Assembly: GCA_977862235.1 (NCBI GenBank)
Contig: OZ374557.1
Span: 3,658,001 to 3,722,000 of the forward strand
Direction of reading: 5' to 3'
DNA length: 64,000 bases
Source: Dudresnaya verticillata
Taxonomy: Eukaryota
Shown here: positions 1 to 64,000 of the stretch, piece after piece
Position numbering within the stretch: position 1 is the first letter of the stretch
How the letters are laid out: each line of letters opens with the position of its first letter
Notes under the pieces: generated by a model
Seen by the model: only the letters and a program-made list of their open reading frames with translations
What the model was told of the DNA's origin: nothing
The model's database searches: none
Made by a program: the position numbers and the translations under genes

Positions 1-393
1 AGGGCGCTATCAGCAAGAGCGCTATACCGTTCCGGAATGATTAGGTGGAGGCAGCGACCATCTCAGCGACGCGTCCAGCTCACCCCATCCGAGCCGGAGG
101 ACCAGTCGAGGTCGGCATAAACGAGATACCGGACACTCCTGCTCTGACCCGCCCCGTCGGTCGCACATGGGCGACCACACCCAGCGACAACACCACCAAT
201 CCGGTATGGAATCCAATGAGAGCAGCTCAGAGGATAGCCAACACCGCCGCCGCAAGAGGAGAAACAGAACATCGCGGAAACACGAAAAAGGCATGACTCC
301 TCTACCTCTACGGATTCAGACTCAGAGAGTTCTTCCGTTACGGATAGAGATAACAGGCACCGGGCCAGAAAACACGGTTCCAAATCCGGAAAG

Positions 394-1794
394 GTGAAGG
401 TAATCCGGCCGCTACATGACAAGTTTGTCAAGGCGCTGGACTACCGCACCTACCGATTGGATAAGAGGGGTAAGACGCACGGCTCTAAGTTCTCACAGAA
501 CATGAGCCGTATACGGAAGAAACTCGACGTCCAGATGTTGTCCCATACATTCAATGGGATGGACCCTATTACCGTCTTGGGATTTCTCGCCAAGTTCCGT
601 GACGGTTGTAACATCAACGGCATCGCCGAAGGGGTTGCCGTCCGGTGCTTCCAGTTTTTCCTTAAAGGACAGGCCGAAGCCCTTCTACAGGCTAGGCTTG
701 CTGGAGGTACCATGGTGGTTGACGTGGAGCAGGCTGAGATGCTCCGCACATATTCCGAGGTGGTGAACTTTTTATTGAGAACCTACGCTACGGATGAAGT
801 GATTGCTGAAGCCTATAAGTATGTCAGCAACTTCAGGCAAACATCCGCCATGACGGAAGAGCAGTTCTCGAACCAGCTCTGGGCCAAGGCTCTCCGTTGC
901 GGTACAGTATTTTCCGATCGGGCATTGAAGTCACTGGTCATTGAAGGACTCCTACCGGGCACTCGTCAACAGATGAGAAACTATCTGGCGACGCATTCCC
1001 AGCTGGATTATCAGGCCATCACTCGCTATGCGACTGGCCTGGGTCAGTCCCATCGGGCAGCTCGACGCCAAACCGTTCCGGCTCACGTCTTTGATGGGCG
1101 CCCTAAAGCACGCCCGTCTAAGGTGTTATCGCTGGCTTCCGTCTCGGATGTACACTATGATCCGCAAGCAGATCCTTCCGTTACGGATGCTCAAGTCTTA
1201 GCTATTGAGGGAGGCCACGGTGCCGCTACGGGAACGAGCACGGGGTTACCTTTTCAACCCCGTACTCTTCACCCCCGTAAAGCGTCCACCCTACGCCGCC
1301 CAGGATGCCACGCGCGCAAGGTCCCCCCTATGGTGGATCTCGCCCGGCTCCTGGCCTCCAACAGCAGCCGAGTCACCGTTACGGAAATAATGCCCACGAT
1401 GGGCGAGGACAGCAGCAACCAGCCCCTCCGCTACGGGATGAGTCGGATCCTCGGGTCCGACGCCTTTACGGAAGTTGCAATTGCCGCATCTGCCTTTCCG
1501 CCGAACATGTTGTTTGACCGTGGATAAACGACGCCGATCGGGTTAAGCTCATGTAACAGCGTGAGCGCAACTTCCAGAGGCACTACCCTGTAGGCCGCAG
1601 GTTTGTCGTCGGAACCAGTTCGAATCCGCAAGGGAATCAGGGCAAGCCGCAAACGCCCCCTCCGCAACGGAATGCCCCGATATTATCGGTGGAGGACCAT
1701 GACGGAGTGGAATAAGTGGAATTGTGCGAGCCCATGGAGGCGGATCCGACTGGTGCACCCTTGATTTCGGAAACCTCAAGGGGGGGACACATAA
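394..1794 (+). pseudogene. gag: Gag of element A (frameshifted)
   Basis: ORF 394-1527 aligns with B gag (KALDYRTYRL vs KALDFRTYRL; VVNFLLRTYATDEVI); the Zn-knuckle-like CRICLSAEH lies in a shifted frame. Confidence 0.85.
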
Positions 1795-4203
1795 GGGCGC
1801 CGCCATCCCCGCCCCACGGCGTTCCACCTCTCGTGAGTGTGGACTCGCCCAGGGATCGGCTAGATACCGTTATGGAACTCCCATTGGCTTTTCAGACCAA
1901 TGATCCTATATGTGTTATGCAACAACAACATTATAGGATTCAAATTACCGTGGGACAGAGAGATAGCGTGATGCTTCTTATAATCTCCGTATTGGAATCT
2001 GGCGCGGGGCCAAATCTCATTAGTGCCAGGCGACTTCCCCGTCAATGGCTACCTCTCATTCGCCCCACCACCAGTCCTCCGCTACGGGATGCATCTAGTC
2101 GCGCTATCCGCCCCTTGGTCAAATTCAACTTTTCGTCCGCATCGGAGAGCTCCGTGCTCGCGTCCATTTTCTAGTGGTCGCGAACTTAGCTGCTCCGTGT
2201 ATCTTGGGGACTACCTTCATCGACCGCTATGTGAAGGCAATCCTCCCTCCGTTACGGAAAGTTGTTTTTCATCATTACCCACCGGTATCCCTTGTTGGTC
2301 AAGCCAAAATTCCGAAGACGGGTTCCGCCGCAACCGTACAGCCCTCATCTTTATCTACCGCTACGGTTTCTCAGAAAATTCGTTTAGCCAGATCTACCCT
2401 TATTCTCCCTATGACTCAAACCTCCGTAACTGTTAATTCCCCACGGGTGGGTTATGCTTTCTACAAAATCATCCTAAGCCGGCTTTTAAGCACCTTACGT
2501 TAATGGCTAATGGTATTATGGATGTTGTACCTAACAAACCGTTTCGGATTTGGGGCTCTAATTTTTCTAACAAGCCGATACGGTTGCCCAAATCTACTGT
2601 CGTGGGCCTCGCTACTGCTGCCCCTTTTGCTATTTTTACCGTTGACGGTATACCTCCATTTAAGGAGGGGGGAGGAATTATTCAATCATTTAATTCTAAC
2701 CCTACCTCCGAAAAGGCCAGCAGCATCTCCCCTCACGACAATGAAGTAAGCAAACCCGTAACGGAAAATACAAATACTACCGACTGGAAAGAACAAGTCC
2801 AGATCGGTACAGAAGAAGCATCGCTCCGTAAACGGATTTTAACCCTACTCGAGGAATATAAGTCGATGTGGAGTGGCGATCTTGGCAACATTACAGCTGC
2901 CAAGCACCGCATCGAGTTAACTCCCGGAGCTAAGCCAGTATATCAAGCCCCATACCGTGCCGGACATAAGCAGCGAGATCTCGAAAAGACAGAGATCGAT
3001 CGCATGCTTTCCGCTAAGGTAATTGAACCAGCCTCATCGGAGTGGGCCAGCCCCGTGGTTTTCGTTCCAGAAAAGGACGGCACCATGCGGTTCTGTGTTG
3101 ACTATAGAAGGCTCAATTCCGTAACGGTTAGGGACTCATATCCCTTGCCCAGGATGGATGAGTGCATAGATTCCCTTGGGGAAGCTACTGTATTTACCAC
3201 CCTGGATTGCAATAGCGGATATTGGCAAGTCGAGATTCCGGAAGAGGAAAGGGACAAAACTACCTTCACTAGCCATTTTGGATCATACCGTTTTCGGAGA
3301 ATGCCATTCGGATTGAAAAATGCACCGGCAAGCTTCCAACGGGCAGTTGATATAATCCTTTCTACGGTTAAATAGCAATTTTCCCTCGTCTACCTAGACG
3401 ATGTAATTGTCTACTCAAAAACCGTTACGGAACATTTCCACCACTTGAAGGAAGTCCTTATGCTTTTACGATCGGCTGGGGTAACGTTGAAATTGTCAAA
3501 GTGTGACTTCTTCAACGCGTCTGAATAATACCTGGGGCATGTTATCCGTCCCGGAAAATTAGAAGTGGATAATCGGAATATCCAATCCGTTAAGGTCGCG
3601 AAGCCGCCGACTAACCAAACGGAATTGCGATCCTTCTTGGGAATGTGCAACGTGTATCGTCGCTTTGTACCCAACTTCGCTCGGATTTCAGCACCGCTGA
3701 ATAAGAAAACCGGCAAGGGCTCACCCTTTGAGTTTGGAATATTATCCGATACGGAATACGAAGCCTTCGAGGAACTGAAGAGACGCCTTATCTCTCCATC
3801 TATATTGGCTCTAACCCGTCACGGATATAAAGATACGTTGGACACTGACGCATGTGACCATCAAGTCGGCTGTGTCCTTCTGCAGGAACAACCGAATGGC
3901 GATCACCTCCCTATTGGATACTGGAGCCGAAGCCTCACAGATGCGGAGAAACATTATACTACAACCGAAAAGGAATGCTTAGCTGTGGTCTGGAGCATGT
4001 TGACACTCCGACCCTACCTTTACGGTGACAAGTTTATTCTCCGAACGGATCACGATGCCCTGCGGTGGATCCTGAACCTCGCAGACTCATCTGGCCACCT
4101 AGCCAGGTGGAGGCTCCGCCTATCGGAATTTGAATTTGAAGTGCAATACCGTCCTGGAATTAAGCATCAACTCGCCGATGGTATGTCGCGACTCCGAACG
4201 GAT
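1716..4203 (+). pseudogene. pol: Pol of element A (PR-RT-RNase H) with frameshifts and premature TAG at 3373-3375
   Basis: ORFs 1716-2174, 2174-2503, 2503-3375, 3565-4254; the TAG replaces the W of VKWQF seen in B. Confidence 0.92.
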
Positions 4204-4204
4204 T

Positions 4205-6277
4205 ACAGACGCCGGTGGGTTAATCAACAGCAAGCGGTTCCCGAATCGGCGTGAGGAGATGTGGAGAGCCAAGTGGATTCACTCAAACTGTAGAGTGCGA
4301 ACTCCAACCGGGTGTGATATCGTGTGGTTGAGATGCCAGGAAGAAGAAGACTATCCCGATAAGGTGTGTCGATTGTTGGCCATGGCCCATCGACTGCGAG
4401 ATCATCCGGTTGGTGTCGATTTCCTGTGCTACGAGAAGCCGTATGACCAAGGGGTCCACTGGTTTGGGAATCCGCAACGATGGGCTGACGACGCAGCAAA
4501 AGAGCATCGACTCCGGTTGCGGAGTAGAGATGGAGGCCGCCTCGAAAGGGCGATACTCCACACTTGGAACACCAACGAATTCTTCCAGGTGCCGCCGGGG
4601 GCGCATCGTCGCTTGTACTGCACCGCTCCGGATTGGTGGGCTGAGTATGAAGTCACCCGTTGGTTGTCAGTGCCAACGCCGACGGTGGTGGCGTACTTCT
4701 CCAATCGGTTCATTCAGCATCGTTACTGGCGAGCTGCACACCCAGACGGAGAGAAGTCAGTCGACCATCCGCTAATGACGGTGTTGGGTCGGATACTCCA
4801 AGCGGAATGGGCCATGTTAGTCCTCTTCTCCTGGTTACAGGTCACCTACAGGGGTGTAAGAGCTAATACCAAGATGACCGACTGGAGGGCGTACCCACGG
4901 AGCAGAACGGATCCGGAAGGTGGCGAGTGCGGGCGCATATTGAAGCTACCAGGGCCGTTGGTTACCCTTATACACCAAGTTGGAGTAGACCGGTTGGTTG
5001 AGGGGACCGAATACCCCTTGGCGCGTGTGGAACGCCTTTTCGCGGTTCACGCAGACAACAATTGGGAGCGAACGCCAGGGTTCATCGGTTATCATTGTAA
5101 TGACGACCGCGTGTTGTCGGTGCCGCCTCTAAACTCCGGGTGTGGTATGGCGTATTTCCTATCGGAAGAAGACCCCGAGCCGGCGTGGTTGATCGACGAG
5201 AAGATGTCAAACTGGCACGCGATGCGCTCCCGCTCGAGATTCTACCCCATGACGGAGGGGCCATCAAGGGCTCCGCTGTCACGCGAGTGGGGTACTCCAT
5301 CCGGTATGCCGCATCAACAGGGACGCCTCGACAGTCCGCCTGCTGACGAGATTACACCGATGGGGGTTGAAAAGATTGAGAAGGTGCACGGGGACCCAAG
5401 GGTCCTCGTGCCAAGAGAATCCCCTGGTGGAGACGCCATAAAGGTGTGAGGCGACCGCACGACTGCGTCGCCCAAGAAGACCGTAACGGAGTCTCCTCCT
5501 GTAGGAGCGGAGATCGAGACGCAGGGGGGTTTGTCGGGGGTGGCTGCAGCATCCACACCAATCGGGGCTTCGAAACACGTTGTCCCGCCGGAGATCAACA
5601 AGAACATCAACTTGGACAAGGCGGCTAATACCGTAGCGGTAGTTTGTCAGAAGCCTACGGTAGTAGCTGCAGCCGTGGCTAAGTTGGGCCCCGTCGGGGA
5701 ACACGAAGACTCCGAAATGGAATAGGACGCTACACCGGTGGGGACCGACCAAGTGGAGGCACTCGCGACCACACGGCCTGGAGTAGCCGTGAAGACCCCT
5801 GCACCGAAGCGGGGTGAAGTTGCCAAACCGGTGTCGCCCGCGTCGAGTGACTCCGTGACGTTTGTGGCCGCTGCGGGTCCAGGTGGAGGGCCACCCCGTC
5901 ATATCGACCCCGTGGTGGTGAAACAAGAAGAGGATGCCCCGAAGGAGATGCCGAGTTGGACCGAAGCGGAGTTGCGCGTAGATGGGGCTGCCCTGCAGCG
6001 ACTCCGCGAAGGGTGTAGAGATGCGGGCATGCCACTTCCAGTGTCGGCGAACGAAGCCATTAACACCGCCGTGCTGTGGGTCGGGCGTCTGGTGCGCCTA
6101 CGGCGTACCATTCGCGCTTTGCGTCGACGCATGGCAGACACCGGCAGGAGACTCACCATGATTACCGCAAGGGTGTACGATGAAGATATTCCAGACTTGG
6201 AGGAGAGTGCGGCAAAAGAGGAGGAGACGGAGGCTGACCTGGCGCCACCAGCGAAGCGTCCACGAAATGCAGTGTAA
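4205..6277 (+). pseudogene. Antisense extra ORF of element B (~690 codons, two in-frame stops), unknown nuclear protein
   Basis: ORFs 4130-5449, 5531-5725 and 5738-6277 share one frame, separated by TGA (5447) and TAG (5723); Trp-rich N-part, low-complexity linker, helical C-part ending PPAKRPRNAV. Confidence 0.7.
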
Positions 6278-6466
6278 GCGTAGAAATGCCACTTGTCAAT
6301 AAAATCTTGTGATTTGTGTGAGCCCCCTTCCGCTGGCGGAGGGGAAGTGAGATAACACCACTGTGGAGAGATTCTTGAAGTGGAGGGGCTACCCTGCCCC
6401 ACAGAAGGCTTTGCGTCCGGTTGACGACCACCTATTACCAGAAATGGTTGCGCGCTTGCCGTCGAT

Positions 6467-6624
6467 TCACCAATATGGAGTAGAGCCCCTTGGGCAAGGG
6501 TTCTGGGATTCCAGAGTCCAGAGGTCATGCCCGTTTTGTACCAGCGCCAAGTCACCAATACGGAGTAGACCCCCTTGGGCAAGGGTTCTGTGAACACGGA
6601 GTCCACGGGTCATGCCCGATTTTG
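6467..6624. repeat. Imperfect ~85-bp direct repeat (2 copies) with hairpin, in the 3' region of B
   Basis: tcaccaata(t/c)ggagtaga(g/c)ccccttgggcaagggttctg...gtcatgcccg at 6467 and 6552. Confidence 0.8.
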
Positions 6625-6658
6625 CCAAACCCCTACTGCGTGGGTGAGTAGCGACTGG

Positions 6659-9600
6659 CTATCGACGCGTGGGAGCTCTGCGACGTCGAACTGCAGCGGC
6701 TGCCGTGCGCTTTCTATTCCAATAGCGGTGTATGAAGTTTTGTCGCAACTCCTCAGCGGGTTCATACGTGTCCTGGTCTGGTGGGTAGCCATACCAACGC
6801 ACCTTGTAGGTCATACCCGTGGGTTCTTCGCGGTGTCCCACGATCTGCTCGATGACATACTCCGTGTCGGCATCAATTGTTTCCGGCACGGGGGCAGAAA
6901 TACCGCCTGGCGTTTGGGGCGTTACAGTAATACCACCTGGTGTTTGGGGTACTACTGTGATGTCTCCCGCCTGCTGGGATACTGTACCGTCCATGTCGGT
7001 GTGTGGCGTAACCGGCGGAGCCCATAGCGGCACCGGTTGCACGGGAACTCCAATTGGTACCTTAGTGATGCGATCGATGCTGATGGGAATCAGGACGCCA
7101 TCCTTCTTGATAGTGACTACAGTATCCGTTGCGGTGTGCACGTCGTAGGGGCCCGTCGATCTTGGGAGGAGCTTCTTCATTTGCTCCGCAAATTCACCGA
7201 CGTGGTCAGGGCCTGGACCCAATCGGTCGCGTTCCTTCCGTTCGGTGGGCCGTAGATTACGCGGCGGGCGATCTACGTAGACCTCATCGCCACCGCGAAC
7301 CACCGGTCGGAAGCGCACCTTACGGTCGAATAGGGCCTTGGAATTCAACTGGGCTGTAGTCTGTTTGGTCTGCGCCTTCTGTAGGGCGTAACGCAAACGC
7401 CGCATGGTTCCCCGCTTTTGGAGTACGGGCGTCATACGCCCCTCCGTAACGGTTTCTTCCAACTCCACAGGGGTGCCACGCACAATAATATCCGATGGGT
7501 GTCGAATTAACACCAAGTCAAAAGGAGTAGTATCCGTGATCCGGTGTACCTGAATATTGTAGGAGTAGGTTAACGGCTGTAGATATAAATCCCAATCGGT
7601 GTGGTGATCCTCGACGTAGTGTCGGAGGCGCTGCGCTATGGTTGTGTTAAACCGCTCGGCCTGCCCGTTGGTTTGCGGGTGATAGGCAGCGGTCAGCAAA
7701 TGTCGCACTCCGAGTAGGGCACAGACAGCGTCAAAGAACTTCGCCGTGAACTGTCTTCCATTGTCGGTGAGTACAAATTTAGGTGCGCCTACGCATACAC
7801 CCAATGGTCTAAAAATGCGTTCGCCACCACGACGGCTGTAATCGTCCGTAACGGAATGCACCGTGTTAGCTTAGAAAACCGATCTGTGATGACCAGTACA
7901 AAGACGTATCCCCGTTTGGTTTTCGGCAGCGGGCCCAATATGTCCGTAGCGACAAACTCGGGCCACTCGCGGGAAATAGCTTCAAGAACTTCTGATGCTT
8001 AAACCGCGTGCCCTTGGTTTTGACACATGAGCGGCAACTCCGAACGGTCTCGAATACATCGTTAGCCATATGTGGCCAATAGTAGTCTCTCCGTAAGGTG
8101 TAGTACATCTTAATTCCACCAGGGTGTCCCGACATCAAGGTGTAGTGGGCAAGATGCAGGACCCTGCCGCGCATCTGTTGCGGTATCACCTTTTGGAGTG
8201 CGCCGTCGAGGCCAGACTTGCGCACAAGAAACCCATGTCGGTCGTAGTCAAATTGTGATCCAGGGGATCCCACCGATTCGGCTTTAAGCTTGCAGAAAGT
8301 ATCTGTTGCTTGCGCGGCTATGAACTCCTCACGGGTAAGGGTCTCATTGCGCATATCCTCTTGTTGGATGACTGTTTGCTGGAGTGGAGTGGGTGGTACT
8401 GTATCCTTTTCAGGCGTAGTATCCGTTTCGGTGTCTCCACTTTCAACGCCTAGGACAAGGCTGCTTGCGGCATCAGGCTGCTGGGTCTGTTTCCAATTGG
8501 TTAATCGCACACCATGTTGCACTACACCATTAGGAGTCGATTCCATAACGAAGCAAGGCACTTCCTCCTCCAACTCAGCTTTGCCAACACCACCTGTTCG
8601 GAGTCTCGACATACCGTCTGCGAGTTGGTGCTTGATACCAGGGCGGTATTGTACTTCGAGCTCAAATTCCGATAGGCGTAGCATCTTGCTAAGCGTCCAG
8701 ACGCATCGGCTAGACTCAATATCCAGCGTAATGCGTCGTGATCCGTACGGAGTATAAACTTTTCACCGTAAAGATAGGGGCGTAGCGTTAGCATACTCCA
8801 AACGACAGCAAGGCACTCCTTTTCAGTGGTTGTATAGTTCTTCTCCGCATCGGTTAGACTTCGGCTCCAGTAACCCACTGGTAGATTATCTCCACTAGGT
8901 TGCTCCTGGAGAAGGACACACTCAACTTGGTAATCACAAGCGTCGGTATCCAACGTATAATTGAAACCGTGACGGGGTAAAGCCAATATTGGAGGGGAGA
9001 TTAAGTGTCTCTTTAGCTCCTCAAAGGCGTTAAACTCCGTTTCGGTGAGAGTTCCAAACTCGAATACCAGACCCTTGCCGGTTTTCTTATTGAGTGGCGA
9101 AGCAATACGTGCGAAATTGGGAACGAAGCGTCGATAGACGTTACATAATCCTAGAAAAGAGCGCAACTCCGTTTGGTTTGTAGGTGGCTTAGCCTCCTTA
9201 ACGGCGAGAATATTCTTCCGTTCCACTTCCAGTTGGCCCGGGCGCACTATGTGGCCCAGATACTGTACGGAAGTGTCGAAGAAGGCATACTTTGATAATT
9301 TCAGCGTTACGCCTGCGGAACGGAGTAGCGTGAGGACCTCCTTAAGGTGTTCGAAATGCTCCGTGACGGTGTTAGAATATACAATCACATCATCCAGGTA
9401 GACTAAGGAAAATTGCCATTTCACCGTAGATAGGATGATGTCAACCGCCCGTTGGAAAGTAGCCGGTGCGTTCTTGAGCCCAAAAGGCATTCTCCGGAAG
9501 CGGTATAATCCATAATGACTGGTGAAGGTAGTTTTGTCACGCTCCTCCTCGGGGATCTCTACTTGCCAGTAGCCACTATTACAATCCAGAGTGGTGAATA

Positions 9601-11049
9601 CTGTAGCTTCTCCAAGGGAGTCGATACATTCATCCATCCGGGGTAAAGGGTATGAATCCCGAACGGTGACAGCGTTAAGACGCCTGTAATCGACACAAAA
9701 CCGCATGGAGCCGTCCTTTTTAGGAACGAAGACCACAGGGCTGGCCCACTCCGAAGCGGATGGCTCGATCACCTTGGCGGACAACATACGATCCACTTCT
9801 GCCTTCCCCAGCTCGCGCTGTTTATGTCCTGCTCGATATGGTGCTCGATACACCGGTTTGGCACCAGGCATTAATTCGATACGGTGTTTCGCGGCAGTTA
9901 TATTTCCTAACTCGCCGTTCCACATAGTGCTGAACTCCTCGAGGAGTGTAACCACCTTAGCGCGGAGTTTTTCATCCTTGGCACCAATATGGATGTTATC
10001 TTTCCAATCGGTGTCAGGGGTTGTAGTTGATTCCGATACGGTGTTTCCTTTGAATACATCTTGGGGTGTAGCCTTGCTGCTTTCATGAGGAGGAGTAGGA
10101 AAGGAATTAATATGTCCTCCCCCTCCTTAAATGGAGGTACACCGTTAACGGTGAGTATGCCATAGGGAGCCGCAGTAGCGAGGCCCAGGACGGTAGACTT
10201 TGGCAACCGCACCGATTTGGGGGAAAAATTAGTCAGCCACACCTCAAAGGGCTTGTTAGGGATTATATCCATAACTCCATTAGCCATAAGGGTGAGGTGC
10301 TTATGGATGGGTTTGGGATGGTTTTGAAGAAAACACAAACCACCGGTAGGAGTGGTGACCAATGCAAGGGATTGGGTCATAGGGGGGATAATAAGGGATT
10401 TTGCTAGTCGGAGCTTTTGCGATACCGAAGCGGATGACACAGGGGGGCCCTGAAGGGTAGAAGCAGCCACCGTTTTGGAGTGTCTGGTTTGTCCCATTAG
10501 CGAAACCGGAGAGTGGTGATGAAAAACAACTTTCCGTGCCGGTGGGAGGATCGCCTTGACATGATGATCAATGAAACTGGTTCCCAGAATACACGGAGCA
10601 GCGAGGTTCACGCCCACCAGGAAGTGGACTCGAGTACGCAATTCTCCGATACGGACAAAAAGTTGAATGACACCAAGAGGGCGTATCGACCTATTGGACG
10701 CATCCCGTAAAGGTGGACTGGCAGCGGGGCGATTCAACGACAACCAGTGGCATGGAAGCCGTCTGGCGTTAATGAGATTTGGCCCAGCACCAGAATCCAA
10801 TACGGTGATGAGAGGCAACATGAGATCATTGCTCCTTCCCACGGTAATCTGGATTCTATAATTCTGCCGTTGTAGAACACAGACAGAATCACCGGGTGGT
10901 GGAAATTCAAGGGGGATTTCTGGAACAAAATCAAGGGGGTACTCCGTAATGGTGGCGGACTGACAGTACGGCAAAGCCCGTATTGGTGGGCGTATTACGT
11001 CGCATTGAGGAGACGGGGACGCCCTTACACGTCTCCTGCGACGTTTTCC
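6659..11049 (-). pseudogene. pol: Pol of element B: PR-RT-RNase H-integrase-chromodomain, several frameshifts
   Basis: ORFs 9907-10974, 8522-9955, 7866-8684, 6659-7861; chromodomain EYVIEQIVGH...YKVRWYGY...DTYEP. Confidence 0.95.
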
Positions 11050-13618
11050 GAGTCGGGGTGCGCCATAAGTGCCTCCTCCACCATATCAGCGGGGGGCTCG
11101 CCAACCGCACCACCATCGACAGTCAGCACCCGTGCGGGGCGTTTCTGGTAGTTGCCCGGCGGACGATTTACCGTATTGGAGTTGGCGAAAGCCTGTCGCT
11201 TGAGGAGGATCGCTTGATAGTTGCGCTCGCGCTCTTCCATCAGGGGACCCCTTTCGGTGTCGCTCAGATACGGACAAATTACATGGTCCGGGGAGAGGCA
11301 CAAGCGACAGTAGCCACTTCCATAGAGGCGTCTGACATCCGGTGAGGTGTGATCCGTATGCTCTGCGGCAGAGGATTGTTTTCCAATACGGTGTTCGCCC
11401 TGCCCTTGACGGGGAGGCGTGTTGCCGTGGAAGTGTCCAATATGGCTGGGATGGTGCCCAGTGGTTCCCTGACGGTGTGTGGCGGGGCCGTAGCGGATAT
11501 CAGCCGGTCCGTAGCGGGGTTGCCGGGGTGGAGGCATCCGTGGCGCTGGTGCGCGAAGGTTGGGAGTCCGAGGCGGAGTAGGGTAGACACTACTCGGTGG
11601 GGAAGAGTACGCGGTAGTAAACGTAACCCCCGACGAAGTGCCGGCGCTTCGACCCGCACCACCTTCCAGGACGAGCACGTGCTCCTCCGATTCAGCGGGA
11701 TACTCCGAGTAGGTATAATCCGATGGAGAGCCAATCGACAGAACGCCAGAGCGTCGTGACTGACTCTTCGGTTTTCCGTCGAAGACGTGCACGGCTGAGG
11801 TTTGGCGTCTGGTTGCCCGATGGGATTCTCCAAGCCCTTTAGCGTAGCTGGTGATGGCTTGGTAATCCATGTGGGGGTGTGTTGCCAGATAATTGCGCAT
11901 CTGCTGACACGTTCCTGGTAGGAGTCATTCCACAAACAGCGACTTGAGGGACCTGTCGGAGAATACTGTACCGCATCGGAGTGCCTTAGTCCAAAGTTGG
12001 TTGGAGAATTACTCTTCCGTTAAGGCCGACGTTTGTCGAAACGACGTTACGTCCGAATACCCTTCGTCAATCACCTCATCGGTAGCATAAGTCCTTAGCA
12101 AAAAGTTCACCACTTCGGTATAGGTGCGAAGCATCTCTGCTTGCTCCTCGTCGACCGCCATGGTACCACCAGCGAGACGGGCCTGAAGCAAAGCTTCAGC
12201 CTGTCCACTCAAGAAAAACTGGAAACACCACAGTGCGGTTCCTTCCGAAATGGAGTTGATGTTACACGCATCCTTGAACTTCGCGAGAAATCCAAGGACC
12301 GTGATGGGGTCTGTACCGTTGAAGGAGTGGGGCTTCATTTGCACCTCCAGCTTTTTGCGGATACGTCCCATATTTTGGGACAAGCTAGAGCTGTAGTATG
12401 AACTCTTTTTCTCCAGTCGGTATGTTCGGAAATCCAGCGCCTTCACGACCCTGTCATTCAGGGGCCGGATCACCTTTGGGAGTGGCCTGTCGACCTCTCG
12501 GTGTTTGGCGTCGTGTTTTCTGACCCGACGCCGCTCGTCCCTATCCGTATCGGAGTAGCTCGTATCAGAGCCAGAGGAATGGGAGGAGTCATGTCCTTTT
12601 CGTCGCCTATGGCGCGACTTGCGCTTATTCTTCTTCCTATTGCATTGCAGTGTTGGCTATCATTAGATTCCGTACCGGAGTGTTCTTTATCCCGTCGCGA
12701 AGCGCGTTTGCTCCGTTGCGAACGGTCACGTTCCTTATCGGAGTGGGAGTCCTTGGCCTTTCTGTCAGCACTGTCTCTACCACTCCGGTCTTGGTTTTTC
12801 TTGGAGTCACCATTGGAGTGCTCACTGCCTCTACGCGAAGCCACCGCCACGGTGATACGTTCCCCCGCAGGCACTTCTGCGGGTCCAGGGACCGTACTCC
12901 GATTCGGTTGGGGTTGGTGTGTTGGATACAATTCGGTGTATTGAGTTTGGGTAGGTAACCCAGGGGCTGCCACTGTCCTTACCGGATCGGGCGGAAACAC
13001 CTGAGTGGGGATTTCTGGCATATACGTCGTTTCTCCCTTGACCGGGAAGTTATTCCGTATCGGTGTAGGTCCAGAAAAGGGCTGCTCCTTGGGTCCCGGT
13101 AGGGGTTGTCCGGGGATGAGCATCTGCTCGATCTCCGACGCCTGACGCTCCTGACGGATGAGCGTCTCTACCAACTCCGGAAGGTGTTTCTCCAGGTAGG
13201 AGCTAACAATGACCGGAACGGTGTCGGCGAGCGTGGTCTCAACCTCCTTGACCATGTTGGGTTGCACCTCTATACGGAGATGCTCCAACACCCGTGGGAT
13301 GACCTCCGAAAGTATCCAATGGACACGATTGGAGTCACCTGGCTTGGATACACCCTTGCGGGAAGTGTCTGAACCAGGTCGGGATCTAGCGAGCTTACTG
13401 TCTACACCTTTAAGGAGTTCTTCGGGGTTCTCCATACCGGGGTTCAGGTCGGCAGCATCGCCACGGCGTGTTCTCGTGGCTGAGGCTACCTCCCGTTCGG
13501 TGGGCTCACTGCGGCGTGTTCTCGCAGTAGAGGGCACCTCCGGGACGGTTTTATCGTCACCGCGGCGTGTTCTCGCGGTTGACGGCACCTCACCTTGATC
13601 CGATACGGTAGGGTCCAT
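11025..13618 (-). pseudogene. gag: Gag of element B (frameshift and stop)
   Basis: ORFs 12470-13618, 12009-12473, 11025-11900; CRLCLSPDHVICP knuckle; N-terminal EVPSTARTRR repeats. Confidence 0.88.
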
Positions 13619-13757
13619 GTGTTCTTCTATTCTTAGGTTACCAAAACGGAGTCAACGAGTGTTTGCCTTGTCCTGCCTTTACACCAATACGGAGTTGTCA
13701 CGAAGCTGATCTCCTACCGAAGCGGAGCCCAACGGAGATTCTTCTACCTTCACGGCC

Positions 13758-13775
13758 TTCTAGGTCGGGAGACCA
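13758..13775 (-). promoter_or_regulatory. Primer binding site of B (tRNA 3' end, probably tRNA-Tyr)
   Basis: Minus strand TGGTCTCCCGACCTAGAA, 6 nt from the LTR; identical to the PBS of C. Confidence 0.85.
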
Positions 13776-13781
13776 AAAAGA

Positions 13782-14453
13782 TGTGGTGAAATGAAAGGCA
13801 CACCTGTAAGGAGAGCTGATCAGGCAATCCCAATAAGGAGTGATCTCACACGGCACCGGGGTGGTAGAGCTTAGTTCGTAGACCGAAGGGAGTACCTCGA
13901 GCGGCAAAAACTGTAAGGAGTAAAGGAACGCAACAGGCAAGGGGACGGTACAGTGCCAGGGCAGCTACACCGGGACGGAGGTAAGAGGAATCCGTTCACG
14001 GGGCTGGCGATGGGAAACCGTAAAGGAGTATGAGGGTAAGGCTTAGGGTAAGTCACTTTGCCCAGGGTTGCGTACCCGTTTACTGTAGGACTCGCGGTGG
14101 CCACCCATTAATATACTGGGAGATACGCCCCGCGGTCCGGTCCGTGTGTGCCAGACCAATGGGTCTGGGCCACCAGGTGGGTCCGGCCCTACTGGTCCCG
14201 GTCACCGTTGCAGACATGCTCGGCATTCTCATTGGCCGGCTGACACTACGTACTGTACAGCATCATTACAATTACCTAATTACAAATAAATCAACTACTT
14301 GGCTCCTATTGGTGGTGCGCGCAGACTCCAGCAAGGCGTACAGTGCTACTGTGTCGCTGCACTCCCGTTCGATATTTGGCGCCAGCTCATCGGTGCGCCG
14401 GTCGCGAGTCGGCTCAACCGTCGTCGGCACTCCACAACGGCCGCCTCACCACA
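13782..14453 (-). repeat. 5' LTR of element B (672 bp)
   Basis: 8-bp inverted termini tgtggtga/tcaccaca; adjacent to the PBS; sharp switch to D-family LTR sequence at 14454. Confidence 0.85.
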
Positions 14454-14888
14454 TTGGGGAGCGCCGGCGCACCTACCGGGTTGGTGCCGCCGCAGACCCT
14501 GTAGTATATCTAGTAGTCGCCCCTCTGGGCTTGAGTAAACCAGGCAAGCCAGCCTACGCCAGGCTTGCCCTTTCTGCTTTGGGTTTCTTTCCCAGTCCTT
14601 CGCTCTACGGCTTCCCTCTTTCCCTAGCCGTCTAGGCTTTCCTTTTCCTTTCCCTACCGTCGGCTTCGTGCCGCCCCACGACGGGGACGCAGGGATCCGG
14701 CCACTGGCGCCCGCGTACGGCACGCCCCGTGCGCGCTCAGGCTTCGACGCCGTTGATCCGCGACCGTCGACGGCGCGCGCGGCCGACACTACCGCTCTAC
14801 CACCACCGCTACCACCCTTCGACGGGTCTGGGTGCTACTGCGAGACCGGCCACGCTAGACGTCAGTTCGACCTGACGTCTCTGCTACA
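14454..14888 (+). repeat. Partial LTR of family D, interrupted by element B
   Basis: Reverse-complement match to ~26666-27100; ends in ...gacgtctctgctaca. Confidence 0.88.
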
Positions 14889-15101
14889 ATTACATCCGTG
14901 TCGACCTACGTCCCAGAAGCGTTTCTCTCTCTATTTTTACCTTTCGCTTTGCTGCTTTGTTTCTAACTTTACCGCCGAGGGCGTTTAAAGTCCGCCCTTG
15001 GCGCGTTTCATACGCTCTACCACACCATCGCTATCAGGGTGCTACCCACCGGGATTGAACTACCCGAAGGTGCTACTAGTCTCTAGATGGTTTGCACCAC
15101 A
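14889..15101 (+). repeat. Probable 3' fragment of a further LTR (family E)
   Basis: Pyrimidine-rich tract like the other LTRs; ends in gcaccaca where the Harbinger-like frame appears to break. Confidence 0.45.
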
Positions 15102-15632
15102 CCGATACTGGCGTTCTATGTATCGCAGTTCATGTATGGTCTGCTCTCGGTTCAGATTAATCGGTCCGTGTCGGCGATATATGGATTTAAGAACCAACTC
15201 GAAGTAGTAACGCTGGCTTTCAGGAGACATGCGAACATTATTGTCCATTTGATCAAGAGAGAGACCACTTGGAAGGTGTCGCAATGTCCCCAATATCTTT
15301 TGATACGATGTGTGGCCTGTATTTCCAGCAGCATTTCTATGGTAGGCAAGCAGGGGCTCCATTTCTAGAAGCGCTTCGAATAATGTCCAGTAGAACGATA
15401 TGGGAATGCGAAACAGTTCACAAAATATGGAGGAAGGGTATACAGGTGTACTGGACAGGTAGTCCGCAAAACAGGAGTATTGGCCTCGTTGCACCGTGGT
15501 GTTCTTCGGGGCCCGACGCTGGTACGCGGATTGGTGCGGTGTTCCACTCAAGATGGGTGTTAGCGCTGAAACGGCCTGCGCTGCAGTCTTTTCAGTGTCG
15601 CTGAAGAAATCGGCGTCCGAGGAAGTGCTCAT
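15102..15632 (-). pseudogene. PIF/Harbinger-type transposase N-terminal fragment
   Basis: DYLSSTPVYP..IF.ELFRIP, AAGNTGHTSYQKILGTLRHL.SG...DQMD...RMSPES match the Plant_tran/Harbinger N-terminal pattern. Confidence 0.75.
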
Positions 15633-15660
15633 GGTGCCTGGGGGTAGGATAGGGTGATGG

Positions 15661-16303
15661 TGTAGTAGTATGGCACGTCAAGGCAGAAACCCGCCAACCG
15701 GCAAGGACAGCTGTCCTGACGGTGCACAACACAATAGCTTAGGTAGCTCGGGAAAAGGGGTTGGTAGAGTCTTTGAAAGGCACAGAGCCTAAGGGAAAAG
15801 GGGAAAAGGGGCGGCGCCACCCAGCTCGCACAGAGCAACCGTCGTGTGAAGGCAAGGCTCGTAAAGCACCTGAAAGGGAGCTTACGTTGAGTCCGTGAAT
15901 TCCAGAAAAAGGGTAAAGACCCGAAACCCACCGGGGGTCTATTCAGGAGGCCCCTGCTACTCAGGGGCCTATTAAGTATACAGAGCCGAAAATGCTCTTA
16001 CCTCCTATGAGCTATTCTAAGCTATTCTAACTGTCATTATTAATCTAATTGTACTGTTGTCAGTTATAAATACGGATTAGTGGTAGTACCGCGTCGGGAC
16101 GCGTGAGCGGCCACAATAAATTACCCAATGGCAATTTGCTATCAATTTTGGTGCCAGCAGGGACGCAAGCGGGGCGCATCGCCCTTACAGCGCACGGTGC
16201 TTGTGCGCGCCTTACAACTTGATGCGCGTGGGCGTCTTACACCTTAATGCGCACAAATGACTTACAGTGCGCTAGCACTCCTGCTGCGGCTCATTCTTCC
16301 ACA
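15661..16303 (-). repeat. 3' LTR of element C
   Basis: Direct repeat of 29241-29883; about 5 substitutions seen by eye. Confidence 0.97.
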
Positions 16304-16314
16304 CGGCCCCCTCG
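16304..16314 (-). promoter_or_regulatory. Polypurine tract of C
   Basis: Minus strand CGAGGGGGCCG immediately before the 3' LTR. Confidence 0.6.
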
Positions 16315-16366
16315 TTAAGGCTGAGAGACCCGCGAAGCCAGCAAGGCTGTTTCTATTGGCCCCGTC

Positions 16367-19099
16367 TTGGGCGAGCTTGAAATCCCAGTGGATTATTGGG
16401 CCAACGGTTCACTTGTAACCGCCGCCACTGGCGGCCGGTGTGGAACCGTTCGCAGTAGTGACAAATCACTGGCTTCGCCGTCCCGGTCTCGGCGGCGACC
16501 GTCTGACTATTCCGACGACCAGTGTGCATTTTCGCGCAGAAAGCCCGAACCGGCTGCATACTTCAGCGACTTCACAGCGGCTTCCGCTACAGTTCTCTGT
16601 GCACATCCCACTTCGCACCACCATCTCCAACGCCTCCACGCTGTGGTCCGGCAACCCATCTAGGTTCGCGTACTGCTTCCGTTGCGGCGGTCTGCGGACA
16701 TTACAGTAGCGGGACCCGCTGTACCCTGTCGCCACCCGTGCACCTCTTCCTACGGCCGGGCCGTCACGTGCGCAGTAGCCAAGAATAGCCACTGTGGCTG
16801 GATAGAAGACCTGTTCACCCCGTGGTACCAAGATGAGCCATAGCCACATGGCTTATGGGGCCGCTGGCTCAAGCACCGGTGTGCTGGGCATTGAAGTGGA
16901 TGAGGAAAGAGTGCCTTTCACGGTCAAGGAGAGCCGCGACTGGCGGGTGCGCACCGACCTCGCGCACCTCAAAGCGCGGGCGGGCGCTGATCGCACCGAC
17001 ATTCTTCGACATGGAGCGCGGCAGGCGCAGCGCCGCACTTGTAATTCCCATGCTCGAGCGCGTCTGGCGCTGCTAACCGGCATGACCCGTCGCCTGCCCG
17101 CCCTTACGGGTCCGTGGCAGTGGGACTTAGCGCACCCGCGCTTCCGCCACGAGGTGCGCTACACAGCCACCTTGTGTAATAAGCTCAACTATGAGCTGGA
17201 GCAGATCCAACACGTGCACGATATGGGTGAGTTCGACCTCGGGATGGTGGCGCATGAGCGCCTGCTGATCCGCAGCGGCAGGGACAACTACCCTTACACC
17301 ACGGCTCGGGTCGTCCGTTGGGACGAGACGTCCAATTTCAAGTTTTCCATGGACAACCCACAAACGGCTATGCCTTCCGATATCATATGCTTTGAGCGTC
17401 GGAATCGTCACCGCACCGGTTGTCTCGTCCCAGGACACTGTCAAGAGGTTACCTCTATTCGCCCGGATTTCTATAGGATCAAATACCCTCAAGTGGCGGG
17501 CGATCACGCCGAGATGGAGGTATCCTATTCCATGCCCGTCGGTACACCAACCATCATAGCGTACCTAGGCTTGGAGATGATGGAACCAACGCAGACGATA
17601 GAGTCTTATGGTCCATCTTTCGTCATGAGTGGATCGTGCTAGTGACGCAAGTAGTCGTCTACGAAGCCCTTCGGGGCTTGTTATACTTCATCAGCGCCCA
17701 GCTTCGTGGGGCCATCCGTTCTATAGGCTCTGCTGCCTTCACCGCCAACTCGGCCGACGCCTCAGACTTGGACCAACCCTTGGTCTTTGTTGAGCGTATT
17801 CGCTGGAGCGGCGTTTCGAAACGCAATAGGCATCTGCCTGAGAACACCGGGCACCTGACGCCGGTGTCGACCGCGGCGATTGGGTTGACTTCGACGCCGT
17901 CAAGTGGCATCCAGCTGGATGAGGGCGAGCGCCGCACTGGTTACAACAAGGGTTGGATGAGTGTGCGTTGGCGCGATGAAGGGCCTAAGCACCCTGCTGA
18001 GGTGCCCCCTTCGACGATACTGTCGATGGGGAGCCGCAGGGTCCATACGCTCCAGTGCTGACACACCACAACCGGGCTGATGCCGAGATCCGTGATCTAT
18101 TTGGCCGCCGTGGGTTGGCGATCCGCCTTGCTGCCCATTGAGGCATCTACTCCCTCAACCTTAACAATCTAGTCTAGCTGAATGGGTCGAGGATGCGCTA
18201 GCCGAGTATGAGGCTCATTGGATAGGAACTCCAGGTCCGGTTGACCGCCTTTTGACTCACCTGAATAAGTTGCCCCCGCTGGGCGGAATCAAGGCTGAAG
18301 GTGAGCCTGGAGTGGAAATCAAGAAAGAGCCTGGCTCTAAGGTTGCCGCGGCATCGGCTATGGTAAGCCAGGTTCTTCAGCCCAAGGCTCTTTAGCGCTC
18401 CTTCCGATTATCGACGCGAGGGAAGCCACCGCGGCTGATGTGTCAAAGGTCCCGCGTGAGAAACCCCTTGCCACGGCTGGTGCTAACGCGTCCAACATCG
18501 CTCCGCGAGTCACGGCGCCTCCTTCCCAGCCATCGGCTTCTCTAGTTGGAGTCCCACTCCGCTCCGTGGTTCCACGCCAGATTTCTACCGTTAGCGGCGC
18601 GCCCGCTGGGAATAACCCACAGTCGGCGTCAGCATCGGCTAACCGCCCCACTGCCGAGGTGGCTGTTGGGCCCCCCTCAGGGCCGCCCCCTTCGGCTGCA
18701 TCTGGCACAGCACCTGCCTCACTCGAGACGCCTGCTAAGTCTTTGACTGGTGATTCTCCCCAAGTGGAGGAGAGGGCATCTACGCCGCTGGCTCCCGGTC
18801 AAGGCGATGAGGCTTTGCAGCCTACCGACGAAGTGCTCGTGAAAACTGAGTTGGTGCTCAAGGAAGAGGAGGAGTTGGCTCCTGTGGAGGGCGATGTTGC
18901 GCCGATGGATGTGGACCCGACGACAGCCAACGAGGCTCAAGGAACGACAATGGAGGGTACTCGCCGGGGCCGTGGACCGCGTCGTGGCCAGGGTCGGCGG
19001 ATCACACGCGAGGTGCGCCGCATCGTGACGATGCGGGCGCCTTCTGCACCTAACCCGCCCCTTGGCGATGACGAGGTCATTGACCTCCTTTCGGATTAA
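16367..19099 (+). pseudogene. Antisense extra ORF of element C (fragmented), unknown nuclear protein
   Basis: Consecutive plus-strand ORFs 16367-16663, 16833-17642, 17636-18061, 18440-19099; ends RRGRGPRRGQGRR...DDEVIDLLSD. Confidence 0.65.
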
Positions 19100-20155
19100 C
19101 CGAGTCGAGCCCTCGTCTTGAGGCATGCCTCGAGACATCGAGCCTGATAGGGGCTAGAAGCCCTTTCCGGCGGCTTAACCGTTTAGCAATAAACTTCGTC
19201 TTGTATGCGTAGCCCACTGCTTTGGTAGGCTTCGAGCCTTCACATCCGGTGCCACTCTTCTTCCTAGTGAGACAGTGGTGCCTTTGCTTGTTCAAGCAGC
19301 GTGGGACGACCTATTATTGGTTGACCAATACGCCTCTCTAGCGTCTGTCGCTGCCTGAGAGCGTGCCAGCAATGCCCACAGTAGCTCTACAGTTCAATGC
19401 GACGCACTGTAGCGTATTTTGGCGCGAAAGCCGTTATGGCTGTTAATTGGTCACATCACTCCGCCACCTTGCTGTAGCCTTTCTAGCAACTCACGGACTG
19501 TGCCCATCGCCACAACCAAGAGGTATTAGTCAGCGGCATCGGCTTCTTCGACCGCGTGGCTTCCAGAATTCTCAACGTCAATACGCTTGGCGCTTTCTCC
19601 TCCCCTATCAATGGGGTCTTACGCGGTTCCAAACGTCCTCCCCAGCAGATGGGGGAGTCGGAGTATCAAGACTCACCAGTCTAGGATGGGGCGTATTTGT
19701 GCCTTACACCATCACTGGGTTTGACGCGAACGCCGTTTTTGTGGGAGATAGTTGGATCAACCTCGGGCTAATGTCCAGTCCATATTGTAGCGTATCGCTT
19801 TTGGGCAGTCCAGCCGCCCTCAAGCGTCATAGTGCTGGTAGTTATAATTGCAATAAATTATCAGTTGGCCATCGCCGCTGTTCCTTGCCCGCGCCGAGGA
19901 GAGAGTGGTCGCCATAGCTTTTGCCTTTTCAGGATTGAGTCCTTGGGGTAGCCATGTTCCGGCCACTCTGCCTAACAATAGCCTCTGTGCTCGAGGTTGG
20001 CCTCAACCTGAATCTGGCCTTGAGCCAGGTTGATAACCTTATGCATAGCGTTAGTCGCTGTACACAGGTGCGCCTCTAACGTAGGATCAACTCCTAGCTC
20101 TGAAGCGCCCGCTCGCTTTGGCGAGACTCATCTTGCAGAGTTCACCTCTTGATTA

Positions 20156-20287
20156 CATCTATCCATTTCCATGCTTCCATCCAGGATCCAATCCTTCTAA
20201 CATCTATCCATGATATACATCTATCCAGAGTCTTGACTCTTCTTTCATCTATCCATTTCCACATCTATCCAGAGTCTTGACTCTTCT
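20156..20287. repeat. CATCTATCCA micro-array (5 copies) in the 3' region of C
   Basis: Copies at 20156, 20201, 20218, 20246, 20262; two extend as gagtcttgactcttct. Confidence 0.8.
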
Positions 20288-20564
20288 GCAGCCATCGACA
20301 TTGGTTCATCTTCTTGAGAGGCTAAACCCCTACTTCCGGGTTCGGTAATCGGCGAATGCCGTCCTTAGCTCATAGGCTGCGTTCGTATTTGCGCGAGGAC
20401 GTCGGCTTCGGAATCCAGAACCAAGTTCTACCTCAACTCATATGAGGTGAGTCTAGCAGTCGGGAGATCCGACTCCAAACAGCCTAACTGCTGTTTTGGT
20501 TTGGTGCGCCCGCTTGAGACCACTCATAGGCCCGGTGCCTTACTCAACGCGCGTGTTCGCCTCG

Positions 20565-23500
20565 CTAATTATCAGGGAAAGGTATCCCTTTTTGGCGGAG
20601 ATACCTTGCAACTAAATTATGAGGGAGATGCCCTTTTGGTTCCCATGTGTCCTTTGAGGCTGGGCTCTGGAACCAACGCACACGATAGAGGTGTGTGTCG
20701 GGGTTATAGGAAACGATCCTTTCGTACACGTGTTCGCGTGGTGGTGCCTTCTCGAAGCGCGAGAATTTGCGGTTTGACGTCCCTTCAGCCACTGTCGGCG
20801 GAGGTGATGACGCGTCCACACCCTCATCTCTAGGAGCATTCTCCTGTCGTTGGGGAACAACAGGCGCAGTATGGGCGCCGCTAGGTTGCGCATCCCCATC
20901 TGTGTCAGCCATTGTCTCGCCTTCAGCACCAGGTGCTTCGGGAGGTGCCGGTTCATTACCGCTTGATGCGGTGTTCATCTGGGGCCCAGTGCCGTTTGTG
21001 TTGGGCCCGTAGGTTGGCCCAGTTGGGCTACTCGAAGGTGCTGCACCTGTCTCCGGTGGCATTTCCACTACCGGGGGAGTCATGTCTAGTGCCAGCGGCG
21101 CTTCGTGTGGCGATGGAGCCAAAATGACTCGGTCCAAAGAGATTGTTTCTCTGTCGCCCTTGATGCCGAGAACCACCACATGGGTTCCTCTCTCGAGGAC
21201 CTTATATGGCCCAAGGGCTTTCGGGAACAGTTTCCCTGCCCTCGCCACGCCTGAAGCGTCCTTCACTTTGGGTTCCCGTTCGAGGAATACCCACGACCCA
21301 GGACGTACCCTTTGGTTAGCCGGTCGAATGCGGCTATTAAAGTTGGTTTCATAGCGCCTTTGCGCTAGTTGCATCCTCGGCAGAGCCGTATCCATGAGCT
21401 TTTCCAGCCGAGCGGTTAGGCGCTTCTTGACGTTCGTAACGGGTATCCCGTCAAGGTCTACCGTTTCCGCTTGTTCCAGTAGTAGGGAAGTCGGCGGATT
21501 TGACAAAACCAAGTCAAAAGGGGCTAACCCTGTAGCGCGATGCACTGTCGTATTGTAAGCGTACGTGAGCGCTGAGGTGAACTCGTCCCAGTCCCTCTGG
21601 TCTTCCGCTATGAAGTGGCGAAGGCCCGCTAGGATGGTGCGGTTGAACCTCTCGGTTTGCCCATTAGTTTGGGGATGGTATGTCGACGTGAACATATTCC
21701 GAATCCGTAGGATATCGCACACGGCGAGGAAGAACTTAGAGGCAAATTGAGACCCATTGCCTGAAAGGACGTAACGGGGCGGTCCATAGATAAAGACCCA
21801 ATGGTCACAAAACGCCTTCGCCACTGTATAGGCGGTTACCGTTTTCATCGGTATTGCTCGCGTCAGCTTCGAGAAGCGGTCCGTCATAACCAACAGGAAC
21901 TCGTTTCCTTTCCCGGAGCGGGGTAATGGGCCCAGGATATCGATTCCTACGAACTCTAACGGCATGGTTGCCGGGAAGAGTTTCATATGCGAATCTTGTT
22001 TCCGCAACTTCACCCGCTCTTGTGCGCATTTGACACAATTACGCACGGTGGAGTATACATCCAATGCCATCTCTGGCCAATATACCTGTCTTCGCAGGTT
22101 ATGATACATCCGGGTTCCACCTGGGTGTCCCGCCATCTCGGGGTAGTGGGCTAGGTGTAACGCCCTTTCTTTAAGAGAACGAGGTATGAGAACCTGTATC
22201 GCCTTGTCGATATACGACTTCCGGACTAGGAGTCCTCGTTCGTCCTCGATATAGCAACCAGGCTTCCCGGCCTCGAGGTTCCTTCGGACCCAGATACAGA
22301 ATTCACCTGTTTTCTGCTCACGGAGCAACTCTTCTGTGGTGATGAGGGATAGTCCCTTTTGTCCAGATTCCTTCTCGGCCACTTGGGCGATGAACATTTC
22401 GTCATCCGAATCGGACTCATCGACGGGTTCGATTTCCCACGCTTCCAACGGTCGCGTGTTGGGCTCCGGTCGCGACCTTTCGCAGGGTTCGTCCCTCGGA
22501 TCAGTCTCGAGGATTAGACACGGGATATCCAGGTCCGGTTCCCATGGCGTGAAGCCATACGTGGGCAGCCGAGATACGGCATCAGCAATCTTATTCTTTT
22601 TGCCTTTTCGGTACTGGACCGTGAAGTCGTATTCCAGGAGGCGTAATCTCCAACGGGCCAACCGTCCAGAAGCATCTGTCATGCTCATCATCCATTTCAG
22701 CGCTTGATGGTCTGTATACAGGTCAAAGTGGGACCTTTCTAAATATGGTCTGAGCAATTGTGCCGCCCAGACCACTGCGAGGCACTCCTTTTCGCCTACA
22801 GAATAATTCTTCTCTGCCTTAGTCAGTCCTCGGCTCCAGAAGCCTATCGGGTGTCGAGTCCCGTCTTCTTCGGCTTGCATCAGCGCGCAACCAATATGGT
22901 AGTCGCACGCGTCGGTATCTACCGATAGGGCCTTACCCTCTTGTGGCAACCTAAGAATAGGAGGCGCTATTAGCGCTGTCTTCAGCAAGCCGAACACCTC
23001 GCGCTGACGTTCATTGAACTGTGGCAGTTCAAAGCCCACTTCCTTCTGAAGGAGGGCATTGAGCGGAGCTGCCACGCGAGCGAAGTTAGGCACGAATCGA
23101 CTGTAGACGTTGCATAGACCGATGAAAGACCGCAACTGGATCTGGGTGGTCGGCTCCTTGAAGCCTTCGATGGCTTGCGTATTCTTAGTCGCCACTTCTA
23201 ATAAACCCGGACGGATGACGTGCCCTAAGTAGTCGACACTCTTTGTGAAGAAGTTACACTTCTTAAGTTTCAAGGAGACCCCTGCTTCTTGTAATACAGA
23301 GAGAATCTCTCTTACATGCGTGACATGCTCGTCGACGGTCGCGGAGAATACGATAATATCGTCGAGGTATACGAGGCATGATTTCCATCGAAATCCTGAT
23401 AAGAGGATGTCGACCGTTCGCTGAAAGGTCGCCGGAGCGTTGCATAGCCCAAAGGGCATCCTGCAGAATTGGAAGCAGCCCGCGTGGCATGTAAAAGCAG

Positions 23501-25095
23501 TCTTATGCCTATCCTCCGGTGAAACCGGAATCTGCCAGTAGCCCGAGTTGCAATCCAAGGTCGTGAAATATTGGGCTTCGCCCAAAGAGTCCAGACACTC
23601 GTCCATGCGTGGCAGAGGATATGTATCCTTCATTGTTATCGCGTTAAGCTTGCGATAGTCAACGCAAAAGCGGAGTGACCCGTCGGGCTTCTTAACCAAG
23701 ACGACGGGGCTCTCAAACACAGAGCGTGCAGGCTCTATAACGCCTTCTTTGAGCATTTTGTCGACCTCATCCTGTTCTGCTTGACGGGCTCTAGGGCCCG
23801 ACCGGTACGGTTGCGTAAACACAGGTTTCGAACCTTCTTGAAGCTCAATACGGTGTTCGGTCACCTTAATGGTTCCGAGTTGTCCGTCCCACATACCGGC
23901 GAACGGTTTAAGCATTTTGCGCACGCGACGCCGATCCGAAGTGGACAGGTGTTCCAGCGCGAGGTCATCGACCGTAATAGTGGTTGTCGCTGATGTCGCG
24001 ATTTTGATTCCAGGCTTAGAGTCTATATCCGTCTTCAGAGCAGCAGCAAGCCACGCCCCCCTACATCGGAAAATGTTTCGGACGAGGGAAGCGTGTCACT
24101 GTCAGGAACATTATCCTCGATGGAGACAGTGTAGACCGGCGTCTGCGTGGGCGCCAGTACAGCCTTTCCAAGGCTTTGATTCTTGGAAAGCCGTTGAGGA
24201 CGCGAAGAAAAGTTCGCGACCTTGACGTGAAAGAGCCGGTTCTCTTGAATGTTGACGATTCCATTCGTCAAAACACGACTTGTCGGCGCTCGTATAAGCG
24301 GGGTAGGGATTCCAGTAAATGTGTCCCTTTGGCGGAGCAGGTAACAGGAACCCATGACTCACTGCCGGGCAGTAAAGTAGTAGTTTGTGCGACGCGAAGG
24401 AGTCGCGAGGTAGGTAACGGGGGAACGTCCATTGGTTCGTCAGACCTGCCTTCACGAGGTATACCGCATCAGCGGCGTAGAATTGGGTGAATGGACCCGT
24501 CGCGAAGAACCATGTTCTGTTGGCGGACGCGTAACCCTTCCACGTGGGTATCGATAAATGTGCAACCCAATATGGCATCTACTGCCAATGCCCTTACGAC
24601 AACAAAAGGTTGCCGAACCGTGTAGGACCCGAGCCTGATTATCAGGGAGACCGTTCCCAATGTAGTTAGTCCGTGACTTGACGCGGAGGTCAAGTTCACA
24701 ATTGACCGTGTTGTAGAAATCCGTTTCTTGTCTTTCGGTGATAGAACATCCGCGCGGATGAGATTAGGGCCTGCCCCTGTATCCAGTACGGAGAGCACAC
24801 GAGTAAGATCGTCAACAGAAGTCCCGATGGACGCAGCTACTTTATAATTGTAGCGCGACAAGGAGCAAACGGGATCCTTACAATACTCGTGATACTTCCG
24901 TCCGGAGGGTAAGCCCACGGGACGCGCTAAGATCTTCTTGGGAAGAGAAGTGACAGATTCACTAACAACCGGTCGATTCGTTGATGAGAAGCTTTCGAAG
25001 CTGTAGCTCGAGGAGCTGGATTCAACGCACCGATCGGGGGGTTCCGGTGTCACCTGTGATATGTGGTGTACCGAAACCGGTTCCCCCCTCGCTAG
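20565..25095 (-). CDS. pol: Pol of element C: PR (frameshifted pieces) plus uninterrupted 1119-aa RT-RNase H-integrase-chromodomain
   Basis: LDTGAGPNLI (24469-25053); YLDD, DTDACD, HPGG..CVKC, QTNGQTER, YRVRW..DTWEP; the integrase second Asp reads LSGNG, possibly inactive. Confidence 0.93.
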
Positions 25096-25101
25096 TTTTT
25101 T
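25095..25101 (-). promoter_or_regulatory. -1 ribosomal frameshift slippery site A AAA AAC at the gag stop of C
   Basis: GCA AAA AAC TAG; the -1 frame runs LARGEPVSVHHISQ into the protease ORF; a GGGGGG..CCGGT/ACCGG..CCCCCC stem follows. Confidence 0.8.
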
Positions 25102-26665
25102 GCCTTCATTGCGGGCGACCGCGGTAGCGGTGGAGGTGGTGGAAAGGGACGAGACCCTTGGCGTGGTGACCTGGGCGTTTGCCTCGGAGCGTCGATGGGG
25201 TGGTTCAGTCGAGGTTGAAATTGAACCTGTCGATTTCCCCCTTGACTTGCACCCAAATTTTGACGGAGATCCATTCGTTGCCCTATGGGCGGCCCGGCGG
25301 GCCCTCGCTCGTTAGCGAACTCCGGCAGTCGGCCAACGGTCGCCAGCCACGCTTTTTGCTCGTGTGATAGTTGATGAAACTGTCTTCTTTTTAAAGTCTC
25401 AAAAGACTGCTCATCGGTTCGAGCCAAATGCGGACAGTTGGACTTTTTATGGCCAATGCCGTAGTATTCGAAGCAGATATCATTGGGTTGGTCTTCAACC
25501 GTCACCCACCCAGGGCGTTGAGTCCTGTTTGGCTGTGCCCAGTCTGGGAGCCTATTATTGTAGTTCTGCAGTACCGCGTCAACTTCACCGTGATACGGGT
25601 GGTCGTAGTAATACTGTGTCGACCACGAATCCGATTGGGTCGCTGTTGATGGTGGCGCTTCGTTAGCGATGGCAGCTACGACTGCGTCTTCGCTTTCCGC
25701 ATCAGAGCCGCTGCTCTTTGAAGTATCCGAATCGGAGGCGGATGCATCCTTCGCCTGGCGAATTGGGAGCGCCCGCCCTGACTTGTGGGTACGAACCTTC
25801 TTTAAGGTCTTCCTTGGTAGCGTCCTATTCGCTTTTGGCGTTCGTCCGCCACCCACTAGCGCCCGATGGGAATCTCCCTGTGCAGTCGCAAGCTCGACGT
25901 AATCCGCCAGTCTGGCAGTCCTTGGGTCCAAGGACAAGGTACTGAAAAACGGCTTCACCGCTGGTAACAACCCCCGAATAAACCTGGGTATCAAGTCTTG
26001 TTCGGTGTACACCCCAGCGACTCGACACGCTTTGTTCTGCAACCTTCTCGAAAAGGTTACTTCGTCCTCATCTGGCTCCTGCGCCATGGTGTCCATCTCA
26101 GAGGCAATCCTCTCAATATAGACGTCCTTGGCATATGTCCGAAGAAGGTAATTCACGGCTTCGGGCCATTCGGTGAAACCACCATTGTCGTCACCCGCAG
26201 CGTCAAAATTCGCTTCAAACATATCCTTCGCATCCTTCTCGAGGAACTCGGGGATGACGACGATAGTGGCACCTTTGCTGATATGGGCTTGATCGAGCTG
26301 CCTCTTAAGCGTGGCTAAGAAGCCAATACTTGACACCGGGTCACTCCTGTCAAAACGGCGACTCCGCATAACGGACTTGACACGTTTGATATTCTTCGTG
26401 GTCGCCTCGGTCACCTCGGGCCCGCGGTAATCATCCAGGTTCAATAACCTATACCTTCTATAGGACAAAACCTGTATGAAGGCAGGATTCCGAGGAGTCA
26501 GCTCCTTAACACCGGAACGTCGGGGACCCCTCCAGGAAGACCATGACGGTCTAGAATGCGAACGGGAACCCGGTCCTTCTTCATCCGAGGGACCCGGATT
26601 AGGGTGAGACCCTGACCGAGGATTCTCCTCGTGACGATGGCTTGAATATCTGTCACGATGAGAAT

Positions 26666-27606
26666 TGTGGCATAGACGTCAGGTCGAACTGACGTCTAGC
26701 TGCGCTGGTCGATCAGTCGCACCCAGACCCGTTGAAGGGTGGTAGCTGTGGTGGTAGAGAGGTGGTGTCGGCCGCGCGCGCCGTCGACGGTCGCGGATCA
26801 ACGGCGTCGAAGCCTGAGCGCGCACGGGGCGTACCGTACGCGGGCGGCAGCGGCCGGATCCCTGCGTCCCCGTCGTGGGGCGGCACGAAGCCGACGGTAG
26901 GGAAAGGAAGAGGAAAGCCTAGACGGCTAGGGAAAGAGGGAAGCCGTAGGGCGAAGGACTTGGGAAAGAAACCCAAAGAAGAAAGGGCAAGCCTGGCGTA
27001 GGCTGGCTTGCCTGGTTTACTGAAGCCCAGAGGGGCGACTACTAGATATATTACAGGGCCTGCGGCGGCACCAAACCGGGAGGTGCGCCGGCGCGCTCCA
27101 ACACGCGTCGACGCGTACGGGTAACGGTAACCCGGGGGCGCGCGTAGGCGAAACGGTCCACACGTACTCAACGGCTCGACGCCAGAGTACGCACGCGCGT
27201 GTCACGCACTCAACGGCTCTGCGCCGGAGTGCGTGCGCACAGCGCGCAGGACAGCAGGGCGTTCGACCGCCGCTTACACTAGACAGTGCTGTACACTACA
27301 AAACAATAAACGTAGAAATTACATGGGAGTTTCAGTGTCACACGCGAACGCGTGCACACGTGGGCGCCACTGCGCCCTCCCTTACAGTTCAGCGGGGCTT
27401 CGGCGCCACCGGCTGACAGCGTGCGCACAGCAGCGCACACGTGGCGCAGCTGGTCTTACAGCTGCGCGCGCCACTGCGCACTTCCTTACAGTTCAGCGGG
27501 GCTTCGGCGCCACCGGCTGACAGCGTGCGCACAGCATTGCACACGTGGCGCAGCTGGTCTTACAGCTGCGCGTGCGTGGCACAGCTGGTCTTACAGCTAT
27601 GCCACA
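26666..27606 (-). mobile_element. Solo LTR (family D, 941 bp) inserted in gag of C, TSD AGAAT
   Basis: 10-bp inverted termini tgtggcatag/ctatgccaca; AGAAT at 26661-26665 and 27607-27611; internal ~104-bp tandem duplication. Confidence 0.95.
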
Positions 27607-29221
27607 AGAATCAACTTGGTCGCGGTGTGCAGAAGACCCAATTGGTCTGGTGCACTTGCAACCCTGTTGGCAACGGCCTCCATCTCCTTCAGCTTGGGAC
27701 CGACTGTCCGACCCCCTATCGGGTAGCCTCCTACGCCTGTCGCGCGTACCGCGAGGCACTGGTGAGCGCCGTCTCATGACTTCAGGGATATTATCACTCT
27801 CGCGGATTACGCGCCGCATCTGCAATTCCAGAAAAGCGACACGACGCTTCTCCTCATCGAGTTCTTTCCTTAGGACCTGGATGCCTCTGTCCTGTTCAAC
27901 GCACCGTGCGTTGTCCACGTTAAATTGAACGTCCGCAATAGCCATTGCGGCTTCTGTCCTGGAAAGGTCGGCAGCCTTCGTGGCTTCATCTAATTCAAGG
28001 TGAACCGATTCCAATTGGTCCCCCAATGAGTCCACTTGGGCTTCTAGGGTCTCGACCCTTTCCTCTTCTAAACCCCTCCTCAGGGGCGTTGTTGGCAACG
28101 AGAATTGACCATTTCTTGGCACTTAGCCAGTAGCTGGTCCTCTCGACGCGCGGTGGCGTCGTCGAAATAGCGTTTCACCCGTGTGAGGGTTTCATCCGCC
28201 TGGCTTTCAAGCAGCGCCAATACGCTAGTTCCGAGAGTATTCTCGATGCCGGTCTCAACCAATTGACCGATCTCACGCTCAGTGAAGCACCGTTGGTCGG
28301 TTGAGTTTGCCTTCGTTCTCATCGGCATTCCGATATCGGGTGGAAGCGATGAAGTCGTTTCTTCTTCTAAGGCCAGTCCGCCTGTGTCATGCTGGCTGTA
28401 ACCAGCTTGAAGCATCGGCGGTGGCAGCATACTAAGGTCCGGACCCGCATTCGTACCGATGTTAGCGGTGCTTGCGGCTGCAGTCCGGGCTGTATTTTCT
28501 CCTTCAGGGATCTGTCCCTTTCCATGGGCAGACGGGTCTTGATCTTCGTCTCCTGGTGCGCCCGCCATTCGGGGCGGGCGCTCCACTTCTCCTACTGTAG
28601 GGCCTCGAGCCAAAGCGGCTATTACAGCACGGGTTCTTGCTCCCGTGGTCCTCACGGAGGATAAGCTGCCGGTACGGCTACCACCCCGGCTTGTTAAGCC
28701 TGGGCGGGTGGTTTCACCGTTAGATGTCGGCATCTTCTAAACAAGGTTGTTATCGACAACCTTAAAACATAGGATTCGGTCCTGTGGTTGCACTAATCGG
28801 GGAACTTATTCCTGGGATGGCAAACTTCTCAGAACCGTAGTTCTCGGGGTTACGGGCGATTCTGTCCGCGTGGAACCCCCAACGCGCGCGCCCGCACAGC
28901 CTGTATTCAGACGTATTTTTGATGACAGGTATTACGATAACCTGCAGGAAGAGTTCCTTGAAGGGGCGTCACTCCACGACCAGGATCTTGTTCCTTGTAC
29001 CCGATTAAAAACCGCAGAAGCGCTGGCAGTTGCTTGCCTCGAATTTGACGCAACTTCGAAGCTTGATATGAAGTTGAGAAACCGTGGACACTTGGCCGAC
29101 TAGGATTTCACCCTCAGGAAGTAGTTCCTTGGATTCTTGCACGGGGAATTCTCGTCCCGTGGGAAGGTCCGAACGACGACTTGCGGATGAGGTAGTAAAA
29201 CGGGGCCGATCCTGAAAACGA

Positions 29222-29239
29222 TTCTAGGTCGGGAGACCA
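29222..29239 (-). promoter_or_regulatory. Primer binding site of C (tRNA-Tyr-like)
   Basis: TGGTCTCCCGACCTAGAA, 1 nt from the 5' LTR. Confidence 0.88.
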
Positions 29240-29240
29240 C

Positions 29241-29883
29241 TGTAGTAGTATGGCACGTCAAGGCAGAAACCCACCAACCGGCAAGGACAGCTGTCCTGAC
29301 GGTGCACAACACACTAGCTTAGGTAGCTCGGGGAAAGGGGTTGGTAGAGTCTTTGAAAGGCACAGAGCCTAAGGGAAAAGGGGAAAAGGGGCGGCGCCAC
29401 CCAGCTCGCACAGAGCAACCGTCGTGTGAAGGCAAGGCTCGTAAAGCACCTGAAAGGGAGCTTACGGTGAGTCCGTGAATTCCAGAAAAAGGGTAAAGAC
29501 CCGAAACCCACCGGGGGTCTATTCAGGAGGCCCCTGCTACTCAGGGGCCTATTAAGTATACAGAGCCGAAAATGCTCTTACCTCCTATGAGCTATTCTAA
29601 GCTATTCTAACTGTCATTATTAATCTAATTGTACTGTTGTCAGTTATAAATACGGATTAGTGGTAGTACCGCGTCGGGACGCGTGAGCGGCCACAATAAA
29701 TTACCCAATGGCAATTTGCTATCAATTTTGGTGCCAGCAGGGACGCAAGCGGGGCGCATCGCCCTTACAGCGCACGGTGCTTGTGCGCGCCTTACAACTT
29801 GATGCGCGTGGGCGTCTTACACCTTAATGCGCACAAATGACTTACAGTGCGCCAGCACTCCTGCTGCGGCTCATTCTTCCACA
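29241..29883 (-). repeat. 5' LTR of element C
   Basis: Direct repeat of 15661-16303, adjacent to the PBS and TSD. Confidence 0.97.
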
Positions 29884-30166
29884 GATGGGTGAGGGGGGGT
29901 GCTTGGTACGGTTCGGTAAGGGGTGGGAGTCGTACAGTAGGTGGTCCTGGTATATGCTCGTACTCGCCGAAATGGGCGTTTTAGCCGGAGCTGATAGATG
30001 TGAGCCCGGGAATGCCAAATATGACATTAGAAATACAGAATTTTGGCACCTTTATTTGCCCGCACTGATAGAGATGCTCTTAAAGAACAACGTTTCTCCA
30101 CATCCATGGCCTGACAAGTCCTCTCACCCGACCCCGCCTTCATACTAAATCGAGTTCAGGGGGGTA

Positions 30167-30665
30167 CAGCCAACTCGCGATAATTGAATGACCGATAAAT
30201 ACATAATCCCGATATTCGAATACAGTTTACGTTTCCCGACATGGGAAGCAGCAAAAATAACTTAAATAGCCACATTATGTTCTCCCGCTATTTGAATTGA
30301 GAATTTCAGGACGGCGCAGCATTGAAATCGCTCTCCTAGACCTGCTGGGGGTTGGGAGTGTAGCATCCCGAACGGAAGAGGACAAAAAGTCTCGCGCTTC
30401 GCGCGCAGACTACCGCTGCTTCCCGCCAGAGCTCTAGATCGGCTTCTTATATGTCGTTTGTAGCGCCATCTGCGCCTTGCCGCAGCGCGCGATGCCCATC
30501 AATCCACTCTCGATGACTTCATTCAGTAGCGTAGTGCTCTATTCTGTAAGTAAATGTGCTCTCATGCTGTAATATGCTTTGTCATACACATCCGACATTT
30601 GGATTCTCGCGATAACTGAATAGAAACATGTCGACCGTCATTATTCATTTATCGCGAGTTGGCTG
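30167..30665. mobile_element. Non-autonomous Tc1/mariner (pogo-like) MITE, 499 bp, TA TSD
   Basis: TIR cagccaactcgcgataattgaat / attcatttatcgcgagttggctg (1 mismatch), TA on both sides, no ORF. Confidence 0.85.
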
Positions 30666-31067
30666 TAGTACCTGGCATTTCCAGGGGCAGGCCACCATAG
30701 ATGAGTAATGAGTGTTACCACAAGAGAGATATGCACTTTATTCAACGAGATACTACTAGCCCCATAAGGGGGCTAGAAGAATCACCACAAGAAAGTCAAA
30801 TGAGAAGCCAATGGGAAGACAGATTGTGAGTCAACAGACAGCAGTCAGTTTGTTGTCTGTTGAGCTCATCTCAGAGTGGCGGTTAAGAAAGGTGCACATC
30901 TTAGCAGTTGAGTCTTGCGATAGTGCTTTCAACGGAACAGAGATGACCTAAACGGTTTGTCTTTCAACCGTATCGTCTTCTTCGAGACGTATCCACCAAT
31001 GCAAATTCAATTGGCGACAGAATAAGCTCCCCCATCGATTACGCAAGTTCACAAGTACAGGTACATT

Positions 31068-32088
31068 ATGGAGTTGAAGATTTGGGCTTTTCCACAAGGC
31101 TCGTTCTCGAAAATCACTCATGCAGTCCTATGTCTGTCTGTTGGTTCTATGTTGATTTCAATGCACCATCGAGGTTCCCTTCGGACACCAAATATGGAGA
31201 GCCCCTGCACCTGCAACGGCGAAAACCCTTTCCTTACCGTACTCTTGTGCTGAAGTGTTGGCTGTAGACAGAGATGAATTGGAACAGAACGCGCAGATAT
31301 CCGTCAATTACCCGTCTACGACGTGCGAACGGATTATCCTGAGGAGAGCAGACACTGCCTCAACATGGAGGCGTGCTACGTGGTCGAAGGTAGATGTGTT
31401 GTATGAAAACCAAGAATTGATGAAGGGTTATGACTTTGTTGTAGTTCGAGACATTGATACAAAAGTTAACGCGTCGCATCTGATGCACGTATTGCCGAGG
31501 AATGGAAAGAAGCGGTTTGTGATTGGATTTATCAAAACTAGTGACCGGGAGGATTGCTCGGATGTTCTTGCAGTAACAAACTGGTTTGCATTCTGGACGG
31601 ATAGTAAGCTGTTGAATGCTTGGAGAAAGTCGAAGAGAACACATTCGAATCAGGTTGTTTTCAATACCAAGTTCACACCGTGCTGCCGCGAGGATGTTCT
31701 TTGTATGGACAAATGTGAGACGGGTTTGAACGAAGTACACTGTAGACGGTGGATGGCTGTGAATGCTAAGGTTCATGACTATTCGCAGGATGACTGCATA
31801 CGAAATCGGAGGGTACCAGATCACAGATTCTATTCTGTATACGGGACGTACAAATGTGTTGACGGTCGCAGCTACACACAAATCTGGAAGTGTGGGAGCG
31901 GTGGGGGATGGTTAGTCAGTTTTGCGCGACAGAAAAGCAACATGTTATTCTGGTCATTCTGTTCAAGCTGGAGTCATTGCTCCTGTTCGGGTTGCGCATC
32001 CGTTGCAGCAGCGGTGAATCGATATAGTGAAGATTACAGTACATGTCAAATCCTTCCGGAAGGGAATGCGAACTTCTCTGGAAGGTAA
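31068..32088 (+). pseudogene. Possible DxD glycosyltransferase (GT34/GT77-like), probably disrupted
   Basis: WSKVDVL...GYDFVVVRDID and NQVVFN motifs in ORF 31255-32088; signal-anchor-like ORF 31068-31253 in another frame. Confidence 0.35.
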
Positions 32089-33412
32089 GGCATTGACTGT
32101 CGTAACGGCGACGATGGCCCAAGCTGGACCCGGTCAGGGCACGTACAAACCCGCTGCTGAGAGGGGTAGGGCAACGTGTGCGTGCCTTACTTGCACGGAG
32201 CGGACTGTACGAGTACCATGTTCGAGAAGAGACTTTGGTCGGATCGTGGTGGCCCAGCGGGGTGCAGCAATCGCGGGGAGGGAGCGGCAGTTCAGCGACG
32301 GTTTTGCCCCTCTCACAGGATGCGCTGTCGCGGCGCGATTGGGCGCGGCGAACGGAAGGCGCCGTGCAAATGCTGTAATGCAGGGACTTCTGTTCTGTAA
32401 GCTGCGGCGTGCCGCGTCAGATCGAAAAGCGGTGCAGGCTGCTCGGCTCGTTGAATGCCAAGCAACATGTTGGGCGTGGGGCGCCGTTGGGGCAAACCCG
32501 ACCGGAGACTGCGCTCCAAACAAGAAAATTGGCTCAGCTACAGTGTAGGGGAAAAGGGCCATTGCATCTAAGAGATGACTGCCGACGCCGCGACGCTGCT
32601 GGTGACGGTGATGGGCCGTTAGCGGTCAGTTGGGGATGCCGCACGAACACCGCGTGCATTGATGAAGAAGAGCGCGATTGCGGCGACTGTTCAACTTGAC
32701 GGTGACGAAGGCAGCGCGATAGACTTGCCCTAACATGCTGCTTCACTTCTACAGTCTCCCTGGACATTATGCCACAGTGCATAACTGCATAGCGCTACCG
32801 CTGGTCGCCCTCCTCATGACGCGGCAAGCTGATCTTTTCTGCTGCTCCATTGACCACAACGCCTATCCTTTGATTAATCGTTTGCATTTTCTTCCTGGAT
32901 AGATACATTTGTTTTCATCAAGATACTTCCATCTTTCGGCACAGGCTGCTGCTCGTTCCACACGACCCCATCGCTATTGCAAGATTCCACTTCCGGCGGC
33001 TTGCTCGGTGCGTCTGTGCCGCATTATGCATGGGAGCCACCCTTGTGGGCTGCTGCCAGGGGAAAACGGCCAAGTGCCCCGAGCTAAGTGCCTTGCGCCG
33101 CATCCATCGTGCTAGTTGCGGAGAAATAACACCACTAAAATTCATTTTAGTGTAGTAGTGTAACATTACTTGCTACGGTTGTAACACTAGCTACTCGTAG
33201 AACACATTCGTTTGGCGCAGCCTTGCTCCCAAAGCGAGTCCCTGTACCCCCAAGTCGCCCCACTCTCGTCTGCCTCTTCGCCCTTCGTCGGGATATGCTT
33301 GTTCCAGACATTTCCTTGTCCCGTGCGGCCACCGCCCGACGAACGCCAGCTCAGTCGTACTCCAAACGCCCCACCAGCCCTGAATAGGGGGGGCTCTCGG
33401 GTCGCACTCTCA

Positions 33413-33456
33413 AAGTTGCCCGGAAGTTGCCCGGGCAACTTCGGATGAGTTGCCCG
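33413..33456. promoter_or_regulatory. AGTTGCCCG motif cluster with a 20-bp palindrome upstream of the MBL gene
   Basis: gaagttgcccgggcaacttc at 33423-33442 plus flanking copies. Confidence 0.45.
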
Positions 33457-33716
33457 ACATCTCCTCCCGCCCGACCCAGATCCCGCAACATCCTTATTGG
33501 CGGCATCAGCCAATAGAACTGCAAAAAAGCTTTTTCTTTGCTATATTATTCATCTATCCGTATTTCTACATTTGTTGCTCAGACAGAATTAGAGTTGCCC
33601 GTACCGGAGATGCCGATGGTTGCTGCTGCTGCGCTTCGTTCATTACTTTCTGCTCCAGCTGAAAAGCAAATGGCCCCGAGTTTTGCGGGCATCTCGCCCG
33701 CGCCACTTCCCTCGCC

Positions 33717-34736
33717 ATGCGCGCCACAGCCTTCCTCCCGTTCCCGCCGCTCGCCGCGCCATCCCGCGCCGCCGGTCCGCATGCCGCCCGCAGCGCGCCG
33801 CGCCCGCGCGCCTGCCCAGCTGCGCCGCCGTGCCTCCTCTCCGCGCGTGCGGCCTCGCAGACCCCGCCGCGACAGCCGCGCACCTCGGCGCCCGCGGCAA
33901 CGCTGACCTCGCTCGCGAACAACTCGTTCACGCTCACCCTCGCCGGAAAGACCCTGCTCATCGACCCGTGGCTACACGACGACCTGGTCTTCCTCACGCC
34001 ATCCTTCTTCCGCGCGTCCAAGCCCCCGTCCGGGCTCGCCGCAGCCGCCGCGCTCGACCTGTCCTCCGTCTCCGCCGTCGTCCTCACGCAGGCGCTCGCC
34101 GACCACGCCCACCCGCCCACCTTGGCCAAGCTCCCGCGCTCCCTCCCAGTCTTCGCCCCACGCGCCGCTGCGCCCCTCCTCACCGCGCTCGGCTTCCGCC
34201 ACGTCACGCTGCTGGAGCCCGGCGATGTCGTCCGCCCGTGCCCAAACGACGCCCCGGATCTCGTCGTCACCGTCGCGAGGGGGAGCCTGGTCGGCCCGCC
34301 GTGGTCCGCCCCGCAGCTCGCATTCCTCTTCGAGGTTGCCGCACCCGACGGTGCCGCAGCCGTGCGCGTCTACCACGAGCCACACGGCAACCATGATGCG
34401 GCCTTTCTGGAGCGTGTGCGCGGAACGCTGGATGCCGTAATGACCCCGCTTGTCTCGACCACTATCCCGGCCCTAGCCGGCTACGCCCTGGTCAACGGCG
34501 TACCTGAGGCCGTGCAGCTGTGCTTGGACGCCCGCCCACGCACCTGTGTCCTCTTCGACAACTCGGGCGGCGCTCAGTCCGGCCTGCTTCCGCGCCTACT
34601 GCGCACTGCGGGCGGGCTGCCCGTCTTCGAGAGCACCGTCGCCGGGGAAGACGCGCTGCGGGACATGCAAGTCGTGCTCGCTCGACCGGGTGTCCCCGTG
34701 CGCATTGTCGGACGCGCTGGTGCTGGCGACGCCTGA
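33717..34736 (+). CDS. Metallo-beta-lactamase-fold hydrolase, likely plastid-targeted
   Basis: NSF...LLIDPWL, VLTQALADHAHPPTL, GSLVGPPW, VYHEPHG; Ala/Pro/Arg-rich transit-peptide-like N-terminus; high GC3. Confidence 0.88.
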   Translation: MRATAFLPFPPLAAPSRAAGPHAARSAPRPRACPAAPPCLLSARAASQTPPRQPRTSAPAATLTSLANNSFTLTLAGKTLLIDPWLHDDLVFLTPSFFRASKPPSGLAAAAALDLSSVSAVVLTQALADHAHPPTLAKLPRSLPVFAPRAAAPLLTALGFRHVTLLEPGDVVRPCPNDAPDLVVTVARGSLVGPPWSAPQLAFLFEVAAPDGAAAVRVYHEPHGNHDAAFLERVRGTLDAVMTPLVSTTIPALAGYALVNGVPEAVQLCLDARPRTCVLFDNSGGAQSGLLPRLLRTAGGLPVFESTVAGEDALRDMQVVLARPGVPVRIVGRAGAGDA

Positions 34737-35001
34737 GTTGGCAGCGTTGGAAGGACGCATTTACGAATACGGGTGCATGTGTGTGTGTGGGCCCGCGCGC
34801 TTTGGGTGGAGAGGGCGGTGTCGTGGTGGTGGCGCCGTGTACGTGGCGGAAGAGGTTGCTATACTATTCTCCGGCGCTGGTGACCACGCAGGTGCAAAGC
34901 GACCGTGTCTTTGCCCCGCTCCGTCGTCTCGTTGCCTCCCCCGAGTTTTTCCAGTTAGTCACGCGTGCCGCTCCCCGTTTCTGGGTATGGCGCGGCTCGC
35001 G

Positions 35002-35841
35002 TTACGGGCCATAGCCCATCATGCGCACAAACTCGCCAATGTCGATTTCCTGTACCCGCCCCGAGCACAGTTGCGAAACAGGGTATGCCAAACGCAAACA
35101 AAAATGGTCAGCACAGCTGTTCCGCACTTATCGAATCGCAAAGGCGCAACCTGAGACTGTGACTGTTCGGTCCCGAAAAAAAACTTACACCGTCGCCGTC
35201 CTGATCCGCCTCGTTGATCATCTCCTCGACCTCCTGATCGGAGAGCTTTTCTCCGAGGTTGTTCATGACCTGCCGCAGCTCGGCGGCCGAAATCTTGCCG
35301 GAGCCGTCCTTGTCGAACACCTTGAACGCCTCCAGGATCTCCGCTTCCGAGTCCTTGGTCTTCATCTTGCGCGCCATCAACGTCAGAAACTCGGCAAAGT
35401 CGATCGTCCCGTTGCCGTCCGCGTCCACCTCGTTGATCATCTGGCGGAGCGACTCCTCCGTCGGCTCCTGCCCCAGATTGCGCATCACCGTGCCCAGCTC
35501 CTCAGTTGTGATCGAGCCGTCCCCGTCTTTGTCAAAGAGCGCAAATGCCTGTTGTTTGTTTATGTCAGCATCACCAAACAATGGTGGTAGGACAAAATGT
35601 CGCGGACGCGCCAGGGAAGTAGTGATATGCACACAGTCAGTATAAACGTCTGGCTTGGGATGTGTAACTACCTTAGTACCATACATGAGGTTCACTGGAG
35701 ATATTACTAGACGCACTACAAGCTGCCAATTTCCTGTCAGCTTCGGCCGGGCACAATTGGAGAACAAGCGACTCAACATACCTCTTTGAATTCCTTAATG
35801 GTTTCCTCGGAGAGATCCGGTGAAGCCTTCATTGCTGCCAT
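35002..35841 (-). CDS. CAM: Calmodulin, 3 exons (35841-35782, 35548-35189, 35049-35002), 155 aa
   Basis: Four EF hands ([32 protein letters not shown]); phase-0 GT-AG introns (gtatgt..cag, gtaagt..cag). Confidence 0.95.
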
Positions 35842-38800
35842 GATATTGTAGATGTGAGGTGTCCACGGACAAAGAACTTCGGGTCCAGCCGGGCAGTTGA
35901 GCAGTTGCAAACTAGAACAGCGAGACACAAAAGACGAGCAAGCTGATCGGGTGCGGCTACGGTGGGGGGCTATGAAAGGCGTGAGATGGCTCGAGTATCA
36001 AGTGCACAAACAGGGGATGGAGCGCGGCGGCGGGCAAATGCGGAGAGCGTACCCTTGAAGGGTAGACAGCGCGGGCGCGGGGGAAATGCAGCGATGGAGC
36101 AGACGGTATCATACACGCCTAATGAAAACATTGCGCGTCGCGGCTGCATTGGTCGCTCTGCTGGCCCAACTGCACACCGCGTTTGACAGCATCATGTTGC
36201 GCGCTTTCCAGCAGACAACGCACCACAAATATTTTCCGCAGCGAGAGCCGGCGGCTCCCGTCGCGCGCATTCGCCGTCAGCGCCAACGCGTCATCACGAC
36301 GCGCTCGGCTGCAACCGCCCAATCCGAGTCGGCTCCCGTCGCTCGCAATTGGCCGCGCGAAAATCATGCGCGCAGTCGCACTGCCGTCGAGAGCCAGACC
36401 TGGCAAGGTGCTGGTGCTACCAGCCTTGAGACGGTGCAGCGAGAGAGCGAGGCAATGTTTCTAGCACACGCCTCTCAACGTTTGGAAATGCTCTCTCCGG
36501 CAAGTGCGAGGTCGAAAAAAACATGCAGCACGGCCAAACAGCGTCTGCACGTAGGGCTTTTGGTGACCGATCGCCGACACTGCGATCGCTGACCATTGGC
36601 AGTGTACATGAAATGCATGGACTGCTGGCAATCCAATTACGTTGCGAACGTTCTAAGGCACAGAAACTTTTGCCACTATTGCGCTGAACATAGTAGAAAT
36701 ATAAATAGCATGAGGGGGATTGGTTTTGACCTTGCATGCACCTCTTCGCACTTGACTTGATCCCTCACAATGCTCTCTTTCAAGAGATTTTCTCCTTGAA
36801 ATTGTGCGCACTTTTTGTCTCGAGACTAAGGTGTGCTCTGCTGCGTACTGTAGACGCGTAGACGCATCGCAACTTAGCCTCGCGACTTTTCAGAGTGCAG
36901 AGCAACATGGTACAACACAGGGTTGTACCTCGAACATCGAATCACAGCGAGCGCAGCGTCAATTTACAATGCAGGGGCCACACCGCTTTCCTTGACCCCC
37001 TTCCCCACTTTTCCAGGATGCCTAAATATCAGCAAGCGTACCCCTAATCAACTTATCTGTATAGAAGATATTGTGCAGGTCACTGCTGCAGGATACCATA
37101 GAACTGCATTTGCTTGAACATCAACACAATACGCTCAGCGTTAGTCAAAACATTTTGCAAACTCTGCATATGCACTCAGGTCCACACACTGTGCAACTCA
37201 AAAGAGATTTTATCTATAAATAGTTCGGACTGTTGCTCTGTTTCCAATTACTAAACCCCCGTTCTCGCGGCTGAATCTGTTGCCGACACGACTTGCGCGG
37301 TAGGTAGAGGAAGGCTACTGTTCGAACAGTATGGGGGAAGAAGGACAGGGGCTTGTCGACAGTATACAGAGGTTTTCGAGAGAACGCATGATTCTGTTGT
37401 TTATAGCTTACAATGTAGCATGCCCAACAAAGCGTGTTGAGTTGTTATCGAAATTATTGATACGCATTCATCCTGTTTGGTCCATGCCAAGCATCTATAG
37501 CCCATTGATTGGTTGCTTCGCTGCCAACGTTTTCGTTGCTCCTTCCGCAACTTAAAAAGGTGCTGCGACGACAGGGGCGAGAGGGCGTTCACAACTTCAA
37601 AGCCCCGCTTTGCCTTCACCAATCTGATCTTTTTACGTTTGCTCATTTTTAACCACATTCAAGTATTGTACACTTCTCAACATAGAAAGAGACAACAATG
37701 CCTTTTTCGCCCAGCGCGCAGAGCATGAGTTGCTATGCCTGTGTGCAGCTACAAGATATTTGAACCTTGTGCCTTTCAGATCCTGTTGCACCACTCGCTT
37801 CTTAACAGAAAGCCAACCTTAATGTCGCAGACGCATCCTATTCATACTTCTTCTACCAGAAAAGGGAGGCAGTGTCGACGTACCAACTCAGTCTAATTTC
37901 TGTTTCCAGAATGGGTTCTGGCTTAGACTCTGAACAACTGTCACGCTCTTCTAAACTTAGCTCCCTGATCGTCTTCTGTGATGCTAGATGTGCGCTGCTT
38001 TTGGTTTGCAATGCATTTCTAAGCGAAAATAGAAATCTATTGTAGTGAATGTTGTTGATGCAGAGAGAATTAGCAGCTGAGTGATCGCTCTGCCAGGCAG
38101 CAGATGATAAATCCACACTTCTTTTATTCTTTAAGAGGGAGGGAGGCCTTACTTAAATTGCTGACTTCCTGTGTGTGTCATGGAAAGATGGGCGCGGAAC
38201 AATGAAGGGCGCTATTCTTCAGCCAGAAAATAGCCTGAATAAGCCAGGGACACATTTGGATTTAGGAAGCAATCTTACCACGGAGATGCTAAAAATTGAA
38301 GGTTAACCGTTAAGAGAAGCGGAGAACCTCTTTAATATTATTACATTTCAACTCATTACTTTCCTGCGGGCTGGTGCCTTTTAGAGCAATTCCTCTTTGT
38401 TGACGACTATTACTGCCTGTAAAAGAACTACTCTAAATGCGCTGTGTTCCAGCCTATACATCACATTTCTCAAAACGATGCAATGAGAGTGATTGCAACA
38501 ACATGGAATCCCCGAGATGCAGGGTACTTGTGTTGGAAATAAATTGTGGTACAGTTTGTGCATTTGTGGCATCGTATCTCGCGTTCTGTTCCGATCTCTG
38601 GGAACCTGAACGTGGTATCAGGTAATGTTCATCTCGGTTGATCCTTTGTGATGTGTTGGCACTGTCGCCACAGCGACGGATAAGATGCGCTGCATCTCAT
38701 CTCTGATATGCGGACCATTCTGTTGAAGTTACCAAGTTTCAGAGTGTATTGGTGGTGGACTAATAAGCACAGGCATGAAATGGATCGAATACACGGTATT

Positions 38801-39551
38801 AACTGTACCGCCAGTAAAACGTACAACTATGCGTATGTTCCTCGTTGCAGCACAGCATGTGGCTGAATCGTTGGAAATATAACAGAGTTGTGTATGTTAA
38901 CATTGGTGTAGATCTTAAATACCCTTTTAACGGTATTAACCACAATGTAAAACTGGCAAAATGAAGCACAACGAGTCACAGCGATGGGATCTGTCGCTCC
39001 GCAAGATAGCGATATGAATTCCTCGAACTTCGAGACGAAACAAAGAGAATCTTTGCCTGATCCCTGCGACTAACACGAAGTCAATACACAACAGTATGTT
39101 AACCTCGCAGCATGAAGACGGAAGAAAATGCGGGGCCCTACGCCAGGGGGGCATTTGACACTTGGAAGTGCTGCAGACGCAGAAATGACGGGAACGAGCT
39201 GCAAGCAACTCATTCATATTCGCCTTTTCGGAAACTACATGAGACACTGGTTGGTATGACACGTCGTCATCGGAGCCGACAACGCGGGTAGGTTCCCCTA
39301 GTGAAATGGCGAAGACAACAACAAGGCATTTCGTGGTCACGGGTACAGTTTATTCGCACACACTTTGGTGCATTCGGAGCGATATTAGGTCCTGTACTAC
39401 AGTATGTTACGCTCAGTCGAGAAGGAAGATGAGCGGGAAGGGCCCAACTGTCGGCTGCAGGGGCTTGGAGGCGGAAGGTGCGACCCTATTTCGGCGCGTG
39501 TCGATGGTGAATCTAAGCAACACGTTATTCGTGGGGAGCCGTGGTGAATTG

Positions 39552-39669
39552 AGTTGGCAATGCAGGACAGCAAGAGTGCCATCAGGCAATGCAGGACAGC
39601 AAGAGTGGCTGATGCAGGACAGCAAGTGTGAGTGCCTGATGGCACTCTTGCTGTCCTGCATTGCCAACT
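39552..39669. repeat. Fold-back element: 37-bp perfect inverted arms around tandem ATGCAGGACAGCAAG copies
   Basis: agttggcaatgcaggacagcaagagtgccatcaggca ... tgcctgatggcactcttgctgtcctgcattgccaact. Confidence 0.9.
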
Positions 39670-39898
39670 ATCAACTACTGTAGCGTACTTGAGGGAAGCG
39701 TCGCACAGGAAGGCACTAGCGGAATCACATTAGGTGGCGGCGGGCACGGTGGGTGATACTGTAAGGGAGTGAGAGCAAAGGGGTCTTGTTGCGCAGGTCG
39801 TCACTTCGAAAGGGAAAAGCGCGATCGGGTCGTGGCCGGTGGCGCGTGAATGAAGAGCAGGGGGGTGCACTTCGGGGGCCTGGGCCGAGAGAAGGGTC

Positions 39899-39975
39899 CG
39901 TCGCTGGGCCGGCCGCTGGGCCGGCCACTGCGCCGGCCGCTGGGCCGGCCACTGCGCCGGTCGCTGTCCGGGCCA
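39899..39975. repeat. GC-rich 12-bp minisatellite
   Basis: Units like ccggccgctggg/ccggccactgcg, about 6 copies. Confidence 0.75.
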
Positions 39976-41583
39976 CGTTGCTGGGCAGGCTGCGGCAGCA
40001 GAAGAACGCGTAGATGGCCAGTAAAGCCCTTGTCATTGGCCAAAGGCGACCGAGTGGGCGCTTCAAACCCCTCCAGTAGTGTGCTCACTGCTCACGGCTG
40101 AATTGCAAACATGAAACAATGTCTTCACGTGCGACGAGTGGACCGTGCGCGGGCCACCTGCATGCGTTGGTGTGCCCCAGCGCGCCACGGCCTTTGTTAT
40201 TACTGCAGTAGTACTACCTTCGAGGGTATCCAACAAAACGCTAAAATGAGAATTCCAACGGTAAGGAGCTTCAATTCCAAGTTGGAAACCCGACTTCCAA
40301 TGCGCAATCACCAATCACAAGGAGAGAGCTTTACAGCAGGGGGCTGCGAAACGCAGCATGCCACCTCTCGCTCTCAATGGCCCAATGTGGCGGCGGCGGC
40401 GGGTGATTCCGATCAAATTAAACCTTCCTTATCCAATGATACGCGTCGAGTAGACACCGTCGCTATCTATTTCCATTCTGTGTCATCCACATAAACGCAC
40501 GGTCTAACCTTACGCGAGATGAATGCAATTAACAGCTGGCGAGGCCGCGGGCACGCTGCTCAGTTGTAGCCAATGAATGGGGCAGGGGATTGCCCCTTAC
40601 AATGGGAGACTCGGACTGACGAATTTGGGCCACACGGCGGGCCATGAAGGACTGTTGACATCGTCAAAGACCTATTGTTGGTATGTGATTTCAATTTCGT
40701 CACTGTCGTTCGTTTACGACACGTGCTCGGCGCGCCGTATTATTAGGCGTCCCATTACTGTTATTTGCAGCAGGAGTACATATCAGTATTGAATGGTATT
40801 AATGGTCGTTGGCTACACTTTTTCAGCAATGCTGCCCTTGCTGCCTGCCCCGCCTGCCCTGCATGCCAGACACTGGACACGTTCGGCTCCGCGGAGCACC
40901 AACTTGTACAAGTTGGAATCCGCCAAAACGTCTTTGTTTGGCAGCCGCTCTTCTAAACGCTTTGCGTCGACATTTCGCGCGGTGCGGAATATGTAGCACT
41001 AACCTGTGCGTGTGCTGTCCCTTTTTTGCCGCTCGAGTTGTCGGACCGATGCCGCAGGGCCACCGGTCGCAAAGCCCGACAGAGGCGTGCCATCCAGGGA
41101 TGGCCACAACCACACCCGACAGGGCGGCACAGCATAGCACAAGGTGGTAGCGAGAACTGACGTCTCCACAGTATGATATAGACACGTCCGCCTCTTGCTT
41201 CGCGCGTGACAGACGTGGTGCCGGCCCAGCTTCCCGTGCCCGACAGCCTGCCGGTGCCCCGAGCGGTGCGTCTGCGTCGCGTGGACCCCACTCCGACAGT
41301 AGAAGTGGGTGCCAGTGCCATCATTCGAAGGTGCCCCACGCGTGCTCCCCTCAGAACACGTTGCCCAGCCCTCACACCCGCCTATATCCCCATGCTGCGC
41401 CCATACCTATGAAGCCCCTGCCCGGAGCTCCCGGGACACCCACTTACTACCTGTAACACCCCTCCAGCACTAGCGTTTTTCCTCCGCCGTCTTCAGCCTC
41501 ACCTGTGCAACTCTCATCTCGGGGCGAAACCCCTCCCGAACAAGTCTCGCCCCGCTACTGCCACCCCACCAACGTCAAGCCCT

Positions 41584-42729
41584 ATGTCGCCCAGCCAGTC
41601 TCTATCCAAGCCCGCGCTCCTCCTCTCGCACTTGCGGCTAAAGCCGCACTACCTGCTAGTCCTGGTGGCCTGGTCAGTTTTCCTCACGCACATCCTTTCG
41701 AAGCGACGGATTGCGCACTTTTCCCCTTCGGATCCGACCAGCCCTGAGTCGCTGGATACCCGCGGGCGAGAAGCTGCCGAGTTATTAAAGTACATCTCGC
41801 GCCAGAGCAACCTGCGCGAGCGCCTGCTCACGTCGCTCCCCGTTTGTGCGACCCAAGGACAGGCATCCTCTTTCCTTATCGTCTTCATGGGGCACTCAGG
41901 CTCCACCGCTATCATTACTGCCCTGCAGCAACACTCAGCCGTGCATGTCTCCGAACTGGAGCCGGTTGACCACGGCAAATTTGTTGAAGGAGAAAAGAAG
42001 GAGGCCGCCAGAAGAGCTCTCAACCGGATGGAGCAGTATTTTCGGAACGGCACAATGCAAGGGAAAACAGCTGGGTTTAAGATCCGCCCACGCCACATTC
42101 TTGCTTCACCAGAAGATTTCGCAAATGTGATTGCCAAACATAATACAAGAATTGTGTGGTCGTACAGAGGGAACGTGCTGAAGCAGGCCTTGGGCGATTA
42201 TGTCATTCGCTTCGAGGGGGATAAAAGCGGTTTCGAAGGACTGCAGGTGCAGTCCAACGGGAGCGCCATGGAACCAGACAGACGAGCAAAGACTTTTCGC
42301 GTCCAAGATATGGGCGCTTTGCACCAGATGCTTACAAGTCGTGTGAATGGCGATAAGCTGGTTTCTCAAGCCCTGTCTGCGATTAAACCGGATGGCTGTG
42401 TCTTACCTGTCAGCTACGAGAGCTTTTTGGCTCAGCCTGAGGTTACCGTAGAAAGGATTCAACTCTTTCTTGGGCTGGGGAATGACGAGCTCCATTCATC
42501 TTTACGAGCGAAGGCGACACAGGACTCTATTTGTACATTGGTTGAGAATTGGGACGAACTATGCCAGGCTTTCTTCGGATGTGAGGCGTGGAGATGGATG
42601 CTTGACGACTTCGAGAACGGATGTTCTTGTTCGGCGTTGCATCCATCCCATTTTTCTAAATCGAGTAAGTATTGCTCGAAAGAGTTCGTGCAACGAAAGG
42701 CAGGCGTGAAGACCGGCTTAGGAGGATGA
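41584..42729 (+). CDS. Type II membrane (Golgi-type) sulfotransferase
   Basis: N-terminal TM (YLLVLVAWSVFL), 5'-PSB-like FMGHSGSTAI, GFK, YRGNVLKQALG, VSYESFL. Confidence 0.8.
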   Translation: MSPSQSLSKPALLLSHLRLKPHYLLVLVAWSVFLTHILSKRRIAHFSPSDPTSPESLDTRGREAAELLKYISRQSNLRERLLTSLPVCATQGQASSFLIVFMGHSGSTAIITALQQHSAVHVSELEPVDHGKFVEGEKKEAARRALNRMEQYFRNGTMQGKTAGFKIRPRHILASPEDFANVIAKHNTRIVWSYRGNVLKQALGDYVIRFEGDKSGFEGLQVQSNGSAMEPDRRAKTFRVQDMGALHQMLTSRVNGDKLVSQALSAIKPDGCVLPVSYESFLAQPEVTVERIQLFLGLGNDELHSSLRAKATQDSICTLVENWDELCQAFFGCEAWRWMLDDFENGCSCSALHPSHFSKSSKYCSKEFVQRKAGVKTGLGG

Positions 42730-43819
42730 AGTGGCTTTCGCTTTCGGGAGCTGAAAACGATTTGGTGCAGGACATTACATCGTCATGTCCGGCGATAGAG
42801 ACATCTCCATGATGGATATTCTATTGGGATAAAACGAGCTGTAGGGGGACCGTGGAGAGCGTCCTGCTATAGCAGATCGGGCTTGCCAAAAACTAGTCAG
42901 AAAAAGAAGTTCACCCGAAGAAGCAAGCACAATGACTTGTGTGACCAATGATCTTCGCCAGCAGAGAAATATATCATGATGCAGAAGGCCTGATTTGGCT
43001 TCTGACCGGGCTTAGAGGCGCTCTAACATATTTCTCTAGTAACACCTCTACGCACTCAGCAGACATGTACGAGACGTGTACATGTGCTGAGAAAGCACAA
43101 CGTTTCCGAACTTACCCCAAAACAGAGACCCGTGGATCTTGCCATCATCTTTCAACTGAGCGACAGCGATGCTCTAGATCCATCTACGAGCATTTCTTGC
43201 ACGCGAAAGTCAGACTTCCGCGGGAAACGAAACCCTCTGAGCTGAACGGTTACCGTAATTGCACACCAGAATCGTGAGGGCTATTGGGTACTGGTTACGA
43301 GGGTGTTGCTGGTGCATGACCTGGGGTGCCCTTGAGGCGGACCTCACATTTTCTTTGCAGCACCCGCACTAGACAATTGCTTCCTCTGGGCATTGAGCTC
43401 GATAAGCTAAGGGGAACGGTACTCTCTGCGGTAACAATGATGATTGGGTTGGGCGTGCTGAGCTTGCTGATATCTCATTGCTGTTTGAAGGACAGGTTCC
43501 CTACTGGGCGTCAGAGCCCCGAAGTTGAGTTTGTTACCAATCAAGTCTAAGGAGGGGCTTCATCAAGAAGTTCAAAACCGTCCCGGACCCGCAAGTTGCC
43601 TTTACAATATATTCAAGCTTCCCCAAGCGATATACTGTCGCATGCCATGACAGGACACAAGGTGCTGCACAATTCGTCTCATCTTCGCAACGAGTACCAT
43701 ATCAGGACAAAAGCATACGAACGACCAACTGCATACAGTAGCTGGGTCCTTGCCCGACGTTAAATCAACCCCCCTCACACCATCCCAACTTGGACACGTG
43801 CAGCATCCAGGAGCAACAC

Positions 43820-44260
43820 TCAATAATTGCTAATCGCAGTCTCTGCAGCAGCGGCGTACAGCATCCCCACTGAGATCATAGAAGCGAAGAACGAAGCTGA
43901 TCGGAGCATTCCATTAGCGACCTGTGGGGCGGTATAAGCGAGAGTGTACGCGAGGCGAGTCTTGAGGTAATACCCGGTGAGCTTGGATAGCGTTTCGGGC
44001 GGGACGCGCACAGCCACAGCGACTGCGACCCCGGCGGCGTAGTAGCCCAGCGTCTCGAGCTGGTTGTTATGTGCGGCCAGCATGCGCCCCGCCACACCCT
44101 GCAGTTCCTTCGACATGCCCGTAACCTGCCCTTCCCGGTCGCGCGGCTGCGTGTTGTTCATCTTCCCTCCCCCCACCATTACCAGCACCGCCCGCCCGAT
44201 CACAGGAGCTACCGCTAGCCCCCATGCGATGGGCACGCTCCAGATCGCTGCGGATGCCAT
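43820..44260 (-). CDS. MAPEG family membrane protein
   Basis: NTQPR, RMLAAHNNQLE, RLAYTLAY, RSASF motifs; ATG at 44260. Confidence 0.88.
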   Translation of the reverse strand: MASAAIWSVPIAWGLAVAPVIGRAVLVMVGGGKMNNTQPRDREGQVTGMSKELQGVAGRMLAAHNNQLETLGYYAAGVAVAVAVRVPPETLSKLTGYYLKTRLAYTLAYTAPQVANGMLRSASFFASMISVGMLYAAAAETAISNY

Positions 44261-46101
44261 TGAGGAAGTGGGATTCGTCGGCAAGGCTAGTGGGGTCTTT
44301 GTGCGGTATGAGCCCAGCAGCGTGTCCAACAGCGTCAATGGCGGTGTCGTCTCTGAGAATACGCCGGTAGTTTCGCGCCTGTAGGTTGCTCGAGATGCGA
44401 TCAGGGTCTAAGTACAGATGTGTCGTCCGGCCAGACCTGCCATGAAACGGTGCGGGAATGCGGGCATGACATCTGGTGTGTGATGGAAGGAGGTGACGAC
44501 GGCTGCTAGAGGACAACTTCTTGATATGGAAATATTTCTACGCCGGCCATAATGGCTGAAGAAGCCCTCGATAAATGCATAGAGCTGTTGCCCCAAAACT
44601 GTAGCATCAACTTGAGGCCAATTTGATGACATGACTTCGTGTATACAATTGCATACCTGGGCAAGTTCTCTGCTGTACTGTTATTCAACTGTACTGTAGA
44701 GAGGTGCAAGGGGCATCTCTCCATCAGCGCGTGGTGATGGAGCTCATATGAGGTAGATTCTCTAAAATTCTCTCGCAGATCTGAGGTTCTCTCAAACATC
44801 TTTTTGTTCTCCATAAGTTCTCACTATCACAAACTCTCTGTCGGGGCACCTGCAAAGGCATCTGACGTCTGCCAAGGGTAAAATAGTTCTTGAACTGGGT
44901 CTTCAATCCAATCCATGAAAGCTATCTCCGCCTCGCAGCTCTTTGAAGCACGTCTTTGCCACGGTGGCCCAACGCGATGATGGGTCGTGTCCCACATTAG
45001 CGAAGATGTACCTGGGCAGCTTATGACGTGCACTCTGCGACCACGCAGAAGCGCTGAACCCAGTCGGCAACGGCATCTCCAGAGGATGTATGTATCATAT
45101 CGTACTATGCGAAGGCTGCCAGACTGTACTCCCGTGACGAAGGGCTCGATGGCCGGCAGGCTGCAGAGAGGATTATAGTGTCCGCATCGTACAAAGTTTG
45201 AACGAATGACGGGCACCACGCCCAGACATCACTTTGTGCAAACTACTCGAATTCCTGTCCAACAGAGCGATGAGAATAACAGATCCTACATATGACTGAA
45301 GCAAACAGCCGACGCATACTATACTGTCGTCAGACTGTTCTGGCAGTTGGCCTGGTGTGCTCAGTCGTCAAAATTGCTCTTTTTCAGTGCAAGGTTTTGG
45401 TCCAGTTTATTGCATCCTAAGCTTCGGATTAACACTCCACTGGTTCGTCACTAGGCGTGCAAGTCCCACAGTAGGGCGCTAAAGAGGTGCGCTGTGCAGC
45501 TCTTAATGCTTGGGACGAGCATGGTAACACCTGAGCGTCTAATTAGCGCTTACAAACACATCGCATGCGGAACTGCGAGTTTGCTCTACCGGTGTTAGAG
45601 CCCTAGTGAGTAGCCCCGTATAGAGCTTTCTACTGCAGGCTCTCAAGTGCATGTCTAGACCTCGTTGCGAGTTAGTGTTGCAGAACTGACTGCGGGTAAC
45701 TGAGCATTTATGAGCACATGAGCAGAATCCATCTCCATTCAAAGACAGAAGATAGAGGACAATGAATATGACGGACCAACTTACCGTCATATCCCTTGTT
45801 TCGTACGTGGCGCATCATGAATGTGGTGGGGTACCCTCTGGTGCATACGACACAAGGTCGCAAAGCGAACGGCACTGGAAGCCTTTATTGACAAGCTCAT
45901 AAACTTCCCCGCACAGGTTTCAATATTTGAAACACCAACAGCGTTGAGCCAGAGCGTTGAGCTACTCGTCGTCGAGAGCTGCTTGCCGATGCCACAATAC
46001 TATGACAAAACTCATCATGAACTGCTCACGCTCTCTGCAGGCAGTTAAGCTCTTATGGGCACATCGACTCGAACAACCGCAGGACGGAGGGAAGAGAGGA
46101 C

Positions 46102-46521
46102 CTAGAGCTCTTCTTCACCTGACTCATCCCAACCCAGCAGCTCGACCTTAAAGTTGAGGGTGGCCTTTTCCGGGATGACTGGGGGGTATCCCTGATCGCC
46201 GTACGCCAGGTGACTCGGGATGACAAGGTTGCGAATCTCGCCTTTGCACATGCCCAACAATCCCTGGTCCCAGCCCTTGATTACCATTCCCTCGCCAAGT
46301 GTGAAGCCAAACGGGTCGCCGCGCTTGTACGAACTATCGAACTCCGAGCCGTCCTGCAACGTGCCCGCGTAGTGCATCTTGAGCGCGTCGCCGTTTTTCG
46401 CCGTTCGGCTGCAGTCTCCCGACTTGATCGTCTCAATAATCAGCTCCGGCTTGCCTTCCGCTGCTGCCAAGGAGATGAGAGTGGCGGCCGCAAACGCGGC
46501 AAGGATGATCTTGGGGATCAT
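46102..46521 (-). CDS. FKBP2: ER-luminal FKBP-type peptidyl-prolyl isomerase
   Basis: Signal peptide, MHYAGTL, FDSSY, VIKGWDQGL, C-terminal EEEL. Confidence 0.95.
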   Translation of the reverse strand: MIPKIILAAFAAATLISLAAAEGKPELIIETIKSGDCSRTAKNGDALKMHYAGTLQDGSEFDSSYKRGDPFGFTLGEGMVIKGWDQGLLGMCKGEIRNLVIPSHLAYGDQGYPPVIPEKATLNFKVELLGWDESGEEEL

Positions 46522-46977
46522 GTCGAAGATCGGAAGTCGACACGGTTGACGATCGCAAGACTGGGCAACACGTTGGTTGGTGCCCTGCTTGGTGCTTCTG
46601 CCCACCGTGTGGGAATGTGAGCAGTTCGGGTTTGCATTACGGCTACTGCATGGATCACGGTAAAGCGGATCATGTGGAGAGGTGCGATCGGTCGTGCGGT
46701 GAACAGAGCCAAGTTGACTGATCCATGTATTTCAGAAATTTCTGAGAGTGCCGGTTCATTACTGTTCAATTGGATTCGCCGCTAACTGCATTGCTCCCAA
46801 AGCAATTTCCGCCCATTCTCACAATTACAAAGACCTGTTAGCCAGCACCTGGCCAGTACAGTAGGGTCTGAGCGATTCCCGCCCGCGCCCAAACGCGCCG
46901 ACCGACCTGAAGCACTACTCAACACGCGCCTGAAAAGCCTTGGACACAGCTGAGTCGTCTTCTCGCGGATCAATAGG

Positions 46978-47880
46978 ATGGACGACGCAAAGACCCCACC
47001 GAAGCCGCGCGACGCGCGCACAATGGAGGCAATTCTCAAGGCGATGGGCGTGGAGAGCTACGACCCGCGCGTCGTCAACCAGCTGCTCGAGCTGGAGTAC
47101 CGCTACATCACCCAAGTGCTTCGCGAGGCGCACTCGTTCTCCGAGCATGCCGAGAAGCAGTCCATCGACATGGACGACGTGCGCCTTGCTATTCGCTCCA
47201 AATGCGCGTTCACGTTCACTCAGCCGCCGCCGCGCGAGACCACCATGCTCCTCGCCGCGGAGCGTAACTCAATCCCGCTGCCGCCCATCGAACAGCGTGC
47301 AGGCGTCGCCCTTCCGCCAGCTAAGAACCAGCTTACGGCCCAGTCGTACCAAGTCGTTGTCACCCCGAAAAAGCGCGGCCCGCGGTCGGCGCAGTATGCG
47401 AGCCCCAAACGCCCACGCCTCGTTTCATCTCCGGTCAAGCCGTTAACCTCTGCGCCTGCCCGAACTCCTGACAAGAGTCCTGGGTCATCCAGAATTGTCG
47501 GCCCGAGAAGCGCCCCGTCGCCGAAACCCATGAACGTGGACAGCCCGGCGAAGCAAGCAACTCCGAACGGCAAGAAGTCTCCTGCCCCCAGGTTGCTGCC
47601 GCCAGCCGCTACGCCTGGTTTGCCTCCCATTCATCAGAAAAGCCCGATAAAGAGTTCTGCCTCGCCTAGAACGGGTGCGGCGGGAAGCGCTCCTAGTCAA
47701 GCAGGAGTGGGCAAGCCTGCAGCGCCGCCTAGCTCGGATGTTGTGGTCATAGATGATGAGCCGGAGAAATCAGCAACAGTGGGTGTTTTGGATACTATCA
47801 AGACCCCTGACGCCGCGCAGGTGTCTGTGTCTGGAACGCCCGCAGCGCCAAAGACTGCCACGGTATCTAAGCCGAGTTAG
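46978..47880 (+). CDS. TAF9: TFIID subunit 9 with long Pro/Ser-rich tail
   Basis: PRDA...ILKAMGVESYDPRVVNQLLE..YRY...DDVRLAI...PPPRE histone fold. Confidence 0.95.
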   Translation: MDDAKTPPKPRDARTMEAILKAMGVESYDPRVVNQLLELEYRYITQVLREAHSFSEHAEKQSIDMDDVRLAIRSKCAFTFTQPPPRETTMLLAAERNSIPLPPIEQRAGVALPPAKNQLTAQSYQVVVTPKKRGPRSAQYASPKRPRLVSSPVKPLTSAPARTPDKSPGSSRIVGPRSAPSPKPMNVDSPAKQATPNGKKSPAPRLLPPAATPGLPPIHQKSPIKSSASPRTGAAGSAPSQAGVGKPAAPPSSDVVVIDDEPEKSATVGVLDTIKTPDAAQVSVSGTPAAPKTATVSKPS

Positions 47881-48113
47881 GGAGGAAGAGCCTCATCCTA
47901 ACGCTCCATCTGTGAAGAAATTAAAGCGCATTTTGACATTGAACGCTTTTGGTTTGTATACCGGGACGCCCTCCCCGTGTTTATCTGGGACGCACAGAAG
48001 CCTAGCTCCCCCCGAAGCAATACTGTACATCAAAACAGCAGGTTAATGGAGCAAGTTAATGGCGACAAACGAAAGATGTAGAGTTACTATGCACAACGGC
48101 CCCCCAAAAAGGC

Positions 48114-49250
48114 CTATTGATCCTTCTTTTGATCGACGGACGTTGCTTCTGATGGCTTGGCGGCATCCGCCAGGATATCATTCTTCGTGGCCTTGTCTGC
48201 CTTCGCATCGGACTTCTCTTCCTCCTCGGTGTACGCAATCAAATCCCCCAACTCGCCCTTCGCTGCAGCCATGATTAGCGCGGTAAGTAGGCAGGAGGGC
48301 ACAAGGTACAGCAGCGCAGGTTGTGCTGCTTCGAAAACCGTGAGCGCGACGTAGGTCGCAACGAGACCTGCGAAATACGCGATGACGGCACCGATGAAGT
48401 AGGGGAAATTCGTGGGGACCGGGGCCTTAACGTCGACCTTGCGAATGTCAAAGCGCAGCATCAAAGCGACAAAAAGGCCCGGGATGACAATATCGCCCAG
48501 ACCAAGCATGGACATGTCCTTCGGCCCCGCGCCCAAGAAGCGGGGGAAGACGAGCTTAATCGGCCCCTCGAATTGCTTGGCGACCGAAACCATGACGTTG
48601 GAGCCAAAGACTCTCTTCGACCCAAATACCCAAAATATGTCGTAGAAGAACAGGCCGCTCAGCAAGACAGCGGCACTCTGAAAGTCTGGAATGGCGAGCA
48701 TATCGACAGCGGACAGGGCCAGGGCACACGCGAGGGCGTTATTCGGGATCCAGTCCTTGGTGGTGTAATACCAATACGCGACAGGGACGGCGGGGATGAG
48801 ACCCAGCAGGTCGCAGGGCGTGAAGGACACATAGTCCTTGTGGCCAAACTCGCGCTTGAAGACCGGAGGCAGGGACGGTATCTTGGCGATGAGGCCACCG
48901 ACAACGCCGCTGAATGCAAGGCCGCCAAAGGTGACGCCGTACAGGGTGAGCAGGAACGAGACCCAGTCCTTGGGGAGGTACTTGAAGGCGAGAAACATGG
49001 CGAGCAGGGCGAAGGAGGCGACGAGCGGGAAGCGGAAGGCCTGGTCGCGGCCGATGACGTCGCGCTCGTCCGCGGCGGTGCCGTCCGCCAGACGCGTGCG
49101 CTCGCGCTGCGCGGCGTTGAGCGACGAGATGACGATTATCAGGGTGGACAGCCCCATCATCTGCGCGGACACCGGGATGGTGGCCCAGTTGGGCGCCAGC
49201 AGCAGCGCGACGAGGCCAGCGTAGCAGCCCTTGACGACGCTGGGGAGCAT
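48114..49250 (-). CDS. SPP: Signal peptide peptidase (A22B)
   Basis: YDIFWVFG, LGLGDIVIPG, QPALLYLVP, C-terminal KKxx; gccaccATG at 49250. Confidence 0.96.
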   Translation of the reverse strand: MLPSVVKGCYAGLVALLLAPNWATIPVSAQMMGLSTLIIVISSLNAAQRERTRLADGTAADERDVIGRDQAFRFPLVASFALLAMFLAFKYLPKDWVSFLLTLYGVTFGGLAFSGVVGGLIAKIPSLPPVFKREFGHKDYVSFTPCDLLGLIPAVPVAYWYYTTKDWIPNNALACALALSAVDMLAIPDFQSAAVLLSGLFFYDIFWVFGSKRVFGSNVMVSVAKQFEGPIKLVFPRFLGAGPKDMSMLGLGDIVIPGLFVALMLRFDIRKVDVKAPVPTNFPYFIGAVIAYFAGLVATYVALTVFEAAQPALLYLVPSCLLTALIMAAAKGELGDLIAYTEEEEKSDAKADKATKNDILADAAKPSEATSVDQKKDQ

Positions 49251-51624
49251 GGTGGCTGTTCTGTTGTTGTTGTTGTTGTTGGAAAAAGGGAGGCGGTGCC
49301 GCTGAAGTGGCGACCGCGGGATTACCGCGACGTGAGAGCGAGAAGAGGATCGGCGTGCGGGCGGGGGTGGGAGGGGGCTGGGAGGCATGGACGCTGATCA
49401 ATGTGCTGGGTTTGCGGGTCTTACAGAAGGGAGGGCAATCAACTTGGGGGGGGGTAGCGCAGCCAATGATGTCGAGGGCGGTGAGTTGACTGACGGGGCT
49501 GGTGTAAAGCTGTAATGGCGGATGCTGTGGTGCATTACAGTGAAAGTAGGGGCTCATGGGCGAGCCAGCAATGATGGCGCCGAGGCTCACGACCTGATCG
49601 AGACCCGAACAACGCCGTGGGTGTGTTTCTGTACTCCTTTACCTTCTTCGAGCCCATCAAGCTCTGAGTCTTCTTTCAGCTAGTCTTGCGCTATCACCCA
49701 CCCGATTCCGTCCTGCGCGCAACGCGCTGCGGTGGCCAGCATGCTCAGCAACCGCCTGCGTGGCGAGTCGCTTCTTCCTGCTGTCGCCGCTGCGCCGCTT
49801 AAATACTGACATTCTGCGTCATTAAGCAGTCTGTTCTATCCCCCATCACCTTGCGCAACCACTGCCTGCTTAACCCCCAGTGTTGTTACGAATCCCTTCC
49901 ACCAGCCAGGCGCCTTTTAACCTTTATACTGAAACGACCTCGAGGACTCCTTTGCGATAATCGAAACCTGGATGATCTGAGCATCGCGTGCATCAAGTTT
50001 GGCCTGGGTCCACAACACCGCAACAGCCTATTTCCCCGACTGTGAAGGACTATACTTACACATTACGTGAAGTAGTTGGAGGAAGTGCCATCGAGCAAAA
50101 CTTCAACTACATGGGAGTCTGACTGCTGCGTCTCGCCTAACAGCGCTTAACAACGTGCAGTGCAAAGTTCCACGTCTTCAGGCCACCTTATTTCCTCACC
50201 TGGTATCAAACATACCTTGTTGATACTCCAGATTCAAGCGCCCAATGTGAAAGACGGGGCCCCATGTTCCCTGTCTTTATCGGTTTCGGCATTCCGGGCA
50301 TCTATTCAGAACACCTAGAGCGGACTCAGAATAGCATTATTTCAAAATACCAGAGTGAGAATGTCACTATCTTTAACGGTAAGAGAAACATCTCACTCTC
50401 TTCAAAGCATCTGGTTTTAGAGTAGTGTCGCCCAGCACGCGCTAAGCCACATTACTGGACTCCAATATCTGCCAATCTGCAAAGTTGTTGGCAAAGCCAA
50501 CACGTACCATACAGAACAGGAAATCTATTGAGGGACGAGACGCCATGAGCGTACTTGTTGACATCAGCACCCTCATGCATGCATGAGATGCGCTACGTAG
50601 GGCTAATCGATGCTGATGGAGCAAGGGGAATTCAAACGAGTGCTTCACAGAACGGCCTCCCTTTCGATGGACTATGTAATGCCGCGAACAATCCCCCTAC
50701 AGCTTGTGGTTCGCATATGCTGCTGATAACTGCAAATACGTGCAAGTGTTTGTGCTGAAATCGTTCGACGCCCAGTGCCGTTGTCGGGTTCTGCCGCACC
50801 TTTTGAAACCGCAATTGTGCAAAGTGGCAACAGTGTCGCAAAAAGGCATTTTCGAGAGTCAAAGGGGAAATGCCGAGCACAATATGCTCGACTCTGATTA
50901 ACTCTGTTCCCAATTGCGGGCTGACGTTCAGGTGGTCTAGGTCCGAACAATGAACTAGTCCGTATCATTGCTCTGTGCTGTTGCGTGGCAGTGGGCTTCG
51001 AAATAGGTTGGTAGCCGCCTTTTGATGATAAGCTCCAAGGCTCTGTGCCAGCGGTTCTATACCTGTCCTACAAGTCTTCTGCTCAACTTAGAGCAGCTCA
51101 AGGAATCAATCGCGATAAACAAAAATAACTATCGGGCGATTACGAGGTTTGCCATTCTCCATTCTTCATGCCTCTTTTGCATGCGGTATGCCGGATTTCT
51201 TGCTCCTTGAGGTCCTAAGCCGAGTGAGTCGCAGCAGTTCACGCCCCGGATAACAACTCAAAGAGTGTTTCCTTTAGACATTAGACCGGCTTGAGACTGC
51301 TTCTGTTTCGACAGCTGCGGACGATGAGCAAACTCGCTATGCAAGGCGGTTATCGATTTCCGCCTTGCCCCCTTATCAGCCATCTCAACAGTCATACAAT
51401 TCGGCGTTTATTAATCATTGCCTTCAGTTATAGTCAACAAAGCGTAAGTGGATATTTAACAGTTAGGCCCCAGAATGATTGTGTACTTAAACCATATATC
51501 CGCACCGAAACTTGTCGACTCCATCGATCATCATGAAAACGAGTAGACGGGATGCCGTACATGCGCGAAAAACAGATTACGAGTATCGTGTTCAAGCTCG
51601 CGCCTCCTGCGGACATTGACGCAG

Positions 51625-51972
51625 TTAGCATAGAAATTGGAATGCGCGAGAGACTCCTTCGCAAGCCCAGAATAAAATGCCGTGCCCGGTTTGCTCCACT
51701 ATAGCCGTGTTGCCCTCCTTCCACAGTGTTTTAGCTCCTTTCTTTGCCTTCTCCTTGTCCTTATTGACGGCTCCATTCACAAATCGTTTGGCAGCCAGAC
51801 CAACTTTAGCTGCAATCCAGCCTTCGCCTGCAGTGACCGTACCGGTACCCAAAGCGGCAGTGAATGATGACCATGACGCAAATGCAGATATACCACCATC
51901 CAGTGGTGCTAGGACGAGACTGACAAGGGACGCTGCAGCCAGTCCAGCGATATATCCCCAACGTTTACCCAT
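51625..51972 (-). CDS. Orphan 115-aa hydrophobic/Lys-rich protein, copy 1
   Basis: caagcATGG start context, upstream TATAAAAG, CA-rich leader, protein-like composition. Confidence 0.6.
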   Translation of the reverse strand: MGKRWGYIAGLAAASLVSLVLAPLDGGISAFASWSSFTAALGTGTVTAGEGWIAAKVGLAAKRFVNGAVNKDKEKAKKGAKTLWKEGNTAIVEQTGHGILFWACEGVSRAFQFLC

Positions 51973-52212
51973 GCTTGAATACTTTGTGCTTGGATTGGAA
52001 GACGTAAGACGCTTGAATGAGAGAAAATTGGTAAATGTGGAGCAAGGACGAGCGTGTGTGTGTTGAGTACACTGTACTTGGGGGAAGCGTTGCGACGGAA
52101 GGCTTGCGGTGAAATTGTCAAGATGATGAGATATTGGTAGAAGGTCGTTGTGGTTGCTGTTAGGATTGTGTTTGTGAGGTTCGATGCCTCTTCTCCCCTT
52201 ACCCTGGCGGGG

Positions 52213-52220
52213 CTTTTATA
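52213..52220 (-). promoter_or_regulatory. Putative TATA box of the 115-aa gene (present in every unit)
   Basis: Minus strand TATAAAAG about 240 bp upstream of the ATG. Confidence 0.5.
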
Positions 52221-55200
52221 ATGAAGTGCTGATCTATATCGCACGCGGGTTTGTTTACCAACTGTCGTAGTCGTTGTTGGAGCCCTGTTGGATTGCCGCT
52301 GCTTGGATTGTAGAAGGAAGACATAGAAGCGTCGGAACGAGACTGTTTCAGATACCTTGCTCGCTAGAATAGGGGGCTCGGTTGTTCGTTGCTATTCCGA
52401 TGACGTAAAGATTAGTGCCAGTACCGTGGCGGTGATAATGATGATTCTTCTTCTCGGACACACGAGGGCGGGAGAATCGCATTGAGCAACAAGCCCTGGT
52501 CGGGGTCCGCTCTCTTCGAAGCACTCACATATAGCAAACGTGTATTTCGGCGGCAATGCTTGGGCTTGCGGTTCTGAGAGCCACTTATTGCGCAAGGCTC
52601 AGCGAGCGGTGGCTTAGAGGGCTCGCTGCAGCCTGTCGACCCAGGGCACATACATATATAATATATATCAGAATGTTTGTAGTAGACCACCTTTGGAACA
52701 GTGGATGATGCAGTATTGTAGGTAGGGAAGTGTGTGGGAACGCGTCTGTGTCTCAATAATGAGATTTTGTTCAGCTTCACTGTCCGGCGTCCAGGGCGAT
52801 ACGTGACATTCAATGCGGTCGCAGTCACGTCCTACTTTCTTGTGGGCGTGGCTTCTCTTGAGAAGACCAGCCTGTTTCAATTCTTTTTGAGTCAACCAGA
52901 AAGGCCGAAGTTGTGATCACGTTTCCTGGCTGTAAACTTGACAGAGTCTCACATCTTCTCTATGGTCGCGTGACCTTGAGAGTCAAGCTCGGGTCCGACA
53001 GGCTCCATACAGTTGCATGCGCACAAAATAACATGCGGCGCAGCTTTCGCAGAATACATAGCAGAAGCGGCAGAATGCGAAAAAGAGATTGTCCCCATTA
53101 AGTCCTTTGCTCGAGCTCGAGTTTCCCACGAGAGGTTTTTCAGATCAACTTCTCGGCACGAAACAAATTCTATTGGTGGGCCGTCCGGTGGGACGGTCAG
53201 GCCAACCAACTGGAATTAAGATACGATGGGCGCCCGGTGGGCGCCCAGGCGGATGGCAGATTAACCTCAGCCTTTAGATGCGATATGTGTAAAAAAAAGG
53301 GAGAGACGCAACAGGAAGAGGTAGACCCTTGAAAGAGAAAGGTGTTCAAACCAGACCAGAACCTCTGCAGCAGTTGCAGTAGTTGACCTCACCAGGCGTG
53401 ACCAGGCTTGCCAGCAATGAGCAACCGAGGAGCGATTACTGGACAATTGCCTTTAAAAGGAAACGTTAATCAGACTAAAGTGACAAACCAGCAGCTCGCA
53501 ACGCACAGAAATAATACCTGTCTGACTGGGCGCCTATCCTACCTTGCCTGGTTTTTATTCTGGTCCTTCCGTAGGGCGCGTGGTCACGTCGGCCCTCGAG
53601 AGGACCCTCAAGCGGAATCGCAAAAATGACGTAGACAAAAAGGTCAATGGACTCGCACTCTTTGTGAGCAATGGATGTGTTTCTGTTTCCGCTAACACCG
53701 AAGGGGCTCACTCGAGCCTGAACCCCCTCCGTAGCGTGAGGCCCTGCTGGCAACGCCCATAGTAATAGTATATCTGGGAATGGAGGGAGGGTGTCCATAG
53801 AGGGCGGTGTTTTCACTCTTCATGACTTCATGAACAGTCTTCCCCAAGATCAAATATCGTCAGTGCTGGGTGTTGTGAGAGTCTAGGCTTCGGCTCCGGT
53901 TCTACTGTGAATCTGTGAATCTATCTATTCACAACACCTAGAGCGGACTCAGAATAGCATTATTTCAAAATACCAGAGTGAGAATGTCACTATCTTTAAC
54001 GGTAAGAGAAACATCTCACTCTCTTCAAGCATCTGGTTTTAGAGTAGTGTCGCCCAGCACGCGCTAAGCCGCATTGCTAGACTCCAATATCTGCCAATCT
54101 GCAAAGTTGTTGGCAAAGCCAACACGTACCATACAGAACAGGAAATCTATTGAGGGACGAGACGCCATGAGCGTACTTGTTGACATCAGCACCCTCATGC
54201 ATGCATGAGATGCGCTACGTAGGGCTAATCGATGCTGATGGAGCAAGGGGAATTCAAACGAGTGCTTCACAGAACGGCCTCCCTTTCGATGGACTATGTA
54301 ATGCCGCGAACAATCCCCCTACAGCTTGTGGTTCGCATATGCTGCTGATAACTGCAAATACGTGCAAGTGTTTGTGCTGAAATCGTTCGACGCCCAGTGC
54401 CGTTGTCGGGTTCTGCCGCACCTTTTGAAACCGCAATTGTGCAAAGTGGCAACAGTGTCGCAAAAAGGCATTTTCGAGAGTCAAAGGGGAAATGCCGAGC
54501 ACAATATGCTCGACTCTGATTAACTCTGTTCCCAATTGCGGGCTGACGTTCAGGTGGTCTAGGTCCGAACAATGAACTAGTCCGTATCATTGCTCTGTGC
54601 TGTTGCGTGGCAGTGGGCTTCGAAATAGGTTGGTAGCCGCCTTTTGATGATAAGCTCCAAGGCTCTGTGCCAGCGGTTCTATACCTGTCCTACAAGTCTT
54701 CTGCTCAACTTAGAGCAGCTCAAGGAATCAATCGCGATAAACAAAAATAACTATCGGGCGATTACGAGGTTTGCCATTCTCCATTCTTCATGCCTCTTTT
54801 GCATGCGGTATGCCGGATTTCTTGCTCCTTGAGGTCCTAAGCCGAGTGAGTCGCAGCAGTTCACGCCCCGGATAACAACTCAAAGAGTGTTTCCTTTAGA
54901 CATTAGACCGGCTTGAGACTGCTTCTGTTTCGACAGCTGCGGACGATGAGCAAACTCGCTATGCAAGGCGGTTATCGATTTCCGCCTTGCCCCCTTATCA
55001 GCCATCTCAACAGTCATACAATTCGGCGTTTATTAATCATTGCCTTCAGTTATAGTCAACAAAGCGTAAGTGGATATTTAACAGTTAGGCCCCAGAATGA
55101 TTGTGTACTTAAACCATATATCCGCACCGAAACTTGTCGACTCCATCGATCATCATGAAAACGAGTAGACGGGATGCCGTACATGCGCGAAAAACAGATT

Positions 55201-55246
55201 ACGAGTATCGTGTTCAAGCTCGCGCCTCCTGCGGACATTGACGCAG

Positions 55247-55594
55247 TTAGCATAGAAATTGGAATGCGCGAGAGACTCCTTCGCAAGCCCAGAATAAAAT
55301 GCCGTGCCCGGTTTGCTCCACTATAGCCGTGTTGCCCTCCTTCCACAGTGTTTTAGCTCCTTTCTTTGCCTTCTCCTTGTCCTTATTGACGGCTCCATTC
55401 ACAAATCGTTTGGCAGCCAGACCAACTTTAGCTGCAATCCAGCCTTCGCCTGCAGTGACCGTACCGGTACCCAAAGCGGCAGTGAATGATGACCATGACG
55501 CAAATGCAGATATACCACCATCCAGTGGTGCTAGGACGAGACTGACAAGGGACGCTGCAGCCAGTCCAGCGATATATCCCCAACGTTTACCCAT
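55247..55594 (-). CDS. Orphan 115-aa protein, copy 2
   Basis: Identical translation to copy 1. Confidence 0.6.
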   Translation of the reverse strand: MGKRWGYIAGLAAASLVSLVLAPLDGGISAFASWSSFTAALGTGTVTAGEGWIAAKVGLAAKRFVNGAVNKDKEKAKKGAKTLWKEGNTAIVEQTGHGILFWACEGVSRAFQFLC

Positions 55595-58500
55595 GCTTGA
55601 ATACTTTGTGCTTGGATTGGAAGACGTAAGACGCTTGAATGAGAGAAAATTGGTAAATGTGGAGCAAGGACGAGCGTGTGTGTGTTGAGTACACTGTACT
55701 TGGGGGAAGCGTTGCGACGGAAGGCTTGCGGTGAAATTGTCAAGATGATGAGATATTGGTAGAAGGTCGTTGTGGTTGCTGTTAGGATTGTGTTTGTGAG
55801 GTTCGATGCCTCTTCTCCCCTTACCCTGGCGGGGCTTTTATAATGAAGTGCTGATCTATATCGCACGCGGGTTTGTTTACCAACTGTCGTAGTCGTTGTT
55901 GGAGCCCTGTTGGATTGCCGCTGCTTGGATTGTAGAAGGAAGACATAGAAGCGTCGGAACGAGACTGTTTCAGATACCTTGCTCGCTAGAATAGGGGGCT
56001 CGGTTGTTCGTTGCTATTCCGATGACGTAAAGATTAGTGCCAGTACCGTGGCGGTGATAATGATGATTCTTCTTCTCGGACACACGAGGGCGGGAGAATC
56101 GCATTGAGCAACAAGCCCTGGTCGGGGTCCGCTCTCTTCGAAGCACTCACATATAGCAAACGTGTATTTCGGCGGCAATGCTTGGGCTTGCGGTTCTGAG
56201 AGCCACTTATTGCGCAAGGCTCAGCGAGCGGTGGCTTAGAGGGCTCGCTGCAGCCTGTCGACCCAGGGCACATACATATATAATATATATCAGAATGTTT
56301 GTAGTAGACCACCTTTGGAACAGTGGATGATGCAGTATTGTAGGTAGGGAAGTGTGTGGGAACGCGTCTGTGTCTCAATAATGAGATTTTGTTCAGCTTC
56401 ACTGTCCGGCGTCCAGGGCGATACGTGACATTCAATGCGGTCGCAGTCACGTCCTACTTTCTTGTGGGCGTGGCTTCTCTTGAGAAGACCAGCCTGTTTC
56501 AATTCTTTTTGAGTCAACCAGAAAGGCCGAAGTTGTGATCACGTTTCCTGGCTGTAAACTTGACAGAGTCTCACATCTTCTCTATGGTCGCGTGACCTTG
56601 AGAGTCAAGCTCGGGTCCGACAGGCTCCATACAGTTGCATGCGCACAAAATAACATGCGGCGCAGCTTTCGCAGAATACATAGCAGAAGCGGCAGAATGC
56701 GAAAAAGAGATTGTCCCCATTAAGTCCTTTGCTCGAGCTCGAGTTTCCCACGAGAGGTTTTTCAGATCAACTTCTCGGCACGAAACAAATTCTATTGGTG
56801 GGCCGTCCGGTGGGACGGTCAGGCCAACCAACTGGAATTAAGATACGATGGGCGCCCGGTGGGCGCCCAGGCGGATGGCAGATTAACCTCAGCCTTTAGA
56901 TGCGATATGTGTAAAAAAAAGGGAGAGACGCAACAGGAAGAGGTAGACCCTTGAAAGAGAAAGGTGTTCAAACCAGACCAGAACCTCTGCAGCAGTTGCA
57001 GTAGTTGACCTCACCAGGCGTGACCAGGCTTGCCAGCAATGAGCAACCGAGGAGCGATTACTGGACAATTGCCTTTAAAAGGAAACGTTAATCAGACTAA
57101 AGTGACAAACCAGCAGCTCGCAACGCACAGAAATAATACCTGTCTGACTGGGCGCCTATCCTACCTTGCCTGGTTTTTATTCTGGTCCTTCCGTAGGGCG
57201 CGTGGTCACGTCGGCCCTCGAGAGGACCCTCAAGCGGAATCGCAAAAATGACGTAGACAAAAAGGTCAATGGACTCGCACTCTTTGTGAGCAATGGATGT
57301 GTTTCTGTTTCCGCTAACACCGAAGGGGCTCACTCGAGCCTGAACCCCCTCCGTAGCGTGAGGCCCTGCTGGCAACGCCCATAGTAATAGTATATCTGGG
57401 AATGGAGGGAGGGTGTCCATAGAGGGCGGTGTTTTCACTCTTCATGACTTCATGAACAGTCTTCCCCAAGATCAAATATCGTCAGTGCTGGGTGTTGTGA
57501 GAGTCTAGGCTTCGGCTCCGGTTCTACTGTGAATCTGTGAATCTATCTATTCACAACACCTAGAGCGGACTCAGAATAGCATTATTTCAAAATACCAGAG
57601 TGAGAATGTCACTATCTTTAACGGTAAGAGAAACATCTCACTCTCTTCAAGCATCTGGTTTTAGAGTAGTGTCGCCCAGCACGCGCTAAGCCGCATTGCT
57701 AGACTCCAATATCTGCCAATCTGCAAAGTTGTTGGCAAAGCCAACACGTACCATACAGAACAGGAAATCTATTGAGGGACGAGACGCCATGAGCGTACTT
57801 GTTGACATCAGCACCCTCATGCATGCATGAGATGCGCTACGTAGGGCTAATCGATGCTGATGGAGCAAGGGGAATTCAAACGAGTGCTTCACAGAACGGC
57901 CTCCCTTTCGATGGACTATGTAATGCCGCGAACAATCCCCCTACAGCTTGTGGTTCGCATATGCTGCTGATAACTGCAAATACGTGCAAGTGTTTGTGCT
58001 GAAATCGTTCGACGCCCAGTGCCGTTGTCGGGTTCTGCCGCACCTTTTGAAACCGCAATTGTGCAAAGTGGCAACAGTGTCGCAAAAAGGCATTTTCGAG
58101 AGTCAAAGGGGAAATGCCGAGCACAATATGCTCGACTCTGATTAACTCTGTTCCCAATTGCGGGCTGACGTTCAGGTGGTCTAGGTCCGAACAATGAACT
58201 AGTCCGTATCATTGCTCTGTGCTGTTGCGTGGCAGTGGGCTTCGAAATAGGTTGGTAGCCGCCTTTTGATGATAAGCTCCAAGGCTCTGTGCCAGCGGTT
58301 CTATACCTGTCCTACAAGTCTTCTGCTCAACTTAGAGCAGCTCAAGGAATCAATCGCGATAAACAAAAATAACTATCGGGCGATTACGAGGTTTGCCATT
58401 CTCCATTCTTCATGCCTCTTTTGCATGCGGTATGCCGGATTTCTTGCTCCTTGAGGTCCTAAGCCGAGTGAGTCGCAGCAGTTCACGCCCCGGATAACAA

Positions 58501-58868
58501 CTCAAAGAGTGTTTCCTTTAGACATTAGACCGGCTTGAGACTGCTTCTGTTTCGACAGCTGCGGACGATGAGCAAACTCGCTATGCAAGGCGGTTATCGA
58601 TTTCCGCCTTGCCCCCTTATCAGCCATCTCAACAGTCATACAATTCGGCGTTTATTAATCATTGCCTTCAGTTATAGTCAACAAAGCGTAAGTGGATATT
58701 TAACAGTTAGGCCCCAGAATGATTGTGTACTTAAACCATATATCCGCACCGAAACTTGTCGACTCCATCGATCATCATGAAAACGAGTAGACGGGATGCC
58801 GTACATGCGCGAAAAACAGATTACGAGTATCGTGTTCAAGCTCGCGCCTCCTGCGGACATTGACGCAG

Positions 58869-59216
58869 TTAGCATAGAAATTGGAATGCGCGAGAGACTC
58901 CTTCGCAAGCCCAGAATAAAATGCCGTGCCCGGTTTGCTCCACTATAGCCGTGTTGCCCTCCTTCCACAGTGTTTTAGCTCCTTTCTTTGCCTTCTCCTT
59001 GTCCTTATTGACGGCTCCATTCACAAATCGTTTGGCAGCCAGACCAACTTTAGCTGCAATCCAGCCTTCGCCTGCAGTGACCGTACCGGTACCCAAAGCG
59101 GCAGTGAATGATGACCATGACGCAAATGCAGATATACCACCATCCAGTGGTGCTAGGACGAGACTGACAAGGGACGCTGCAGCCAGTCCAGCGATATATC
59201 CCCAACGTTTACCCAT
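58869..59216 (-). CDS. Orphan 115-aa protein, copy 3
   Basis: Identical translation to copy 1. Confidence 0.6.
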   Translation of the reverse strand: MGKRWGYIAGLAAASLVSLVLAPLDGGISAFASWSSFTAALGTGTVTAGEGWIAAKVGLAAKRFVNGAVNKDKEKAKKGAKTLWKEGNTAIVEQTGHGILFWACEGVSRAFQFLC

Positions 59217-62200
59217 GCTTGAATACTTTGTGCTTGGATTGGAAGACGTAAGACGCTTGAATGAGAGAAAATTGGTAAATGTGGAGCAAGGACGAGCGTG
59301 TGTGTGTTGAGTACACTGTACTTGGGGGAAGCGTTGCGACGGAAGGCTTGCGGTGAAATTGTCAAGATGATGAGATATTGGTAGAAGGTCGTTGTGGTTG
59401 CTGTTAGGATTGTGTTTGTGAGGTTCGATGCCTCTTCTCCCCTTACCCTGGCGGGGCTTTTATAATGAAGTGCTGATCTATATCGCACGCGGGTTTGTTT
59501 ACCAACTGTCGTAGTCGTTGTTGGAGCCCTGTTGGATTGCCGCTGCTTGGATTGTAGAAGGAAGACATAGAAGCGTCGGAACGAGACTGTTTCAGATACC
59601 TTGCTCGCTAGAATAGGGGGCTCGGTTGTTCGTTGCTATTCCGATGACGTAAAGATTAGTGCCAGTACCGTGGCGGTGATAATGATGATTCTTCTTCTCG
59701 GACACACGAGGGCGGGAGAATCGCATTGAGCAACAAGCCCTGGTCGGGGTCCGCTCTCTTCGAAGCACTCACATATAGCAAACGTGTATTTCGGCGGCAA
59801 TGCTTGGGCTTGCGGTTCTGAGAGCCACTTATTGCGCAAGGCTCAGCGAGCGGTGGCTTAGAGGGCTCGCTGCAGCCTGTCGACCCAGGGCACATACATA
59901 TATAATATATATCAGAATGTTTGTAGTAGACCACCTTTGGAACAGTGGATGATGCAGTATTGTAGGTAGGGAAGTGTGTGGGAACGCGTCTGTGTCTCAA
60001 TAATGAGATTTTGTTCAGCTTCACTGTCCGGCGTCCAGGGCGATACGTGACATTCAATGCGGTCGCAGTCACGTCCTACTTTCTTGTGGGCGTGGCTTCT
60101 CTTGAGAAGACCAGCCTGTTTCAATTCTTTTTGAGTCAACCAGAAAGGCCGAAGTTGTGATCACGTTTCCTGGCTGTAAACTTGACAGAGTCTCACATCT
60201 TCTCTATGGTCGCGTGACCTTGAGAGTCAAGCTCGGGTCCGACAGGCTCCATACAGTTGCATGCGCACAAAATAACATGCGGCGCAGCTTTCGCAGAATA
60301 CATAGCAGAAGCGGCAGAATGCGAAAAAGAGATTGTCCCCATTAAGTCCTTTGCTCGAGCTCGAGTTTCCCACGAGAGGTTTTTCAGATCAACTTCTCGG
60401 CACGAAACAAATTCTATTGGTGGGCCGTCCGGTGGGACGGTCAGGCCAACCAACTGGAATTAAGATACGATGGGCGCCCGGTGGGCGCCCAGGCGGATGG
60501 CAGATTAACCTCAGCCTTTAGATGCGATATGTGTAAAAAAAAGGGAGAGACGCAACAGGAAGAGGTAGACCCTTGAAAGAGAAAGGTGTTCAAACCAGAC
60601 CAGAACCTCTGCAGCAGTTGCAGTAGTTGACCTCACCAGGCGTGACCAGGCTTGCCAGCAATGAGCAACCGAGGAGCGATTACTGGACAATTGCCTTTAA
60701 AAGGAAACGTTAATCAGACTAAAGTGACAAACCAGCAGCTCGCAACGCACAGAAATAATACCTGTCTGACTGGGCGCCTATCCTACCTTGCCTGGTTTTT
60801 ATTCTGGTCCTTCCGTAGGGCGCGTGGTCACGTCGGCCCTCGAGAGGACCCTCAAGCGGAATCGCAAAAATGACGTAGACAAAAAGGTCAATGGACTCGC
60901 ACTCTTTGTGAGCAATGGATGTGTTTCTGTTTCCGCTAACACCGAAGGGGCTCACTCGAGCCTGAACCCCCTCCGTAGCGTGAGGCCCTGCTGGCAACGC
61001 CCATAGTAATAGTATATCTGGGAATGGAGGGAGGGTGTCCATAGAGGGCGGTGTTTTCACTCTTCATGACTTCATGAACAGTCTTCCCCAAGATCAAATA
61101 TCGTCAGTGCTGGGTGTTGTGAGAGTCTAGGCTTCGGCTCCGGTTCTACTGTGAATCTGTGAATCTATCTATTCACAACACCTAGAGCGGACTCAGAATA
61201 GCATTATTTCAAAATACCAGAGTGAGAATGTCACTATCTTTAACGGTAAGAGAAACATCTCACTCTCTTCAAGCATCTGGTTTTAGAGTAGTGTCGCCCA
61301 GCACGCGCTAAGCCGCATTGCTAGACTCCAATATCTGCCAATCTGCAAAGTTGTTGGCAAAGCCAACACGTACCATACAGAACAGGAAATCTATTGAGGG
61401 ACGAGACGCCATGAGCGTACTTGTTGACATCAGCACCCTCAGGCATGCATGAGATGCGCTACGTAGGGCTAATCGATGCTGATGGAGCAAGGGGAATTCA
61501 AACGAGTGCTTCACAGAACGGCCTCCCTTTCGATGGACTATGTAATGCCGCGAACAATCCCCCTACAGCTTGTGGTTCGCATATGCTGCTGATAACTGCA
61601 AATACGTGCAAGTGTTTGTGCTGAAATCGTTCGACGCCCAGTGCCGTTGTCGGGTTCTGCCGCACCTTTTGAAACCGCAATTGTGCAAAGTGGCAACAGT
61701 GTCGCAAAAAGGCATTTTCGAGAGTCAAAGGGGAAATGCCGAGCACAATATGCTCGACTCTGATTAACTCTGTTCCCAATTGCGGGCTGACGTTCAGGTG
61801 GTCTAGGTCCGAACAATGAACTAGTCCGTATCATTGCTCTGTGCTGTTGCGTGGCAGTGGGCTTCGAAATAGGTTGGTAGCCGCCTTTTGATGATAAGCT
61901 CCAAGGCTCTGTGCCAGCGGTTCTATACCTGTCCTACAAGTCTTCTGCTCAACTTAGAGCAGCTCAAGGAATCAATCGCGATAAACAAAAATAACTATCG
62001 GGCGATTACGAGGTTTGCCATTCTCCATTCTTCATGCCTCTTTTGCATGCGGTATGCCGGATTTCTTGCTCCTTGAGGTCCTAAGCCGAGTGAGTCGCAG
62101 CAGTTCACGCCCCGGATAACAACTCAAAGAGTGTTTCCTTTAGACATTAGACCGGCTTGAGACTGCTTCTGTTTCGACAGCTGCGGACGATGAGCAAACT

Positions 62201-62490
62201 CGCTATGCAAGGCGGTTATCGATTTCCGCCTTGCCCCCTTATCAGCCATCTCAACAGTCATACAATTCGGCGTTTATTAATCATTGCCTTCAGTTATAGT
62301 CAACAAAGCGTAAGTGGATATTTAACAGTTAGGCCCCAGAATGATTGTGTACTTAAACCATATATCCGCACCGAAACTTGTCGACTCCATCGATCATCAT
62401 GAAAACGAGTAGACGGGATGCCGTACATGCGCGAAAAACAGATTACGAGTATCGTGTTCAAGCTCGCGCCTCCTGCGGACATTGACGCAG

Positions 62491-62838
62491 TTAGCATAGA
62501 AATTGGAATGCGCGAGAGACTCCTTCGCAAGCCCAGAATAAAATGCCGTGCCCGGTTTGCTCCACTATAGCCGTGTTGCCCTCCTTCCACAGTGTTTTAG
62601 CTCCTTTCTTTGCCTTCTCCTTGTCCTTATTGACGGCTCCATTCACAAATCGTTTGGCAGCCAGACCAACTTTAGCTGCAATCCAGCCTTCGCCTGCAGT
62701 GACCGTACCGGTACCCAAAGCGGCAGTGAATGATGACCATGACGCAAATGCAGATATACCACCATCCAGTGGTGCTAGGACGAGACTGACAAGGGACGCT
62801 GCAGCCAGTCCAGCGATATATCCCCAACGTTTACCCAT
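62491..62838 (-). CDS. Orphan 115-aa protein, copy 4
   Basis: Identical translation to copy 1. Confidence 0.6.
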   Translation of the reverse strand: MGKRWGYIAGLAAASLVSLVLAPLDGGISAFASWSSFTAALGTGTVTAGEGWIAAKVGLAAKRFVNGAVNKDKEKAKKGAKTLWKEGNTAIVEQTGHGILFWACEGVSRAFQFLC

Positions 62839-64000
62839 GCTTGAATACTTTGTGCTTGGATTGGAAGACGTAAGACGCTTGAATGAGAGAAAATTGGTAA
62901 ATGTGGAGCAAGGACGAGCGTGTGTGTGTTGAGTACACTGTACTTGGGGGAAGCGTTGCGACGGAAGGCTTGCGGTGAAATTGTCAAGATGATGAGATAT
63001 TGGTAGAAGGTCGTTGTGGTTGCTGTTAGGATTGTGTTTGTGAGGTTCGATGCCTCTTCTCCCCTTACCCTGGCGGGGCTTTTATAATGAAGTGCTGATC
63101 TATATCGCACGCGGGTTTGTTTACCAACTGTCGTAGTCGTTGTTGGAGCCCTGTTGGATTGCCGCTGCTTGGATTGTAGAAGGAAGACATAGAAGCGTCG
63201 GAACGAGACTGTTTCAGATACCTTGCTCGCTAGAATAGGGGGCTCGGTTGTTCGTTGCTATTCCGATGACGTAAAGATTAGTGCCAGTACCGTGGCGGTG
63301 ATAATGATGATTCTTCTTCTCGGACACACGAGGGCGGGAGAATCGCATTGAGCAACAAGCCCTGGTCGGGGTCCGCTCTCTTCGAAGCACTCACATATAG
63401 CAAACGTGTATTTCGGCGGCAATGCTTGGGCTTGCGGTTCTGAGAGCCACTTATTGCGCAAGGCTCAGCGAGCGGTGGCTTAGAGGGCTCGCTGCAGCCT
63501 GTCGACCCAGGGCACATACATATATAATATATATCAGAATGTTTGTAGTAGACCACCTTTGGAACAGTGGATGATGCAGTATTGTAGGTAGGGAAGTGTG
63601 TGGGAACGCGTCTGTGTCTCAATAATGAGATTTTGTTCAGCTTCACTGTCCGGCGTCCAGGGCGATACGTGACATTCAATGCGGTCGCAGTCACGTCCTA
63701 CTTTCTTGTGGGCGTGGCTTCTCTTGAGAAGACCAGCCTGTTTCAATTCTTTTTGAGTCAACCAGAAAGGCCGAAGTTGTGATCACGTTTCCTGGCTGTA
63801 AACTTGACAGAGTCTCACATCTTCTCTATGGTCGCGTGACCTTGAGAGTCAAGCTCGGGTCCGACAGGCTCCATACAGTTGCATGCGCACAAAATAACAT
63901 GCGGCGCAGCTTTCGCAGAATACATAGCAGAAGCGGCAGAATGCGAAAAAGAGATTGTCCCCATTAAGTCCTTTGCTCGAGCTCGAGTTTCCCACGAGAG

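Follow-up and report, generated by a model that had tools for sequence, protein, structure and literature searches.

What could cause one short palindrome to be written again and again through two retrotransposons, across genes that must also encode proteins, and what might read it? The question is raised by a 64 kb stretch of the Dudresnaya verticillata genome, here called the window, in which two adjoining Gypsy elements, A and B, are studded with the 9-mer CCGTNACGG. The original prediction was that these copies serve for self-recognition, being bound by a dimeric protein that the element family itself encodes, with the product of an antisense open reading frame (ORF) as the best candidate.

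The elements in the window

Element A (1..4203, plus strand) is a gag-protease-RT-RNaseH fragment of a Gypsy element, recognized by Pfam matches to RVT_1 and RT_RNaseH. It is broken by stops and frameshifts and ends after the RNase H; the window does not include an antisense ORF of A itself. Element B (4204..14400, minus strand) is a Gypsy element 3'-truncated at its junction with A, and Pfam and tblastn give its domain order as gag-RT-RNaseH-integrase with a C-terminal chromodomain. No sequencing run is listed for B, which is neutral as evidence. A single probable copy of its 5' LTR remains (13782..14400, minus strand), whose outer edge is not fixed and which adjoins a primer-binding site (13758..13775, minus strand) that matches the one in element C at all 18 nt. 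The gag and an upstream ORF (12009..13651, minus strand) were located by tblastn to the gag of A and C, and this region includes three copies of a 40-nt repeat (13458-13596). The protease region and RT-RNaseH follow (8522..11085, minus strand), the protease being labelled from the translated frame read by eye, with no Pfam match. The integrase, with zinc finger and core, and the chromodomain are frameshifted (6659..8762, minus strand; PF17921, PF00665, PF00385 E 4.7e-12).

The antisense accessory ORF of B (4259..5449, plus strand) was found with a hidden Markov model (HMM) and encodes a conserved domain of about 290 aa. Its start was probably lost at the A/B junction, and it is continued in the same frame by a low-complexity, stop-interrupted segment (5450..6277, plus strand). 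Between pol and the antisense ORF, the non-coding spacer holds a two-copy 78-nt repeat (6460..6622), each unit of which carries one high-scoring motif site (6470, 6555). Element C (15661..29885, minus strand) is a full-length Gypsy element with LTRs that are 99% identical and serves as the control for the A/B motif. Its antisense accessory ORF, homologous to that of B by HMM matches, lies in two frames (16806..18061, plus strand).

A spaced palindrome confined to A and B

The predicted copies of CCGTNACGG are all present, nine in A (335, 597, 1178, 1376, 2249, 2756, 3119, 3422 and 3816) and five in B (5481, 7444, 7846, 8967 and 9361). The whole 64 kb holds no others, which agrees with the claim that element C and the host genes lack exact copies, and in dinucleotide shuffles of the same 64 kb the 9-mer appears 1.0 times on average and never more than 4 times. 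The variants that had been named also occur, with seven copies each of CCGCTACGG and CCGATACGG, one each of CCGTATACGG and CCGTTAACGG, and two of CCGTTATGG, one of which sits in element C.

The 9-mer captures only part of a broader degenerate palindrome, W-CC-R-N3-Y-GG-W. The core CCG-N3-CGG is found 65 times in A and B together versus 7.6 expected (25 versus 2.4 in A and 40 versus 5.2 in B) and 12 times in element C versus 5.6 expected, with no excess in 20 kb of host DNA within the window (4 versus 5.8 expected). The motif is likewise at background in the 20 kb of host genes plus one array unit. Within the window, the restriction of the motif to one family is supported. On the sense strand the central base is more often T (34 versus 14, uncorrected P 0.0055), a lean that would be unexpected under a fully symmetric reader.

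The suggestion that some variants arose by C>T decay does not hold in the form of symmetric CpG decay, which was rejected as the origin of the TGG/CCA variants because the two deamination products are unequal in B, where CCA-N3-CGG is enriched (20 versus 8.1 expected) but CTG-N3-CGG is not (2 versus 7.2 expected). The CpG observed/expected ratio does not depart from 1.0 in A/B, in C or in host DNA. The sequence therefore shows no sign of CG-methylation decay for a reader to counter, which counts against an anti-silencing model.

The A/B palindrome behaves as a double-stranded sequence motif and not as a hairpin. An RNA hairpin was rejected given that the mean pairing probability of the sites is 0.17-0.18, that flank covariation is absent (19 of 65 versus 24 expected), and that the sense strand of B has as many G.T as A.C variants (17 versus 17). 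Half-sites are paired at a fixed spacing with no covariation of the arms, and unpartnered half-sites show no excess in A (29 versus 30.5 expected). This form of site fits the dimer that had been proposed as binder, although the binder itself is putative.

Sites written through synonymous codons

The sites occupy all three codon phases (for example within TVTE, PLRK and TRHG), as had been claimed, and the further claim that coding alone is insufficient to account for them was borne out by codon shuffling. Coding sequence holds 17 CCG-N3-CGG sites in A versus 2.5 expected and 23 in B versus 5.1 expected, counts that none of 1000 synonymous-codon shuffles reach. An unbiased ranking, in which 45,056 spaced trimer pairs were scanned against synonymous shuffles, gives CCG-3-CGG the top rank in each of the two elements, with z 10.5 in A and 7.6 in B against a null maximum of about 4.3. 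At places where the amino acids permit the motif through two wobble choices, the opportunity is taken at 7 of the 12 in A, where 1.2 would be expected, and at 19 of the 37 in B, where 3.6 would be, versus 2 of 23 in element C (1.8 expected). When a position weight matrix (PWM) is trained on A and applied to regions of B that mostly have no counterpart in A, it detects 3.2-8.5 sites per kb, versus 0.8 in host DNA.

These results bear on the reading that the pattern arises incidentally, from amino-acid composition, from codon usage, from homology between A and B or from post-hoc choice. Such a reading could appeal to the one codon phase that holds 19 of 23 B coding sites (a count that includes one out-of-frame B segment), to the motif-permitting tetrapeptide, somewhat enriched in B pol (24 versus 13), and to the seven sites common to A and B by descent. 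It is largely refuted by the shuffles, the all-pairs scan and the transfer of the PWM, and is considered highly improbable.

Coverage is even over coding DNA, leader and LTR, at about 10 sites per kb. The density in coding regions is 7-11 per kb (7 in the integrase/chromodomain region of B, about 10 in its protease region and RT-RNaseH, and 11 in its gag and upstream ORF), equal to that of the spacer and LTR (about 8 in the B 5' LTR by PWM scan), and only two small repeats hold sites. The spacing between sites is more regular than random (CV 0.70 versus 0.98, P 0.0004). Nucleosome-scale and 10.5-bp periodicity were rejected, and there is no period at 100-255 bp.

Turnover and divergence between A and B

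Comparison of A and B was made over alignable blocks, which include 15 A sites. Seven of these are kept in B, versus a background of 16-17% (P 0.007). The caveat that homology accounts for shared sites is thus correct in part, but eight sites are found only in A and two only in B, and only two pairs of exact 9-mers are orthologous. The flanks differ around a common core, with the type W-W-T in A and A-C-W in B: AC/GT flanks are seen at 0 of 25 sites in A versus 23 of 40 in B, and within the stretch of B that has homology to A, 10 of 15 sites have them (P 3.5e-6). This divergence argues against one host factor and points to a reader encoded by the element. Identity between A and B is 72% in Gag and 91% in RT.

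Element C and its red-algal relatives

Element C has a signature that the original prediction overlooked, mini inverted repeats of the form AG-xy..y'x'-CT and 13-14 bp in length. Most red-algal relatives, like C, have family-specific 4-bp inverted repeats, with fixed ends in several families, and the palindromic signatures follow the RT tree. The arms covary in C and in most relatives, which goes beyond a simple sequence reader and so counts against the explanation preferred below. In C and in relatives L082, L083 and L084, pairing ends at a fixed dinucleotide, beyond which the stems do not continue. Stem forms with one mismatch are not enriched in C, there is no G.U excess in C, and there is no strand-specific loop in C or in L082/L084. 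A preference for GNRA, UNCG or GNA loops in the relatives was rejected.

The antisense protein family

Comparison of sequences indicates that the antisense ORF is a genuine gene that is conserved and, among relatives, evolves under purifying selection, with dN/dS <1 in 12 of 12 hand-picked pairs (0.19-0.97). An HMM built solely from relatives matches the B ORF (E 1.6e-7), and HMMER finds 107 homologues, the best of which is a hypothetical protein from Gracilariopsis chorda (PXF39757.1); a search with the single antisense protein as query found none. Intact homologues are 550-1160 aa in length, some with coiled-coil tails. The family has no Pfam assignment, with no match to PF04195 in 23 + 100 aligned members, and no PDB sequence match. 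The charge of the antisense protein is balanced (K+R 41, D+E 41), with no net positive charge. A single-sequence model has a pLDDT of 31. An alignment-based model of a relative, of low confidence (mean pLDDT 53), gives no Foldseek match at E 0.001 and only generic helical bundles with VIA-align (best Z 7.5, 69 residues). A protein atlas search gave no usable match, and searches of viral contigs gave 0 and 1 relatives.

No copy of the ORF was detected in 43 distant Gypsy loci. Two related families, the L001/L015 and L021 groups, carry it with neither a motif nor an inverted-repeat excess in gag-pol, which argues against an obligatory link between motif and ORF.

What might read the sites

Tentatively, the A and B sites are interpreted as putative sites of a dimeric, double-stranded DNA-binding protein from their own element family, with the antisense product as the likeliest protein. 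That the putative reader is encoded by the element is rather probable; that it is the antisense protein is quite possible, if far from assured. The dimer would read the palindrome on double-stranded DNA, and selection would maintain the coating of the element with sites via synonymous codon choice. Reader and motif would diverge jointly as families split, such that each family comes to mark only itself. The coating would most plausibly ward off host silencing or keep the chromatin of the element open, and that it serves anti-silencing is a doubtful proposal. VANC and the antisense ORFs of Retand elements, compared below, offer precedents for such a reader.

The same sites may instead be used on cDNA or RNA by another element protein, Gag or integrase, for packaging, particle assembly or formation of an integration complex. 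Family specificity and the A/B flank divergence would suit any element-encoded reader, and end-to-end coverage suits packaging; the 4-bp stems with fixed closing pairs in C and its relatives, the weak central bias on the sense strand, and the antisense-ORF carriers without the motif could also be cited. However, the A/B sites are unfolded, with no flank covariation and equal G.T and A.C counts, the stems of C show no G.U excess, loops are not strand-specific in C or L082/L084, and the identity of Gag and RT between A and B also weighs against this use, which is judged unlikely. No selection for binding would be required if a family-specific mutation or repair bias were responsible, either through template switching in reverse transcription or through protection of bound DNA from mutation, an idea put forward at one time for HIP1. 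The perfect covarying arms in C and its relatives and the lack of a one-mismatch excess in C are the expectation under templated mutation, and the turnover of A/B sites and the agreement of the signatures with the RT tree are consistent with it. Yet the A/B half-sites vary independently and thus are not templated from one another, the sites are under-dispersed and conserved above background, a fixed dinucleotide terminates the stems of C, L082, L083 and L084, and the protection version would still require a sequence-specific binder. Such a bias is distinctly unlikely as the cause.

A host transcription or chromatin factor is the remaining candidate, given that transposons commonly exploit host factors; the sites would then have evolved to secure expression. 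The Myb core is AACGG, zinc-cluster proteins bind everted CCG-N-CGG, and CCGTAACGG, which includes TAACGG, is the form taken by 10 of the 14 exact sites. But a TAA/TTA centre is present in only 10 of the 65 core sites, and the frequency of YAACGG outside the motif is no higher in A/B than in C (1.33 versus 1.62 per kb), such that a Myb core was rejected as the entire motif. The host genes of the window show no enrichment, the flanks of A and B differ, and the density in integrase and RT coding sequence is as high as in the LTR. This option is improbable.

The proposal of an element-encoded dimeric reader may extend, with considerable doubt, to lineage-wide self-recognition in red-algal chromoviruses, in which family barcodes would be read by a fast-diverging antisense protein that shields or activates its own family. 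The barcode would be a sequence motif in A and B and, in C and several further families, a set of 4-bp inverted repeats with fixed ends, written every 100-200 bases through the genes by synonymous codons. Such a system would be a retrotransposon counterpart of VANC, independently evolved, with an antisense family that is undescribed.

Significance and comparison with known systems

Self-recognition by sequence is well documented in VANDAL DNA transposons; the function of antisense accessory ORFs in LTR retrotransposons is described as an open question (PMC11963269). One group of LTR retrotransposons now offers both a protein family that is a candidate reader and a candidate target that is specific to the family. 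If the reading is true, the dense motif layer in RT and integrase coding DNA would reflect element-level selection on synonymous sites, and if the reader opens chromatin, red-algal research would gain a tool that is both compact and retargetable. Should the cause prove mutational, family-specific palindrome writing would still be new to the literature searched; a search of mainly open-access papers found no report of the A/B motif, the antisense family or such writing.

Retand Gypsy elements have antisense TRP28 (PF04195) ORFs with predicted DNA binding. As in B, the ORF lies between pol and the 3' LTR, is conserved across families, and has short repeats nearby, according to the passages available (PMC11963269). 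Retand elements are non-chromoviruses of flowering plants, whereas B has a chromodomain and no match to TRP28 or another Pfam family; unlike A/B, those same passages report no motif dispersed in coding sequence (PMC11963269). The HIP1 palindrome of cyanobacteria (GCGATCGC) is over-represented, with debate over selection versus repair bias, and the sections consulted describe, as in A/B, an excess in coding and non-coding DNA, retention between relatives and non-random spacing (PMC5861425; PMC13756078). HIP1 is a contiguous palindrome found throughout bacterial genomes and targeted by a methyltransferase, whereas the A/B motif is spaced, degenerate and specific to one transposon family in the window.

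The packaging signals of single-stranded RNA viruses such as MS2, STNV and HBV are degenerate RNA stem-loops dispersed through the coding genome and read by a cognate protein, as excerpts describe (PMC5699041; PMC6281560). The A/B system is similar in its many degenerate motifs across coding sequence and its putative cognate element reader, but its sites are unfolded and show little strand asymmetry. Closer to such stem-loops are the mini inverted repeats of C, which nevertheless have no G.U tolerance or loop asymmetry.

The VANC proteins of VANDAL elements, which are Mutator-like DNA transposons of Arabidopsis, target non-palindromic motifs of 8-9 bp in non-coding tandem repeats, according to the portion of the work consulted (PMC5735166). 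From the same portion, the likeness to A/B is that the motif accumulates per family, that the motifs of relatives differ, and that an accessory gene is carried on the element (PMC5735166). The A/B sites differ from VANC targets in that they form a spaced palindrome, mostly occur singly, and lie inside the coding sequence of an LTR retrotransposon, with B carrying an RT, RNase H, integrase and chromodomain unlike VANDAL. Pfam and PDB sequence comparisons give no link between the antisense protein and VANC or a MAIN-like (plant mobile domain) protein. The A/B system would likely work like VANC/VANDAL, yet is not a member of it.

Organization of the elements

The palindrome is carried by two related Gypsy elements, A and B, which are joined tail to tail. 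Element A (1-4203, forward strand) is a broken gag-pol fragment that ends after RNase H, and element B (4204 to about 14400, reverse strand) has a probable 5' LTR, a primer-binding site, gag, RT-RNaseH, integrase and a chromodomain, followed by an accessory ORF antisense to gag-pol. RT trees place A and B as sisters, with 74% identity in alignable DNA and 91% and 82% identity between the RT and RNase H proteins, respectively. A more distant, full-length element, C (15661-29885), has LTRs that are 99% identical, and shares its primer-binding site with B. A fragment of 438 bp at 14454-14891 is 92-94% identical to the C leader, in opposite orientation. An unannotated ORF lies upstream of gag in both B (12470-13651) and C (28080-28736), and neither has a counterpart among the 81 related loci that were searched.

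A palindromic core in A and B

All 14 exact copies of the 9-mer CCGTNACGG in the original prediction were found where expected and nowhere else in the 64-kb window, whereas 100 dinucleotide shuffles average 1.0 copies and never exceed 4. When spaced trimer pairs were scanned without preselection, the true core emerged as CCG-N3-CGG, a broader pattern of which CCGTNACGG is a subset. It occurs at 25 sites in A and 40 in B (2.4 and 5.2 expected from trimer counts), versus 12 in C (5.6 expected) and 4 in the 20.4 kb of host DNA (5.8 expected). The signal is real, strong and family-specific, and larger than first described. Taken more widely, the consensus is W-CC-R-N3-Y-GG-W, in which T is favored after and A before the triplets. 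The spacer in B may vary by one base: of 142 half-sites, 36, 67 and 22 have a GG partner at a gap of 4, 5 and 6, respectively, where about 9 would be expected.

Every part of A and B has weight-matrix sites at 7-11 per kb, the antisense ORF, 3' spacer and probable LTR among them, and the 129-nt leader has 15 per kb; C and host DNA have 0-1.2 per kb. When trained only on A, the matrix still finds 3.2-8.5 sites per kb in those B regions that mostly have no counterpart in A. Sites are spaced more evenly than at random (CV 0.70 versus 0.98, P 0.0004, n=79 sites) in a test of a pattern picked after the data were seen, and they show no periodicity. Homology between A and B had been suggested to account for some shared sites, and 7 of the 15 A sites in alignable blocks are indeed also sites in B (background 16-17%, P 0.007), but 8 are found only in A, and 2 sites only in B. 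The sites thus show conservation plus turnover.

In host DNA at 30000-53900, the most enriched spaced palindrome is TACAGTA/TACTGTA (TAC-N-GTA; 12 versus 2.8 expected), possibly a host regulatory motif. Host genes at 33663-49397 encode a metallo-beta-lactamase fold protein, a sulfotransferase-like protein, MAPEG, FKBP, TAF9 and signal peptide peptidase, and a calmodulin-like gene was recognized by eye at 35.2-35.8 kb. A tandem array at 50300-64000 has about four copies, at 99% identity, of a 3622-bp unit with four ORFs of 131-196 aa that have no Pfam match.

Independence from coding constraint

The sites had been noted to lie in different coding frames, and all three phases are occupied, mostly one. 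The codon-shuffled control proposed at that time separates A and B from C: in-frame coding sequence holds 17 cores in A (2.5 expected) and 23 in B (5.1 expected), numbers reached by 0 of 1000 synonymous shuffles in either case, versus 6 in C (3.6 expected), which is not significant (reached by 130 of 1000). When 45,056 spaced pairs were compared to synonymous shuffles, CCG-3-CGG came out on top in A and B, each taken on its own. Where amino acids permit the motif via two wobble bases, A has it in 7 of 12 such cases (1.2 expected), B in 19 of 37 (3.6 expected), and C in 2 of 23. Shuffles, rank and wobble realization largely rule out a coding artefact as the source of the motif.

Nature of the A and B sites

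The two halves vary independently: of the 65 sites, 19 have complementary flanks, versus 24 expected, and 19 have complementary inner positions, versus 21 expected. G.T and A.C variants are equally frequent on the B sense strand (17 each), and the arms seldom pair in folded RNA (0.17-0.18). Therefore, the motif reads as a probable double-stranded DNA site for a dimer. A central T bias on the sense strand (34 sites versus 14 with A, uncorrected P 0.0055), weaker in a wider site set (34 versus 23), does not fit a fully symmetric site. One variant had been read as C>T decay, but CpG decay is rejected as the source of the variants: B has an excess of CCA-N3-CGG but none of CTG-N3-CGG, and CpG o/e stands at 1.0.

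The core is common to A and B, but their flanks differ. None of the 25 A sites has AC at -3/-2 or GT on the opposite side, versus 23 of 40 in B (P 4.6e-7), including 10 of 15 sites in the A-homologous part of B (P 3.5e-6 versus A); A prefers a W-W-T flank, with T after CCG.

Inverted-repeat signatures in C and its relatives

As had been noted by eye, C and host DNA lack exact CCGTNACGG; C carries its own signature of perfect 4-bp inverted repeats that start with AG and end with CT (span 13, 46 versus 3.4 expected; span 14, 40 versus 3.4; 38 versus 3.2 in synonymous shuffles). Covariation is seen at the inner pairs (55 and 60 of 79, 22 expected); the stems show no outward extension, and G.U forms are not enriched. 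At 16300-29240, about 125 such mini inverted repeats, mostly 13-14 bp and strand-symmetric, occur once per 100-150 bases, with covarying arms, and the signal survives synonymous shuffling.

An excess of 4-bp stems at z >= 5 is seen in 54 of 81 related loci. These represent copies of some ten families, and every family has a distinct span profile on the RT tree. In a second set, of which 54 of 78 loci were scanned, short or redundant ones being left out, the excess is present in 11 of 11 close relatives, and 41 of 43 distant Gypsy loci have little or none. Ends are fixed as CT..AG at span 12 in loci L082 and L084, and as CG..CG at span 12-14 in L083 and L088; these four are related chromoviruses whose contigs were binned into a bacterial MAG, where they look like eukaryotic contamination. 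Locus L007 (145-14395) is a hybrid, with a CCGA[CG]TCGG core inside longer complementary arms and a CCG-N3-CGG frame like that of A and B. No fixed motif as strong as that of A and B was found among 35 representative relatives, and the L001/L015 and L021 families have no signature at all. The lineage repeatedly writes palindromic signatures into its own genes.

The antisense ORF and candidate readers

A profile seeded with three relatives matches the antisense ORFs of B (E 1.6e-7) and C (E 4.8e-4) before either was included, and about 30 loci after iteration. Homologues number 133 in a profile search and 107 among 50%-identity representatives, the best named being a Gracilariopsis chorda hypothetical protein, which points to a red alga as the probable host. 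Homologues that look intact span 550-1160 aa and combine a conserved core of about 290 aa with low-complexity tails, which are coiled-coil in 3 of the 51 scanned. No Pfam family or PDB sequence matches the protein, and predicted models are too poor for fold assignment. Given these homologues and a dN/dS below 1 in all 12 of the pairs compared, which were picked by hand and are not independent, the ORF is a real accessory gene, and its product a fair candidate for the motif reader. The ORF is also present in families without a signature; loci L001, L015, L019, L021, L024, L027 and L039 have it with no motif or inverted-repeat excess in gag-pol, and are a natural negative control.

We infer both the reader and the purpose of the motif. 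Our leading, still tentative, reading is that the element would be coated by a dimeric DNA-binding protein that its own family encodes, the antisense product being the most likely candidate, and that selection would maintain the sites by synonymous codon choices. The flank difference is the key discriminator between an element-encoded and a host reader: two sister families in one genome have different specificities, which an element-encoded reader fits better than one host factor, although the difference could also have arisen through different ages or horizontal transfer. A host factor, for which Myb and zinc-cluster site forms can be invoked, is improbable. Reading by Gag or integrase, also encoded by the element, is unlikely. 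Slightly less likely still is that a family-specific mutational process writes or protects the sites, an explanation that fits C better than A and B. That the motif is an artefact is scarcely credible, as no synonymous shuffle reached the A or B counts. Were the element coated, anti-silencing would by analogy be the likeliest purpose; a review describes methylation in G. chorda as predominantly non-CG, and places H3K27me3 on the repeats of Cyanidioschyzon (PMC8566409).

Comparison with known systems

The open-access literature searched holds no description of the A/B motif, the inverted-repeat signatures or the antisense family. The gene layout of B parallels the antisense TRP28 ORFs of Retand (PMC11963269), and the statistics of the motif parallel those of HIP1 (PMC5861425, PMC13756078). 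VANC/VANDAL motifs are bound in vitro and in vivo, are family-distinct and lie within non-coding tandem repeats (PMC5735166), and VANC is described as dicot-specific and MAIN-like (PMC13547354). The A/B system is not a member, given its other transposon class, its sites inside coding DNA rather than non-coding repeats, and no detected homology. The A/B motif is likewise family-specific, with flanks that differ between A and B, and it likely works as VANC/VANDAL does.

What the first reader, a model, noticed from the sequence alone, without database searches (positions are those of the whole stretch)
4205..6277. Long antisense ORF downstream of integrase in chromodomain Gypsy B
Seen: about 690 codons in one frame on the strand opposite gag-pol, broken only by two stops compatible with single C>T changes. 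It has a Trp/His/Cys-rich globular-looking N-part, a disordered linker with SUMO consensus VKQE, a basic helical segment and an NLS-like PAKRPR end. I recognise no domain, and it has no env-like TM or signal. Established: 3' antisense ORFs are known in plant Tat/Retand elements (e.g. Grande, RIRE2) but are atypical of chromodomain elements. Inference: an uncharacterised nuclear accessory protein transcribed from the 3' LTR side.
Basis: partly seen in the sequence, partly recalled or inferred. Interest (0 to 1): 0.78.

Follow-up and report, generated by a model that had tools for sequence, protein, structure and literature searches.

The report
Antisense gene family in red-algal retrotransposons
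This is a broken copy of an extra gene that many red-seaweed retrotransposons carry on the strand opposite their core genes; it is conserved as protein-coding, its main domain has a confidently predicted fold with no match among known structures, and it likely makes a nuclear protein that would help the element stay active.

Summary
In detail: 690 codons (4205-6274) with two internal stops, antisense and 382 nt downstream of the chromodomain integrase of a red-algal Ty3/gypsy element. It is a real gene family, not chance. The N-part has 112 relatives (23 at E<1e-10), including multi-copy Gracilariopsis chorda hypothetical proteins. A profile finds the same ~270-aa domain antisense behind the integrase in 32 of 49 related loci, and in the neighbouring full-length element C of this window. 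In relatives it is under purifying selection (dN/dS 0.23-0.76 against 0.67-2.0 in control frames), and its tree follows the RT tree. AlphaFold2 with an alignment gives pLDDT 89 and pTM 0.90, with no Pfam or structural match (best Z 3.5). A C-terminal NLS-like motif is enriched (12 of 26 against 0.4 in shuffles); the SUMO motif is not. This copy is dead: its start, PPT and 3' LTR are lost at a junction with element A. Best reading: a nuclear accessory regulator, likely DNA/chromatin-binding; the function is untested. The layout is known from plant Retand/Grande and fungal Boty; the protein family appears undescribed.

The parts
4202..6277 (+). Remnant of the antisense accessory ORF (aORF) of element B; 5' end missing; internal stops at 5447 and 5723
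4250..5128 (+). Conserved ~270-290 aa globular domain (W/R/E/Y/P-rich, mostly helical); no Pfam or fold match
5129..5971 (+). Low-complexity, probably disordered linker holding both stops; VKQE at 5918-5929 is not enriched in the family
   Evidence: disorder inferred from composition
5972..6133 (+). Second conserved motif, likely helix-(G)xxxP-helix followed by a basic or coiled-coil-like helix; likely dimerisation or binding module
   Evidence: found in 10 of 47 tails including itself; alignment A3; no useful PDB or Pfam match; helices inferred, not modelled
6248..6265 (+). C-terminal NLS-like PAKRPR
   Evidence: family enrichment
6298..6303 (+). AATAAA 21 nt after the stop, followed by a GT-rich tract; candidate poly(A) signal of the antisense transcript
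   Evidence: element C also has one (19188); among 17 other loci a similar hexamer in only 2
6467..6624 (.). Two-copy 85-bp tandem repeat in the spacer between the aORF and the integrase end
6659..7870 (-). Element B integrase C-part with chromodomain (about 6713-6859)
   Evidence: Chondrus crispus relatives at about 50% identity
7866..13651 (-). Element B gag-pol, in several frameshifted pieces
13759..13775 (-). PBS-like 17-mer starting TGG, identical in element C; B's presumed 5' LTR lies about 13783-14283 (no second copy)
   Evidence: LTR limits inferred from the TG..CA ends
238..4199 (+). Element A, inverted relative of B (71-74% nt), truncated after RNase H at the junction that also removes the aORF start
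15661..29883 (-). Element C, full length: 643-bp LTRs 99.2% identical, 5-bp target-site duplication, PPT and PBS
16806..19099 (+). Element C's own antisense ORF, broken into pieces, with the same domain (E 2.3e-18; continuation E 8e-4)

Best explanation
This is a 5'-truncated, stop-broken copy of a conserved antisense accessory gene of red-algal chromodomain Ty3/gypsy retrotransposons, whose intact relatives likely encode a nuclear protein that would bind the element's DNA or chromatin and help keep it transcribed. Shown: position and strand between integrase and 3' LTR, purifying selection in relatives, inheritance along with pol, a folded N-terminal domain in the model, and an enriched NLS-like C-terminus. 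Inferred: a separate antisense mRNA starting near the 3' LTR and ending before the integrase stop; nuclear import; dimerisation through the C-terminal helices; and a trans-acting activator or anti-silencing role, by analogy of layout to VANC, TnpA and Retand/Grande ORFs. Because it would have its own promoter, it could be made while the 5' LTR is silenced. This particular copy is unlikely to be expressed as protein. The confidence given is for the regulatory mechanism; that it is a selected, element-encoded protein gene family is about 0.93.
For: 112 relatives at E<=1e-3 among 1.84 billion representatives, all over query residues about 7-366. Multi-copy G. chorda hypothetical proteins: a cluster of 4 sequences on 5 accessions. 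Domain antisense within 4.5 kb behind the integrase in 32 of 49 loci with at least 2.5 kb downstream. It lies inside LTR pairs in window C, L054, L060, L062. A profile search of one bin, not selected through integrase, gave 3 hits: 2 antisense to pol and 1 on a 2.5-kb contig without pol; L135 has intact gag, pol and an 853-aa aORF. dN/dS 0.23-0.76 in all 50 pairs with dS>0.25, lower than all three control frames in each pair. In two pairs the tail is also constrained: 0.34 and 0.19, against RT 0.17 and 0.29. aORF and RT trees share their main groups (Mantel rho 0.48, 0 of 2000 permutations; 16 elements). Model pLDDT 89.1, pTM 0.90. NLS-like end in 12 of 26 tails, shuffle maximum 3. Coiled-coil Pfam hints in several tails. 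Grande GENE23 is nuclear and has its own antisense promoter (PMC7264820); VANC21 is predicted to dimerise through a coiled coil (PMC13547354).
Against: No direct evidence of expression, localisation or binding. The domain is about neutral in charge (K+R 32-41 against D+E 32-37 in 7 members), which does not look like a strongly basic DNA binder; the model's surface could not be inspected. 17 of 49 loci lack the domain by the same test; some are explained (L051 frameshifted, L049 nested, 3 probably outside the clade), but L002/L004/L005, L025, L032, L067, L072, L074 and L076 show none, so it may be dispensable for some families. 14 of 26 tails have no NLS-like end. The loci are redundant, were chosen through the integrase, and are not independent. 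Selection was measured in relatives, not in B's own family. Some close pairs have dN near dS, as expected for dead copies.
Confidence: 0.45

Rival explanations
1. The protein acts after transcription, like retroviral Rev or Vpr: it binds the element's RNA, Gag or integrase and helps nuclear export, packaging or import of the pre-integration complex.
For: An NLS-like end and conserved Arg/Trp/Tyr residues fit RNA binding equally well. Proposed for plant antisense ORFs in PMC7264820. Inherited with pol.
Against: It evolves several times faster than RT (branch lengths), more like a host-facing factor than a core-particle partner (inference). A separate antisense gene is not needed for a particle component.
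Confidence: 0.25
2. The domain is an enzyme of an undescribed fold (for example acting on DNA, RNA or chromatin marks), carried to the nucleus by its tail.
For: A compact 270-aa domain with nearly invariant charged and aromatic residues (R in 104 of 108, Y in 112 of 119, several D/E) and neutral net charge. An orchid Gypsy with a captured m6A demethylase is listed (title only).
Against: No column is invariant. The loop with the conserved D-x-R is absent from the GC-rich group and L085. No metal-ligand Cys/His pattern.
Confidence: 0.15
3. It is a protein-protein suppressor of host defence (for example of RNAi or chromatin silencing complexes) that does not bind nucleic acid, possibly using SUMO/SIM contacts.
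For: Neutral domain and long disordered tails. SIM-like and KxE motifs lie together in a subgroup (P0065, P0068, P0074, P0076, window B and C); the SIM-like pattern in 4 of 26 against 1.2 (15 of 500 shuffles; pattern chosen after seeing the data).
Against: The SUMO consensus is not enriched family-wide.
Confidence: 0.1
4. The ORF is a captured host gene, a separate nested element, or a chance open frame.
For: The window copy is broken and sits at a rearrangement junction. The genomic context of the 112 protein hits is unknown. Only 30 were looked up, and only one cluster names an organism.
Against: Same strand and position in dozens of diverged elements, inside LTR pairs, with tree congruence and purifying selection. 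No LTR or other boundary between the ORF and B's integrase.
Confidence: 0.05

Closest known systems
Plant Retand/Tat antisense 3' ORFs (TRP28/PF04195; Grande GENE23, RIRE2, Retand ORF4)
   Same: Antisense ORF between pol and 3' LTR, present in most of a lineage; tandem repeats in the spacer; coiled-coil (SMC-like) parts; nuclear localisation shown for GENE23 (PMC11963269, PMC7264820).
   Different: Retand are non-chromovirus elements of flowering plants with TRP28. Here the element has an integrase chromodomain, the host is a red alga, and no TRP28 match was seen.
Boty brtn (Botrytis, Sclerotinia)
   Same: An antisense extra gene in a non-plant Ty3/gypsy element (PMC7264820; PMC8365987 passages). 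That Boty carries a chromodomain is recalled, not checked.
   Different: Fungal host. No sequence was on hand to compare; no fungal name appeared among the 30 homologues looked up, most of which are unnamed.
Ogre plant mobile domain (PF10536) ORFs, MAIN/MAIL1 and VANC anti-silencing proteins
   Same: TE-borne nuclear accessory proteins with a globular domain plus coiled coil; a working model for function (PMC6317226, PMC13547354 passages).
   Different: No PF10536 match among the listed families and no such structure among the fold hits. Remote kinship is not excluded.
HTLV-1 HBZ and other retroviral antisense proteins
   Same: Encoded antisense from the 3' LTR side; nuclear regulators (PMC11963269, PMC7264820).
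   Different: HBZ is a small bZIP protein (recalled). This is a 550-1000 aa protein with an unrelated domain, in an element without env.
Chondrus crispus / Gracilariales chromodomain Ty3/gypsy elements
   Same: Integrase-chromodomain 44-57% identical to C. crispus proteins; aORF domain 36% identical to G. chorda PXF39757.1.
   Different: Those records are annotated only as unnamed or hypothetical proteins; no link to the retrotransposon is stated in the names seen.

Membership tests
Ty3/gypsy LTR retrotransposon (element B) | Order gag, protease, RT, RNase H, integrase | tested here: met
   Pfam on B's integrase and gag frames and on C's pol; B-C and B-A similarity through RT and RNase H; protease motif read from the sequence
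Ty3/gypsy LTR retrotransposon (element B) | Two LTRs, PBS, PPT, target-site duplication | tested here: inconclusive
   B has a PBS-like site and one presumed LTR; its 3' end is lost. All features are met in relative C.
Chromovirus | Chromodomain at the integrase C-terminus | tested here: met
   PF00385 E 4.7e-12, above cut-off; the aromatic-cage Y, W and Y are visible (cage positions recalled)
Chromovirus | RT falls within a named chromovirus clade | not testable with these tools
   No named reference RTs. B, A, C and 44 loci form their own clade (SH-aLRT 100, quick tree).
Chromovirus | tRNA-Met primer in most members (PMC6317226) | not tested
   The PBS 17-mer shared by B and C was not matched to a tRNA; it recalls a tRNA-Tyr end (from memory).
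3' antisense additional ORF (aORF-3R) class | Long ORF antisense between pol and 3' LTR, present in most copies and conserved | tested here: met
3' antisense additional ORF (aORF-3R) class | Own antisense transcript; nuclear protein | not testable with these tools
   No sequencing run was listed; only an NLS-like motif
Retand TRP28 ORFs | Transposase_28 domain PF04195 | tested here: not met
   Not among Pfam matches of 33 long members or the 25 families shown of 58 for 133 members; 0 matches at E<=10 in bin G001, which holds three aORFs. Remote homology was not tested.
PMD / MAIN / VANC | PF10536 domain or the same fold | tested here: inconclusive
   No Pfam match; not listed in fold searches; no library of predicted cellular structures was available
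env-like ORF | Sense orientation with signal peptide and TM segment | tested here: not met
   Antisense; best hydropathy window 1.51 in this ORF; 15 of 26 long relatives have a window above 1.6 somewhere

The most novel reading that the evidence does not exclude
Red-algal chromodomain retrotransposons evolved, independently of plant TRP28/PMD and fungal brtn, an ancient antisense gene for a nuclear anti-silencing or activator protein with a new fold, kept across most of the lineage. It would be the first counter-silencing protein family of red-algal transposons and could help explain why LTR elements fill these genomes.
Probability: 0.3. Interest if true: 0.82.

Novelty: new variant of a known kind. 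Interest (0 to 1): 0.64.

Why it matters
What the antisense 3' ORFs of LTR retrotransposons do is an open question (PMC7264820, PMC11963269). This adds a separate case in red algae: one domain shared by most sampled elements of a clade, under selection, with a high-confidence model that matches nothing in Pfam, the PDB or BFVD. Intact natural copies exist (for example G. chorda PXF39757.1 and locus L135), so it can be tested directly. It also shows that some multi-copy 'hypothetical proteins' in red-algal annotations are probably transposon genes, and it gives a new marker for annotating these elements.

Tried and rejected
No genome is held for the window and no sequencing run was listed, so copy number, dN/dS in B's own family and expression were not testable. 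Word-based homologue searches found nothing for the ORF (one search covered only proteins of 2035-5000 aa, so it is weak evidence against a pol fusion). Pattern scans with the ORF or P0062 found no locus. Single-sequence AlphaFold was uninformative (pLDDT 32.7). Fold searches with the good model: Foldseek PDB best E 2.4, BFVD best E 0.089, VIA-align best Z 3.5 at rmsd 4.7 over 106 residues among 48,161 chains; absence does not prove a new fold, and subdomains were not folded alone. PDB sequence-profile searches gave best E 0.094 and 0.4. ESM Atlas gave no usable hit (its own model of P0062 is poor). PHROGs showed only coiled-coil noise. Rfam had no match in 4100-7000. A weak Top1B_N_bact match in 10 closely related members (best E 0.0033) was rejected as confined to one subfamily. 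A SAP/HeH identity for the C-terminal motif was considered from memory, but Pfam and PDB gave no support. A SUMO-site role was not supported family-wide. A universal AATAAA was not supported. Fusion to element A's pol was rejected: different frame, and A's frame stops at 4252. The complex predictor was not available, so dimerisation is untested. Three look-ups of earlier findings were empty. Eight literature searches listed no paper on this ORF in red algae; Repbase and subscription journals were not searchable and may record it.

Full report
Setting. The first 30 kb hold three Ty3/gypsy elements. A (+, 238-4199) is cut after RNase H. B (-, gag-pol 13651 to 6659) ends in an integrase chromodomain (PF00385 E 4.7e-12). 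C (-, 15661-29883) is complete, with 643-bp LTRs 99.2% identical and a 5-bp target-site duplication. A and B are inverted relatives, 71-74% identical up to 4199. B's integrase has Chondrus crispus relatives at 44-57% and an Agarophyton one at 36%, so the host is inferred to be a red alga. No genome or reads were available.

Observation. The frame, the two stops (5447, 5723), the end (6277) and the motifs are as described. Matched random sequence gives on average at least 12.4 stops in its best frame; the lowest of 2000 trials was 2. The ORF has no real start. It runs into the A-B junction, its first ATG lies inside the conserved domain, and 25 long relatives carry 5-303 extra N-terminal residues. 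B's PPT and 3' LTR are absent. This copy is a pseudogene; whether the junction is a deletion or an assembly join cannot be told.

It is a protein family. Word-based searches failed, but phmmer against 1.84 billion representatives gave 112 hits at E<=1e-3 and 23 at E<=1e-10. Long members are about 480-1160 aa: a variable N-terminal extension, a ~270-aa domain, a low-complexity linker, a short motif that looks like two helices around a Gly/Pro turn, often a coiled coil, and a basic end. Of 30 members looked up, one cluster names an organism: Gracilariopsis chorda hypothetical proteins, 4 sequences on 5 accessions; four more clusters carry JGI entries, three of them labelled hypothetical, and the rest are unnamed.

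It belongs to the retrotransposon. 131 loci were fetched through B's integrase; 93 eukaryote-like ones were screened, and 49 had at least 2.5 kb downstream. 32 of the 49 have the domain on the opposite strand within 4.5 kb. Of the 17 without, L051 has a frameshifted copy, L049 has it behind a nested integrase, L043's copy is antisense to a neighbouring element, L073 is borderline (E 0.012), and L089 and L094 fall outside the clade. Nine (L002, L004, L005, L025, L032, L067, L072, L074, L076) show nothing, and L017 and L090 also show nothing. One + strand hit near the end of L064 has no element assigned. The loci are redundant and mostly from a GC-rich host group that I did not identify. Window element C has its own broken copy (E 2.3e-18). 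The ORF sits inside LTR pairs in C, L054, L060 and L062, about 0.8-1.4 kb from the 3' LTR. In a bin searched directly with the aORF alignment, 2 of 3 hits are antisense to pol and the third is on a short contig; 2 other bins had none. All aORF-bearing RTs fall in one clade of 47 of 65 rows (SH-aLRT 100; quick tree, the careful search did not finish). For 16 elements the aORF and RT trees share their main groups, with longer aORF branches (rho 0.48, 0 of 2000 permutations; FastTree; B and C are placed differently in the two trees).

Selection. In two groups of loci (12 and 7 sequences; 87 pairs), the 50 pairs with dS>0.25 give dN/dS 0.23-0.76 in the aORF frame, against 0.67-2.02 in three control frames. 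The 37 closer pairs are mixed, some near 1. In two pairs, RT, domain and tail give 0.17/0.23/0.34 and 0.29/0.29/0.19; two other pairs were saturated. These are Nei-Gojobori counts on non-independent pairs of relatives, not on B's family.

Structure. With 133 sequences AlphaFold2 gives a compact, mostly helical domain with a small C-terminal beta hairpin (pLDDT 89.1, pTM 0.90). Conserved residues are W, R, E, D, Y, P and G; Cys is not conserved. Pfam, PDB sequence profiles, Foldseek (PDB, BFVD), VIA-align and the ESM Atlas give no credible match. That makes a new fold possible but does not prove it, since predicted cellular structures could not be searched. The domain is charge-neutral.

Motifs. 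An NLS-like motif in the last 25 residues occurs in 12 of 26 tails against a shuffle mean of 0.4 (maximum 3). The SUMO consensus occurs in 6 of 26 against 4.1, not enriched. A SIM-like pattern chosen after the fact occurs in 4 of 26 against 1.2. AATAAA follows the stop in B and C, but a similar hexamer appears in only 2 of 17 other loci.

Mechanism. Shown: a selected, vertically inherited antisense gene with a predicted folded domain and an NLS-like end. Inferred: its own antisense transcript, nuclear import, and action in trans on the element. I put DNA/chromatin-level activation or anti-silencing first (0.45) because the layout matches known TE accessory regulators and the gene diverges fast, as host-facing factors do. 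RNA or particle handling (0.25), an enzyme (0.15) and a protein-only suppressor (0.1) remain open. The neutral charge and the families lacking the gene count against certainty.

Known context. Antisense 3' ORFs are described in Grande, RIRE2, Retand, PvRetro13 and fungal Boty, with function unknown and GENE23 nuclear (PMC7264820: parts 1-2 of 3, the main text). TRP28 is in 97% of Retand clusters (PMC11963269: abstract, background, part of methods, passages). Extra ORFs of plant elements are mostly heterogeneous, with PMD, TRP28 and Athila ORF1 as exceptions (PMC6317226: passages; green plants only, no mention of Rhodophyta). VANC resembles MAIN structurally (PMC13547354: passages). brtn is mentioned in PMC8365987 (passages). 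PMC2774666 (passages) had nothing relevant. Supplements were not read. Eight searches listed no report of this ORF in red algae; Repbase was not available.

Verdict. A real, lineage-wide accessory gene family of a known genomic layout, with an apparently undescribed domain; the window copy is a dead example. New variant of a known kind; interest 0.64.

Noticed in passing
window 50300-64000: Tandem array with a 3622-bp unit, about 4 copies at 99% identity, each with a 196-aa open frame ending in a hydrophobic then basic stretch.
   Followed up: no
window 13759-13775 and 29224-29240: Elements B and C, with diverged RTs, share an identical 17-nt PBS that recalls a tRNA-Tyr 3' end (from memory); GC-rich relatives use a different PBS.
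   Followed up: partly
window 14454-14891: A 439-bp fragment 94% identical to the gag-upstream region of element C (26663-27101), inverted, just outside B's presumed 5' LTR.
   Followed up: no
window 12473-13651 (-) and 27493-28736 (-): B and C have long, low-complexity open frames upstream of the recognisable gag, with no Pfam match; B's has three 40-nt repeats. Possibly a long Gag N-terminus or a 5' extra ORF.
   Followed up: no
L002, L004, L005 (after 6064, 6825, 6847): A family inside the clade with a long 3' region and many 200-330 aa frames but no match to the domain; it may carry a different accessory gene.
   Followed up: partly
L081, L084-L086, L103, L135 (G001); L082, L083: Contigs filed in bacterial MAGs are eukaryotic Gypsy elements of this clade, i.e. 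host contamination of the bins.
   Followed up: partly
window 15060-15677 (-): A 205-aa frame between B and C that looks like the start of a Harbinger/PIF-type transposase, by eye only; C inserted beside it.
   Followed up: no
window 31000-49400: Gene-dense host block, by eye: calmodulin-like, beta-lactamase-fold, sulfotransferase-like, MAPEG, FKBP, TAF9-like and signal peptide peptidase genes.
   Followed up: no
P0089, P0121, P0117, P0151: A subgroup of homologues has a long insertion in the middle of the domain.
   Followed up: no
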